Virus record (IMG/VR): IMGVR_UViG_3300016484_000479 | Span: 1-45,088 of that record | Length of the DNA stretch: 45,088 nucleotides | DNA from: a virus | Lineage: Duplodnaviria > Caudoviricetes | Strand: one strand, 5' to 3' | Shown here: in pieces, positions 1 to 45,088 of the stretch | How positions within the stretch are numbered: position 1 is the stretch's first letter | How the letters are laid out: each line of letters begins with the position of its first letter | The notes under the pieces: generated by a model | What the model was told of the DNA's origin: nothing | Seen by the model: the letters and a program-made list of their open reading frames with translations, nothing else | Database searches by the model: none | Program-made: the position numbers and the translations under genes

Positions 1-81
1 ATGAGCCGCGCGTTCGAGCTCGGCATCGCTGTCATCGCGCTTTGCATCATCTGGGCGCTAGTGGCGCCGCTACCGGCCTAA
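1..81 (+). CDS. Possible 26-aa hydrophobic peptide (MSRAFELGIAVIALCIIWALVAPLPA)
   Basis: ATG at 1 to TAA at 79-81, one TM-like segment, followed directly by a terminator; no clear RBS visible. Confidence 0.4.
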   Translation: MSRAFELGIAVIALCIIWALVAPLPA

Positions 82-87
82 CCATGG

Positions 88-118
88 GGGTGGATGGGGA
101 AACCTGTCCACCCTTTTT
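88..118 (+). terminator. Rho-independent terminator
   Basis: GGGTGGATGGG-GAAA-CCTGTCCACCC stem (2 G-U pairs) followed by TTTTT. Confidence 0.8.
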
Positions 119-134
119 CGTGCCCAACGGACCC

Positions 135-569
135 GGTAGCGTGCGGGTCCGCTGCCCTAGACTCGGAAACGGTCGGGCGCGCTAACTGGGAGTCCCGGTT
201 CGGGTGACACACATCGCAAAATCGCCATCGGTATGCCCGCGACTGCGCCGCCGCTTGTCGCCCGAGTCCGAGGCACCTTTACCCCTTTCGGGTAGGTATG
301 CCTCCGCCTCGACCCTTCGCCTTTCCCCTTTTCGCCTCAAATTAGGTTTCTTTTCGCAACCTTGCTCTTCGCTTTTCCTTTATTTACCAGTTTTTTTTTT
401 TTTCTAGGAAATTCAGAAAAAGGGGGAAGGGGGAGCGAGGGCGAAGGGACGACGCGACGAGCCGAAGGCATATCCATACCGATTTAGCGATGCATGAGGG
501 GTAATCCGGGACTCGCGGTTAGCTATCCCTACGGTTCCCGAGGCACGGGCAGCTATCCCCCGCGCTACC
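135..569. repeat. Long imperfect inverted repeat around a pyrimidine/poly-T and G-tract core; candidate origin or structured RNA
   Basis: 135-198 pairs with 506-569 without gaps (48/64 Watson-Crick by hand count); the same register continues at 212-224/480-492 and 230-237/467-474; T13 at 391-403. Confidence 0.8.
272..302. promoter_or_regulatory. Dispersed ACCC-N5-GGGT element, copy 1 (variant)
   Basis: GGCACC-TTT-ACCC-CTTTC-GGGT-AGG-TATGCC; same spacing as copies at 6389, 18621 and 30810. Confidence 0.55.
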
Positions 570-627
570 CCAGCCACTACCCCGCGATCCCGACGCGCGC
601 AAGTATGCCACCAACTGACCGGCGCGA

Positions 628-656
628 TTGCTTTCCGGCCGGTTTTGTGCTACCAT
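628..656 (+). promoter_or_regulatory. Sigma70-type promoter for early genes
   Basis: TTGCTT-17bp-TACCAT with extended -10 TG, upstream of the first early ORF. Confidence 0.65.
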
Positions 657-704
657 CGGGACGATGGCGAGGGGATTGGCTCGTCGCCATCCGGAGTCAA
701 ACCG

Positions 705-884
705 ATGGCACATATGCACGTGAGTGATAGCGGCCATGCCTACTACGGCAGGGCCTGGGACTGCGATCCCTTCGTCGAGCTCGACGATGAAACCGACCAG
801 CTGGACGAAGAGGACGCCAGCGGGGATTGGCAAACGATTGCCCTTGACCGCTGGGGCGATCGGCTCATCAATGGGAGGTATTGA
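705..884 (+). CDS. Small acidic hypothetical protein
   Basis: GGAG RBS at 693-696, ATG 705, D/E-rich. Confidence 0.6.
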   Translation: MAHMHVSDSGHAYYGRAWDCDPFVELDDETDQLDEEDASGDWQTIALDRWGDRLINGRY

Positions 885-886
885 AT

Positions 887-1117
887 ATGGCTTACTGGAT
901 AGAGCCGTTTGACTTGAACGGCGATTACTATCTCGGGTCGGACGGGTGCGTCAGGCTTGACGGGCGCTTCGGCCTTCAGCGCGCGATAAAGGAGGGGGTT
1001 AATTACTGCTTGCGGCTCCGATTCGTAAAAGGCTCAATCGCGGGCTTTCGCGTATCGCGTGGAAATAAACCATCACAGCTTTTCCCCGTAACAGCGATAA
1101 GGCTGCCCAGGGAGTAG
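887..1117 (+). CDS. Hypothetical protein (lower GC)
   Basis: GGAGG RBS at 874-878, ATG 887. Confidence 0.65.
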   Translation: MAYWIEPFDLNGDYYLGSDGCVRLDGRFGLQRAIKEGVNYCLRLRFVKGSIAGFRVSRGNKPSQLFPVTAIRLPRE

Positions 1118-1199
1118 CGATTGACTTTCCCGCGTAGCGGGCTGGTTTAACCATCGGCCCGCTATCGGGACGGCCATTCGTCCCTAAGGAGTCCAAACC

Positions 1200-1376
1200 A
1201 TGAGCCACCACCCACCCCGCGCTTGCACCGACCCGTTTCACGCGAGCTACCTCGCCTACGAGCCGCACCGCTCGCGCTTCCACCCAGACGACTTCGAGCT
1301 CGAAGTCTTCGACTCGCTCGACGACGAGATGCTGTTCGTCCTCACCTCCCACCACCTCAACGATGCGAAGGACTGA
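1200..1376 (+). CDS. 58-aa hypothetical protein (not in ORF track)
   Basis: TAAGGAG RBS, ATG 1200 to TGA 1374-1376, C-ending codon bias like neighbours. Confidence 0.7.
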   Translation: MSHHPPRACTDPFHASYLAYEPHRSRFHPDDFELEVFDSLDDEMLFVLTSHHLNDAKD

Positions 1377-1379
1377 GCC

Positions 1380-1565
1380 ATGGCCCTTCCATCCCTCAAG
1401 CAAGTCCTCATGGACCGTGACGGCCTCACCGAGCGCGAGGCCCTTGATCTCATCGACGAGTGCCGTCGGGAGATAGCACTCGTTGAAAGCTACGACGAGG
1501 CTGAGTCAATCTACGAGGACTACTTCGGTCTTGAGCCCGACTGGCTCGACGAAATCCTTTTTTAG
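1380..1565 (+). CDS. Hypothetical protein
   Basis: Tightly packed ORF with phage-like codon bias. Confidence 0.75.
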   Translation: MALPSLKQVLMDRDGLTEREALDLIDECRREIALVESYDEAESIYEDYFGLEPDWLDEILF

Positions 1566-1575
1566 GAGCTCCGCT

Positions 1576-1743
1576 ATGCGCACCATCGACGTCACTCCCA
1601 CTTGGACCGCCGTCCTTCCCGCCTGGCTCGCCGTAGCCGAGCAGGGATACCGCACCCACAACCTCGAGCTCATCTCTAACTTCGTCGCTGAGATGCGACG
1701 GATGGCCGAGGCCGCCGACCGCTGGAACGCCGCTCATGAATAA
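1576..1743 (+). CDS. Hypothetical protein
   Basis: AGGAG RBS, ATG 1576. Confidence 0.7.
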   Translation: MRTIDVTPTWTAVLPAWLAVAEQGYRTHNLELISNFVAEMRRMAEAADRWNAAHE

Positions 1744-1948
1744 CCTCATCCACGCACAGGCCCACCACCTCTATTCCGACGCCGCAGGCATTACGTTTGA
1801 CTTCGGCGCCGGGGAGGTTGACGTGCTTTGGCCCACCCCCGACCAGCCCAGCTACTGCGTCGCCAGCGCGCGGGGCGTGGCCGAGTTCCTGTCCTTCGCC
1901 GACGCGCTTGACTACGCCTGCCGCGGACCGTTTGTTGAGGTGCTGTGA
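1736..1948 (+). CDS. Hypothetical protein
   Basis: Overlapping start/stop coupling with neighbours. Confidence 0.7.
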   Translation: MNNLIHAQAHHLYSDAAGITFDFGAGEVDVLWPTPDQPSYCVASARGVAEFLSFADALDYACRGPFVEVL

Positions 1949-2253
1949 TGACCGTCCGCCTTGGCCTCGGCCCCGACAACGACCTCGAGCTCACCCTCCC
2001 ATCGGGAGTTCGCCGCTACGTCCCGGTCGGCCCACACTCAACCCAGCTGCTCTGGCGCATCCTCTGGTCCGCGACCAGCGGCGGCACCGAACCGGCGGTC
2101 AAGTTCCCCGCCCAGCGCGTCATTGACCAGTGGGCGGAAGAGATCATGCCAGGGCGCCGTGCCGAGGAGACCGAAGCGCGCGCCGCTGAACGCCGTGAGG
2201 CCGCCGCGCAGCGCGTAGCCGCCAGTGGCTTTGACATTGACTTCAACCTGTGA
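1945..2253 (+). CDS. Hypothetical protein
   Basis: GAGG RBS, GTGA overlap. Confidence 0.7.
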   Translation: MMTVRLGLGPDNDLELTLPSGVRRYVPVGPHSTQLLWRILWSATSGGTEPAVKFPAQRVIDQWAEEIMPGRRAEETEARAAERREAAAQRVAASGFDIDFNL

Positions 2254-2263
2254 GGAGCCTCGT

Positions 2264-2452
2264 ATGCAAAAGCTGTGGCGTAAACAGTTTAACCAGGGCT
2301 TTCGTGTTAGATCAGTCGATCTTATAGAGCGTGAAGGTAACGCTATGCTCAGTGTGGGCGTTTACGGAGCCCATTACGGGATGGTCTTACTCCCGCATGA
2401 AGTTGATGAACTGATCAAAGCCCTTTTACAGTTTAGGAGCCTTCCCCTATGA
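2264..2452 (+). CDS. Hypothetical protein (lower GC)
   Basis: GAGGAG RBS, ATG 2264. Confidence 0.65.
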   Translation: MQKLWRKQFNQGFRVRSVDLIEREGNAMLSVGVYGAHYGMVLLPHEVDELIKALLQFRSLPL

Positions 2453-2664
2453 CCAAAATTGAACGAGTCCAAGCCTTCCGCGCGCCGGACGGCCAGCTCT
2501 ACGCCACCCGCGAAGAGTGCCGCGCCGCCGTGATCCAGGCGGTCGTCACCGACCTTGTCGCTTCCACCTGCGTTGAGTTCGACGCCCAGGGCGTGACAGA
2601 TTTCGTCTGCCGCAACCTCGATCTTATCAACGCGAGCGTGGATCGCGCGATGGGGTCGGTATGA
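2449..2664 (+). CDS. Hypothetical protein
   Basis: AGGAG RBS, ATGA overlap. Confidence 0.7.
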   Translation: MTKIERVQAFRAPDGQLYATREECRAAVIQAVVTDLVASTCVEFDAQGVTDFVCRNLDLINASVDRAMGSV

Positions 2665-2960
2665 TCCAGCGCGCCGACAGCTGGCACGGGGTGGCCATCC
2701 CGCCCCTCAGCCCTTCCGCCGCCACCGCGTTCGAGACCGCGTGGATACTCCTTAACAACCCGGTGGCCTACGTCACCTCGAAGGGCCATATCGACCGCAG
2801 CCGGGCGCCGCGCAACGGCCACTGGCGGGACGTGATGGCCCTGGCCCTCTCCGTCATCGACGAGCCGCGTGACGCCCAAGACTCCGCCATCCTCGCCCAC
2901 ATCACCCACCTCCGCAACCGCTGGCGCACGGCAGTTCCCGGCGTCACCTTCAACATATGA
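2661..2960 (+). CDS. Hypothetical protein
   Basis: ATGA overlaps at both ends. Confidence 0.65.
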   Translation: MIQRADSWHGVAIPPLSPSAATAFETAWILLNNPVAYVTSKGHIDRSRAPRNGHWRDVMALALSVIDEPRDAQDSAILAHITHLRNRWRTAVPGVTFNI

Positions 2961-3301
2961 GGCCCTCTATGTCCCGACTATCCCAGTTCTTCGATGTCAA
3001 GCAGGTGGCCGATCAGGCCCTAGCCGCCGGTGGTGGCACCTACACTCTCCCCACCCACGGCGACGCGGTTCACTGGCGCCAGCGCTTCTACCGTTTCCGC
3101 AAGGCGTGGCACAAGGAGTTCGCTGACCCGGCTTACGACTCCATCATCCTCCGGCGCGTGGCCGAAGGGTCCGCCACTGTCCACATCGAAATCCAGCGGG
3201 TGCTGGGTAACTTCGTCCCGGCCGGCGAGAGCCAACCATCGGCCGATCTTTTCGCCGAGGCGGAACTGTTCGCCAAGAAACTGAATGGAGACATCCTGTG
3301 A
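2957..3301 (+). CDS. Hypothetical protein
   Basis: ATGA overlap, codon bias. Confidence 0.7.
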   Translation: MRPSMSRLSQFFDVKQVADQALAAGGGTYTLPTHGDAVHWRQRFYRFRKAWHKEFADPAYDSIILRRVAEGSATVHIEIQRVLGNFVPAGESQPSADLFAEAELFAKKLNGDIL

Positions 3302-3579
3302 CCGACCGAGACTACATCGCTGAGCGCATTAACGCCGGTGCCCATCTCATCCCCGGCCACATGGTCGGCGCGGTTCGCCGTTACATCCTCGACGGTATCC
3401 CGCCCGGTTCATTCCTGACCGCTGTCATTTGCAACGACCTTTTCGGTGCGGTTGCTTGCGCCGATGAGGAGAACCTTGTGGCTTTGGCCTCTTGGGTCCG
3501 CTTTTTCTACAACTACGCACCGACTGGCTGTTATGGCTCCCGCGAGAACATGGCCAACTGGATAAGGAGTATCCCCTGA
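3298..3579 (+). CDS. Hypothetical phage protein (GIPPGSFLTAV motif)
   Basis: GGAG RBS, GTGA overlap; motif resembles a common small phage protein family. Confidence 0.75.
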   Translation: MTDRDYIAERINAGAHLIPGHMVGAVRRYILDGIPPGSFLTAVICNDLFGAVACADEENLVALASWVRFFYNYAPTGCYGSRENMANWIRSIP

Positions 3580-3791
3580 TGCACACCGCCTTCTCTTACA
3601 CCCTCGACCGCGAACCGCCTCTCGACATCAACGTTGAGGGTTACTATGAAAAGGGCTGGAAGCTCCGCCCTGCCGAGCCCGGCACTTTCGTCATCGAGTC
3701 GGTGACTGACGAAACCGGCGCGGAGATTGAAACCTCCGAGGCCGAGGACGCCGCTATCATCGAATACGCACTGGACAACCAAGACTGGTAA
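3579..3791 (+). CDS. Small acidic hypothetical protein
   Basis: TAAGGAG RBS, TGATG overlap. Confidence 0.7.
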   Translation: MHTAFSYTLDREPPLDINVEGYYEKGWKLRPAEPGTFVIESVTDETGAEIETSEAEDAAIIEYALDNQDW

Positions 3792-3802
3792 GGAACTTTG
3801 TT

Positions 3803-4072
3803 ATGCCGCTCGCACCTTGCACGATCCTCGGGGGTTTACCCGTTATTGCTGATGTCACTTTTACCCGCGACTACTACGGGGAGCACGACGCATACGTTAA
3901 CGAGCTTTACTGGCAGGTGCGAGGCAGCCTACGGCATGGAAAGCCCTTAAGCCAAAAAGTTATGGATAGGCTGGACAAAATCCCATACTGGGAAGCCGAC
4001 GTTATTGAACAAGTAAACGATTGGCTCGCCTCACTTGAACCTCCAACTACGGAGACCCTCGATGCCCCGTAA
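3803..4072 (+). CDS. Hypothetical protein (lower GC)
   Basis: TAAGGA RBS. Confidence 0.7.
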   Translation: MPLAPCTILGGLPVIADVTFTRDYYGEHDAYVNELYWQVRGSLRHGKPLSQKVMDRLDKIPYWEADVIEQVNDWLASLEPPTTETLDAP

Positions 4073-4247
4073 CCGCCTAATCACCCTCACTCAATACCCC
4101 GACGGCAACATCCTGCTGACCGCTGGGTTCCTCAGCCGGGCCTACAAGGTCGAACTATCGCCCGACGAGGCCCAGCACCTTTCCAACCGCCTGCAGGCCT
4201 TCGTCAAAGGCCAATACACTCTCCCCGAAACCATCATCAAGGACTAA
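4062..4247 (+). CDS. Hypothetical protein
   Basis: GGAG RBS, ATG 4062. Confidence 0.65.
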   Translation: MPRNRLITLTQYPDGNILLTAGFLSRAYKVELSPDEAQHLSNRLQAFVKGQYTLPETIIKD

Positions 4248-4251
4248 CCCC

Positions 4252-4578
4252 ATGATCCTCAATTGGCACTACAACACCCGCTACCCTGCCGACAAGATCG
4301 CCCAGCTGCTCGGCATTGTCCCCTCCTTCATCCTCGCCGACGATCCCCGCCCAGCCCACGAGCAGATCGATGAGCGCTACGCTCACGGCGGTGGCTGGAA
4401 CCCACACCTGCCGGGCAAGTGGCAGATGAACGAGGACCTCTACCTCATCTACCCTGGCGATCCGCCGCTCGAGCCCCTTGCCTTCGCCTTCCATGGCAAG
4501 GAGCAGATCGTCGTCTACCCTCACAACTTTGTCGCCATCCTCACTGGCGATGCGTTCAGCGTGGCGAGGCTCAGCTAA
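4252..4578 (+). CDS. Hypothetical phage protein
   Basis: AAGGA RBS, codon bias. Confidence 0.75.
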   Translation: MILNWHYNTRYPADKIAQLLGIVPSFILADDPRPAHEQIDERYAHGGGWNPHLPGKWQMNEDLYLIYPGDPPLEPLAFAFHGKEQIVVYPHNFVAILTGDAFSVARLS

Positions 4579-4769
4579 TGACCAGCCGCTTCACCCGCCG
4601 CCAAATCTGGCGCCATAACGGACTGTTCGGGCATACCGGAATGGCTCGCCAAGCTATGCGAGCTGTGCAAGAGTCCCAAACGGCTACGCGGAATGCCAAG
4701 CTGCTTGCTTCCAGCATCGAGCGCGACCTTATCCGTTTGGCTCAACTCCTCAAGGAGCGTGATGAATGA
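4578..4769 (+). CDS. Hypothetical protein
   Basis: TAATG overlap, GAGG RBS. Confidence 0.65.
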   Translation: MTSRFTRRQIWRHNGLFGHTGMARQAMRAVQESQTATRNAKLLASSIERDLIRLAQLLKERDE

Positions 4770-4957
4770 CCCAGCCCCCTCGCCAGTTCATCGACTGGTT
4801 CGACGACGGCCGGTTCGCCTACGCTCGCGGCCTGACCGTCCCCCCTACCCACCTGCCCCAAACCATCTCGGCCATGCTCGACGCGGGCTGGGAACTCGAC
4901 CACATCTTCGGTGAGGCCAGCGCGGCCAACATCGGATTCATTTTCAGGAAGACCTAA
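4766..4957 (+). CDS. Hypothetical protein
   Basis: AAGGAG RBS, ATGA overlap. Confidence 0.65.
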   Translation: MTQPPRQFIDWFDDGRFAYARGLTVPPTHLPQTISAMLDAGWELDHIFGEASAANIGFIFRKT

Positions 4958-4959
4958 CT

Positions 4960-6384
4960 GTGTTCACCCCAACCGACGAACAACTCGCCATCGTTGACGC
5001 CGCCGTCAACTCCACCGACAACCTCCTCATCCAAGCAGGCGCCGGGGCGGCCAAAACCTCCACCCTTGAGCTCGTTGCCAAGGCCCTGCCGGACACCGAA
5101 ATCCTCTGCCTCGCTTTCAACAAAAAGATCGCGCTGGAGATGACCGAGCGGATGCCGGCGAACGTCAAGGCCATGACCCTCAACGCCATCGGCCACCGAG
5201 TCTGGATGGACTCGTCCGGCCGCCGGTTGCGCCTCGAGACCGACAAGACCTACAAGATCATGAGCGAGCTCATCGAGGCCCTCCCTTCCTCTTCCCGCCC
5301 CTACGACTCGATGGGCGAGCTGATGAAGCTCGTCGGCTTCGGCAAGCAATGCGGTTACGTCCCGACTGACCACTTCCCCCAGGCCCGCGGCCTCATGTCC
5401 GACGAGGAGTTCTTCGCCCACATCGACCTTAAACTCTCCGACATCGAGTTCGACCTTGTGCGCTCCGCCACGGTCCAGTCAATCACCCAAGCCCTCTCTG
5501 GCCTCATCGACTTCGACGATCAGGTCTTCATGCCAACCATCTTCTCCGGCTCCTTTCCCCGCTACAAGCTAACCCTCGTAGACGAGGCCCAAGACCTGTC
5601 CTCCCTCAACCACCGAATGCTGCACAAGATGGTCGGCACCCGGCGGCTCATCGCAGTTGGCGATCGCGCCCAGGCGATCTACGGTTTCCGCGGCGCGCAC
5701 GAGGAGTCGATGAAGAAGCTGGGCCAAGAGTTCTCTTGCCGGGAGCTCCCCCTCACCTTGACCTTCCGATGCCCCGAGACCCTCGTCGCCCACGCGCGCT
5801 GGCGTGCCCCGCTCATGCGCAGTAACAAGCCCGGCGGCGAGGTCAAGACCCTCGGGTCTTGGTCCTCCGACTCCATCCCCGACGGCGCCTTTATCCTCTG
5901 CCGCAACAACGCTCCGCTGTTTCGCACGGCCGTCCGGCTGCTCAAGCAGTCTCGGCACTGCGAGCTTTCGTCCGGCGACGTTGCCAAGCAGCTGCTCAAA
6001 GTCATGACCAAGTTCGGTCCCAAGTCCCTCACCCAGCCCGAGGTGCTCGACAAGATCGAGGCGTGGAAGGAGAAGGAGAAGGCCAAGCTCAAGCCCCGCG
6101 CCCACGGGCTGGTTCACGACAAGGCCGAGTGCATGGTCATCTTCGCCAACGCAGGTGCCACCCTCGGCGAGGCCCTGGCCTACATCAACCACCTCATCAA
6201 CTCCACCGGTTCAATCAAGCTCTACACTGGCCACAAGGCCAAGGGTCTCGAGACCGACCACGTGTTCATCCTCGACAAACAGCTCCTCGACGACGAGGGG
6301 CAGGACCTCAACCTCCTCTACGTCATGCAAACCCGCGCCAAGCAGACCCTCACTTACATCGACTCCGGGGGTTACGTTGGGTGA
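4960..6384 (+). CDS. UvrD/Rep-like superfamily 1 helicase
   Basis: Q motif (PTDEQ), Walker A AGAGAAKT, DEAQD, GDRAQAIYGFRGA, TGHKAKGLE, YVMQTRAK. Confidence 0.92.
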   Translation: MFTPTDEQLAIVDAAVNSTDNLLIQAGAGAAKTSTLELVAKALPDTEILCLAFNKKIALEMTERMPANVKAMTLNAIGHRVWMDSSGRRLRLETDKTYKIMSELIEALPSSSRPYDSMGELMKLVGFGKQCGYVPTDHFPQARGLMSDEEFFAHIDLKLSDIEFDLVRSATVQSITQALSGLIDFDDQVFMPTIFSGSFPRYKLTLVDEAQDLSSLNHRMLHKMVGTRRLIAVGDRAQAIYGFRGAHEESMKKLGQEFSCRELPLTLTFRCPETLVAHARWRAPLMRSNKPGGEVKTLGSWSSDSIPDGAFILCRNNAPLFRTAVRLLKQSRHCELSSGDVAKQLLKVMTKFGPKSLTQPEVLDKIEAWKEKEKAKLKPRAHGLVHDKAECMVIFANAGATLGEALAYINHLINSTGSIKLYTGHKAKGLETDHVFILDKQLLDDEGQDLNLLYVMQTRAKQTLTYIDSGGYVG

Positions 6385-6388
6385 GGCC

Positions 6389-6421
6389 GATATGCCTCTA
6401 CCCTTTAGGGGTCAATATGCC
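6389..6421. promoter_or_regulatory. Dispersed ACCC-N5-GGGT element, copy 2
   Basis: GATATGCC-TCT-ACCC-TTTAG-GGGT-CAA-TATGCC just after the helicase stop. Confidence 0.7.
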
Positions 6422-6439
6422 CCCGACTGACCATCCCCC

Positions 6440-6468
6440 TTTACATGTCCGCCGGTTTCCGCTACCAT
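6440..6468 (+). promoter_or_regulatory. Sigma70-type promoter
   Basis: TTTACA-17bp-TACCAT; same -10 as the promoter at 628. Confidence 0.6.
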
Positions 6469-6514
6469 CGCGGCGGCACCATCGCCACCACAACCAAGAC
6501 GGAGATTACCCCAA

Positions 6515-7042
6515 ATGGAGACTCGCCCCAAGGTCATCAACGGCCTCTCGTTCGAACTCACCCAGCCCTACGCTGAAGGCCATGTCCTGACCGCCCTCGA
6601 GGCCCGCGTCCTCAACCAGACCCGCAGCGAGAACATCGGCAACAACGTCCGCCAGCGGATCAAGGACATGCTCGAAGGCGGCACTGAAGCCTACCCGCAG
6701 CCGGCCAGCGAAGCCGACATTCGCGCCTATGTCACTGAGTTCGACGCGGCCTACGAGTTCCGCACCGCCAGCGAAGGTGGCCGGACCTCGCGCGATCCTT
6801 ACGAAGTCGAGGCGCGCAAGATCGCCCGCGACCTGCTCAAGGATCACCTGGCTGCCTCCGGCCGCAAGCTCACCGTCGCGCCCGAGGGCCTCACCGACGA
6901 CGAGTGGAAGGAGAAGGTCGATACCGAGATCGACCGTATCGCCTCGACCGACGGCGTTCTGGCTGCGGCCAAGAAGAACGTCGATGCGAAGAAGAAGCAG
7001 GCGGCGGCGCTCGCCGAGGCGGTTGGCGGCTCGAGCATCTAA
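6515..7042 (+). CDS. Hypothetical helical protein, probably highly expressed
   Basis: Own promoter and GGAG RBS, strong codon bias, followed by a hairpin. Confidence 0.85.
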   Translation: METRPKVINGLSFELTQPYAEGHVLTALEARVLNQTRSENIGNNVRQRIKDMLEGGTEAYPQPASEADIRAYVTEFDAAYEFRTASEGGRTSRDPYEVEARKIARDLLKDHLAASGRKLTVAPEGLTDDEWKEKVDTEIDRIASTDGVLAAAKKNVDAKKKQAAALAEAVGGSSI

Positions 7043-7053
7043 CCACCTGCCTA

Positions 7054-7088
7054 GGGGGCACCGGTGATTGACTCCCACCGGTGCCCCC
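7054..7088 (+). terminator. Perfect 13-bp hairpin (terminator or processing site)
   Basis: GGGGGCACCGGTG-9nt-CACCGGTGCCCCC, no strong U tract. Confidence 0.55.
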
Positions 7089-7108
7089 GCACTTCTAGGA
7101 GAGCCCCT

Positions 7109-7396
7109 ATGGCCGAAGCATTCGCCCCTCTCGTCGGCACCCACTTTCGCGGTAGCGAGGCCAAGCACCTCGTCAACGCGCTGGCCCCCGGTGACACCAA
7201 CTTTCAGTTCGAGCGCGAACCCGACAACGAATATGACTCCAACGCTATCCGCGTCCTCATCGAGGGCGAGCACGTCGGCTACCTCGCCCGCGTGAACAAC
7301 AACAGCGTCGCCCGCGCGATGGATGAAGGCGCAGCTATCAGCGCCACCGTCATCGACTTCGAGGGCCGCAAGCCGGTGCTCCACCTTGTCTGGTAA
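7109..7396 (+). CDS. HIRAN-domain protein
   Basis: LVGTHFRG...EREPDNEYDSNAIRV...HVGYLAR HIRAN signature; AGGAG RBS. Confidence 0.85.
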   Translation: MAEAFAPLVGTHFRGSEAKHLVNALAPGDTNFQFEREPDNEYDSNAIRVLIEGEHVGYLARVNNNSVARAMDEGAAISATVIDFEGRKPVLHLVW

Positions 7397-7604
7397 CACC
7401 CCTCTCATCTCCCTCCTCTACGAGGCCCTCGACACCCCGCTGGGCCTCGTAGTGGAGACCCCCGATCCCGAGCGGCTCCGGCAAAAGCTTTACCCACTGC
7501 GTAAGCAAGACCCGCTGTTCGAGCCGCTGTCTTTCATCCTTTCCCCCCTCAACCCCACGAACCTGTGGATACTCAAGAGGCCCCCCAATGGCGAAGAACC
7601 CTGA
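7386..7604 (+). CDS. Hypothetical protein (start uncertain)
   Basis: Fills the gap between HIRAN and the next ORF; TTG start inferred. Confidence 0.6.
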   Translation: MSGNTPLISLLYEALDTPLGLVVETPDPERLRQKLYPLRKQDPLFEPLSFILSPLNPTNLWILKRPPNGEEP

Positions 7605-7770
7605 CCTTCAGCGCCACGCGCTAAACCTGCGGGCCGGCGATTATGCCAAGCTGCAGGACCTCTACCCCGAAATCGGAGCGGCCGCGGTTATCCGCCAGAT
7701 CGTTCACGACTTCATCGCCCGCCTCGAGGCCAACGACACCCGCCCGGCCTCGCCCGACATCGAACTGTAA
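7588..7770 (+). CDS. Small protein, possible ribbon-helix-helix DNA binder
   Basis: Pattern RHALNL (strand), YAKLQDLY (helix), AAAVIRQIVHDFI (helix). Confidence 0.55.
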   Translation: MAKNPDLQRHALNLRAGDYAKLQDLYPEIGAAAVIRQIVHDFIARLEANDTRPASPDIEL

Positions 7771-7783
7771 GGAGTCACCCCCG

Positions 7784-7981
7784 ATGGACATTGTTGAGCT
7801 TCTCGCCCGTGATCCACTCCTCTACACCGAGGACGACCTCACCCTCATCGTCACCGAGTTGCGCAAGTCCCGCGCCGCCTTCAACCTCGGCAACGTCAAG
7901 GCTGGTTCGACCAAGCCCAAAACCGCCAAGCAGAAGCAGCTGAGCGACCTCGCCGGCTCCATCGGGGGGATTAACCTGTGA
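7784..7981 (+). CDS. Hypothetical protein
   Basis: TAAGGAG RBS, ATG 7784. Confidence 0.75.
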   Translation: MDIVELLARDPLLYTEDDLTLIVTELRKSRAAFNLGNVKAGSTKPKTAKQKQLSDLAGSIGGINL

Positions 7982-8916
7982 CCGCCCCCTCCTCCTTCGA
8001 CGCCTCGGGCGTTCAATTCGCGTGGGATTCCACCTCGATCAAGCTCGCCGAGACTTGCCTTTACAAGTATCAGCTCAAGATGATCTTTGGCTGGCAGCCT
8101 GAGCGCAAGTCCGCCCACCTTATCTTCGGCGGCATCTACGCTTCGGCCCTCGAGAACTACCACAAGGCCATAGCTGACGGCGTGGACCGCGAGCAGGCCG
8201 TGCGCGACACCGTTCACGAGGCGCTGATCGAGTCATGGGAACATGAGCTGGACGAAGCGGGCGAGCCCATCGTCGGCTCCGGCCATCCGTGGGAGTCCGA
8301 CCACAACCTGAAAACCCGCGGCAACCTCATCCGTTCCATCGTCTGGTATCTCGATCACTTTCAGGACGACTCATGCGAGACCGTCATCCTCTCCGATGGC
8401 CAGGCCGCGGTTGAATATTCCTTCAAGCTCGAGGCCGACGATGGCATTATCCTGTCCGGCCACCTCGACCGCCTCGTCAACTACGCAGGCCACCTCTACA
8501 TCCAAGACCAGAAATCCACTGGCACCACGATTTCCTCGCGGTTCTTCGAGCAGTTCAACCCCGACACTCAGATGTCCCTCTACACCTTCGCGGGCAAGTC
8601 GATCTTCAACCTCCCGGTCAAGGGCGTAATGATCGACGCTGTGCAAGTGGCGGTCGGCTTCAGTCGGTTCGAGCGAGGCTTCACCTTCCGGGCTGAGGAT
8701 CAGCTTAACGAGTGGTATGACGGCGCAATGTCCACCATCGAGCGCGCCCAAGCCGCCACCCGCGCTGGTTACTTCCCGATGAACCCCAGCTCTTGCGGTA
8801 ACTACGGCGGCTGCGAGTTCCGTAACGTCTGCTCGAAGGCGCCCTCGGTTCGCCAGCAGTTCCTCAAGGCTGACTTTGTCCAGGGCAAGATTTGGAACCC
8901 GCTGGAGTCACGCTAA
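7978..8916 (+). CDS. PD-(D/E)XK RecB/Cas4-like exonuclease with probable Fe-S cluster
   Basis: GHLDRL, IQDQKST, QMSLY motifs; one N-terminal Cys plus C-terminal CGNYGGCEFRNVC. Confidence 0.88.
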   Translation: MTAPSSFDASGVQFAWDSTSIKLAETCLYKYQLKMIFGWQPERKSAHLIFGGIYASALENYHKAIADGVDREQAVRDTVHEALIESWEHELDEAGEPIVGSGHPWESDHNLKTRGNLIRSIVWYLDHFQDDSCETVILSDGQAAVEYSFKLEADDGIILSGHLDRLVNYAGHLYIQDQKSTGTTISSRFFEQFNPDTQMSLYTFAGKSIFNLPVKGVMIDAVQVAVGFSRFERGFTFRAEDQLNEWYDGAMSTIERAQAATRAGYFPMNPSSCGNYGGCEFRNVCSKAPSVRQQFLKADFVQGKIWNPLESR

Positions 8917-8927
8917 GGAGTCCCCGA

Positions 8928-9092
8928 ATGGAAGAGCAGCCCAACGCCCACCTCTGCGTCTACACGCCGGACCAAGAGCTCCACATCGACGTAATTGTTG
9001 AAGAGGGGACCGAGTTTGTCGACGCCTGCTGTCGGGCACTTCGCGCCATCCTCACCCTCAACCTTCCGACCGAGCAGTCCACCAAGCACTAG
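8928..9092 (+). CDS. Hypothetical protein
   Basis: TAAGGAG RBS. Confidence 0.6.
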   Translation: MEEQPNAHLCVYTPDQELHIDVIVEEGTEFVDACCRALRAILTLNLPTEQSTKH

Positions 9093-9101
9093 GAACTCCC
9101 C

Positions 9102-9866
9102 ATGCCAACCCTCGACCAGCACCAGTCATCGAAGTTCTGCAAACTCATCTACATCGGTGATACCTCCACCGGCAAGACCGGCTCCCTCGTGAGCCTGCTT
9201 CAGGCAGGCTATCGCCTTCGCATCCTCGACCTTGACAACGGCCTTGACTCCCTCAAGTTCTATGGCAAGAAGGCCGGAGCCGACCTGTCCCTCGTCGAAT
9301 ACGAGACCATCCGCGACGAATACAAGGGCTCGAAAGCTGGCCCAGTCCTTCGCGGTCCGCCTCGCGCCTTCACCGACGGCCTCGCCAAGCTGACCGAGTG
9401 GTCCGAGATCGAGGATGAGAAGTCCTTCACCGTGATCGACACACTGGGCACCTTTGGCCGCCAAGCCTTCGAGTGGGCGAAGGGACTGAACCCGACCGCG
9501 AAAGACCCGCGTCAGTGGTATGGCACGGCACAAAAGGCGCTCGAGGACACCCTCGCCCTCCTTACCGGCCCCGGCTACCGCCAGAACGTCATCGTCATGA
9601 GCCATGTCAACTACAAAGAGCTCGTCGAGGGCGTGAACAAGGGATACGTCTCAGCCATCGGCACTGCCCTTGGCCCCAACATCCCGAAATACTTCAACAC
9701 CATGCTCCTGGCCGAAGCAGTCGGCTCAGGCACCAACGTCAAGAGGAAGATCAAGACTACCCCAACCGGAGTGATCGACCTCAAGACCCCGAACCCGGAG
9801 ATCGAGGCAAGCTACGACCTCGCTACCGGCCTCGCACAAATCGTAGCCAAACTGAAGGAAGCATAA
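9102..9866 (+). CDS. AAA_24/Sak4-like P-loop ATPase
   Basis: GDTSTGKT Walker A, LDLDNG, TVIDT Walker B, VIVMSH; lies between nuclease and SSB-like gene. Confidence 0.8.
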   Translation: MPTLDQHQSSKFCKLIYIGDTSTGKTGSLVSLLQAGYRLRILDLDNGLDSLKFYGKKAGADLSLVEYETIRDEYKGSKAGPVLRGPPRAFTDGLAKLTEWSEIEDEKSFTVIDTLGTFGRQAFEWAKGLNPTAKDPRQWYGTAQKALEDTLALLTGPGYRQNVIVMSHVNYKELVEGVNKGYVSAIGTALGPNIPKYFNTMLLAEAVGSGTNVKRKIKTTPTGVIDLKTPNPEIEASYDLATGLAQIVAKLKEA

Positions 9867-9867
9867 C

Positions 9868-10326
9868 ATGGCCCTTAACTTTGCAGACATCGCCAGCAAG
9901 AAGGTCGAAGAGATCGAACGTCCGGCTCTTCCGCCGACGGGCACCTACCGCTGGGCGATCACCAAGCTGCCGGAGATCACCACGACCGCCGATGAGAAGT
10001 GGGACATCCTCACCATCCCGGTCCGGGCGGTCGAGGCTCTCGACAACGTGGACATGGGCGGCTACAAGGGCGAAGTGACTGGCATCGTCCAGTCGCACAA
10101 GTTCATGTTCAACAAGGAGGACGAAGCCGAGTTCGAGAAGAGCGAATGGCGGATGCGCCAGTTTTTCGAGAAGCACGTCGGCTGCGCTGAACCGGGCGCC
10201 ACGATCATGCAGATGATTAACGCCTCGGTCAATGGCCAGTTCCTCGGCGATATCGTCTGGCGCCAGGACAAGAACGACGCTGAGCTGTTCCACGCCAACA
10301 TCGGCCGCACCGCTCCGGTCGAATAA
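9868..10326 (+). CDS. Probable ssDNA-binding protein (DUF669-like)
   Basis: RPALPPTGTY N-terminus, beta-rich, position after Sak4-like ATPase. Confidence 0.6.
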   Translation: MALNFADIASKKVEEIERPALPPTGTYRWAITKLPEITTTADEKWDILTIPVRAVEALDNVDMGGYKGEVTGIVQSHKFMFNKEDEAEFEKSEWRMRQFFEKHVGCAEPGATIMQMINASVNGQFLGDIVWRQDKNDAELFHANIGRTAPVE

Positions 10327-10335
10327 CCGCGCGGG

Positions 10336-10361
10336 AGGGAGGGGTTTCGGCTCCTCCCTTT
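10336..10361 (+). terminator. Terminator-like hairpin
   Basis: AGGGAGGGGT-TTCG-GCTCCTCCCT followed by a short T run. Confidence 0.65.
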
Positions 10362-10441
10362 CGGTGTGCCCTGTGGTAATTGGTCCGGCCCCTAGCCCCG
10401 GAACAGGTCTATGCACAGGGCACTCCGAAAGGAGTTATCCC

Positions 10442-10726
10442 ATGGTTATCCACACAATTAAAGAACTTGAGGACTTTGCCGAGACGCTCCGCTGGCGTGA
10501 CGGCGAGGACTTCGCGACGATCACAGTGCGGGTTGAGGTTCTGCGGGAACTTACCGCCCGCCCGGATGATGCCCTGCGGGCGGAACTGGTGGAGGCGTTG
10601 GCTACTGCCCGCGATTACGTGAGTGATGCCGCACAAGGGGCACTGACATACGAAGGTAGTGGTGATGGCTTTATTGCCATGGCCAAGGAAGACCTTGCTC
10701 GCATTGCGAAGGCGGGTGCGGCATGA
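10442..10726 (+). CDS. Hypothetical protein
   Basis: AAGGAG RBS, ATG 10442. Confidence 0.7.
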   Translation: MVIHTIKELEDFAETLRWRDGEDFATITVRVEVLRELTARPDDALRAELVEALATARDYVSDAAQGALTYEGSGDGFIAMAKEDLARIAKAGAA

Positions 10727-11031
10727 GCGGGCATACTCCTGGGCCTTGGGCCACTGAAACCGATTGGCTGACCGACTACGAAACACTGGTGACCGTGCCC
10801 AGCAAAAGCGGTCAGCGCGGAACGGAAATCGCCAGATGCAACCATAACTGGAACGAGGCCGATTACAGTGAGCGCCGCATTTCGTGGAAAGAGGCGCAGT
10901 GCAACGCCCGCTTGATCGCCACCGCCCCAGACGGCCTCGCCCTAGCCCAAGCCATCCTTGCCGACTGCACCGATACCACGCCGAAAGCGTGGATCGAGAT
11001 GGCGACTGACATTGTGCGGAGGGTAGGGTGA
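10723..11031 (+). CDS. Phage protein of the HTPGPW...NARLIAxAPD type
   Basis: MSGHTPGPW and CNARLIATAPD motifs. Confidence 0.75.
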   Translation: MSGHTPGPWATETDWLTDYETLVTVPSKSGQRGTEIARCNHNWNEADYSERRISWKEAQCNARLIATAPDGLALAQAILADCTDTTPKAWIEMATDIVRRVG

Positions 11032-11234
11032 TGGGTGGCATGGAACTCGAAGAAACCGAGTGGGAGCGCGTGTTCCACCTCAAACGCGAAATGGAGCGCA
11101 TGATGGAGCAACACACGCTGGCTGATGTGATGGCGCGCGAGAAGTCGCCGTATCTTGTGAGCGAACCAGCCAGCGGATCAAACCGGGCAGAGCGCCGGAA
11201 GCAGGCTGCGCGCAATCGAAAGGGTAAGCCATGA
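11028..11234 (+). CDS. Hypothetical protein
   Basis: GGAGG RBS, GTGA overlap, NRAERRKQ basic tail. Confidence 0.6.
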   Translation: MMGGMELEETEWERVFHLKREMERMMEQHTLADVMAREKSPYLVSEPASGSNRAERRKQAARNRKGKP

Positions 11235-11437
11235 CCACCTACGCAATCCCTGAAACCGTCCCCGATGACTGCGACTACCTGACCGCTGGGAAGCGGTATC
11301 AGACGTGGATACAGTGTCCTGTGTCGTTCGACTTTATCGGCGACGATGGCCGCTTGCGTTATGCGCTATGGGAAGATTCCGGCCACCTCAACGGCGGCAA
11401 CTGGACGCGCATTGAAATTGAAGGAGACGACGAATGA
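11231..11437 (+). CDS. Hypothetical protein
   Basis: ATGA overlap. Confidence 0.65.
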   Translation: MTTYAIPETVPDDCDYLTAGKRYQTWIQCPVSFDFIGDDGRLRYALWEDSGHLNGGNWTRIEIEGDDE

Positions 11438-11703
11438 CCTGGACCCCGCCCCCGACGCTGGTGGAGGAACTGGCGAAGGCTATGTGCGCCGATGACCCTG
11501 ATGTTCGTATGGGTGATCCAGAGAGTGTCGTCCAGCAACGCGTCCGCGTCGAGTGGCCCAACTATGTGAGACACGCCCAAGCCATCCTCCCGATCATCGC
11601 CCGCGTGGTGGAGGAGGATCGCGCCTATGCTGCCTTGCAGCGTCGTGAGGCTCTTATCGGGCCGGAAGCCTGCGTAAGCGGATGGGAGGTGGACCATGAC
11701 TGA
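11434..11703 (+). CDS. Hypothetical protein
   Basis: AAGGAG RBS, ATGA overlap. Confidence 0.65.
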   Translation: MTWTPPPTLVEELAKAMCADDPDVRMGDPESVVQQRVRVEWPNYVRHAQAILPIIARVVEEDRAYAALQRREALIGPEACVSGWEVDHD

Positions 11704-11893
11704 CCTAACCCCGGAAGAACAGCGGATCGTCGCGTGGTTGCGGGAAGAAAACGAGCTTTGCGATTGCTTTGCTCGCTCCGAGACTGAGTGCGGTTGTGGC
11801 GCTTGGGATAGTTACAAGACTGTCCCACTCCAGCTGATTTGGGAAGCCATCGAACGCGGCGAACACAGGGTGAAGACCGATGAACCTGGATGA
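11696..11893 (+). CDS. Hypothetical protein with Cys cluster
   Basis: GGAGG RBS; CDC...ECGCG. Confidence 0.65.
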   Translation: MTDLTPEEQRIVAWLREENELCDCFARSETECGCGAWDSYKTVPLQLIWEAIERGEHRVKTDEPG

Positions 11894-12086
11894 ACTCGAA
11901 ACCCTGCTGGCGAAGGCGACGGTGGGGCCTTGGAACCACCTCCGACCTCATCGCCAGCACGGCGGATCAGTATGGAGAGAAGGAATGACCATCGTCTATT
12001 CCATTATCGCCTGCGCAATTTGTTTCAGCCTCGGTTTTGCTTTTGGCGCTGGTTGGCAGTCCTACTTTTCCCGTGACATCAACTAA
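11880..12086 (+). CDS. Hypothetical protein; possibly a truncated ATxGPW-type gene fused to a 33-aa membrane peptide starting at 11985
   Basis: LLAKATVGPW N-terminus; internal AAGGA-ATG before a hydrophobic segment. Confidence 0.5.
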   Translation: MNLDELETLLAKATVGPWNHLRPHRQHGGSVWREGMTIVYSIIACAICFSLGFAFGAGWQSYFSRDIN

Positions 12087-12095
12087 GGAGCCCTT

Positions 12096-12278
12096 ATGTT
12101 CTACCTCTACTCCACCCGCAACACCGGATGGCTTACCCGCTCATCCACCTATTCCACTGACCGCACCGAGGCCGCCCGGTTCACCGAGGACGAAGCCCTC
12201 GCCATGTGTGCCCGGCAGAAAACCCAGGGCGGCTACCAGCTTCTCCCTGTCAGCATCGAACTTCTGGAGCGCATCTAA
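12096..12278 (+). CDS. Hypothetical protein
   Basis: TAAGGAG RBS, TAATG overlap with next gene. Confidence 0.7.
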   Translation: MFYLYSTRNTGWLTRSSTYSTDRTEAARFTEDEALAMCARQKTQGGYQLLPVSIELLERI

Positions 12279-13549
12279 TGACCAGCGGCACCTTTCAATC
12301 CTTCCCCCTCTCCGCCATCTTCGTCGACCGCAGCACGCGACAGCGGAAAGAGCTTCGTAACATCGACGAGCTGGCCGAGTCCATCATGCGCTTAGGCCTC
12401 ATCCACCCGCCGGTCATTACCCGAGACGGGCTGCTTATCGCCGGCGAGCGACGAGTCACGGCCATGCGGCAGCTGGGTTGGACTGACACGCCCGTTCAGT
12501 TCATCGATGACCTTTCCGAATACGAGCTTCAGTCGATCGAGTTCGAGGAGAACGTCAAGCGCCTCGATCTCACTTGGCAGGAAGAGGTCGATGCGGTCGC
12601 TCGGTTCCACGAGTTGAAGGCCAAGCACGAGCCGGGCTGGACTCAAGAGCGCACGGCCGACGAACTCGGTCTGTCCCAGTCCCACACCCAGCGCTTGCTC
12701 GCCGTCTCGAAAGAGATGGACAACGAGAAGGTTCGATCCGCCGACAAGCTCACCGCCGCGGTCAACCTCGTCGAGCGCTCGCTTAGCCGCCGCAAGACAA
12801 CCCAGGCGGCCGACCTTTCCGCCACCATCAGCCAGGTGTTCGAGCCCGCTGCCCCCACTGCCGAGCCCACCGCCCCGACCATCCCCCTCATCAACGCCTC
12901 GTTCCACGAATGGCAGGCCAGCTACACCGGGCCGAAGTTCAACCTCATCCACTGTGACTTCCCCTACGGCATCAACGTGGCTGAAGGCCCCCGACAGAAC
13001 TCATCCCTCTCCGATTTCTATGAGGACACAGCGGACGTTTACTTCGACCTCCTTCACCGCCTATCCCTTGCCATGGACAACGTGGTGCACGAGTCAGCTA
13101 ACCTCATCTTCTGGTTCTCTATGCACCACTACAGCGCCACGCTTGACATCCTCACCCGCATGGGCTGGACGGTCAACCCGTTCCCGCTGGTCTGGCACAA
13201 GTCGGACAACAGCGGTGTGGCGCCCGATCCCGCCCGCTGGCCTCGGCGCACCTACGAGACAGCCTTCGTCGCTTCCCGCGGCGACCGCAAACTCACCATG
13301 GCTGGCCCCAAGGCGGCGAGCTTCGCTTGGGCTGGGCGCGAAGAGAAAGTCCATATCAGCCAGAAGCCGATCCCGATGCTCAAGCACTTCATGTCCATGT
13401 ATTGTGACGAGTATTCCATCGTGCTCGACCCGACTGCCGGCAGCGGTAATGCGATCAAGGCTGCCGAACAGCTTGGCGCTCTATCCTGCCTCGGCCTTGA
13501 GCTTGACCGTGAGTTCTTCGAGGTGGCCTGTGCGAATTGGGCGACTTGA
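12278..13549 (+). CDS. ParB-N/HTH fused to a beta-class N6-A/N4-C DNA methyltransferase
   Basis: LIAGERRVTA ParB motif, WTQERTADELGLSQS HTH, motif IV DFPY preceding motif I LDPTAGSG, HISQKP. Confidence 0.88.
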   Translation: MTSGTFQSFPLSAIFVDRSTRQRKELRNIDELAESIMRLGLIHPPVITRDGLLIAGERRVTAMRQLGWTDTPVQFIDDLSEYELQSIEFEENVKRLDLTWQEEVDAVARFHELKAKHEPGWTQERTADELGLSQSHTQRLLAVSKEMDNEKVRSADKLTAAVNLVERSLSRRKTTQAADLSATISQVFEPAAPTAEPTAPTIPLINASFHEWQASYTGPKFNLIHCDFPYGINVAEGPRQNSSLSDFYEDTADVYFDLLHRLSLAMDNVVHESANLIFWFSMHHYSATLDILTRMGWTVNPFPLVWHKSDNSGVAPDPARWPRRTYETAFVASRGDRKLTMAGPKAASFAWAGREEKVHISQKPIPMLKHFMSMYCDEYSIVLDPTAGSGNAIKAAEQLGALSCLGLELDREFFEVACANWAT

Positions 13550-13574
13550 CATTCGTCCCAACTTGTGCTAGGCT
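13546..13574 (+). promoter_or_regulatory. Sigma70-type promoter for the replication operon
   Basis: TTGACA-17bp-TAGGCT with extended -10 TG. Confidence 0.7.
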
Positions 13575-13595
13575 ACACTTTCATTCGGAGTCCTT

Positions 13596-14600
13596 ATGTC
13601 AAACATCATGCTGGTAGGCGAAGCTTGGGGCGAGAAGGAGGAAGAACTCCACCGCCCCTTCGCCGGAGCATCGGGCTGGATACTAAACCAGATGCTCTCC
13701 CACGCCGGTCTCGCTCGTGAGGATTGCTACGCAACCAACGTATTCAACCTGCGGCCTCGCCCATCCAACGACGTTAAGAACCTGTGCGGCTCGAAGTGGG
13801 AGGGTATCCCCGGTTTGCCCGAACTGCAGAAAGGCAAGTATGTCCTTGCTCAATACGCCAGCGAGCTCGACCGACTGTTCGACGAAATCCAGCGGGTCAA
13901 CCCCAACGTCATTGTGGCTCTCGGAGCTACTCCGGCATGGGCGCTTTTACGCTCGACTGGAATTAAGTCCATCCGGGGGGCTGTTGCACCGACACATCCC
14001 GCTGTCAGCGATCGACTTGGACGGACCTACAAAGTCCTCCCAACCTACCATCCGGCAATGGTCCTCCGAGACTACTCAGCCCGCCCGGTCGTCACCTCCG
14101 ATCTGGACAAAGCCCGACGCCAGTCCGAGTTTCCTGAAATCCGCCGCCCCGAGCGCCACATCTGGCTTTCCCCCTCCTTGGACGATCTCGCCCTCTATGA
14201 GCGACAGCACATTCTCCCGGCCGAGCGTCTCGCTTGTGACATCGAGACTGTCGGCACACAAATTACTTGCATCGGTTTCTCGCCAAGCCCTGACTCATGC
14301 TGCGTCATTCCATTCTTCAAGGGCACGAACCAGTCCTACTGGTCTTCGGTAGCCGAAGAAGTCGAGGCCTGGAACTACGTCCGCCGCTGGTTGAAGAAAC
14401 CCTGCGTCTTCCAGAATGGCCTCTACGACATGAGCGTCCTCTGGCGCCACCACCACATCCCAGCCGCAGCTTCCGAGGACACCATGCTCATGCATCATGC
14501 GTGGCAGCCCGAGATGGAAAAGGGCCTTGGCTTCCTCGCCACCCTTTACACCGACGAAGCCAGCTGGAAGTTTATGCGAAAGGGACTCAAGCATGATTAA
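13596..14600 (+). CDS. Family 4 UDG-like domain fused to the N-terminal part of a PolA 3'-5' exonuclease (polymerase subunit 1)
   Basis: MLVGEAWG, PFAGASG, TNVF, PTYHPAMV (UDG); CDIET (ExoI), QNGLYD (ExoII), DTMLMHH; no ExoIII. Confidence 0.85.
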   Translation: MSNIMLVGEAWGEKEEELHRPFAGASGWILNQMLSHAGLAREDCYATNVFNLRPRPSNDVKNLCGSKWEGIPGLPELQKGKYVLAQYASELDRLFDEIQRVNPNVIVALGATPAWALLRSTGIKSIRGAVAPTHPAVSDRLGRTYKVLPTYHPAMVLRDYSARPVVTSDLDKARRQSEFPEIRRPERHIWLSPSLDDLALYERQHILPAERLACDIETVGTQITCIGFSPSPDSCCVIPFFKGTNQSYWSSVAEEVEAWNYVRRWLKKPCVFQNGLYDMSVLWRHHHIPAAASEDTMLMHHAWQPEMEKGLGFLATLYTDEASWKFMRKGLKHD

Positions 14601-15282
14601 AACAGCTGTTTTTATGTTCGACACTACTGGGTTAGCCGCTGAGCCCTTTACATGTCGGGGGGTTACGACCTATATCATAGACACGCAAAACGTAGGTGAG
14701 CGCAGTCATAACCCGCGGGCCACTTACGTGTTAGACTGGGATATACGGGAAACCGTAGAAAAGACAGCCGCACTGAAGCCGGACCTTCTTATAGGTTTTC
14801 CGCCTTGCACAGATCTTGCTGTGAGTGGTGCGCGTCATTTCAAAGCTAAAGCTGCTCGTGATCCAGACTTTCAGAAAAAAGCGTTGGAGCTATTTCTGAC
14901 CGTGAAGACTGTGGGCAACTTGGCCGGGTGTCCTTGGGCTGCTGAAAATCCAAACAGCGTAGTATCTACATTATACCGAAAACCAGACATAACTTTTCAT
15001 CCCCACGAGTATGGGGGTTATCTCCCTGAGACTGACCAACACCCGGACTGGCCCCGTTATATTCCGGCCAGAGACGCTTACCGCAAAATGACTAACTGGT
15101 GGACCGGCAATGGGTTTAAGATGCCCCGGAAAGCGGCTGTGCCGATTGAGCCTTTAGGTAACTGGAACCCCCAAACAACCTTATTAGGGGGTAAGTCCGT
15201 AAAGACTAAAATGATTCGGTCAGCTAGCCCCCGTGGGGTTTTTGAGGCCTTGGCCCAGCTTTACTGTAGCGAAAGGAGTTAG
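14593..15282 (+). CDS. Short phage C5-cytosine DNA methyltransferase-like protein (lower GC)
   Basis: GFPPCTDLAVSG catalytic PC motif, ENP motif, C-terminal IRSASPRG. Confidence 0.8.
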   Translation: MIKTAVFMFDTTGLAAEPFTCRGVTTYIIDTQNVGERSHNPRATYVLDWDIRETVEKTAALKPDLLIGFPPCTDLAVSGARHFKAKAARDPDFQKKALELFLTVKTVGNLAGCPWAAENPNSVVSTLYRKPDITFHPHEYGGYLPETDQHPDWPRYIPARDAYRKMTNWWTGNGFKMPRKAAVPIEPLGNWNPQTTLLGGKSVKTKMIRSASPRGVFEALAQLYCSERS

Positions 15283-15283
15283 C

Positions 15284-15466
15284 ATGGCCCGCCAATACAT
15301 CAACAAAGAGACTGGGCAATTCGAGGACTCAACCGTCATCGAACAAGAGGTCGAGCAATACAAGCGCTTGATCGCCCTTGGCGTGACTGACGAAAAAGAC
15401 CTAGCCCATCGCCTCGCTACCAGCGTCCGCGCCGTGCGTAAACTACGCAAGCACATAGGAGAATAG
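15284..15466 (+). CDS. Small hypothetical protein, possible HTH
   Basis: AAGGAG RBS; EKDLAHRLATSVRAVRK. Confidence 0.6.
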   Translation: MARQYINKETGQFEDSTVIEQEVEQYKRLIALGVTDEKDLAHRLATSVRAVRKLRKHIGE

Positions 15467-15468
15467 CC

Positions 15469-15852
15469 ATGGAAAACTTCACCAAGTCCTGCACCCGCAC
15501 CGAGTCCGGCGCCGTTCCCCTCGGCCACAAGGAACTGTCCCGCCTGCTCCACGCTGCGATGGGCCTGTCTACCGAGTCTGGTGAGTTCATGGACCAGCTC
15601 AAGAAGCATCTTTACTATGGTAAGGAGCTCGACGAGCACAACCTGCGCGAGGAGCTCGGCGACCTGCTGTGGTATATCGGCATCGCCTGCGACGCCCTGA
15701 ACACCACGGTCGAGCTCGAAATGGCCCGTGTGATCAACAAGCTCATGGTCCGCTACCCCGACCGGTTCAGCAATTACCTCGCCCAGAACCGCGACCTCGA
15801 TGCCGAGCGCACCGTGATCGAGCAGGCCAACGGCAACCAGATCATCGCTTAA
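15469..15852 (+). CDS. MazG-like all-alpha NTP pyrophosphohydrolase
   Basis: GLSTESGEFMDQLKK...EELGDLLWY acidic motif, KLMVRYP. Confidence 0.88.
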   Translation: MENFTKSCTRTESGAVPLGHKELSRLLHAAMGLSTESGEFMDQLKKHLYYGKELDEHNLREELGDLLWYIGIACDALNTTVELEMARVINKLMVRYPDRFSNYLAQNRDLDAERTVIEQANGNQIIA

Positions 15853-15899
15853 CCTTCCCGTTCCGAGGCGGCCGATGTGACAACGGGCTGGAGAACCAC

Positions 15900-17408
15900 A
15901 TGCGCATAATCAACACTGCCGAGCTTGACTTGCTCAACCTATCCACCGACGAAAACTACTGGGTTTACAACGGCCTTGACAACTGCGTGACGCTCGAAAT
16001 TTTCAACGAGCTCAACGCCATGATCGACGACACCGCGCGCCACACATACGAGTTTTCCAAAGCACTTCAGGCCCCGGTGCTGGAGATGAATATGCGCGGC
16101 GTGCTGGTCAACCAGAACCGGCGCCGCGAGGTCATCGCGGATTTCGAGGCCAAGACCCGGCGGCTGGAAGCTCAGCTATCCGTCATCCTCGACGGCGTAT
16201 TCGATCTGCGTGGGTTTAACTGGGCCAGCCCGGCACAGTGCAAGAACCTCTTCTACGAAGTCATGCGCCTCCCGGTGCAGAAGAAGCGAAACGCCCACGG
16301 CATCTTCGCCCCCTCGACTGACCGAGCCGCGCTGGAGAAACTATCCATCTATCCTGTAGCCGAGCCAATCATCAACCATGTGCTGATGCTACGCGACTTG
16401 GGCAAGAGCCTTGGTTTCCTCCGCACCCCACTTGACTCCGACGGTCGCCTTCGCACGACGTTCAACATTGCGGGCACAGTGACCGGCCGGTTCGCCTCAT
16501 CCGCCGATGACTTCGGCACTGGCACCAACCTCCAAAACATCACCGAGTCGCTCCGTTCCATTTTCGTCGCCGATCCGGGCTACAAGTTTGCAAACCTTGA
16601 CCTCGAGCAAGGCGATAGCCGCAATGTGGGCGCCCTCTGCTGGAACTACTTTGTAGAGTCCCACGGTGAAACCTTCGCCGGTGCCTACCTCGACGCCTGT
16701 GAGTCCGGTGACCTCCACACCTACGTGACCAAGCTGGTCCAGCCCAACCTCCCATGGGGCAGTGCACCGGACCGTCAGATCGCTGACCTCCCATTCTACC
16801 GAGCGAAGTCCTACCGCGACGGGTCGAAGGCACTGGGCCACGGGTCGAACTACCTCGGCAAGGCCGCACACATGGCCAAGCAGACTAAGTTTCCATTCCG
16901 CGACGTTGAGAACTTCCAGAAGAAATACTTCGAGACCTTTCCCTGCATCCCTGAGTGGCACAAGCGGGTGTTCTGGAAGCTGGAAAACCTTGGCTTCCTT
17001 GAGAACCTCTTCGGTCGCCGCCGGTGCTTTTTCGGGCGGTTGAACGAAGATGCAACCAGGCGTGAAGCTGTGGCTCATGAAGGCCAGTCAATGACTAGCG
17101 ATGAGATCAACACTGGTCTGCTCAACCTGTGGCGCGCCAACCGGGTGCAGCTACTGATCCAGGTCCACGACTCAATCCTTTTCCAGTTCCCTGAAGAGCA
17201 GGAAGACGAGATCGTCCCGTGGGCGCTGGAGGCCCTCAAGGCCCCGCTGGTCCTTCTACGCGACCGGCCTTTTGTGGTGCCTACGGAAGCCAAGGTAGGC
17301 TGGAATTGGGGCAACCATAGCCCTGATAACCCCGATGGCCTAACCAAGTGGAAAGGCCACGATCCCCGCACCCGCACCGAAACTCGTTTCAAGTTGAGCC
17401 TCCTGTGA
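15900..17408 (+). CDS. polA: Family A DNA polymerase (ExoIII helix + polymerase domain; subunit 2)
   Basis: YNGLD ExoIII, TVTGRFAS, NLQNI, motif A DLEQGDSR, motif B KALGHGSNY, motif C QVHDS; GGAG RBS before ATG 15900. Confidence 0.93.
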   Translation: MRIINTAELDLLNLSTDENYWVYNGLDNCVTLEIFNELNAMIDDTARHTYEFSKALQAPVLEMNMRGVLVNQNRRREVIADFEAKTRRLEAQLSVILDGVFDLRGFNWASPAQCKNLFYEVMRLPVQKKRNAHGIFAPSTDRAALEKLSIYPVAEPIINHVLMLRDLGKSLGFLRTPLDSDGRLRTTFNIAGTVTGRFASSADDFGTGTNLQNITESLRSIFVADPGYKFANLDLEQGDSRNVGALCWNYFVESHGETFAGAYLDACESGDLHTYVTKLVQPNLPWGSAPDRQIADLPFYRAKSYRDGSKALGHGSNYLGKAAHMAKQTKFPFRDVENFQKKYFETFPCIPEWHKRVFWKLENLGFLENLFGRRRCFFGRLNEDATRREAVAHEGQSMTSDEINTGLLNLWRANRVQLLIQVHDSILFQFPEEQEDEIVPWALEALKAPLVLLRDRPFVVPTEAKVGWNWGNHSPDNPDGLTKWKGHDPRTRTETRFKLSLL

Positions 17409-18616
17409 AGCGTCGCCTCCCCAACTTCATCGACGGGTTCATGCAGTTCATGGCGGACAAAGGCTCGCCTACGCTCTATACCCGCTGGACCGCAATCTTT
17501 GTCTTGGCCGCTGCGTGTGAGCGCCGGGTCTGGCTTGAGACGGTTAAGGGGGTGCTCTACCCAAACCAATACATCATCCTTGTCGGCCCCGCTGGTATCG
17601 GTAAGAGCGTGTGCACTAACTATGCATACGATCTGCTCGACAGCTTACGCACTCCTGAGTCCGAGTTCCACATCGCCCCAACCAGCGTAACCAAGGCATC
17701 CCTTATTGACGCACTGGAGAACGCGGAACGGCGGCTGGTCCGCCCGACTCACGTGCCCCCGGTCGTCACCTTCAACTCCCTCTCGATCATCCCGAACGAG
17801 CTGGGTGTCTTCCTTCCCTCATGGGAGGGGGACTTCATGAACGTGATGACCGACCTGTGGGACTGCAAGCGGTATTCCGAGAAGCGCCGGACGAAGAACC
17901 TGTCGATCTCGATAAGTGCCCCGCAGCTCAGCATGCTGTCCGCCACAACGCCGGCCTACCTGAACGGGTTCTTGCCCGAAGGCGCCTGGGAACAAGGCTT
18001 CATGTCCCGAACGCTCCTTGCCTTTTCCGGCGAGGTTATCCACAGCGATCTATTCGCTGAGCGGGTGGTCGACGAAAAGCTGTGGGCCGACCTGTGCGCC
18101 GACCTCAAGGAGGTGTATAAGTTGTTTGGGGAACTGACCGTCCTTGACGAAACCAAAGAGGCGCTTAACGCTTGGTCACGGTCAGGCGGCCACCCGGTTC
18201 CTGACCACCCGAAGCTCATGTCCTACAACACTCGTCGGCCAGCCCACTTGCTTAAACTCTGCATGGTTGCCTCGGTCGCCTCGGACAGTGAGCTAACCGT
18301 ATCCCTCGACCACTTCGTCGAGGCCCTTGATTGGCTCACCGAACTTGAGGCCTTCCTCCCCGACATCTTCAAGTCAATGAGGACGGGTGGTTCGGGCGCG
18401 GCGATCGACGAGTGCTGGCACTTCTGCTACGCGGAATACCTGAAGAAGAACAAGAAGCCGGTGCCTGAACCCCTGCTTTATGCCTTCCTCCAGGAGCGCG
18501 TGCCAGTGCACTCCGTCGCCCAGATTATCGAGGTCATGGTCAAGGCTGGTGTGCTTACCAAGCAGATGACGGAAACAGGCGGGATAGGCTACCTGCCGAA
18601 AACCCGTAGCGCATGA
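17405..18616 (+). CDS. DUF3987-like AAA+ ATPase, putative replicative helicase without primase domain
   Basis: YPNQYIILVGPAGIGKS Walker A, IIPNE Walker B variant, GFMSR arginine finger; GTGA overlap with pol. Confidence 0.75.
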   Translation: MKRRLPNFIDGFMQFMADKGSPTLYTRWTAIFVLAAACERRVWLETVKGVLYPNQYIILVGPAGIGKSVCTNYAYDLLDSLRTPESEFHIAPTSVTKASLIDALENAERRLVRPTHVPPVVTFNSLSIIPNELGVFLPSWEGDFMNVMTDLWDCKRYSEKRRTKNLSISISAPQLSMLSATTPAYLNGFLPEGAWEQGFMSRTLLAFSGEVIHSDLFAERVVDEKLWADLCADLKEVYKLFGELTVLDETKEALNAWSRSGGHPVPDHPKLMSYNTRRPAHLLKLCMVASVASDSELTVSLDHFVEALDWLTELEAFLPDIFKSMRTGGSGAAIDECWHFCYAEYLKKNKKPVPEPLLYAFLQERVPVHSVAQIIEVMVKAGVLTKQMTETGGIGYLPKTRSA

Positions 18617-18620
18617 GGGC

Positions 18621-18654
18621 GATATGCCCCAACCCATAAAGGGTCAAGGCATAC
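18621..18654. promoter_or_regulatory. Dispersed ACCC-N5-GGGT element, copy 3, at the convergence of both arms
   Basis: GATATGCC-CCA-ACCC-ATAAA-GGGT-CAA-GGCATAC occupies most of the 43-bp gap between convergent stops. Confidence 0.75.
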
Positions 18655-18659
18655 CCACC

Positions 18660-21600
18660 TCAATCCACATACGGGCTATCTTCATTCAGCATCTGGAGCA
18701 TTTCCTTCATGCCGAGGTAGGAGTTGAACGGCACAAGCCTGGCCGCCGCTCGCTTCTGCCCTGGCGTGGGCTCTTCGCTCAGCGCCCCGCCGGCCGCCCT
18801 GGTTGCGTCATTCACCAGCCCGGCGGTCGGCCCCGCTATTGCCTCGATCGGCCCGCCTACATACCGCTGAGTATTGCCCTGCATCGAGGCGTCCGGGTTG
18901 AACATCCGCCCGGCAGCGAGCAGTGGAGTCTTGGTGGGATTAAAGGCGAAACCCCCAGCGCCAGTAGTCTTTTCCGTGATAGCCCCAACCTCCATTGGAA
19001 GGGTGAACAGGCCAGAAGCGTCAAGCCCCTCCCCGATCATGTAGCCTGGGTTCTTCGCCGACTCCTTAAACTTCTCCCAGCTCTCTTCCCCGTTCCGCCA
19101 AGCCTTAACAGTGGACACCAGCATTCCGATCGTGGTGAGCCCGATCAGCCCCGAAATCATATTCGCCTTCCCAAGCTGCATGTTGCGGAGCAGAAGCCGC
19201 TGGTGTGCGGCCATTGCGAAGCTCTTGAACTGGGTCATTAGGCGGGCCATCGGACGGCGCCAGACCAGCGGGATGTCACCGGCCCCACGAGTCACGATGT
19301 CACTATTCACGTTCCGAGCGATCGCGCCCCGGTAAGCTCGCACGGCCTCCCAGCTTTTCCACTTCTCCGTGTTCGCGGCCCAGACATCGTTGACCTTCGT
19401 CGCGTGAGTGCGAAGCTCGTCCCCGACCAGCGCGGCCATATCTTCGTCCATGCCTGACCAAGCGATCCATCGCCGCTGGTCCTTTGTCATCTTCCCGCCC
19501 ATCAGCGCAGCGTTCATTTTGTCTTGCACGATGATGGCGTCGAGGCCCTTCTCAAAGTTGGTGAGCATGTTAAGCCCGTTCCACTTCGAGGCGATATGGA
19601 CCGCGTTGTCCGCGAACCGCTCGAGCGCCGTGCCAGGGGCCAGCGTGTCCCCGACCTCCGCCATCGTCTGCAGTCGGCTGTGCCCATACTGCTCCATAAT
19701 CCCTGCGTAGCGTGCCTCTTCCAACAGCGGTAGGCGCGTGACTTCATTCATCATCGCGCTGATGCCCTGCATATATGGTCGCAGTCCGTGGATCATCGCG
19801 GGGGTATAGAGTTCGGTAAGGCTCGAGATAGCCGCACCACCCATAGAGCGGATATAGTTGAACGAAAGAAGCAGTCGTGCGACTCGGCCAACCGTGCTTG
19901 CGTTTTCGGCTGCGAGGTAGTTGCCGAGCAGAATGTCACGCACGGCCTGCGTGTCCTTAATCGCCCCTTCGCGATCGGCTTGGATTTCGAGCCGCTGTTT
20001 CTCGCTCGTCGACTCAGCCATCAGTCGGTCATAGTCTGCCTCGACCCGCTTCAGCTGTTCCGCCATATTCACATCACCGAAGCGGTTAGCAAGTTCGATC
20101 TGGGGCGCCAGCTTCCTCACATACCGCTCGCCTACCCGACGCACGTTGGACTCGAGGAACTCTTCGATGTCAACGTCAGGGATGTGGAACGTTCGGTCGC
20201 GCAGGGGGCCGTAAGCGATCGGCAGCCGGAACTGCGGGTCAACCACACCCGAGCCAAAGTCATTGCCGACGATCCGGTTGAACAGATCGACGGCGAGGTC
20301 GTTAGCATGGTCGGTGAAGTCCATGACTTTACTCTCATTGACCCCATTAACAGCATGCTGTTTCACCCAGTTCGTAGTAAAAGGCCCGTCAATAAGCTCT
20401 CCTCCCGAGTGCCATTGGACCTGGGCGCTTACGTAAGGGGCATTGTGAGCATGGGCAACAGCAATTCGGTTATTTCCCTCCATTATCCAAGGCTTACCCC
20501 CAGCGTCAACAGAAATAAGGATTGGGTGCTCGTCGGCTTTAAACCCTTCTGCGAGCACAGCTTTATCCAGGGCATCAAACTTAGGCTGTCCCGGTTTTGG
20601 GTTTTCGCCATTTCTACCCTCAATACCGATAAGATCACTTGGTCGAAAACGAACTAACTTTTTGGTATAAGCCGTAGCGGGGCCAAGCACCCCAGACTCT
20701 CTAACCCTTATCCGAGTTCGCTCTAGCCACTCCCCGCCGGGGTTATCAACCCCTATTTTGACATCTGGGGGAATATCAGTAACTGTAATGATTTCCTTCC
20801 CCAGCCTTCCAATCTCCCACTTATCCGCGAACTCGCGCTCCAGTTCCTTCTTCAGCTCCTCAACCTTCGCCAGCCGATCGGTGATCCGCTGCGGGTCGAG
20901 CGCGGCCTGCTTGTCCCGCCAGCGCGCGATCTTTTCGGCCCGGCTCAACGTGCCTTCGTTGACCGCAGCAACCATTTCGCGCACAACTGCGCGGAGCTCA
21001 TCGGCCTCAAGCTTAACATCCCGGCCTTCGAGCAGGCTAAGACGCTCGTCCAAATCATGCAGTCGGGCCAACCGCTTAGCCTCTTGTGCCCTCGCCTTCT
21101 CTAGCTTTTCCGCGAGCGCAGCGTTTGCCGGGTCTTCCTTCAGCTTCTCGATCGCCTCCAGGTTCTTCTCATCCGCGTTCCGCACACGCTCAACCAGGGC
21201 GGAAAACTGATCCCGCAGCGCCTGCACCTGGGCCTCTGCCTTAGCCGCATCGAGCCGCTGCAGCTCCTTCGCCAGCTTCTCGCCCCGAGTCACCAGCCGC
21301 TCCATCGCCCGCTGGTTGCTTTCCGAGGCCTTCGCGATCCGGTCTTCGATCTTCGAGGACTTCTCTGCTAGGCCCGCCTCGTTAAAGCTCAGCGCCCGGT
21401 TCCGGCGGCGGATGTCATCTCGTTCCTTCAAGAACGCCTGGAACTCTTCGCCGCCGCTTTCTCGCAGAGCCTTGATCTGGTCCCGAATCACCTGCCGGTC
21501 ATCCGGGCTAGCCTTCCGCAGGTCCGCTTGCAGTTTATTAATCCGGGTTTGCAGGGCCATCTCGTTCGGGCTGGCTCCCTCCAGCGCGGATAGGCGGGCC

Positions 21601-23096
21601 TGCTGCTCTTCCAGCGCGGTCGTTCGTTCTTCAGCCGTAAGGCCGAGGTCCTGCCGTTCCTGCTCAAGCCGGCCGAGGCGCTTCTGCAGCTTTTCCAGCT
21701 GCTTGGCATACCCCTCTTGCATTTGCTGGTTGAGCCAGTTAGACGCAATAGCCACGAACCGGGGCTGGTTGGCCACCATCGCCTCGATATTGTAGACGCG
21801 GGAGAAGTAGCTGGGCGCCTCGCTAACACTCAGGTCTTCCGGCAAAAGTCCCGCAGCAGTTGCACGTTCAGCCAGCGGATCAAACACCCGCTTGCGCCAC
21901 AGGGACGCGGCCTTAGCCACCAGCGAGTTATCGCTTTCATCGCCTCGGCGCATGGCTCGCCCAACTTCAACGTCGAAGTCGTCAACCCGCATTCCGAGCT
22001 TCTTTGCATCGGCTGCCAGCTGGGTATGGATTGGCAGGGCTTGGTCCAGGGTTTCGCCGATCGTTACCCTAACCCCGGTCTCGACCGGCAGCCCAACTGT
22101 CTTCCCCTCTTCGTGCAGTCGCTGATACAGCGGGTTATCCGCCAGCCCCTGAAAAGTCTCCCGCACCACCGGCGACAGGCGGAAGTTGCCCCGCAGGTTA
22201 GGTGTGATCGCCGTTGCCTTCGCCAGTGCCTGTGTTGTCGTGCCCGAAATCGTCAGGTCACTGATGCTATACCCCTGCACCGCAGCGGAACCCGCACTTC
22301 CCGGTATCGGCACCCGAACCGCGATCTGCTCCAGCTCCTCCAGCGCGCGTTCACTAGAAGCAAGCTCGGCCCGGCTCATCTTTCCAACCGCTGCGCCAAG
22401 CACACCGCCGAGCACGATTGCGCCGCTGATGTTAAGCAGGCTTTCCTCCATCGGCCGCACATCTTGACTGGCCTGCAACCCAGCCTCCTGCGCCGCAACG
22501 CCCGCACCGGCAGCCGCAGCCCCGACCAGCGCGCTACGACCGACACGCCAAATCCCCTTGCTGCCGAGCGACAGCGCCCCACCGCCAGGGATCAGCACGG
22601 TTGGATCAGCGATGCCGTTAACTGTTGCCGACAGCAAGCCCGCCATGCCAGACGACTGGAGCAATCGGCGGTCTTCCTCTTGCCTGTCGATCGACCGCTT
22701 ATACGCCTCGGTCACCACCGGGCTGTTCGACTTGACGAAAACGTCTTTCCAGTAGGCTTCGTATTTCGTTCCCTCAATCTCAGCCCAAGCATTATACCCC
22801 GGCTTCGCGGGCTCCATCATCGTGCCGAGCGAGTCTATCCCGGCCATACCGACCGAGCCCAGCAGGTTCTCTGTCCGGAACCCGGCCATTTCAACCTCGT
22901 CCGGCACCAGCATGTCATAGGCGCCAAGCAGCGGGTTGACCGCGAAAGTTGCCAGCGACTTAACCAGCTCGAACGTCGTGCGCTTCGGCAGTTCGGTCGT
23001 TGGCTCGGGTAGCTGTGCAGCCTTCCGCTGCTGTTCCGCCACCGGCTCGGGCAGGTTAACCAGGCCGCTAAAGTCGAGTGGGTCAATCTGGGCCAT
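18660..23096 (-). CDS. Large internal virion (DNA ejection) protein with coiled-coil region and inserted ParB/Srx-like domain
   Basis: 1478 aa, last gene of the virion operon, TM-like Gly/Ala segments, LMTQFKSF motif typical of podovirus ejection proteins, MEGNNRI in a low-GC insert. Confidence 0.8.
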   Translation of the reverse strand: MAQIDPLDFSGLVNLPEPVAEQQRKAAQLPEPTTELPKRTTFELVKSLATFAVNPLLGAYDMLVPDEVEMAGFRTENLLGSVGMAGIDSLGTMMEPAKPGYNAWAEIEGTKYEAYWKDVFVKSNSPVVTEAYKRSIDRQEEDRRLLQSSGMAGLLSATVNGIADPTVLIPGGGALSLGSKGIWRVGRSALVGAAAAGAGVAAQEAGLQASQDVRPMEESLLNISGAIVLGGVLGAAVGKMSRAELASSERALEELEQIAVRVPIPGSAGSAAVQGYSISDLTISGTTTQALAKATAITPNLRGNFRLSPVVRETFQGLADNPLYQRLHEEGKTVGLPVETGVRVTIGETLDQALPIHTQLAADAKKLGMRVDDFDVEVGRAMRRGDESDNSLVAKAASLWRKRVFDPLAERATAAGLLPEDLSVSEAPSYFSRVYNIEAMVANQPRFVAIASNWLNQQMQEGYAKQLEKLQKRLGRLEQERQDLGLTAEERTTALEEQQARLSALEGASPNEMALQTRINKLQADLRKASPDDRQVIRDQIKALRESGGEEFQAFLKERDDIRRRNRALSFNEAGLAEKSSKIEDRIAKASESNQRAMERLVTRGEKLAKELQRLDAAKAEAQVQALRDQFSALVERVRNADEKNLEAIEKLKEDPANAALAEKLEKARAQEAKRLARLHDLDERLSLLEGRDVKLEADELRAVVREMVAAVNEGTLSRAEKIARWRDKQAALDPQRITDRLAKVEELKKELEREFADKWEIGRLGKEIITVTDIPPDVKIGVDNPGGEWLERTRIRVRESGVLGPATAYTKKLVRFRPSDLIGIEGRNGENPKPGQPKFDALDKAVLAEGFKADEHPILISVDAGGKPWIMEGNNRIAVAHAHNAPYVSAQVQWHSGGELIDGPFTTNWVKQHAVNGVNESKVMDFTDHANDLAVDLFNRIVGNDFGSGVVDPQFRLPIAYGPLRDRTFHIPDVDIEEFLESNVRRVGERYVRKLAPQIELANRFGDVNMAEQLKRVEADYDRLMAESTSEKQRLEIQADREGAIKDTQAVRDILLGNYLAAENASTVGRVARLLLSFNYIRSMGGAAISSLTELYTPAMIHGLRPYMQGISAMMNEVTRLPLLEEARYAGIMEQYGHSRLQTMAEVGDTLAPGTALERFADNAVHIASKWNGLNMLTNFEKGLDAIIVQDKMNAALMGGKMTKDQRRWIAWSGMDEDMAALVGDELRTHATKVNDVWAANTEKWKSWEAVRAYRGAIARNVNSDIVTRGAGDIPLVWRRPMARLMTQFKSFAMAAHQRLLLRNMQLGKANMISGLIGLTTIGMLVSTVKAWRNGEESWEKFKESAKNPGYMIGEGLDASGLFTLPMEVGAITEKTTGAGGFAFNPTKTPLLAAGRMFNPDASMQGNTQRYVGGPIEAIAGPTAGLVNDATRAAGGALSEEPTPGQKRAAARLVPFNSYLGMKEMLQMLNEDSPYVD

Positions 23097-23098
23097 GG

Positions 23099-25777
23099 TT
23101 AGTATCCTCTAGTTTCCAGGTTGCGCTGGTAGCCTTCATCCAGCAGCTCCTGCCTTCTCCGATCCCTCGTCACCATATCCGTCCGGCCCTTGGCTGGATC
23201 AGCAGTGAACTGCAGGTTCGGAACCGTGCCGATGACTTTCTGGCCGTTGAACGTCGTCGTGTAAAATATCTGGTAGGGCACCGGCTTACCCGCGCGGAAA
23301 GCATTCGCAGTCAAGCGGGGCAGCGGCTGGAGCCACACCGAGTCAAGGTCTTTGTCCGAACCAAGGTGAGCCACCACTCGTTCTCGTGCCTGGTCGAACA
23401 CGTAGCGATGACTTCCAGCGATAGCCGGATACGCCTTAGTCGGCGGATATTTCATCAGCTGCCCTTCGACCACCCCGTAGAACCGAGTCATCTGGTCCCG
23501 TGCGTAAACCATCGCGGCCTCGGCGTCATGGAACTGGTCGTAGTGGTCAAGCGCAATGGTGCGGTAAGTTGTGCTCGCCTCAGCAAGCTGGGTTGGGGAA
23601 GTAAAGGTTTTGTCAGACTCACCCGTTACCAGCCCGAACGGGTCCATCACCTTTGCTACGATACCGCGGTCAGGTGTAAGCACATCGTTGAGCACGCTGC
23701 TCACATCCACCTTACCCAGCCGCGTAACCAGCTCTTGCCGCCCCGGATCGTTCAGCCCCGCTGGCTTCCGTGCTTCGGGCGAGTTCAGCTTCTGCACCCG
23801 CGCGGCAGCTTCGGTCGGGTTAAGGCCTAGGTTGTCTACTGCGTTAGCATAGACCGTCGCAGCCGTCTGGATTTGTTCGGCCCCTTGCACGCCAGCGAAG
23901 GCGTTCGGGTTAACCGCGATCATGCTCGACGCAACATGGGCCGCTGTCGCAACTGTCGCCGGGTCAGCTGACACCAACGCGCCTCGCAGCATCGTCCCGC
24001 CCTGCTTTGACAGGATACCGGTCTTTTCCCAGATATTCAGCACCGTGCCTAGGCGGCGGGCCATCGAAGCGTTAGGCTCGATCCGAAACGCCCGAGCCGT
24101 GCCCGCCTCAACCGCATCCACACTCGCCTTGTCATAAGGGTTGTAAGAGCCGGGGTTGTTATACATCTGGGCAAACACAGCTTCATCTGCATTGTTTTTC
24201 GCCAGACTCGCGACGATGCCCTCGGCCTTGTTGATCTCATCAAAATCCGTGAGCCAGCCGTCTTCACGCGCCTTCTGAATGTCAGCCGCGGTTTTCGATC
24301 CATCGTTCAGGCCGACGTAGAGCGCGTTCAGTCGTGCTTGGTGGGTTTCACGTTCGGCCAACTCCTGCGCCCGAGCCGCCTTAGCCGCTTCCTGCTCGGC
24401 CTGCTGTGCCTGCCGATCGAGGATCATAGCGGCCTGCCGGGAAACTTGGAGCTTCTGGGCACCATCAAGCAGGTCCAGCGCAGGGATGCCGGTTGGCCCG
24501 CTGGCCCCCTGCTTGCTTTCCCATTCAGCCATCCGGCGCTGGTAGTCGGCCTCATCGACCTGAACCACCCCGTGCTCGTCGGTCTGCATCCCCATCTTCT
24601 CAGCGGCCCACTTGACCATATCTTCGACAGTCTTGACCGAACGAAAAACCGTCCGGTTAGAGGCGATGGCGTCAGCCGAAACAACCTCCCCGATCGGAGT
24701 GTCAAGCCCGGCTTTCAGCACTTTGATCGCCCCAGCCGAACCGAGGAAGTGGGAAAGGTAAACGCTGGCGTTATTGACCCCGAGGCCTTCAGCCTTCAGC
24801 GCCTCAACGTTATCCCGTGTGAACCGCTCGGCCACCTGACGCGCCACGACTGGATCGCCCCGCTTGGCGAGGATTTCAGCCCGCGTCTCCCCGGTATTAC
24901 CGAACACCTTCTGGTAATACCCGGTGCCCCCTTCAGGCCCGGCCCAAGTGTTTTCGAGGAACTGGCCGAACCCTGTCGCGCTCGAGTTCGGGTTCTTACC
25001 CCGCCCCTCGACCGGGTCCATCTTAGCGATGTAACTGCCGAGGTCGAAGTCACCATCGGCGGTCATTGTATAGGTGCGCTGGGGCTTGGGAAGTAGGTGA
25101 GGAGCTAGCTTCTCTACAACTTGCTGCGGAAACTTCTCAGCATAAGCGATGCCTGCGAGTGGGATAAGCGCATCACGAGCCTTAGCAATCTGCGACTGCT
25201 TATCCGCCTCGCTGAGCTCCGGCCGCAGGTTGATAAGTCGGGTAGCCTCTTCAAGCGCCGCATCAAGGTTAAGCGGGTCATCCGTCGCCAGCCTGGTAAG
25301 TCCATCCATCGCAGCAGTAACCTGCCCAAGTCCGTAGGACCGCTGGTGCTCCATCTGCCATTCGAGTGCCTGGTTGCCGAAGGTTGTGCGGTGGGCGCTC
25401 AGCCGAACCGCTAGAGCCTGTCGGGCGTTTTCGCTATACCCGGCCGCCTCCGCCTCTTGCAGTATCTGCTGGTGCGCGGCCTCGGTATCCGCAAGCCACC
25501 GTTCGGTGAACTGCGGCGCATTCGCATCGGCCTCCTGCTTCCGCGCGGTAAGATCGGTATTGAGCCGAAGCAGCTCGTTGTTCGCCTTAAGGGTCAGATC
25601 GAACTCGTCGAGTTTATCCTGCTCCGCAATCCGCCGCTCGTTGTAACGGCGAAGTGAGTCAGCAAACTGCGCGGCACCGCTAAGCACAGCTTGCGCACCG
25701 GTTCCACCCGTGGCCTGAGCGTAGGGAAGCTGCGCCCGGCGGGTCGTGTTCGGGTTAGCGGGGACTCGGATGGGCAT
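23099..25777 (-). CDS. Internal virion protein with lytic transglycosylase/lysozyme-like domain
   Basis: VEG...KNPNSSATGFGQFLENTW...YLSHFLGSAGA. Confidence 0.82.
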   Translation of the reverse strand: MPIRVPANPNTTRRAQLPYAQATGGTGAQAVLSGAAQFADSLRRYNERRIAEQDKLDEFDLTLKANNELLRLNTDLTARKQEADANAPQFTERWLADTEAAHQQILQEAEAAGYSENARQALAVRLSAHRTTFGNQALEWQMEHQRSYGLGQVTAAMDGLTRLATDDPLNLDAALEEATRLINLRPELSEADKQSQIAKARDALIPLAGIAYAEKFPQQVVEKLAPHLLPKPQRTYTMTADGDFDLGSYIAKMDPVEGRGKNPNSSATGFGQFLENTWAGPEGGTGYYQKVFGNTGETRAEILAKRGDPVVARQVAERFTRDNVEALKAEGLGVNNASVYLSHFLGSAGAIKVLKAGLDTPIGEVVSADAIASNRTVFRSVKTVEDMVKWAAEKMGMQTDEHGVVQVDEADYQRRMAEWESKQGASGPTGIPALDLLDGAQKLQVSRQAAMILDRQAQQAEQEAAKAARAQELAERETHQARLNALYVGLNDGSKTAADIQKAREDGWLTDFDEINKAEGIVASLAKNNADEAVFAQMYNNPGSYNPYDKASVDAVEAGTARAFRIEPNASMARRLGTVLNIWEKTGILSKQGGTMLRGALVSADPATVATAAHVASSMIAVNPNAFAGVQGAEQIQTAATVYANAVDNLGLNPTEAAARVQKLNSPEARKPAGLNDPGRQELVTRLGKVDVSSVLNDVLTPDRGIVAKVMDPFGLVTGESDKTFTSPTQLAEASTTYRTIALDHYDQFHDAEAAMVYARDQMTRFYGVVEGQLMKYPPTKAYPAIAGSHRYVFDQARERVVAHLGSDKDLDSVWLQPLPRLTANAFRAGKPVPYQIFYTTTFNGQKVIGTVPNLQFTADPAKGRTDMVTRDRRRQELLDEGYQRNLETRGY

Positions 25778-26280
25778 TAGTTCCTCCAGGGATAATTACG
25801 CTTACGGGCCTTAGGCTTTATACCGTCAGTCACTATCGACCCCGCCTGAAACACCGAGCCGATCATCGAAGAGATGCCCTGCGCTTTGGCCGAACTGGCC
25901 TCACCAAGGAAGTTATCGGCCTGGCTGTTAAACCCGCGCACCTCGATCTCGCCTTGGCGCCGGATGTCCAGCGCGGCTTCCCGTTGGTTCCGCCTGACAT
26001 GGTTTTCCACCGCAACCCGGCTGGCCCCAAGTGCCCCGCTGGCCCCGGCCATCGCTTCGAGCGACCCAACCTGCGCGGCGTATTCGCGGTCCGAGCGGAG
26101 TTGATCGCGCTGCGCCTGGTTAGCCGCAAGCCGCGCATTGTTCGCCGCGATCTCAGCATTGTTCTTCGCTACCGCGGCCTGGTAGTTACCCTGCTGCAGC
26201 GCAGTATAGCCGGAGAGCAGTGTAGCCCCAGCGCTAAGAACAGTGCTGATCGTGCCTAGTGCTGGCGCGATGAAAGCCAT
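25777..26280 (-). CDS. Small internal virion (ejection) protein, T7 gp14-like position
   Basis: Ala/Gly/Gln-rich, hydrophobic ends, synteny. Confidence 0.75.
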   Translation of the reverse strand: MAFIAPALGTISTVLSAGATLLSGYTALQQGNYQAAVAKNNAEIAANNARLAANQAQRDQLRSDREYAAQVGSLEAMAGASGALGASRVAVENHVRRNQREAALDIRRQGEIEVRGFNSQADNFLGEASSAKAQGISSMIGSVFQAGSIVTDGIKPKARKRNYPWRN

Positions 26281-26651
26281 TAAACCCTCCTGAACAACTT
26301 GAGCCGAACACCGTCTATGACGACTTCAGCCCCAACTTCCTCGAACCCGTAAAGCCGGGCGAACCGCAGGCCTTCCGTAAACCCAACCTCAACCGCGGTC
26401 TGCGCCCCGACAGGAATCAGCTCAGCCAGCCGCCTGAAGTCAAGCAAGTCGCGTAGCGTGGCCCCCTCTGCCAGCGCGAACCAGAACCAGGGCGGGTTGC
26501 TAAGCGTCTCTTGGATCAGTCCGCAGATCGCAACGTCACCGACAGCGAACGCTACGCTAGACCGCTCAAGCACACCCGGCCCACCCAGCTGGATTTCCCG
26601 CTTGGCCTGCTCCGACCACGCCCAGTCTGGCACCCGATCAATCGGTCTCAT
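26280..26651 (-). CDS. GNAT-like tail assembly protein (T7 gp13-like position)
   Basis: GLRFARLYGFEEVG C-terminal motif; lies between nozzle and ejection genes. Confidence 0.6.
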   Translation of the reverse strand: MRPIDRVPDWAWSEQAKREIQLGGPGVLERSSVAFAVGDVAICGLIQETLSNPPWFWFALAEGATLRDLLDFRRLAELIPVGAQTAVEVGFTEGLRFARLYGFEEVGAEVVIDGVRLKLFRRV

Positions 26652-29460
26652 CCCCAACCTCAGCGTCGGAGACAAGGCTGAGTAGTGTGACAGGTAGCGG
26701 GTCATCGAGGCGGAAGTATGTTTGCCCATTTTCATCCCACGTTGTCCCCAGTGACTGATACCGAATACCTTCTTGCAGCGCCGTCGGCTGCCCCCATTGT
26801 TCCGAGGTGCGCTCCTTGACGGCGTAGGTTCGGTCGTAAGAACTGCCGTATTTCAGCCCGCGCGATTTCGTCAACCGCACAGCGAGGCCGACTATTCGCT
26901 TACGCTTGGCCTCGATGTCCGCCCCTGCTACGATGAGGGGCAGGGTCTTGGCGCGGGCCTGATAGGGCAAGCCCACGATACAGCGGCTAACGGCAGCCGG
27001 CAGGGTGATCGAACCGTTGGCCACTACCTGCTGCGGGAAAACGTTGCCGTCCCCGAGGATCGCGACGGTCTCGCCCTCAAGATGCCACAGGCCGCTGATC
27101 TCGCTAACCTTTGTGTCGAGGGTCCAAGTTCCAGCAACCACTGGGAAGGTAAAGGTGCGGTCGGTCTCGGGCACCCAGTTAGTCGGTTCGATATACTTCG
27201 TGAGCTCAGCCCGAAGGTCAGAAGTGACCGTGGCGACCTCAAACACTCCATTACCGGCCCGCAAGATTTGCCCTTGAGTTCCAATGAAAGTGGCCGTGCT
27301 GGCAATCGCCCAATACTCATCATCCTCGTTGCGATAGATGGTAAGGTCAGCCGCCGGGCTAGTCCCGCCAAGCGACAGGCCACAGTCCACACACCAGGCG
27401 TCTTCTACATTGATGAACGTGCGGAGGTCCATGCGCTCAATGAACTTCGTCCAGCGGGCGTTAACGAACCGCTCGGTAACAACGTAGACTCGATCGTAAT
27501 TGATCTCACGAGCGACGGTCAGATCAGTGAACTTCCCGCGTGTCCCGCAGGGGGTCCAAGCGGCAACCTCCTCCTCCTTCACGATCGTGAAAGCCAGCAG
27601 CGCCCCGTCTTCCCGCACCGACCACACAGTCTTGAACGGGCTTTCCTGATACCCCCAGGCCGTCAGTTCCTTATCCGGCCCGAACAGGTGGCTTGACAGA
27701 ATGCTCTTGTCCTCACCGCCATAGACGCGGGAAAGCTCGTTGTAGGTAAGGAGCCGCACAGAGTAGCCCTTGCCTTCAACGTAAAGCAGGTCCGATCCGA
27801 CGTTGATCGGCCGGAGCAAGCTCACCCCGGTATAGGTATGCGGGTCGGCCAGCGCGTTCGACGGAGTGATCGGCTCGTTCGTTCCGCCCCCGTTAACCAG
27901 CCACACATTGTCCTGCGTCATCGCCAGTAAGCCGCCCCTCGTCGTGACAAGGTGGCGGATCGGGGAGATGGCTGAGGCGTCGAGGTCGAACTCGAACGAG
28001 TCACTGTCGACTACAAAGTCGGACGAGGAGAACACGTTGAACCGCTTAGTCTGGCTGCCCCAGAGTGTAATCGGCTGGGCCTGACTTGCCGCGTAAATCT
28101 GCCGGTTCTGATAGATGTCGCTGAGCGCCGGATAGGTTCCGGTGGACGGCGCGGCGGTCACAGTTGCGGTCGCCCCCGTCCCAGTGCCAAACGTCACGGT
28201 CGGGTTAACGTAGCCCTCACCCGCGCACTTAATAACGATATTGACGATGGCGCCAGCAGAGTCGGTGACACAGTAACCCTCAAACCCACTGCCACCGCCG
28301 GTCAGGTTGATCGCGCTGGTTTCGCTATACCCAGTCCCGCCAGCGGTAATGGAGAAAGAAAGGATAGCACCAGGCGCGAACGGGTTACGGTTGTTCTGCG
28401 GGGTCTTGGCGAAGTCAGCCATGATGTTCGGGTCGGTGAACGTGGTGCCATAGGTGCGGCCCACATAACCCAACTCCGAACCCAGCGACAGGTCTTCCTG
28501 CGAGCTAACGATCGAGCGGTAAACCTTGTAGTAAACTGCATCGGGATCGGCCGGCCAGGTAACCGTAACCGCACCTTCAGTCAGGGTGTAGTTCACGACA
28601 TTAGTGATCTTGTAGGGCAGGCCGATGCTGCTCTCGGTCCCATCCTGAAGGATCGAGGCCACCGCGAAGATAACCGTAGCGTCAGCCGTAGCAGTGCCGG
28701 TCGGTGTGCTGGCGGTATAGCTGGTCGGCGTAGGTCCCTCGAAGTATTCCCCGATGACCGTTGCGCTAATGGCCCAGTCAGTGTGGTCAGTTCGCACGAG
28801 GTCATAGACCGGGAAGGCGGACTCCCGATGGGTGATGCGGAGGTAATCCCGGTGCTGCTTGAACACCAGGTTAGTCAAGTCGCTTGCGGCATAAGGACTG
28901 ACGATTTCGTAAACCGCCGATGCTGTGCCCCCGCTGGTGTAAGCTGTGTAGCCCGTTGCGTCGATAGCTGTGTCGGTCAGCGGATCAACCAGCGCGAACG
29001 TATTCGCAGCCGCGCTGGCGACCTTGAGCATCCGACCGTTGAGTTCGGTCATCCCGGCAATGCCGCTGAGCTGCACCCACTGCCCGTCCGTCAGGCCATG
29101 GGCGGCCGAGGTCACGACCGGTGGAGCGGCGGCGGTTATGCCTGTGATCGTCACCGGGTCTTCCAGAACGTAGGCCCCGTCCTGCATGAACCGGATATAA
29201 GACTCACCGAAGACAAGGACGTAGGTGTTCTCGATGGTCGGGGAGAAGGCGAAGGGGACAAGCCGCACCGCGCTGGCGTCTTCCTTCACCAGCCCGCAGA
29301 ACTGGAAGCCCGGTCGACTGCTCAGCCCGCCCCGGTAGTCCACGAAGAAGTTGTAAGCCTCAGCCATGCCAAGGTCATACTTGGTAAGGTCGCCCCGGCC
29401 GAACAGCGTAGGCGACAGCTCACCGGCGATGAAGGCATACTTGACGACTTCAGTTGACAT
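26638..29460 (-). CDS. Tail tubular protein B (nozzle)
   Basis: AFIAGELSPTLFGRGDL...GGLSSRPG N-terminus, beta-rich 940 aa, synteny. Confidence 0.88.
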   Translation of the reverse strand: MSTEVVKYAFIAGELSPTLFGRGDLTKYDLGMAEAYNFFVDYRGGLSSRPGFQFCGLVKEDASAVRLVPFAFSPTIENTYVLVFGESYIRFMQDGAYVLEDPVTITGITAAAPPVVTSAAHGLTDGQWVQLSGIAGMTELNGRMLKVASAAANTFALVDPLTDTAIDATGYTAYTSGGTASAVYEIVSPYAASDLTNLVFKQHRDYLRITHRESAFPVYDLVRTDHTDWAISATVIGEYFEGPTPTSYTASTPTGTATADATVIFAVASILQDGTESSIGLPYKITNVVNYTLTEGAVTVTWPADPDAVYYKVYRSIVSSQEDLSLGSELGYVGRTYGTTFTDPNIMADFAKTPQNNRNPFAPGAILSFSITAGGTGYSETSAINLTGGGSGFEGYCVTDSAGAIVNIVIKCAGEGYVNPTVTFGTGTGATATVTAAPSTGTYPALSDIYQNRQIYAASQAQPITLWGSQTKRFNVFSSSDFVVDSDSFEFDLDASAISPIRHLVTTRGGLLAMTQDNVWLVNGGGTNEPITPSNALADPHTYTGVSLLRPINVGSDLLYVEGKGYSVRLLTYNELSRVYGGEDKSILSSHLFGPDKELTAWGYQESPFKTVWSVREDGALLAFTIVKEEEVAAWTPCGTRGKFTDLTVAREINYDRVYVVTERFVNARWTKFIERMDLRTFINVEDAWCVDCGLSLGGTSPAADLTIYRNEDDEYWAIASTATFIGTQGQILRAGNGVFEVATVTSDLRAELTKYIEPTNWVPETDRTFTFPVVAGTWTLDTKVSEISGLWHLEGETVAILGDGNVFPQQVVANGSITLPAAVSRCIVGLPYQARAKTLPLIVAGADIEAKRKRIVGLAVRLTKSRGLKYGSSYDRTYAVKERTSEQWGQPTALQEGIRYQSLGTTWDENGQTYFRLDDPLPVTLLSLVSDAEVGDETD

Positions 29461-30124
29461 CGGGAAGGCTCAGCGTGTTGGTGAAGGGATAAACGTAGCG
29501 AGACTGAACGGCGTCGGAATACCCGCGAGCACTAAGCCAGTCGGGGATCGAGTCGTAGCGCTCGTCCGAGGTGTTGGCCGCACTTTCACGCGCAGCCCAA
29601 ATTCGGTTATTCGCCTCCTGCGCCAGCACCCGGCCGCGGCTCGGCTTACCAGTAAGGGGCATACAGATATGTGCGGCCAGCCCGTAGACTACCGCCATCT
29701 GCAACTCCGCGCTCCACAGCGACATGTTCTCAAGCCTGAAGGTATAGGCGAGGATCGCCGGGTCTGCGTTCGTATGGATCGCCCGCTGGTTGTCGCCGTA
29801 GTTCGTCAGGTTAAACCGGCTAAAGTCGGTGAGATACTGCGGGCGCAGCATATCACTCGGAACTGCGTAGGCGTAACTGTAGCCCGGCTTGGGATCGCTA
29901 CTGGCCCACTCTTCCCCCGTTGCTTCAGCAAGCAGCGAAAGCGCCCTGACCTTTGTGGCCTCGGGCCAGGGCGCCGCCGCGAGTATTTGGTCACGGACAG
30001 GGGAATACCACAACCGACATACTTCGGCCTCTCGGGAGTTTTCGGTCGGCGACGAGATGTTGTCGCGGGAACCGACAGCATTAAGCGCCAGGTTGTAAAG
30101 ACCTACTTCGCTTGAGATCGCCAC
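29450..30124 (-). CDS. Tail tubular protein A (adaptor)
   Basis: LYNLALNAVG...WPEATK...YAYAVPSDMLR. Confidence 0.85.
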   Translation of the reverse strand: MAISSEVGLYNLALNAVGSRDNISSPTENSREAEVCRLWYSPVRDQILAAAPWPEATKVRALSLLAEATGEEWASSDPKPGYSYAYAVPSDMLRPQYLTDFSRFNLTNYGDNQRAIHTNADPAILAYTFRLENMSLWSAELQMAVVYGLAAHICMPLTGKPSRGRVLAQEANNRIWAARESAANTSDERYDSIPDWLSARGYSDAVQSRYVYPFTNTLSLPDVN

Positions 30125-30136
30125 CGACCGAACTCC

Positions 30137-30319
30137 TTACTTACGCACCGGGGTCTTGACGGCCGGCGCATCCTCATCCTCGACGGCCGGAGCCACCTCA
30201 ACCTTGACGGCCGAGCTGGGTAGCTTGTCGAGCAACGCATTCGGGACCTCCTGGAGGCCCTTACGGTAACGAGCACCGTCAGGACCGAACCAGGCCTTGC
30301 GGAAGTTAACCTGGGCCAT
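30137..30319 (-). CDS. Small hypothetical virion-associated protein
   Basis: TGATG overlap with cement gene. Confidence 0.7.
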   Translation of the reverse strand: MAQVNFRKAWFGPDGARYRKGLQEVPNALLDKLPSSAVKVEVAPAVEDEDAPAVKTPVRK

Positions 30320-30792
30320 CAGTTAGCCCCTTCCGCATAAGCCTTCCACTTCGCAACATCGTGCGTCAGGAAAGCGTTGATGGCCCCGGCGGTCACAGTC
30401 GTAGTGCCGATGGTGCACAGCACGCCGAGGTAGCGTTCGTAGACACGGCCCTCGTTCGGGATAGCCACCGCACAGATCACGCCACCGGCGTTCAGCTGCG
30501 AGTCGTTGGCCGCCGAGTCGTCGGTCACGAAGGTTCCAGTGTCGAAGTGAACCGAGGCCGTGCCGTCAGTGGCAATAGCCGCAGCCGCATCCGATGCAAG
30601 CTGGAACTTGATCGTGCCCGCCGCGCCGGCAGTGATGATCTCAGTCGCCGCCGTGATGACGAAATAGAGAGGCTCACCATTGCCGATGTTTCGGGCCACA
30701 CTCAGGTCGATGACATCGCCGATCAGGGCGGTGCCGGCACCCGCTGCCACCGAAACGGCGTCAGCGAACTCATTGCGTTCATCAAGAATCAT
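30319..30792 (-). CDS. Capsid cement/decoration protein (BPP-1 Bbp16-like)
   Basis: MILD...DVIDL...IGNGEPLY...RYLGV...TAGAINAFL, directly after MCP. Confidence 0.8.
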   Translation of the reverse strand: MILDERNEFADAVSVAAGAGTALIGDVIDLSVARNIGNGEPLYFVITAATEIITAGAAGTIKFQLASDAAAAIATDGTASVHFDTGTFVTDDSAANDSQLNAGGVICAVAIPNEGRVYERYLGVLCTIGTTTVTAGAINAFLTHDVAKWKAYAEGAN

Positions 30793-30809
30793 GGTCGTTC
30801 TCCAGTTTG

Positions 30810-30843
30810 GATATGCCTTTACCCATTAAGGGTCGGGGCATAC
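30810..30843. promoter_or_regulatory. Dispersed ACCC-N5-GGGT element, copy 4, just after the MCP stop
   Basis: GATATGCC-TTT-ACCC-ATTAA-GGGT-CGG-GGCATAC. Confidence 0.75.
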
Positions 30844-31842
30844 TTAGCTCACAAGGGCTTCATCGCTCGCCAGGCGATCGACGCGACGGATCGGCACACC
30901 GTTGAACGAGGTGACCATCACCCCACCCACCTGATCGACCGTCAGCGTGCTGTTCTTCACAGCGGCTGCCGACTGCTGGCGCAGCTTCGTCACCAACCCG
31001 CGATCCATATACCAAGCCGCCCGCCCGCTCGTGACGTTCGGCAGCCGTTCGTAGGCCTGGAACATCAGGTTCGGGAGGTTCGACCCGGTAGCAGCATCGG
31101 CGGTCAGCGCCGAACGGTCGATGTTGCAGATGCGGACGAAGTAGCGCCAGTCGCGGATGGTGAGACCCGCATCCCAGCGATAGTGCGAACGATACGCCTC
31201 CATGCGGCCACCGGCCCCATCGACGTTCTCGATCGTCACCTGGCCCTTGTCCTCCATCTGGAGACCGGCCTTCGAGCCCTTCGGCACGATACCGTGACCA
31301 GTGTTCGGACCCCACACGCAGAGCCAGATCGAGGCGTTATCCGAACCAGCGCCATCTGCCTTGATGACGTTATCGCCATTGGCAGCCGTCGAGTCGTTGA
31401 ACCGCGGCGACAGGCCGGTAAAGGCCTCGGGCTCGGTGCCCTCGTTACCGTAGAACAACGTATCGGCGACTTCCTCGCTCATCCCCTCGATGTGAGGACG
31501 ATCTTCGGACAGGCGGAACTCAGCGGTGTTGCCGTTGAGATCGGCAAGCGCCTTGTCCACTTCGGCGTAGGCCTCGAGCATACCGCACGAGTCGGTGACC
31601 TGCACGGTGCGCGACTTGGTCGGCTGGACGCCGCCGTAGAGCTTGCGCCAGGTCGGGGTGGGCAGACCGACGCGGATCGTGGTCCGATGGCCGGTGACGA
31701 GGTTGCCCTCGACCCAAACCATGTCGGTCAGGATTTCGTTGGTCTGGTTCAGGATTTCCACAATGTCAGCGATGCTGCCATCAGGGTCGGTTCGACGTGC
31801 CAGATCGAGCAGCGTCGGGTGGGTATCAGCGAGAGTAGCCAT
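30844..31842 (-). CDS. Major capsid protein (BPP-1/epsilon15 type)
   Basis: PTLLDLARR...IVEILNQTNEIL...HRTTIRVGLPTPTWRKLYGGVQPTKS, FNGVPIRRVD. Confidence 0.93.
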   Translation of the reverse strand: MATLADTHPTLLDLARRTDPDGSIADIVEILNQTNEILTDMVWVEGNLVTGHRTTIRVGLPTPTWRKLYGGVQPTKSRTVQVTDSCGMLEAYAEVDKALADLNGNTAEFRLSEDRPHIEGMSEEVADTLFYGNEGTEPEAFTGLSPRFNDSTAANGDNVIKADGAGSDNASIWLCVWGPNTGHGIVPKGSKAGLQMEDKGQVTIENVDGAGGRMEAYRSHYRWDAGLTIRDWRYFVRICNIDRSALTADAATGSNLPNLMFQAYERLPNVTSGRAAWYMDRGLVTKLRQQSAAAVKNSTLTVDQVGGVMVTSFNGVPIRRVDRLASDEALVS

Positions 31843-31846
31843 CTAC

Positions 31847-32434
31847 TTAACCTTTCATTGAGGGGAACATGCGTTGCGCAGCACTGGTGGCCTGCCCGGT
31901 CGGAGCGCCACTGGCGAAGGTCCCCTCCGTCAGCTTTTCCGCGACAGCGCCAAGGAACTTGATAACATGGACGTTGTTGCCAGCGCCTGTGAGACCAAGC
32001 ACGTCGAGCAACTCAGGCGAGCCGTATTCAGTGACCAGCCGGTTGACCGAGTCAATGGTCGGTTGGAACTTGTCACCCAGCTGGGTGTGCACTTCCGCCC
32101 GCCACTGATCCTGCATCGTATTCCACGCTGCGCTACTCGCCTCCGAGGCGGCAGTTATGGCTTCAGCCTGCAAGTTGATGAGGGCTGCCGCACGGTCCTT
32201 CGGCGACAGCTCCGAATTGTTCATAGCCTCGAGGAACTTGTCCCGCAGGGCCTCAACGATCTCGACACCCTCAGGGAAAACGAGGTCCTCAGCCGTAAGG
32301 GGGGCCGGGGCTTCAACTTCGGCTTCAGTCTCCGTCGTTTCCGTCTCCGTCGTCCCCTCGATCAGCGAGGTCGGAGCCCCTTCTGTCTCGGTCGATTGCG
32401 GCGTCAAGTTCTCTGTCTCGGTCGTTTTGCTCAT
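31847..32434 (-). CDS. Capsid scaffolding protein
   Basis: Acidic Thr/Glu N-terminus, GAGNNVHVIKFL, AQRMFPSM C-terminus, upstream of MCP. Confidence 0.78.
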   Translation of the reverse strand: MSKTTETENLTPQSTETEGAPTSLIEGTTETETTETEAEVEAPAPLTAEDLVFPEGVEIVEALRDKFLEAMNNSELSPKDRAAALINLQAEAITAASEASSAAWNTMQDQWRAEVHTQLGDKFQPTIDSVNRLVTEYGSPELLDVLGLTGAGNNVHVIKFLGAVAEKLTEGTFASGAPTGQATSAAQRMFPSMKG

Positions 32435-32705
32435 TGAGCATCTCCTTCTGCATTGCGGTGAACAGGTCGGGCGAAACTTCCGTCATCCTCGCCATGATCT
32501 GATTACCGACGTTGAGTTCTCCGCATGTAAAGGCCGTTACGGCTGGGTCGGGGGAGAACGGCTGGTTTCCGACTTTTCCTATCGCCATCAGCCACCACAG
32601 AAATCGCCGGCCGTTGGGGGCCTGGAGCAACGCTGCAATGGCTGAGTCAATATCTTCAGCGTCCTTCCGTTCCCACCGGCGTTTGATCGTTTCCACTTCG
32701 GCCAT
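32325..32705 (-). CDS. Bbp19-like head protein
   Basis: PNGRRFLWWL...TAFTCGELNVG; synteny between portal and scaffold. Confidence 0.75.
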   Translation of the reverse strand: MAEVETIKRRWERKDAEDIDSAIAALLQAPNGRRFLWWLMAIGKVGNQPFSPDPAVTAFTCGELNVGNQIMARMTEVSPDLFTAMQKEMLNEQNDRDRELDAAIDRDRRGSDLADRGDDGDGNDGD

Positions 32706-32760
32706 GGTAGCACCTTACTTGTTTCTCGTCAAGGGGACTGAGCGGCGCCCCTTAACCGAG

Positions 32761-33153
32761 TTATTTGTTCTGCCCACGTTTGTAGAGGCGGCGGGCGATC
32801 TCGGCTTGGGAGCGTCTGGTCATCTCATCATGGCCCTCAATGCTACGAATGTGCATCCGGCTTGTGCCCTCGTAGTTTTTATCGAGAACTCCGCGAATAA
32901 CCGGGTCTTTAAGCCCCCTGATAAAAGACCTGGCACTTTCTTTTTCCTCGTTAGTATCCCGGTAGACCTGTGGCCTCTCGGTATTAGGAGTTCCGTAGGA
33001 GTCCCGCCGTTCGTGATAAGGAATAGACAGGTCATCTTCACCCCCGCGCCGGTCAGGTTTATACTCCCGCCTCGTCCCTACGTTACGAGCGTTCTCTTGC
33101 CTGACCCGCTCACGAAACTCAGCTTCGGACTCTCCTTTTCTTTTCTTCGGCAT
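32761..33153 (-). CDS. Charged hypothetical protein (lower GC insertion)
   Basis: TAAGGAG RBS; A/T-richer codons than flanks. Confidence 0.65.
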   Translation of the reverse strand: MPKKRKGESEAEFRERVRQENARNVGTRREYKPDRRGGEDDLSIPYHERRDSYGTPNTERPQVYRDTNEEKESARSFIRGLKDPVIRGVLDKNYEGTSRMHIRSIEGHDEMTRRSQAEIARRLYKRGQNK

Positions 33154-33164
33154 TTCTTATCTCC

Positions 33165-34820
33165 TTATCCTTGCGCCAGCAGTTGCTGCAGCGCGTTACT
33201 GCCACCACCAACGTCGGTGTCACTCAGCGTCTTCGCCCCATCCGCAATAGCCGGGGCAACTTCGGCCAGCTGGGCCATCTGTTCCTGCTGTGCCTTGGCC
33301 TGACGCTGCATCGCCACCTGCTCCCGGGTGTTCATGTTGCGGGCCTCGACCCCGATGTCGCTGGCGTAGTTGCGAACCAGCTCGTCGAAGTTCGGCAGGT
33401 CCAGCACGGCCGGATTGACCGCCGCCAAATTACCAACCAGCCCAAGCAGCCGCTCGACCGGGGCCGCAGCCACCGCGCGCTGGGCCGTGCTGAGCACCGA
33501 GACGTATTGGACCTCAACGCCCTGACCCTGGATTTCCATCGGGGCCTCGGGCAGCAACCCGCGCCGTTCCATGATCGAGTAGATGCGGTCGATCGCGGGG
33601 TCCAGCGCCTCGTTCTCGAACCGCTCCAGCACCGAGCCAAGCAGCACCAGCTTCTCCTCCCGGCGAGCGTCGATCTCGGTAGCGCTGCGCACGGTGTCCA
33701 GCTGCGAAATCATGTTGAACAGCTGGTTGAAGAACGTCTCGCGTATCCGCTGCTGGATGTCCCGGATGTCGTTCGTCATATCGTTGATCGGCGCGCTGAT
33801 TTGATACAGCGGCTTAGCCCCGATATTGTTCGCCCCAGCCACATAGGTGATGCCGTTCGGCATTAGGGCGGTTGGCCGGTGCTGAAGCTGGATGTCCGCC
33901 ACGATCGGCGGGTTCACCATCTTGTCCAGCCCCTGTGCCTTCCGCTTCGTCTCCTGCTGAAGTTGGATCACATCCGGCAGCGCGTCCATCGCCGGCGACG
34001 TTCCGTAGCTGTCGTTCGCCGTGCATTCCCAGCGCGGGAACACACCAGGCAGTTCATTGAACCCACGCTGACCAAGCACCTGGCCCTGCGGTGCCCCGGC
34101 TTCCCAGTAAGTTTCCCGGTAGGCAAATTTCTTCGGCACCGAGGACTCGCCCAGGTTCGGCTCGATCAGGTGCACCACATCGAACAGCTGAAGCGCCTCG
34201 GCCCCGCCCCGGCGATAAGCGTTCAGCGCGGTCGTGCTAAGGTTCTCCTCACCGAACCTCGTGCACAGTTGCTTCGCCGTCTGCTGAAACTCACGACCGA
34301 AGGTATCCACCGCCAGCCGGTGGTTCATTCCGAGATAGAACTCACCAAGCGCCGGGTTATAGCAGCGGATGTCGGTGTCGTCGTCCTCGTAGATAAGGCA
34401 AGCGGCCGAGCCGAACACAACGAGGTCGAGATACATCACGGCCATAGCGTTGTAGAAGTTGGACTCAGCCATCACCCACATCATCCGGCGCGAGACTTCA
34501 TCGGCCCACTGTGACACAACGCCACCGTCATCGTCGAAGCCCGGCACCCGCAGCTTGAACCACGGGCGCGACGGCGAGGTAATGCCGTTCATCATCCCAG
34601 CGGCCAACACCCGCGCGGCCGAGGTTCCGGTCGAGTCGAGGATGAACGGGTTCTTGGCTGAGCGAACTCGCTGCTCCTTGCTGCTCTGCAACCACACATA
34701 GCGCTTCGGCAGGAAGTAGTTCGCGAGGTCACGCCACAGCGACCAGAACGGCTGGCGATCGGAACGGAGTTCCGCCAGCACCTGGCACAGCCGCTTGTGC
34801 TCTTCAGTCGGGATACGCAT
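33165..34820 (-). CDS. Portal (head-tail connector)
   Basis: LAAGMMNGITSPSRPWF, YGTSPAMDAL, SATEIDARREEKL. Confidence 0.93.
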   Translation of the reverse strand: MRIPTEEHKRLCQVLAELRSDRQPFWSLWRDLANYFLPKRYVWLQSSKEQRVRSAKNPFILDSTGTSAARVLAAGMMNGITSPSRPWFKLRVPGFDDDGGVVSQWADEVSRRMMWVMAESNFYNAMAVMYLDLVVFGSAACLIYEDDDTDIRCYNPALGEFYLGMNHRLAVDTFGREFQQTAKQLCTRFGEENLSTTALNAYRRGGAEALQLFDVVHLIEPNLGESSVPKKFAYRETYWEAGAPQGQVLGQRGFNELPGVFPRWECTANDSYGTSPAMDALPDVIQLQQETKRKAQGLDKMVNPPIVADIQLQHRPTALMPNGITYVAGANNIGAKPLYQISAPINDMTNDIRDIQQRIRETFFNQLFNMISQLDTVRSATEIDARREEKLVLLGSVLERFENEALDPAIDRIYSIMERRGLLPEAPMEIQGQGVEVQYVSVLSTAQRAVAAAPVERLLGLVGNLAAVNPAVLDLPNFDELVRNYASDIGVEARNMNTREQVAMQRQAKAQQEQMAQLAEVAPAIADGAKTLSDTDVGGGSNALQQLLAQG

Positions 34821-35011
34821 TAGCCACCTCCGATAAGCGAGGCGCGCTGGGTCGAGGCTTTACGCTTCAGTCCTTGCGCCGAGGTTGTGATCAGCGAGGT
34901 TGAGCTCGGCTGGAGAATGTCACTCACCGGCGCGGGCGTCACATCGACAGGTTCGGCTGCTGGTGTCGCGGGCGGAGTCGGCGTGGGCATTTTGGGCTTG
35001 AGAAAGGACAT
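34820..35011 (-). CDS. Small Pro-rich virion protein upstream of portal
   Basis: KPKMPTPTPP, SLITTSAQG...SLIGG; coupled overlaps. Confidence 0.75.
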   Translation of the reverse strand: MSFLKPKMPTPTPPATPAAEPVDVTPAPVSDILQPSSTSLITTSAQGLKRKASTQRASLIGGG

Positions 35012-36510
35012 CAGACACCTCCTGCAAAAATTGCTTCATAAGAGAACGGATCGTAATCGGGCGCCACGGTCGGCTTGGGCACCTCGAGCACCGGCGAGAC
35101 CGGCTCGAACACGGGGAAGGCAAAGGTGCAGGCCAACGCATCGGCCACGTTCGGTGAGGGAACGCCGCGGGTCCGCATCTCCTTCTTACCCTCAAGGATG
35201 ATACACTCCTCGCCACGGAACGGCACCATCGAGTAGTTTGGCGCGCAGAGCTCATCCATGAGCGTCACGTTCTCACCAGTTGGCATAGCGGGGATCGAGC
35301 CGGTCGGCAACCAGCGCCGCATCGCACCCCAAATCTCGGCACGCTTGTTTCGGTAGTGCTCGCCGTGGTTATCGTAATCGTCGGGCGAGGCACCGAACTG
35401 AACGTCGATGACGGGGAGCTGAAGCTGGCGCAGCCGGTCAACCACACCACCGCCGACACCGCCTCCGTCCACCATAATCATTGAGGCATTGTGGCGGGCA
35501 TAAGCTGCTGCCACCTTCCCCGCAAATTGCATGGTGTCGATTGAGTAGTAGACCTCGACTTCCCGCGTGGAGGCATCACGGCCGCACCGGGGGTAGATCA
35601 CGCTGGCATCATCTCCGAATCGGGCAACGTCAACGCCGAGGACAACTGGACCGCGCCCTTCAACCTGCCGGCCGATCGCTTCCTTCGCGAGGTCATAGGC
35701 GATGAAGGATTCGGCATCGACTCGGGGAAACATTCCGCGCACACGAACGCGAACGAAGTCACTGTCCTCGCCATAGTCGTCGATCCACTTCTGCAACTGA
35801 CCCTTGTTTGAAATACGGACCGAGCGGGAGTCGATCGCCTCGGTCTTCCAGCGATGGGCGAACTTGCCGCCAGGGAAGCAGTCCCGGAACCGGCCCTTAT
35901 TCCTCGTAGGGTTCCCGAACGTCATCCAGATGATCTGGGTGTTCTTGTCGGTCAGGGCGCCTTCCGTGACTTCCCAGATAACATCAGGGATGGCTGAGCC
36001 CTCGTCGAAGATCACAAGAATGCGCTTGCCCTGGTTGTGCAAACCAGCGAACGCTTCAGTGTTGCGCTCGGACCAAGGCACCATGTCAATCCGCCACGTG
36101 CGCTCATGGAGCGGATCGTTAGCAAACAGCGCGGTCGCGGTCATCTTGAACAGTTCGCGCGCGATGAAAAGCCGATGCCACTTAGCAACCTCGGCCCAAG
36201 TCTTGGTCTTGAGCTGGTTCTCCGTGTTGGCGGTAACAACGCCTTTAGTGTCCTCGAACGTGCTGATCGCCCACAGGATGATCCAAGCAACCAGCGCAGA
36301 CTTGCCAATTCCATGACCAGAGGTCCGAGCGATAAGGATAGCCTCTTCAATCGTGAGTAGGCCGGCACCCAGGTCGGATAGAACCTTCTCCTGCCACTCT
36401 TGTGGCTCCTCAAACTCCAGTTCCGTCTGCGGCTCGCCCCAAGGGAAAGCCCACAGGACGAAACCTAAGGGGTCACTACTGAAACCCGCAAGTTCTTCGA
36501 TCAGGTCCAT
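35011..36510 (-). CDS. terL: Terminase large subunit
   Basis: SGHGIGKS Walker A, VIFDEG Walker B, LGVDVARFGDD and SPNVADALA nuclease motifs. Confidence 0.95.
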   Translation of the reverse strand: MDLIEELAGFSSDPLGFVLWAFPWGEPQTELEFEEPQEWQEKVLSDLGAGLLTIEEAILIARTSGHGIGKSALVAWIILWAISTFEDTKGVVTANTENQLKTKTWAEVAKWHRLFIARELFKMTATALFANDPLHERTWRIDMVPWSERNTEAFAGLHNQGKRILVIFDEGSAIPDVIWEVTEGALTDKNTQIIWMTFGNPTRNKGRFRDCFPGGKFAHRWKTEAIDSRSVRISNKGQLQKWIDDYGEDSDFVRVRVRGMFPRVDAESFIAYDLAKEAIGRQVEGRGPVVLGVDVARFGDDASVIYPRCGRDASTREVEVYYSIDTMQFAGKVAAAYARHNASMIMVDGGGVGGGVVDRLRQLQLPVIDVQFGASPDDYDNHGEHYRNKRAEIWGAMRRWLPTGSIPAMPTGENVTLMDELCAPNYSMVPFRGEECIILEGKKEMRTRGVPSPNVADALACTFAFPVFEPVSPVLEVPKPTVAPDYDPFSYEAIFAGGV

Positions 36511-36545
36511 TAGCTGGTCTCTTTCGTCCCACGATCATAGCACGG

Positions 36546-37097
36546 TTATTCACCGACTGCAAGCCCACTGTCGATCAGCGATTGTGCCCAGCCGTTGCAG
36601 ACTGTGGAACGCACTTCGTGCTGACGGAGGGCTTCGGCTTCGGCAATGGTGAAACTAACACCGGCACTACCGGCTCCAGTATCACGCGCGGGATCGACAG
36701 GCACGCCGGGGGCAACGGAACCGCTGGCCTCACATCGAGGGGCTTTCCGCACCCTGTCAGCAAGATTGCGGCGGCTGTCAGCGTCAAGATGGCGCGCTTG
36801 TGCATCAGCGGCATCGGCAAGTCCTTTCGATAGCTTTTCAGTGGCGGCGCGGGCTTCAATGGCGAGGCGTTCGGCTTCGGCCTGGGCGGTGACATATGCC
36901 GCCCGTTCTGACACAAGCAGGGCGGTTAGATCAGAAACCTTGGCCCGTTCTGCATTAAGGCCCCGCCAGAGCCAGACAGAAAGGCACAGGGACGCGATTA
37001 GGGCGCATTGCAGGGGGTAACGGCGGGCGAGGCTTAGAAGCGCTCCTAGGGCCTGTTTCAGCCAGCGCCAGAGGCCGAGAAGACGAAGTAGGATCAT
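36546..37097 (-). CDS. Rz-like inner-membrane spanin
   Basis: N-terminal TM, Ala-rich coiled coil, end of lysis cassette. Confidence 0.7.
   Translation of the reverse strand: MILLRLLGLWRWLKQALGALLSLARRYPLQCALIASLCLSVWLWRGLNAERAKVSDLTALLVSERAAYVTAQAEAERLAIEARAATEKLSKGLADAADAQARHLDADSRRNLADRVRKAPRCEASGSVAPGVPVDPARDTGAGSAGVSFTIAEAEALRQHEVRSTVCNGWAQSLIDSGLAVGE
36575..36805 (-). CDS. Rz1-like outer-membrane lipoprotein spanin embedded in Rz
   Basis: MHKRAILTLTAAAILLTG-C lipobox, Pro-rich mature part, alternate frame inside the i-spanin. Confidence 0.72.
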   Translation of the reverse strand: MHKRAILTLTAAAILLTGCGKPLDVRPAVPLPPACLSIPRVILEPVVPVLVSPLPKPKPSVSTKCVPQSATAGHNR

Positions 37098-37222
37098 TTC
37101 TCGCGGTCCTTGAACCCAATCGGTGGTTTCGGGCGCTCGCGCTCATAGTATGACTGCGACCATGAATGCGGGGCACTCTCGTAGCGCCAGTTGCGATTGC
37201 GTGGGTTGTAGTGCCGTTTCAT
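37094..37222 (-). CDS. 42-aa hypothetical protein
   Basis: AGGGG RBS, ATGA overlap with spanin, PPIGF motif. Confidence 0.55.
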   Translation of the reverse strand: MKRHYNPRNRNWRYESAPHSWSQSYYERERPKPPIGFKDREK

Positions 37223-37272
37223 TGTAGCCCCTATCTGGCGGGAGCCGCAGCCCCCGCCAAAAAGTTGGTGGA

Positions 37273-37464
37273 TTAGGTGAAGTTGGCCTTCACTGCCCAC
37301 ATCGCCGCCTGCTCGTAATTCGTGATACCAATCGAGCGCTCCCGGTTATTCGGGACGTTCTCCTTGATGTAGTCGAGAAGCGCTTCAGTGCGCGCCTTGA
37401 TCTCGGCGACTACCTCGCTACCCGAAGGATTGAACGAAGGGATGGTGCTTGCATTGTCAGACAT
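37273..37464 (-). CDS. Acb2/Tad1-hairpin-like small protein
   Basis: FNPSG...NRERSIGITNYEQAAMWAVKA resembles the Tad1 C-terminal helix (SRENACALTHVEEALMW); GGAG RBS. Confidence 0.6.
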   Translation of the reverse strand: MSDNASTIPSFNPSGSEVVAEIKARTEALLDYIKENVPNNRERSIGITNYEQAAMWAVKANFT

Positions 37465-37513
37465 AGGATGCTCCATTTTGTCTGGTTTGCCGCAGAACCG
37501 CGCGGCCCGGATT

Positions 37514-37756
37514 TCATTTGTTTATTTCATCCGGCTTCCCCTGCTTCACAAGCCGCGCACCCGTCGCGGTGCTGAAAATGAACAGCCCGACCACGATGCT
37601 CGCCAGCGGGCGGTATTGCTCAGGCACCATGCCCACCAGCTTTTGCAATTCGGCAGGATATGCGGCGAAGTAGGCCCCGACTACACCCGCCAGCATAGCC
37701 AGCCGGATCGACCACGCCTTCCACAGGTGTTGTGCCCAGTTCTCGATCAGTTTCAT
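37514..37756 (-). CDS. Holin-like membrane protein
   Basis: MKLIENW..LWKAWSIRL, two TM segments, ARLVKQ; directly after endolysin. Confidence 0.75.
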   Translation of the reverse strand: MKLIENWAQHLWKAWSIRLAMLAGVVGAYFAAYPAELQKLVGMVPEQYRPLASIVVGLFIFSTATGARLVKQGKPDEINK

Positions 37757-38151
37757 GGGTAATCCTTCCACGGGAGCTGCCAGTGCGGGCCATCCTTGAA
37801 CGTGCGCCAGTCGCCGCCCCATTCAATCGGCACGCCAACGTCTTTCGCCGCCTGCTTGATGATGGGGGCAAGCTTGAAGTAGGTCGGCCACGCCCATGAT
37901 ACCTGCCCGCCATCAAGCGGCGCGATGTCCACCGCCCGGCTGAAACCATCCGCGCCCGGCAGGTGACGCGACTTCATGGTTTTGGAAGCCCCCTTGGCGA
38001 CAAGCTCTTTCTGCCTTGCCACGGTGCGCAGGACTTCCAGCACGGTGAAGTCAATCGGAGAAAGCACCGCCGCGCGCTTGATGACCTTTTGCAGATCGGG
38101 ATGCGCGCCCGACAGCTTGGCAAGGCTCTTCTCGCTTAGTGTGATACTCAT
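37753..38151 (-). CDS. Endolysin, peptidase M15 family (L-Ala-D-Glu type)
   Basis: LRTVARQ, SRHL...AVDI, WGGDW...DGPHWQL zinc-peptidase motifs. Confidence 0.92.
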   Translation of the reverse strand: MSITLSEKSLAKLSGAHPDLQKVIKRAAVLSPIDFTVLEVLRTVARQKELVAKGASKTMKSRHLPGADGFSRAVDIAPLDGGQVSWAWPTYFKLAPIIKQAAKDVGVPIEWGGDWRTFKDGPHWQLPWKDYP

Positions 38152-38153
38152 AC

Positions 38154-38372
38154 TCACCCCCTGGCCTGTGTGATGGTAAAGCCCGGAACCTTGATCGCGC
38201 CGCCAGCCATGCCGTAGACAGCGGCTATCAGCAGAAGCCACCAGAATATCTTCTTGACCCAGCCGAGAAGACCCTTGCCGACCTCAAGTTGAAAGTCGGC
38301 AAGGAGCTGTTTCTTGAGTTCGGCGACAATGGCCTGAACATCCTCATCGCTAAGTATTCGTTCATCACTCAT
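38154..38372 (-). CDS. Single-TM membrane protein (holin/antiholin candidate)
   Basis: One TM segment, directly upstream of endolysin. Confidence 0.6.
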   Translation of the reverse strand: MSDERILSDEDVQAIVAELKKQLLADFQLEVGKGLLGWVKKIFWWLLLIAAVYGMAGGAIKVPGFTITQARG

Positions 38373-38382
38373 AGGATGCCCC

Positions 38383-40650
38383 TCAAACCGCCAGCGCCGC
38401 CATGGCCTTCCACGTTCCCGGCGTCCCGGCGGCAACGCAGACCCAGCCCGGCACACCCCCTGCCGCAGGCGCGCTGTTCCAAACGATCGCCCCGCGCTGC
38501 CAGGTGCCCGCGACTGGCGCAGCCGCTGCGGCATAGACCGCCCCTTTGGGATCACGCGGATTGAACACATGCTCGCGGAAGAAGCGCTCGAAGTTCTGCG
38601 CGGACAGGTCTTGCGCCAGCGTCGGATAACAGAAGTCCAGCGTCGGCCCGCCCGCCGCTACCGGCCAAATATCGAAGTAACCGAAAGTCGTCCCGGTAAA
38701 GAACCCGTTCACCAGGGCAACGCGCGTCCACTCCCCGGCCTTGAGCGATACCGTGCCACCCGCCGCCATGTTCGAGAACGTGACATTGTAATCAGCATCA
38801 ACCGAAGACCGCAGCAGGATCGCGGCAGCACACAGTTTCGTTCGGTCCAGCGTGCTGCCCGCAGTCATCGCCACGCGCACCGCGTTGGAAGCCGCGCCGC
38901 CCACGCCCGCGCCAAACGTGACGCTCTGATAGGCGACAAGGCCGGGATCGCCGTTGATCGTCGGCCCTGCAGCCAGTCCCCACACGTTGGAGGCATAGCC
39001 AGGGACCGGCGTCTGCGTGTCGGCTGCCGTCGGAAAGCTGCCATCGACCACGAGGTTCGCCGGGCCTGTAACCACCAGCGAGCGCGAAGACTGAATGTGC
39101 TGCGGGATCACGCGCGCCCGGTCGAACTGGCTCCCGTGGCCCCAGGTGCCTTCCCATTCGATCATCGAAGTCCTGTCCGCAGTCGTGCGGATCATGGCCC
39201 CGGTCGAATTGATGAAGGCTAGGCGCGATCGCGTGTCCGCCGTGACAACATCAGTCGCATCGTTGCTGACATGCGAATAATCGACAAACCGCGCCTGCGT
39301 GTCGATCGTCGCATGAATATGCCCGGCCTTGATGGTGTGCCCCATGAACACAGCGGTTCCGCTGCCGGTGCAGGCTTCCGGCGTCAGACAGGTGAAGGTC
39401 TGCGCCTGCACGTTGTTGATGTAGAGCCCGCAGTGCGTCGACGCCTGAACCCGGATATTGCGCCAGTCATTGTATCCCATCGGATTGATGCTGGTTGCCG
39501 CCTGCACCGATCCGAACTTGCACAGGGCAAAATGCACGTTGTCGAAGTTGTTGTTGATCCCGCCGCCAACGGAAGTGCCGCCGTCATGGAAATAATGGCA
39601 GCAGGTCAGCCGCTCGATCTTGATATCGCGGAAGGTCGAATACTGATCGCCTTCGCTGTCCCAGCCAACATTATTGGCAGTGAAGGTTGGATATTCGTCG
39701 CCAATGATTTCCACCCGCTCCATGACGGTCGAAACCAGCCACTTGGTATAGAGCCCCTTGCAGCCGGTGCGCCCCGCCAGGCTGATCGTGAAGCCGTCGA
39801 TCTGGAAATTGCGCAGGCGGTTGACCGGCGAACTGCGGTCGATCTGCATCACCGTCATGTTGTTCGCGCCCGCCTGCAGCGTCGTCTGCAGGAAGTGAAC
39901 GTCTGGCCCATGCTCGGCAAAGACCAGCGGGGTGACGATCGTGCAGTCCACAAAGGGCACAACCAGCGCCGGGTAGCCGCCAGCAGAAGCCAGCGCATAG
40001 GCCGCCATGATGACCGCGCCGTCATCGGCAGTGCCAAGTTCGTCCCATGGGATGACCCATGCCCCGCTTTCGAGATATTCGCGCATGGTGCCCCCGAAGA
40101 TGGAGGCCACAAGGCTCGTCCCCCCGATGCCCGCCAGATCGGCCCTCAGCGCCCCGTCCGACCCCATTCCGGCTGTCACCGTGAGATCGCCTCCCGCATC
40201 AAACACAGGGAACAATCCCGCGCGATCTGAGGCCTGGGGCAACGTGTAACCTTCTTCTCCCGGCGGCACTAACAGTGCCCGACCAACCTGGTCCCCGACT
40301 TGCTGTAAGCCCATGACTGTGAGGTCGAGTTGGTCTTCCACGGTCTGAGGGTAGAAGCCGCCCTGGTTCACGATATCGAGGTCCTGAGTGTAGGGAACAG
40401 TGCGAGTAACGCGGAGGTGATAATCAGCACTAAGTGCCCCCGCGAGGAGGGTGACGGAACCAGCATTCAATCCGATGCCGCTCACAGTATACTCGCCTGC
40501 GGTGTAAGTCTTGGTGACGAGACCCGTCGTGGCGGAAAGCTGTTCCACAACAAGGTGAGCGGCATCGAGGACGCGGAAGGCATAGTCGAACTCATCGGCT
40601 ACGCCATTACCCTCGAAGATCGCTACGTTAGTTTCAGTCTGAACGGTCAT
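38383..40650 (-). CDS. Tailspike/receptor-binding protein with beta-helix depolymerase-like domain
   Basis: N-terminal podovirus anchor (GNGVADEFDYAFRV...DRLT-like DLTVMGLQQ), DDGAVIMAA beta-helix start, C-terminal GTWQRG...GWVCVAAGTPGTW; TAAGGA RBS. Confidence 0.85.
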   Translation of the reverse strand: MTVQTETNVAIFEGNGVADEFDYAFRVLDAAHLVVEQLSATTGLVTKTYTAGEYTVSGIGLNAGSVTLLAGALSADYHLRVTRTVPYTQDLDIVNQGGFYPQTVEDQLDLTVMGLQQVGDQVGRALLVPPGEEGYTLPQASDRAGLFPVFDAGGDLTVTAGMGSDGALRADLAGIGGTSLVASIFGGTMREYLESGAWVIPWDELGTADDGAVIMAAYALASAGGYPALVVPFVDCTIVTPLVFAEHGPDVHFLQTTLQAGANNMTVMQIDRSSPVNRLRNFQIDGFTISLAGRTGCKGLYTKWLVSTVMERVEIIGDEYPTFTANNVGWDSEGDQYSTFRDIKIERLTCCHYFHDGGTSVGGGINNNFDNVHFALCKFGSVQAATSINPMGYNDWRNIRVQASTHCGLYINNVQAQTFTCLTPEACTGSGTAVFMGHTIKAGHIHATIDTQARFVDYSHVSNDATDVVTADTRSRLAFINSTGAMIRTTADRTSMIEWEGTWGHGSQFDRARVIPQHIQSSRSLVVTGPANLVVDGSFPTAADTQTPVPGYASNVWGLAAGPTINGDPGLVAYQSVTFGAGVGGAASNAVRVAMTAGSTLDRTKLCAAAILLRSSVDADYNVTFSNMAAGGTVSLKAGEWTRVALVNGFFTGTTFGYFDIWPVAAGGPTLDFCYPTLAQDLSAQNFERFFREHVFNPRDPKGAVYAAAAAPVAGTWQRGAIVWNSAPAAGGVPGWVCVAAGTPGTWKAMAALAV

Positions 40651-40660
40651 AAGAGATTCC

Positions 40661-42115
40661 TTAATGCCCCGAGTGATTGACGGTCGTCGAGGAAACCGTG
40701 GTCCCTGAGGTGATCTTGCCGAAGCGATTCTTACTCGGACCTCGCGCGTAATCATTCAACTGCGTGATGGGGTCATTCGACAGCCCGCCCACCGGGGGTG
40801 ATGCGCCAGCCTGCCCGCCGAGCAGTGCCTGTGTTGCACTGATCGTGCTTGATCCGCAGGTTTTCGGGTCGCCCGCAACGCCGTTCTGATCAACTCCGAC
40901 ACACTTGCCCAGCCACTCGGCCAGGATGACGGAATCCCATCCGTTCATCCAGTCGAAGTGGAACGTCGAACCCGGCGCGCGCCAGTTCTCTTCCGAAAGG
41001 CCGTGGCGGTCGCTGGAGAGATACCAGTGCTGATAGTCCGCCCATCCGTTATGGGTGAACTCGACCTTGGCCGTGAAGTGCGGAAGCTTCCACCATCCCT
41101 GCGGGCAGATAGCCGTGTTCATGTCAGCGAGCTTGTATATCGCATAACGGAAGTGATCGCGCCCGTTGGGGCTGGTCAGATTGTGGCCGTCCCAGCATGA
41201 TGGGGCCGTGATGTTGGCGAGGAAGAACGTGATGGGGTTGGAGACATCGGGATCGCAGGCCCCCGCCCAGGGGTCGGTGCCATCGGAATTGACCAGAACC
41301 CGGCTGTAAATGTCCGTGCCGGGCCTGTCTTCGGACGCAGTGGGGTTGATCGGAACTGCCGCGTTGTAGGTCGCGCCCTTGTAGCAGGCGAACCCGGTCC
41401 ATCCCTGTAGATAAGCCGCGCGCAGGTGATTACCCGTCTTGTTCCACCCAGCCCCGTCGGGGATTTCCGCCAGCCGCGCTGAGGATGTGGGATCAGACGG
41501 GTTGACGCCGCCAATGAAGGCCAGCCCGCGCGGCAGGCGGTAGATGTAATCAGATTCCGCATAGGTGCCGAGCACGTAGTAGAAGGTCACGATGTCCGGC
41601 TTGATCGGGACATTCACGCCCGGCTTGATCGTCTTGAACATCGTCGGTTCCCAATAGGCAGTGCCCGTCAGGGGGCCGCCAGCGCAGGTCGAACCGGGAT
41701 TGTTCCGCAACGTCGTGTAGGTGGAGTTGTGGTCGGTGTTCTTGTTCCCGATGAAGGTGTGATGGTGCCCGCTGTTAGCCTGTCCATAGAACAGGATGGG
41801 ATCGACCCTGGCGAAATGGCTGAAGTTGCAGGTCAGGCGGAACTTGGCTTCCCCGCCGTCCACCCGGTCCACCGAGCCGGTCAGCCACTGGCTGCGGGTA
41901 TAGTTCCCGTTCTCGTCGATGGCTGCGGGCTCGTAAGCCAGTGCCGGGGGGTCGCCGCCTTGGTTGGCGGTCGAGACTTCCGGCAGGTTGTTGTTGCCGT
42001 CACCAATGACGGGCGGCACGGCCCACACCGGGGTCTGCTCCCCGATGGTCCACGACTGCGCGAAGGCTGTGGAAGGGACAAGCGACAGGAGGAGAAGAAG
42101 GGCAAGGCGAAGCAT
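40661..42115 (-). CDS. DUF1996-like protein with N-terminal signal peptide
   Basis: MLRLALLLLLSLVPSTAFA signal; FRLTCNFSH..VDPI..G..SGHHHTFIGN, AYWEP, PSCWDG, HFDWMNGWD. Confidence 0.75.
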   Translation of the reverse strand: MLRLALLLLLSLVPSTAFAQSWTIGEQTPVWAVPPVIGDGNNNLPEVSTANQGGDPPALAYEPAAIDENGNYTRSQWLTGSVDRVDGGEAKFRLTCNFSHFARVDPILFYGQANSGHHHTFIGNKNTDHNSTYTTLRNNPGSTCAGGPLTGTAYWEPTMFKTIKPGVNVPIKPDIVTFYYVLGTYAESDYIYRLPRGLAFIGGVNPSDPTSSARLAEIPDGAGWNKTGNHLRAAYLQGWTGFACYKGATYNAAVPINPTASEDRPGTDIYSRVLVNSDGTDPWAGACDPDVSNPITFFLANITAPSCWDGHNLTSPNGRDHFRYAIYKLADMNTAICPQGWWKLPHFTAKVEFTHNGWADYQHWYLSSDRHGLSEENWRAPGSTFHFDWMNGWDSVILAEWLGKCVGVDQNGVAGDPKTCGSSTISATQALLGGQAGASPPVGGLSNDPITQLNDYARGPSKNRFGKITSGTTVSSTTVNHSGH

Positions 42116-43551
42116 CAGAGAGTGCCTCCGTAAAGTGATGCGAAGTAGGTGTTGACCTCACCGCGTTCGGTTGCGTCGAGCGCCCGGCCCGGCCAGATCG
42201 CCATCCCGTAAACGCGCCCCGCGAACCAGTTGCTGACCGTGGTGCGCAGCAGGCCACCCAGCGTGACGTTGTTGAGCGTCAGGCTATTGCCCGCGCGGGT
42301 ATAGGCCCTGCGCGTCCCCGCTACGCCGTCCTTGTAGATCGTGATGCCGCTGCCATCGTCCACCATGATAATGACGCGATCCGAGCCATCGAAGGCGCTG
42401 GTATAGTTGCTCAAGGTGCTGGCCATGACATCGACGCCGCTGTTATTTCGGATGTAGTTCGCCGCGTTAGCTTGGTTGCCTGCCAAGTTCTGCGAATAGA
42501 CCGCATTGTAGAACTGGTTGCCGCTGGCCGTGCTGGCGGACCCGACAAGGGTCTTGGTGATACCGTTGGACAGGCTGCGCATGGAAATGGCCACGGTGCA
42601 GCCAGAGGCATTCCACATGCTCAGATCGGCCATGTAGCGCAGGATGTCGTCGGTGCCGTCGAACTCGACCCAGTGGTAGCCACCGGACGTTTTGTAGAGC
42701 GGGCGGGTGCTGCCATTCGATGCAGCGGCCATGTGGTGATCGAGGCTTGAAAGGTCATCCCATCGGCCCACCACCTGCCCGTCCGCCGTCACGGGAGTTG
42801 TGCCGTCGATAAGCTGCCACAGGGTCGCCGTGTCGGATGCATCAACATAGAGTGCAAGGTCGGTCTGCGGGATCGGTAGGCCGCCGGGTAGCATTTCTTC
42901 AGACAGTGTATTTGACCACGCCGTCACACCATTGCGCAGGATGCCTTCCTGCACATCGATCACCTGCCCGGTGGCGAACGGCTCGGCAGCGAACAGCGGC
43001 CAAGGGTAAGCAGCACCGTCGATACCGTAGTCCATCTCGAAATCGCTGTCGTAGAGAACATCGGTTTCGTAAGTCCACGCCCCGCCGTCGATCCGCCAGC
43101 GGCAGCGGATGTAATCGATGTCGATGATGAGGCTGGTGTAATCCGATGACCACGCCATCGGGTTGAATCCGGGGTCACTGGTCTGCGTCAGGACGGGGGC
43201 GTCGGGCGCTTGGCCGTATTCCGTAATAGCGAGGTAAAGACGATAACCCCACGAACCAACTTCTGCGGGGGCGCCGAGGGTTTCGAGAGCCAAAACCATC
43301 CGGGCTTCGTAGCCGCCTTCAGTTGCGTTTGCGACAGTGCTAGCTGCCGCCAATGCCTCAAGAGCCTCAGCGGTCCGCTTCATGTATCCAGGCTGGTTAG
43401 CGTTCGCTGAGGTGCTGGCCCCCGCGAGTGTTTCCGCCGCGAGGGCAATTCGCTTCCAGTAACCCGCTTCCGTCGCATTTGCGGAAGTGCTCGCCCCGGC
43501 ATCGGTCTCAATTTCAGTCGCGATCAGTGCAAGGAGGTTCGGCTGGGTCAC
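42115..43551 (-). CDS. Fibre/adhesin-like protein with 25-aa N-terminal repeats and C-terminal LamG/ConA-like domain
   Basis: LYVDASD...VGRWDDLS...FDGTDDIL...FAGRVYGMAIW. Confidence 0.7.
   Translation of the reverse strand: MTQPNLLALIATEIETDAGASTSANATEAGYWKRIALAAETLAGASTSANANQPGYMKRTAEALEALAAASTVANATEGGYEARMVLALETLGAPAEVGSWGYRLYLAITEYGQAPDAPVLTQTSDPGFNPMAWSSDYTSLIIDIDYIRCRWRIDGGAWTYETDVLYDSDFEMDYGIDGAAYPWPLFAAEPFATGQVIDVQEGILRNGVTAWSNTLSEEMLPGGLPIPQTDLALYVDASDTATLWQLIDGTTPVTADGQVVGRWDDLSSLDHHMAAASNGSTRPLYKTSGGYHWVEFDGTDDILRYMADLSMWNASGCTVAISMRSLSNGITKTLVGSASTASGNQFYNAVYSQNLAGNQANAANYIRNNSGVDVMASTLSNYTSAFDGSDRVIIMVDDGSGITIYKDGVAGTRRAYTRAGNSLTLNNVTLGGLLRTTVSNWFAGRVYGMAIWPGRALDATERGEVNTYFASLYGGTL
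43285..43509 (-). repeat. Three tandem 75-bp (25-aa) coding repeats
   Basis: ETDAGASTSANATEAGYWKRIALAA / ETLAGASTSANANQPGYMKRTAEAL / EALAAASTVANATEGGYEARMVLAL. Confidence 0.8.
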
Positions 43552-44108
43552 TGGCAGGTGCCTTCGATGGTCCGCGCCTGCACCCGCTTCCGGGCCGCCT
43601 CGAGCCGGCCCGCTAGGTCCACGTTGACGTTGACGTTTGTTGAGGATGACTGGGGGCCGTGACCCGTGCGGTCAGCGCCCATCTTGGTTACTTCCATCAG
43701 CTGACCGATTGAGAACTTTTCAGGTTCTTCGGTCAAGCGGGTAGCCAGCTCCTCCGCCGCGTCGGACGCCAGCCCGGACAGCTGCTCGTGCAGGCCGAGA
43801 TACTGCCGGTTCACATCGTCGCGGTAGAAGGTTAGGAGCTCCCGGAACGCCGGGTCGGACTGCAGGATGCTCACCCGCGACAGTTCGTAGCGGCAGATGA
43901 CCGCGGCCTCGCCAGGAGATAGGCCGGAGGCTAGCGCGCGGGCAAGGGCGTGGTGCCGCTCACCGAGCCGCTTAAGCGCCGGTGCCCTGCTTCCCTTCTC
44001 CTCGCCCAGGAGGACCAGGTCGGCCTCCTCCAGCGGCCTTACGGCTCGCGCCTCGACCGGCCTCGCGGCCCGCCCGGTGGTTCGGAAGATGTCAAGGGGC
44101 GCGTTCAT
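43548..44108 (-). CDS. Putative terminase small subunit
   Basis: N-terminal HTH-like segment, helical middle, VNVNVDLAGRLEAARKRV tail; first gene of the late arm. Confidence 0.55.
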   Translation of the reverse strand: MNAPLDIFRTTGRAARPVEARAVRPLEEADLVLLGEEKGSRAPALKRLGERHHALARALASGLSPGEAAVICRYELSRVSILQSDPAFRELLTFYRDDVNRQYLGLHEQLSGLASDAAEELATRLTEEPEKFSIGQLMEVTKMGADRTGHGPQSSSTNVNVNVDLAGRLEAARKRVQARTIEGTCQ

Positions 44109-44114
44109 GCGGCC

Positions 44115-44143
44115 ACGCTACCACACCGCGAGCGATATGTCAA
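44115..44143 (-). promoter_or_regulatory. Sigma70-type late-arm promoter, probably leaderless
   Basis: TTGACA-17bp-TAGCGT with extended TG, 6 nt before ATG 44108, no SD. Confidence 0.7.
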
Positions 44144-44446
44144 TGGGGCTGAGCGCCCGGCTTCGCCGTTCGGCTGATACGCTTCGCGTATGCCTCGGAG
44201 GGGGCTATATATTTTGCGAAGTGGGTGGGCGGCGCGCGAGGCCTACCCCACCCGGCGAACCCACCCCCACGCAAGCGTGAAAAGAGATGGGGTAGGGGGT
44301 AGCGCGTTCATAAAGACTCGGCGAAAGATGAACGGAATAGGCGGGGCTAAGTAGTTGAAAACTCGGGCGAAAATAGTTGTTGACCTTCGCCGCGACTCGG
44401 CGGCATACCATTGGGGCGGCAATCAAGCCGCGAAGGAGTCAATGAC

Positions 44447-45031
44447 ATGCAAATCACAATCAACCTGCCCGACACTATGGCGATCGAGTCGCGGGGGCTT
44501 TCCCGTCCCCTGGACCTGACCAAGCTCAATGCCGATACGCTTGCCCGCGCGGCGCTCCATGGCCTTAGCCAGAAGGGTGGCGATGCCGCAAGCGGGGCGG
44601 CTGCGGCAGCGGTCAAGGACAAGTTTGGCGACAAGGCCAAGCCAGGCGATCATCGGGCTTGGCTTGAAAGCGACGTCGGCAAATCCGAAACGCTTAAGCA
44701 CGCAGCCGCGATGATCGAAAAGGCCATTGCCGCGCTTGAGTCGAATGAATGGACCGTCCGGACCGCAAGCGGAGTGGACGGGACACGGACGCTAGCGCTG
44801 CTTCGCCTGTTCAAGGCCGCCATGCCCGGCGATGTTGCCAAGCGCTTCGCCAAGCTGTCCGCAAGCGAGCAGGCGGCCAAGGCAATGGCCAATGCCGACA
44901 AGTTCGATGAGGCCAAGGTCGCGGCGGAAATTGCCAAGATCGAAGCCGAACGGCAAGCCCGCGCGGACGAAGCGGCGGCACGCAAGGCGGAAATGGCCAA
45001 GCTCGCCGACTCGCTTGATTTTGATTTTTGA
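44447..45031 (+). CDS. Ala/Lys-rich hypothetical early protein
   Basis: AAGGAG RBS, ATG 44447, LHGLSQKGGDAA motif, acidic-aromatic C-terminus LDFDF. Confidence 0.8.
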   Translation: MQITINLPDTMAIESRGLSRPLDLTKLNADTLARAALHGLSQKGGDAASGAAAAAVKDKFGDKAKPGDHRAWLESDVGKSETLKHAAAMIEKAIAALESNEWTVRTASGVDGTRTLALLRLFKAAMPGDVAKRFAKLSASEQAAKAMANADKFDEAKVAAEIAKIEAERQARADEAAARKAEMAKLADSLDFDF

Positions 45032-45038
45032 CCAGGGC

Positions 45039-45060
45039 GGGGTGGAGGAAACTCCACCCC
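45039..45060 (+). terminator. GNRA-loop hairpin after the 44447 gene
   Basis: GGGGTGGAG-GAAA-CTCCACCCC, no U tract; related to the hairpin at 88-113. Confidence 0.55.
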
Positions 45061-45088
45061 TAACCACAACGCCTAGCAATGGGCTTTG

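Follow-up and report, generated by a model that had tools for sequence, protein, structure and literature searches.

A family-wide T-tract foldback, possibly a DNA replication origin, in podoviruses with PolA, an MCM-like helicase and no recognisable primase

The foldback and the genes of the window

The window, i.e. the whole stretch of 45,088 nucleotides taken from a tailed-phage record of IMG/VR, has virion genes that match podovirus PHROGs and, close to its left end, a long imperfect foldback built around a T tract. We refer to this region, together with its flanking transcription signals, as the element, and its parts are the following:

88..118, plus strand: intrinsic-terminator-like hairpin with a T tail, closing the upstream early transcript (direct reading)
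135..244: outer left arm of the dyad, pairing with 460-569 (inverted-match scan)
270..310: operator copy, one of three in the genome, with a TACCC-N5-GGGT palindrome at 280 and a GTATGCC flank
297..332: inner left arm, pairing with 417-472 (inverted-match scan)
333..390, plus strand: pyrimidine-rich ramp leading into the T tract
391..403, plus strand: T13, the putative unwinding core and apical loop
404..435, plus strand: A-rich, then G-rich stretch
460..569: right arm (inverted-match scan)
566..585, plus strand: 19-mer nearly identical to one right of the T tract of phage Kuura, and absent from other elements
628..656, plus strand: outward sigma70-like early promoter, TTGCTT-17-TACCAT (pattern match)

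A preliminary description of this DNA had reported ungapped pairing between positions i and 704-i, and our recount agreed with it exactly: 48 of 64 positions pair over 135-198/506-569, including 16 of 18 in the inner stretch at 181-198/506-523, followed by 12/13 at 212-224/480-492 and 7/8 at 230-237/467-474. The next-best ungapped 64-nt inverted match with a loop below about 1 kb, anywhere in the window, reaches 37/64. The nested pairing of the same right arm was recovered as three segments (I3, 297-319/450-472; I6, 315-332/418-435; I7, 305-321/440-456), and the symmetry axis lies 45 nt left of the tract centre. Chance symmetry had been named as one way for the claim to fail; none of 100 shuffles equalled the foldback, as RNA or as DNA and on either strand, with z scores of -5.7 (plus) and -6.6 (minus) for RNA folding and of -4.9 and -5.3 for DNA folding of the two strands (100 shuffles each). 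Assembly artefact had been named as another. Because 1-3000 is covered, at one difference, by a single 20-kb unitig of the probable source run, and 44-563 of the window recurs with 20 differences in a separate sample, taken from sediment, the foldback is real and not a misassembly.

Several smaller features could be read directly from the sequence as previously described, namely the T13 at 391-403, which is the sole T or A run of at least 7 in the genome, the terminator-like hairpin, and the repeats AGCTATCCC (at 521 and 551) and GAC(C/T)CGG (at 130 and 160); the suggested 30-bp period of the arms was examined at these two repeat pairs only. The promoter proposed at 628 stands as a pattern match, and a stricter consensus scan returned no promoters in 1-5000. 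Directly after it, at 652-692, a hairpin and repeated GATGGC words occupy the leader of the gene at 705. Within 404..435 the A-rich part is conserved across elements and the G5-AA-G5 tract is not, the latter being peculiar to the window genome (1/31 elements). The 19-mer was rejected as a family motif, an exact search having returned two loci, both in unrelated coding DNA.

The replication module lies to the right of the element, on the plus strand:

4960..6384, plus strand: UvrD/Dda-like SF1 helicase (Pfam/PHROGs)
7978..8916, plus strand: PD-(D/E)XK exonuclease
9102..9866, plus strand: AAA_24 ATPase (Pfam), which we take to be Sak4-like
13596..14600, plus strand: UDG and 3'-5' exonuclease half of a split PolA
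15669..17408, plus strand: polymerase half of PolA
17405..18616, plus strand: DUF3987 protein, MCM-like AAA+ helicase that has a predicted winged helix at its C-terminus and lacks a primase domain

The DUF3987 model (403 aa, pLDDT 85) consists of AAA+ plus a winged-helix-like tail only, and its top Foldseek matches are all MCM (E 8.5e-11), so that, as modelled, the protein has an MCM-like fold with no room for a primase domain. It matches 25 phage records, comprising 15 Pseudomonas phages of the PaP2/119X/PaMx41 group together with Kuura, Tiera, Mel-JY34 and others, and has no match in plasmids; a search of viral contigs with UvrD as the query gave no relatives. No primase family was detected among 50 ORFs with Pfam or among 61 with PHROGs, except for the label of DUF3987 itself, and a diverged primase among the unassigned small ORFs is possible. 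Neither an Orc1/Cdc6 family match (Pfam, PHROGs, window ORFs) nor an RNA polymerase gene was detected in the window. Passages in Kazlauskas et al. 2016 (PMC4889955) treat DUF3987 as a replicative SF6 helicase and observe that dsDNA viruses encoding a polymerase nearly always encode a primase too, 119X being listed as one of the rare exceptions, with priming that may be non-canonical.

Other genes of the window are recorded here for their own interest. A methyltransferase and a MazG-like gene separate the two PolA halves (13596-17408); in Mel-JY34, LS06 and PaMx41 PolA is one gene. The ORF at 12206-13549 fuses ParB-N to an N6/N4 DNA methylase (13/13 close and 4/8 distant relatives), which could point to DNA modification or to an episomal state. 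A stand-alone HIRAN domain, of a kind that binds 3' DNA ends, is encoded at 7064-7396 and in 9/13 close relatives, and could be relevant to end-primed synthesis. Among the late genes, a DUF1996 protein (40661-42115) is absent from the 26 other genomes tested.

Conservation of layout, boxes and operator copies

We rebuilt 13 near-complete IMG/VR relatives with DUF3987, four partial ones, and five same-capsid controls that do not carry DUF3987. In 12 of the 13 near-complete relatives the early-sense strand carries a single T9-16 tract, at a distance of 1126-2238 bp from the start of terS, and in the 13th (G004) the contig ends at the expected location; no T9 or A9 run was found in any of the five controls. 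In an unbiased genome-wide scan the top foldback was the tract element in 11/13 near-complete relatives and in the window, as well as in Mel-JY34, LS06, VS-ABTNL-3 and MW202489, and the contig of G008 breaks within the element; the top foldbacks of G014 and of the control G018 are not the tract element. A second search, via the gene orf175, covered 36 loci and added 16 full T-tract foldbacks, three further loci starting inside the tract, four having the foldback with a shorter or different AT core, and the remaining 13 showing neither foldback nor tract within the DNA covered.

Absence from relatives had likewise been named as grounds for rejection, and the symmetry recurs: the arms beat the best local shuffle in 29 of the 31 elements with both arms, the exceptions being Kuura and G017, with L250 marginal. 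Arms are weak in Kuura, G017, PaMx41 and Tiera. Among distant phages the same plan is clear in Mel-JY34, MW202489, LS06 and VS-ABTNL-3 and weak in PaMx41 and Tiera, and no clear element was detected in Aeromonas phage P5. What is kept is the order of parts, i.e. terminator (visible at the same place in most relatives; a crude pattern matched 17/31 elements), left arm, pyrimidine ramp, T8-33, A-rich stretch, right arm and outward promoter (pattern matched at the position of 628..656 in 19/31). The arms measure about 50-250 bp with roughly 60-80% complementarity, and across elements the symmetry axis falls a median of 9 nt from the tract centre. A BLASTn search with the region found no match among 50,697 phage records; the arms are not conserved in sequence and are unrelated between phages, and tract length ranges from 8 to 33. 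The element is family-wide, with its layout conserved and its sequence not.

Two variations on this layout were seen. In LS06 (A17, L184:42970-43500) and VS-ABTNL-3 (L183:40400-41050) the homopolymer is flipped, being A on the early strand, and G-tracts adjoin it. Tandem duplications of about 71 and 68 bp are present in the left arms of Tiera (L086:43940-44085) and Kuura (L002:43240-43395), respectively.

The arms share short words rather than longer sequence. TATGG and CCATA are the most enriched words in both arms and peak beside the tract and near terS; GGTATG, CATACC, TATGGC and GCCATA, when pooled, number 55 and 52 in the two 500-bp bins beside the tract, and mostly 2-12 elsewhere. These boxes are often paired 25 bp apart around a phage-specific palindrome, which in the window is TACCC-N5-GGGT (copies at 280, 6399 and 30820). 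The preliminary description, which had located the arms and core correctly, missed this operator motif and its recurrence elsewhere in the genome:

6385..6428: second operator copy, just upstream of the orf175 promoter
6515..7042, plus strand: orf175, conserved helical protein, a candidate to bind both the operator and the origin boxes
30806..30849: third operator copy, downstream of the capsid gene

The palindrome core varies by lineage (GTAAC-N5-GTTAC in G009, G011 and G013), the TATGG/CCATA flanks being constant. For orf175 we found 278 homologs and obtained a model with pLDDT 92, whose fold had no match in PDB or BFVD, a best VIA Z of 5.2, and only unnamed clusters, under 0.9, in the Atlas; there was no match in bacterial genomes, and orf175 proved unrelated to the 194-aa early gene. 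Because the box pair sits directly upstream of the orf175 promoter (13/17 relatives by pattern, two more by eye, plus the window), its position suggests an autoregulated DNA-binding protein that may also coat the element.

The boxes also occur at promoters and upstream of terS and are therefore not origin-specific, and the element could be a regulatory or ejection device only, in the form of operators arrayed about a flexible AT hinge, acting either to control the strong early promoter or to hold up the incoming DNA once the first genes are inside. The recurrence of the box pair at the orf175 promoter would fit such a device, as would the half-site in or adjoining the outward promoter in many elements and the location of the element some 1-2 kb from the inferred first-entering end. 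We judge it improbable, given that operators at promoters elsewhere make do with about 35 bp and lack both the T tract and the long arms, and that 100-250 bp of maintained complementarity and a step in strand asymmetry would be left unexplained.

DNA symmetry, strand asymmetry and genome ends

The preliminary description had also entertained a ColE1-like primer RNA for PolA and a large undescribed ncRNA, and had argued that G-U and A-C mismatches together leave the folding strand unassignable. We agree on the last point. An RNA would favour G-U on one strand; the arm mismatches numbered 70 G-T, 98 A-C and 258 other in a first set of elements and 90, 99 and 295 in a second (the 36-locus scan), which sums to 160 G-T vs 197 A-C, with no strand-specific wobble bias. 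That the folding strand cannot be assigned points to dyad symmetry of the DNA. In DNA folding, both strands scored about equally and the tract was mostly unpaired in most elements (six shuffles each).

An RNA draws some support from the RNA folding scores given above and from substitutions that preserve pairing. In the sediment variant, 329T>C is compensated by 421A>G, and two changes (187T>C, 189G>C) complete a stem, with one pair broken at 176; among double changes in close pairs of genomes, which are not independent, 14/22 kept pairing and 8 broke it. Against this, one-sided pair breaks outnumbered compensations by 105 to 14 (close pairs, the arms being too diverged for a family alignment), A-C outnumbers G-T, non-wobble mismatches are the majority in both sets, and neither arm sequence nor tract length is shared between phages. 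Selection on a hairpin and arm-to-arm copying would both produce the maintained symmetry. The transcription signals are of a similar tenor. The terminator stands upstream, and patterns for a plus-strand promoter reading inward were found in 2/31 elements and not in the window, compared with the 19/31 that read outward; inward minus-strand patterns, which would speak for an RNA, occur in 9/31 at scattered positions, as a raw pattern count. The ColE1 origin motif is a conserved G-A-G tract, and a ColE1-like G-tract is present in the window element alone among the 31. Rfam gave no match near its gathering score (best E 0.13, 22.6 bits vs 100). Both RNA proposals thus fall away, a large structured RNA or a ColE1-like primer RNA being in our estimation highly improbable, and the element likely works as two-fold symmetric DNA.

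Strand asymmetry changes near the element. Synonymous GC skew on the plus strand of early-sense genes is +0.08 to its left and -0.27 to its right (24 genomes pooled, which are not independent) and climbs through the late block to about +0.2. A free breakpoint fit placed the jump within 2.5 kb of the element in 6/20 genomes and did not localise it in most, and after a post-hoc filter to expected-strand ORFs it fell within 1.5 kb in 7/12. The sign is opposite to that of the bacterial origin convention, and C-rich outgoing strands are also opposite to what simple deamination of a displaced strand would give. In LS06 and VS-ABTNL-3, with their flipped tracts, the skew is too noisy for a mirrored profile. 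We read the skew as marking a fixed replication boundary at or near the element, either origin or end, and no more. In the late block of close relatives the skew sign changes smoothly about 12 kb left of the element, within coding DNA.

The preliminary description did not include the observation that the mapped genome end of a relative, Kuura, falls inside the element. The Kuura record has a 606-bp terminal repeat, assigned by PhageTerm according to a passage in PMC9959647, with one boundary in the left arm, 55 bp from T12, and the other upstream of terS, in a block resembling one that is conserved in close relatives. In the window the corresponding features are:

43548..44108, minus strand: putative small terminase, 34% to the annotated TerS of Kuura
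44190..44330: conserved C-rich/TTCGC/CAAAAT block that lies upstream of terS and has an operator half-site

By analogy with Kuura, the block at 44190..44330 may be the far boundary of a terminal repeat. The word CCTCGACCC at 308-316, in the inner left arm, is the one at which the Kuura repeat ends, a weak lead as the word was not seen conserved in other relatives. The window itself is a linear contig, broken at an assembly bubble at 45088/1, where depth is 2-3 times the rest. Two alternative unitigs, of 439 and 570 nt, share the first 30 bases of the contig and are not found on its last kilobase; hence about 380-510 nt appear to be missing between 45088 and 1, so that a gene does not necessarily start at the ATG of position 1.

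These observations raise the alternative that the element is a genome-end processing site, i.e. the point of terminase cutting and terminal-repeat duplication, whether or not genome replication also starts there. If the left arm were nicked or cut, the foldback or the melted T tract would let PolA copy a repeat of 0.6-2 kb with no primase, and analogous terminal-repeat copying has been proposed for the hairpin end of T7. Besides the Kuura boundary, the records of PaP2, PaMx41 and Ph_15 open, as deposited, at the homologous AT core; most close relatives have the same box 50-150 bp upstream of terS, next to the block resembling the other Kuura boundary; in the probable source run, unitigs covering 44863-45088 reach a depth of 21-24, alongside a variant at 8x, compared with 10-11 elsewhere, which is only a weak hint; a molecule end would explain the skew jump equally well; and Shea has terminally redundant ends (PMC13348215). 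On the other side, the tract is the centre of the dyad, whose right half falls beyond the repeat, the records of TF17 and FBPa48 open elsewhere, and a single mapped end speaks for this alternative. The element is retained in Kuura, Mel-JY34 and LS06, whose terminases (TerL) and portals gave no match to those of the window, and it is absent from the five controls, which share with the window the capsid (66-70%), the portal (35-38%) and, in 4/5, TerL (27-32%). We regard a terminal role as rather unlikely but as a strong rival, and retain it mainly on account of the Kuura boundary and the record starts at the core. The site probably abuts a genome end as well, and the origin and terminus readings may both be true.

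A candidate origin and its comparison with known systems

On balance we favour, by a modest degree of belief, the reading that the element is the DNA replication origin of a large podovirus group with PolA, an MCM-like helicase and no recognisable primase. PolA, the UDG-exonuclease and DUF3987 are the only genes common to all 21 relatives tested, and the T tract is found in 12/13 DUF3987 relatives vs 0/5 controls. The anatomy is similarly a matter of observation, with inverted arms, an AT core whose T tract is fixed to one strand at the axis, and boxes on both sides. The original suggestion of an origin in a PolA phage with no visible primase has accordingly held up, in that the element co-occurs with the replication module, is built like an origin and accompanies an MCM-like DUF3987 protein that has no primase domain. 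Counting against an origin are the Kuura terminal-repeat boundary in the left arm, the equal co-occurrence of TerS (13/13 close relatives plus Kuura, 0/5 controls), the sign and poor localisation of the skew jump, which a nearby genome end would also give, the weak arms in Kuura, G017, PaMx41 and Tiera, and P5, where none is clear.

The form of origin toward which we lean, with about the same modest conviction, is a dyad with a T-tract core for melting and inverted TATGG/CCATA boxes, at which the helicase would be loaded. A phage protein, possibly orf175, would bind the boxes and the AT core would melt, whereupon DUF3987 hexamers could load in opposite orientations; each unwound strand might then fold back on itself as a long imperfect hairpin whose tip is formed by the T or A tract, a primer would be laid at the hairpin by an enzyme of the host (most likely RNA polymerase), and PolA would copy each strand continuously by strand displacement. 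Because such synthesis is continuous, no Okazaki primase would be needed. The hairpin folding and the host-primed displacement steps, taken jointly, are the weakest part of this scheme and are doubtful, the priming step being one that we infer. It is also a speculative and rather improbable extension that a widespread, primase-free phage group combines a minimal MCM-like helicase with a long imperfect DNA hairpin whose oligo-dT loop is a self-contained priming site that also sets the genome end; if true, a single device would serve both as origin and for terminal-repeat duplication, and bacterial viruses would have an MCM-driven equivalent of mitochondrial OriL.

Several known systems resemble the element in part. 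Archaeal oriC has an ORB-DUE-ORB arrangement at which MCM double hexamers are loaded, and the element likewise has inverted boxes flanking an AT-rich core, together with an MCM-type helicase; it differs in that no Orc1/Cdc6 was detected, the MCM N-terminal domain is missing from the phage helicase, and complementarity of the arms extends well past the boxes. Mitochondrial OriL, of about 30 nt, has an oligo-dT hairpin loop, is used by a family A polymerase with no dedicated primase, and is primed by a T7-like RNA polymerase. The family A polymerase, the missing dedicated primase and the hairpin with an oligo-dT loop are shared here; unlike the OriL system, the window has no detected RNA polymerase gene. 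For T7, a concatemer-junction hairpin has been modelled as the means of terminal-repeat duplication, and an inverted repeat just outside the terminal repeat is also what Kuura has; T7 differs in its primase-helicase, its short inverted repeat and its 160-bp repeat. The need for terminal-repeat duplication in T7 is discussed in a passage of PMC5923468.

Functional parallels are also found among plasmid origins. RSF1010 oriV, as presented in sections of PMC6925257 and PMC4234260, combines repeated boxes and a helicase with two inverted signals, ssiA and ssiB, and continuous strand-displacement synthesis; this IncQ origin is like the element in its repeated boxes, helicase and inverted single-strand signals. 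RSF1010 encodes a primase, RepB', and its hairpins are of about 40 nt (part of PMC8567376), whereas here no primase was found, a single T tract is flanked by arms of 50-250 bp, and the helicase resembles MCM. The stem-loop origin of pRN1/BIP-1 is described in a portion of PMC4234260 as conserved in shape over sequence, about 100 bp in size and just 3' of the rep gene, with a proposed role in loading a helicase that bears a winged-helix domain, the protein being a fusion of an AEP primase to an SF3 helicase. Conservation of shape is shared, 29/31 elements here beating shuffles, and so is a winged helix, here a predicted one; the helicase is instead SF6-like, has no AEP domain and is encoded about 17-20 kb from the element. 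The element may thus work in the manner of the RSF1010 or pRN1 origins, and we do not file it under either type because it differs from them in primase and position.

Among phages, coliphage N4 has a PolA with a UDG domain (passage in PMC13697223) and a DUF3987-family protein (passage in PMC4889955), and N4-like phages have terminal repeats of several hundred bp (passage in PMC6027278). Unlike the DUF3987 protein of the window, N4 dns has a C-terminal AEP primase domain, and no virion RNA polymerase is present here. Jamesmcgillvirus (PaP2, 119X, PaMx41; Fredfastierviridae) shares the genome layout, PolA plus DUF3987, and a homologous symmetric AT-core region at the same position; it differs in its virion module, in an identity of only 23-24% in DUF3987 and PolA, and in PaMx41, which has no long T tract. 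PaMx41 has no match to the capsid, portal, TerL or TerS of the window, which, as far as virion and packaging genes go, speaks against membership of the window in Fredfastierviridae.

No description of the element was found in the literature searched, and the element is real, family-wide and apparently undescribed; the original PaMx41 paper may treat the ends of that genome. It gives an address to the question of primase-less initiation raised for 119X in the cited part of PMC4889955, at a locus spanning the PolA plus DUF3987 group, including the culturable Kuura, PaMx41, PaP2 and Mel-JY34. If an origin, it would be the first candidate loading site found for a phage MCM-like helicase of the DUF3987 family, and it is a candidate replicon for the episomal state reported for the Jamesmcgillvirus Shea. 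If a terminus only, it would still define the genome ends of a large uncultured family whose assemblies often break there; contigs of the family frequently end in or near the T tract, as in L198, L278, L283, G008 and G004.

Follow-up and report, generated by a model that had tools for sequence, protein, structure and literature searches.

Organization of the locus

The window, that is, the whole stretch of 45,088 nucleotides analyzed here, carries a family A DNA polymerase in two separate genes (Table 1). The first starts with ATG, 5 nt downstream of a GGAG, and encodes 334 amino acids matching the Pfam profiles UDG at residues 2–162 (E 4e-20) and DNA_pol_A_exo1 at residues 211–320 (E 5.9e-6). 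Exonuclease motif ExoI (DIET) lies at residues 215–218 and ExoII (QNGLYD) at 273–278, and the chain ends with ASWK followed by nine more residues. An earlier sequence-only reading had given this gene the same domain and the same two motifs, and Pfam and the motif positions agree with it. The second gene, also with an ATG and with GGAG 6 nt upstream, encodes 502 amino acids, with YNGLD at residues 23–27 and DNA_pol_A (PF00476) at residues 86–471 (E 1.7e-31; 110 bits, cut-off 34.3). Its ribosome-binding site had been anticipated correctly; the chain, however, does not begin at the ExoIII helix as had been proposed, since a 22-residue head comes first. The polymerase motifs are present (A, D234; B, R306/K310/H314/Y318; C, H423/D424), followed by a C-terminal extension typical of the clade, and the nucleotide pocket is unusual in having His at the F762 position and Asp at the steric-gate position.

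Table 1. Features of the split polymerase locus, with positions in the window.
Feature	Position	Strand	Basis
Subunit N: family-4-like UDG domain (~1–178) and first exonuclease part (ExoI D215/E217, ExoII N274/D278)	13596..14600	+	Pfam, PHROG, alignments, AlphaFold, Foldseek
N-gene tail, apparently also a ribosome-binding site for the next gene, whose start (ATG 14593) it overlaps	14574..14600	+	Sequence; codon bias, resampling over 126 relatives
Dcm-type C5 DNA methyltransferase	14593..15282	+	phrog_757, E 6e-61
60-aa cargo ORF	15284..15466	+	Clear homologue in locus L005
MazG-like nucleotide pyrophosphatase, cargo gene	15469..15852	+	Pfam PF03819, E 5.5e-9; phrog_229
Added N-terminal head of subunit C, 22 residues (M-K/R-I-I-x-T...), with a predicted extra strand on the exonuclease sheet of N	15900..15965	+	Conservation, complex model
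Subunit C: family A polymerase domain in full, with the ExoIII helix (Y23, D27) and the final exonuclease helices	15900..17408	+	Pfam/NCBIfam, alignments, model, Foldseek

On the fused relative P0005, the N product aligns to residues 16–343 and the C product to residues 355–803, so that the two tile one ancestral chain. A DEDDy proofreading exonuclease is defined by ExoI D/E, ExoII D, and ExoIII Y/D. All of these residues are present and invariant here but are distributed over two chains, and neither in the window nor in the split relatives does a single polypeptide carry the full set. The split is real and is not damage. A contig of sequencing run X1, possibly the source of this DNA itself, spans 13300–17700 with 0 differences. 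Runs X2 and X3 cover the region in part.

Conservation of the cut

The position of the cut, between ExoII and ExoIII as the earlier reading had seen it in the window, was surveyed in homologues. It is identical in 172 of 175 loci with both halves on one strand (the window counted and repeats of a contig still included), and the other three are fused there. With repeats removed and locus L159 dropped for an unmatched motif, 146 distinct loci in 127 clusters at 90% remain, and the counts below refer to these clusters. A further locus, L005, was left out because its halves lie on opposite strands; this is likely an assembly inversion, since the junction interrupts both its ParB-methylase gene and its MazG gene. 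Among 8000 scored proteins, 2108 of N length match at E<=1e-30; the best 120 of these all stop 9–15 residues past the conserved WK, and none contains ExoIII. The best fused form among 107 longer matches is 40% identical, and the nearest fused kin (Microcystis phage Mel-JY34, Manatee Spring ctMlz233, and P0005-type proteins) do not exceed that value.

The catalytic residues are retained throughout. In the exonuclease, D215 and E217 are found in 125/125 clusters, D278 in 127/127, and Y23 and D27 of the other chain in 127/127; in the polymerase, D234 is found in 123/123 and H423/D424 in 115/115, R306 and K310 are invariant, and motif B position B3 is His in 119/119. The cultured Caulobacter phage Kuura, which according to the available part of its description forms plaques (PMC9959647), has the same cut with its motifs intact, its two halves being gp029 and gp026.

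In FastTree phylogenies of 100 split and 100 fused rows, with the rooting assumed, the split forms make up a single branch in both the N tree (support 99) and the C tree (100). This monophyly is partly favored by sampling, as the split set consists of the 80 matches most similar to the window among 534, and likewise among 563, and the fused set comes from a separate search. The two trees are moderately congruent (distance r 0.71; nearest neighbor within the top three for 68 of 100). Inter-chain covariation (MI-APC, 100 pairs) returned just gap- and kinship-driven pairs. We infer that a single ancient fission event divided the gene within the surface loop that follows the conserved WK. Abutting genes as the ancestral state were not supported, the seven abutting rows in the tree being nested.

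Gap, Cargo Genes, and Translational Coupling

Three genes separate the halves in the window, and profile matches bear out the earlier assignment of a C5 methyltransferase and a MazG-like gene on either side of a 60-aa ORF, which itself has no Pfam, PHROG, or NCBIfam match. Across the clusters, the MazG family occurs in 6/127 gaps and HNH genes in 8/127. The methylase shares 47–48% identity with annotated phage Dcm genes across 96–97% of its length and is found in a single cluster of the 127; its GC content and GC3 are both 0.50, compared with 0.54–0.62 and 0.66–0.86 in the six other genes measured. In run X3, a single 287-nt DNA contig passes directly from 14597 to 15267, as an empty-site allele would. 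The methylase was probably inserted recently at the N stop codon, the inserted stretch being about 14598–15266. In the large virion protein, a stretch suspected to be a ParB-like insert gave no Pfam or NCBIfam match.

The tail of the N gene differs from its body in codon use: AGG makes up 53% of the Arg codons (5% in the body) and GGA 81% of the Gly codons (24%). Shine–Dalgarno (SD) 5-mers occur in the last 24 nt of 81/126 genes, whereas resampling gave a mean of 47 and a maximum of 59 in 500 trials. The first gene is coupled to the next in 117/126 cases, and the polymerase start is coupled to its upstream gene in 90/121, against a background of 11%. As the N end encodes a ribosome-binding site, a gene landing at the N stop codon is likely to be expressed at once, which would explain why the gap hosts a changing set of genes: those of nucleotide metabolism, HNH nucleases, and, in the window, a methylase. 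The gap is therefore likely a cargo slot.

Whether the two chains could instead be joined into one, through RNA splicing, ribosomal bypass or frameshifting, or protein trans-splicing, is a question raised by the window gap of 1299 nt, a multiple of three, by the HNH genes, and by inteins in some fused relatives, one of which (P0057) interrupts ExoIII. That intein, however, follows the YN of ExoIII and is thus downstream of the present cut. The gaps range from -4 to 1628 nt and fall in all frames (remainders 0/1/2 in 46/29/52 of 127), ten of the 127 pairs abut directly and leave no room for an intron, and an SD of at least 3 nt precedes 107/127 C starts. At the new ends there are about 36 added residues, compared with a median of nine at this point in fused forms. 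The tail past WK (8–19 aa) and the head of C (20–34 aa) provide no split-intein halves: no family match was obtained for eight heads and three tails in NCBIfam or for six heads and one tail in Pfam. Rfam gave no match at E<=1 over 13000–18000, and neither a conserved structured intervening RNA nor a fixed frame relation, as expected of an intron or bypass, was found. A single polypeptide is thus very improbable, in line with the earlier view that no intein or intron is present.

Heterodimer Model

Each chain is predicted with confidence on its own. Subunit N has an AlphaFold pLDDT of 90.7, with residues 328–334 below 50, and its structure matches family-4 UDGs and, as the top Foldseek match, the phiLo polymerase 9qhs; subunit C (pLDDT 87.4) matches KlenTaq/Bst (E 7e-21). 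Modeling of the two products together, as had been proposed, gave a complex score of 0.88, against 0.00 for the best of three controls, although this score shows likeness more than binding, since the halves of a split gene tend to pass such a test through their resemblance to solved single-chain PolA structures. The mark used is reached by 116/157 solved complexes and 2/215 mismatched pairs, a calibration that is approximate for the alignments built for this analysis. At least 89% of contacts are shared between runs, with partner pLDDT of at least 85, and about 230 contacts are modeled, in which C 16–39 meets N 211–217, 224–239, 271–276, and 290–306, ExoI and ExoIII included.

The two new termini seem to have different roles. 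The head of C, which is absent from fused relatives, looks structural: T6 is found in 113/127 clusters with all four Thr codons in use, residues 1–9 lie within the modeled interface, and the pair N189–C4 has an expected error of 0.6 Å. A relic intein half was rejected for this head, which has no family match; the one nearby intein sits after the YN of ExoIII. The tail of N looks like a ribosome-binding site, and its candidacy as a binding element is weakened by its low pLDDT, by the absence of residues 329–334 from the named interface, and by the codon bias.

Taken together, we estimate a probability of about 0.85 that this family A polymerase, split over two genes between ExoII and ExoIII, assembles without splicing as an obligate heterodimer with a shared proofreading site. 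The pairing is predicted from the course of the cut through that site, and the invariant catalytic residues on both chains and the complex model make it likely, as the sequence-only reading had suggested, that proofreading exists only in the heterodimer. The ExoIII helix of C (Y23, D27) would dock into N beside D215/E217/D278, the new N-terminal strand of C (residues 1–9) would widen the interface, and the assembled enzyme would replicate and proofread as its fused relatives do.

The halves might also work apart, C as an exonuclease-less polymerase like the CCPols, in which just the three final exonuclease helices remain and a different partner is used, and N as a UDG on its own, bearing the remnant of a nuclease. 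The confident single-chain models would allow this, but the invariance of the ExoI, ExoII, and ExoIII residues over 125–127 clusters is hard to explain without a catalytic site, and the complex model also argues against it, which leaves separate function the least probable of the readings.

Separate genes also permit regulation, in which the subunit ratio or dissociation tunes fidelity or processivity or N acts as a free uracil glycosylase. Differential regulation has been raised for S-SBP1-like splits in the available part of the report by Czernecki et al. (PMC10201439), and more than 40 nt precede the C start in 15/113 clusters. The window is among them: its C start is uncoupled, with a 47-nt spacer that folds at -11.5 kcal/mol (a raw folding energy). 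Against this stand the coupling at both gap ends in the clade, which leaves ratio tuning unsupported, the nested position of the ten abutting pairs, and the window itself, whose genes form one packed operon and whose gap contains no promoter-like site and no terminator-like site on the + strand. The modeled contacts and a cut through a folded domain further point to a stable complex, and PolAs are stated, in the same part of that report, to need the exonuclease domain for stability (PMC10201439). The tuning proposed from the sequence was therefore not borne out, and regulation of this kind is improbable. Similarly doubtful is a two-chain site acting as a switch, in which free C or a loosened complex would copy without proofreading while free N searches for uracil, so that the phage could adjust its mutation rate. 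Both the His/Asp pocket and the cargo genes of nucleotide metabolism would be in keeping with altered nucleotide pools. For the obligate heterodimer, the genes would likely be co-translated from a single operon, with the two chains in a nearly constant ratio.

The UDG Domain

Family-4 UDGs combine motif A (GE-x-x-G), the uracil-pocket residues E/F/N, and motif B (HP) with an N-terminal segment and cysteines for an Fe-S cluster. Aligned to the Thermotoga maritima UDG, the window has G8, E9, E15, F22, N48, H152, and P153. The Fe-S elements are missing, as the profile begins only with residue 39 of 1l9g and another residue stands in place of the Cys of KCRP, and the NCBIfam model TIGR00758 scores 88.6 bits, below its curated cut-off of 125.3. 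The UDG residues differ in a minority of split clusters (E9 retained in 113/122, F22 in 118/122, H152 in 105/125, N48 in 98/123), and the domain may excise uracil. A beta-clamp-type motif at the C end is weak (6/109 strict, 18/109 loose).

Comparison with Known Systems

A family A polymerase divided by gene fission, with two products that are predicted to come together as in the intact enzyme, is described for the T7-like cyanophages S-SBP1 and S-TIP37 in the accessible parts of two papers (PMC10201439; PMC12695635). Unlike in the present clade, the exonuclease gene of S-TIP37 retains ExoIII (YCVQD near its end), and its catalytic site thus lies on one chain. S-SBP1-like enzymes (cluster 5) are T7-like, with Tyr at B3, overlapping genes, and an ExoIII position taken from S-TIP37, whereas the window enzyme belongs to a UDG-fused lineage, has His at B3, is cut before ExoIII, and carries cargo in the gap. 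Pseudomonas phage PaP3 resembles the window in having two genes (orf39 exonuclease, orf32 polymerase) with unrelated genes between them, six in number, but its ExoIII (YCLQD) is on the exonuclease chain and a UDG domain is absent. The split described here therefore differs from the published PolA splits checked (S-TIP37 and PaP3), which are cut after ExoIII.

The nearest mechanistic precedent is the split NrdA-a/NrdA-b of phage Aeh1, which, like the split gp43A/43B of T4-like Aeromonas phages, is an essential enzyme in two chains assembling without splicing (PMC3045599; PMC2988022). In the portions of these papers available, Aeh1 NrdA is reported to be active despite its fragmented active site, with new terminal tails essential for activity (PMC3045599), and the gp43 halves co-purify and are active (PMC2988022). 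Unlike the window enzyme, these belong to other enzyme families, and the Aeh1 cut was, by the same account, made by the mobE endonuclease.

Single-chain UDG-PolAs (SPO1-like; SP15-like, including phiLo and YerA41; N4-like, cluster 17) have UDG, exonuclease, and polymerase in the same order, as given in the accessible part of PMC13697223, in which the word "split" occurs 0 times. SP15-like members are one chain with large inserts (9qhs, 1142 aa, versus 334 + 502 in the window), and N4-like members are one chain with lost UDG residues and Phe at B3; the window fits neither group. A literature search that covered few subscription papers, with supplements outside its scope, found no paper describing the present split.

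Significance

Split family A polymerases have been described only recently, and the two checked here keep the proofreading site whole. In this clade, by contrast, the catalytic site appears to be shared by two gene products across well over a hundred sampled lineages. As Kuura is in culture on Caulobacter, assembly of a composite exonuclease site can be tested directly. Annotations in the clade wrongly give a UDG or hypothetical protein together with a "short" PolA, and phage surveys based on polA are affected. For enzyme work, the natural cut point would offer a two-component polymerase with the exonuclease on or off, and the tail encoding a ribosome-binding site would be a simple reason for a cargo hot spot within an essential enzyme.

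A Probable Single Active Site on Two Chains

The division of the family A DNA polymerase is real, old and common to a large clade. As the sequence-only reading had proposed, the cut lies between ExoII and ExoIII, so that the Exo motifs are divided over two genes, N and C (see table). The fused single-chain relative P0005 aligns with N over residues 16–343 and with C over residues 355–803, and the intervening 1299 nt hold a methylase, a 60-aa ORF and MazG. A contig from sequencing run X1, possibly the source sample, shows no difference from the window in this region. Across 194 records (193 loci, taken as closest matches rather than a random sample, plus the window), both halves lie on one strand in 175, of which 172 are split at this point and 3 are fused. 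With one split row removed because the motif pattern missed it, 171 remained; they represent 146 distinct pairs, which fall into 127 clusters at 90%. Of 8000 proteins scored in a profile search, 2108 were of N length with E ≤ 1e-30; the best 120 of these all stop just past WK, a conserved residue pair near the end of N, and all lack ExoIII. Among longer proteins there were 107 matches, the best 40% identical. FastTree trees were built for the N part and the C part separately and read as unrooted; in each, a single branch separates the 100 split rows from the 100 fused ones (support 99 for N, 100 for C), with long branches among the latter. Kuura, described as a cultured podophage of Caulobacter (PMC9959647), is cut at the same point; two other genes lie between its halves, and its N gene is annotated as hypothetical.

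Features of the window
Feature	Position (nt)	Strand	Basis
Inverted repeat, imperfect, 64 nt (75%), near left end of record	135–198 / 506–569		
34-nt repeat at gene ends	6382–6415; 18614–18647; 30803–30836; weaker copy 8564–8597		
ParB-N6/N4 methylase fusion, directly before N	12281–13549		
Gene N: UDG, ExoI (D215, E217), ExoII (D278); stop 9 residues past WK	13596–14600	+	sequence, family matches
Gene C: own SD and ATG, 22-residue head, ExoIII (Y23, D27), full polymerase domain	15900–17408	+	sequence, family matches
D239 of C	16614–16616		
H314 of C, motif B	16839–16841		
C-terminal extension of C	about 17310–17408		
DUF1996 domain protein, among tail-side genes	40661–42115		
Replication operon: UvrD helicase, PD-(D/E)XK nuclease, AAA_24, ParB-methylase, polymerase genes, DUF3987 primase-like		+	family matches
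Capsid families Bbp16, Bbp19, GP7; head-tail connector; T7 gp14-like virion genes		−	Pfam/PHROG-type family matches

The two chains are probably not rejoined into one product. The absence of an intein or intron signature, noted at first sight, held up: the N-to-C gap varies between −4 and 1628 nt, with a median of 551 nt, and all three frames are represented among the 127 clusters, an Rfam search around the window's split genes found nothing, and the new ends (N tail, C head) matched no protein family. Abutting or overlapping pairs number 10 of 127. In the 84 of 100 fused forms that were measured, the median spacing between WK and ExoIII is 9 residues, whereas in split forms a tail of 13 and a head of 23 residues flank the cut. 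The C head is kept at the protein level, with T6 present in 113/127 and encoded by all four codons.

A DEDDy exonuclease site requires all three Exo motifs. D215 and E217 of N are invariant in the 125 rows covering them, as are D278 of N and Y23 and D27 of C in all 127; the polymerase carboxylates are likewise invariant across split rows. Both halves thus appear to be under selection for one active site. A model of the N–C complex, built on 94-row alignments, scored 0.88, against 0.00 for the highest of three controls; this mark, attained by 116/157 solved complexes and 2/215 mismatched pairs, applies roughly here. The model supports binding without showing it, since the halves of a split gene can score well through resemblance to single-chain enzymes of solved structure. 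Between runs, contacts agreed to at least 89%, with a partner pLDDT of at least 85. In the modelled interface, C 16–39 packs against N 211–217, 224–239 and 290–306; the new head (C 1–9) lies within it, C4 touching N189. The invariant catalytic residues and the predicted complex favour the earlier proposal of proofreading in a heterodimer, and N and C most likely form an obligate two-chain proofreading polymerase (probability roughly 85%).

That proposal also held that fidelity or processivity could be tuned by subunit ratio, which did not find support. The next gene starts −14 to +5 from the N stop in 117/126 cases, and the C start is coupled to an upstream ORF in 90/121 (6 doubtful rows left out), against a background of 158/1442 internal start-like codons; the window is an exception, with a 47-nt spacer before C. 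Since N ends and C starts are mostly coupled to neighbouring genes, a regulated N:C ratio is very improbable, and the gene layout favours a fixed one. Conservation of the N tail (K-K/R-E-D type) probably has a DNA-level explanation: over the final five codons, AGG accounts for 53% of Arg and GGA for 81% of Gly, compared with 5% and 24% in the gene body, while SD 5-mers occur in 81/126 N ends versus 47 expected by codon resampling (maximum 59 in 500).

Comparison with Known Split Polymerases

Exo/pol fission has been described in T7-like cyanophages (Czernecki et al. 2023, PMC10201439), and further split phage polymerases are covered in 10.1101/325100, PMC10580990 and PMC12695635. In S-TIP37 and PaP3, however, ExoIII stays on the exonuclease chain, whereas in this clade it lies on C; the cut is therefore different in kind of position and divides the catalytic residues. 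The best functional precedents are split gp43 (PMC2988022) and Aeh1 NrdA (PMC3045599), and PMC13697223 characterises fused UDG-PolAs with active UDG. In the literature searched, no paper describes an ExoII/ExoIII cut.

Other Traits of the C Chain

At the position of the E. coli steric-gate Glu710, C carries Asp (D239; at least 90% conserved in a 26-row alignment), and Kuura carries Glu. In motif B, His occupies the E. coli F762 (B3) position in 119/119 split rows; most fused rows share it (74/84 measured), and it characterises the wider lineage rather than the split. The text available of PMC10201439 and 10.64898/2026.05.20.726624 names only Tyr, Phe and Leu there, and a non-exhaustive check of the literature searched found no mention of 'His762'. 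These two residues may alter nucleotide selectivity. An N-P-x-G-L motif marks the C-terminal extension in 88/109 split versus 7/100 fused rows; the extension lies outside the modelled interface and may bind another replication protein.

Genome Setting and Cargo in the Gap

The window takes in an entire virus record of 45,088 bases, whose completeness is estimated at 98%, and we read the phage as a podophage. Methylases similar to its ParB-N6/N4 fusion precede the polymerase in fused relatives too. The 34-nt repeat contains a short ACCC...GGGT palindrome, the minus strand of two copies reading TTGACC...GCATATC, and is a possible promoter or operator.

The lineage is prone to insertions. The fused P0057 has an intein inside ExoIII; the split C chains of loci L040 (7351–9789) and L186 (4480–6972) carry inserts of ~300 aa; and Vibrio phage VS-ABTNL-3 (L004) is broken elsewhere, within the polymerase domain, another gene separating the two pieces. 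In L005, the closest relative (79%), an ORF that we read as nuclease-like (5120–5581; no Pfam match) occupies the slot of the window's methylase, and the contig seems to have been inverted where its MazG gene is broken (junction near 3155).

The gaps of the 127 clusters hold 197 ORFs in 95 families. Named via representatives, the commonest are DUF1937 (48), DUF7768 (17) and an unnamed small protein (13), followed by HNH (8), KTSC (7) and MazG (6); dNMP kinase, dCTP deaminase and nucleoside deoxyribosyltransferase were found once each. We infer that the window's methylase is a recent insertion because it is low in GC, occurs in 1 of the 127 clusters and is absent from one near-identical contig (run X3), which joins 14597 directly to 15267. 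On insertion it would draw its start from the tail of N and its stop from the flank downstream.
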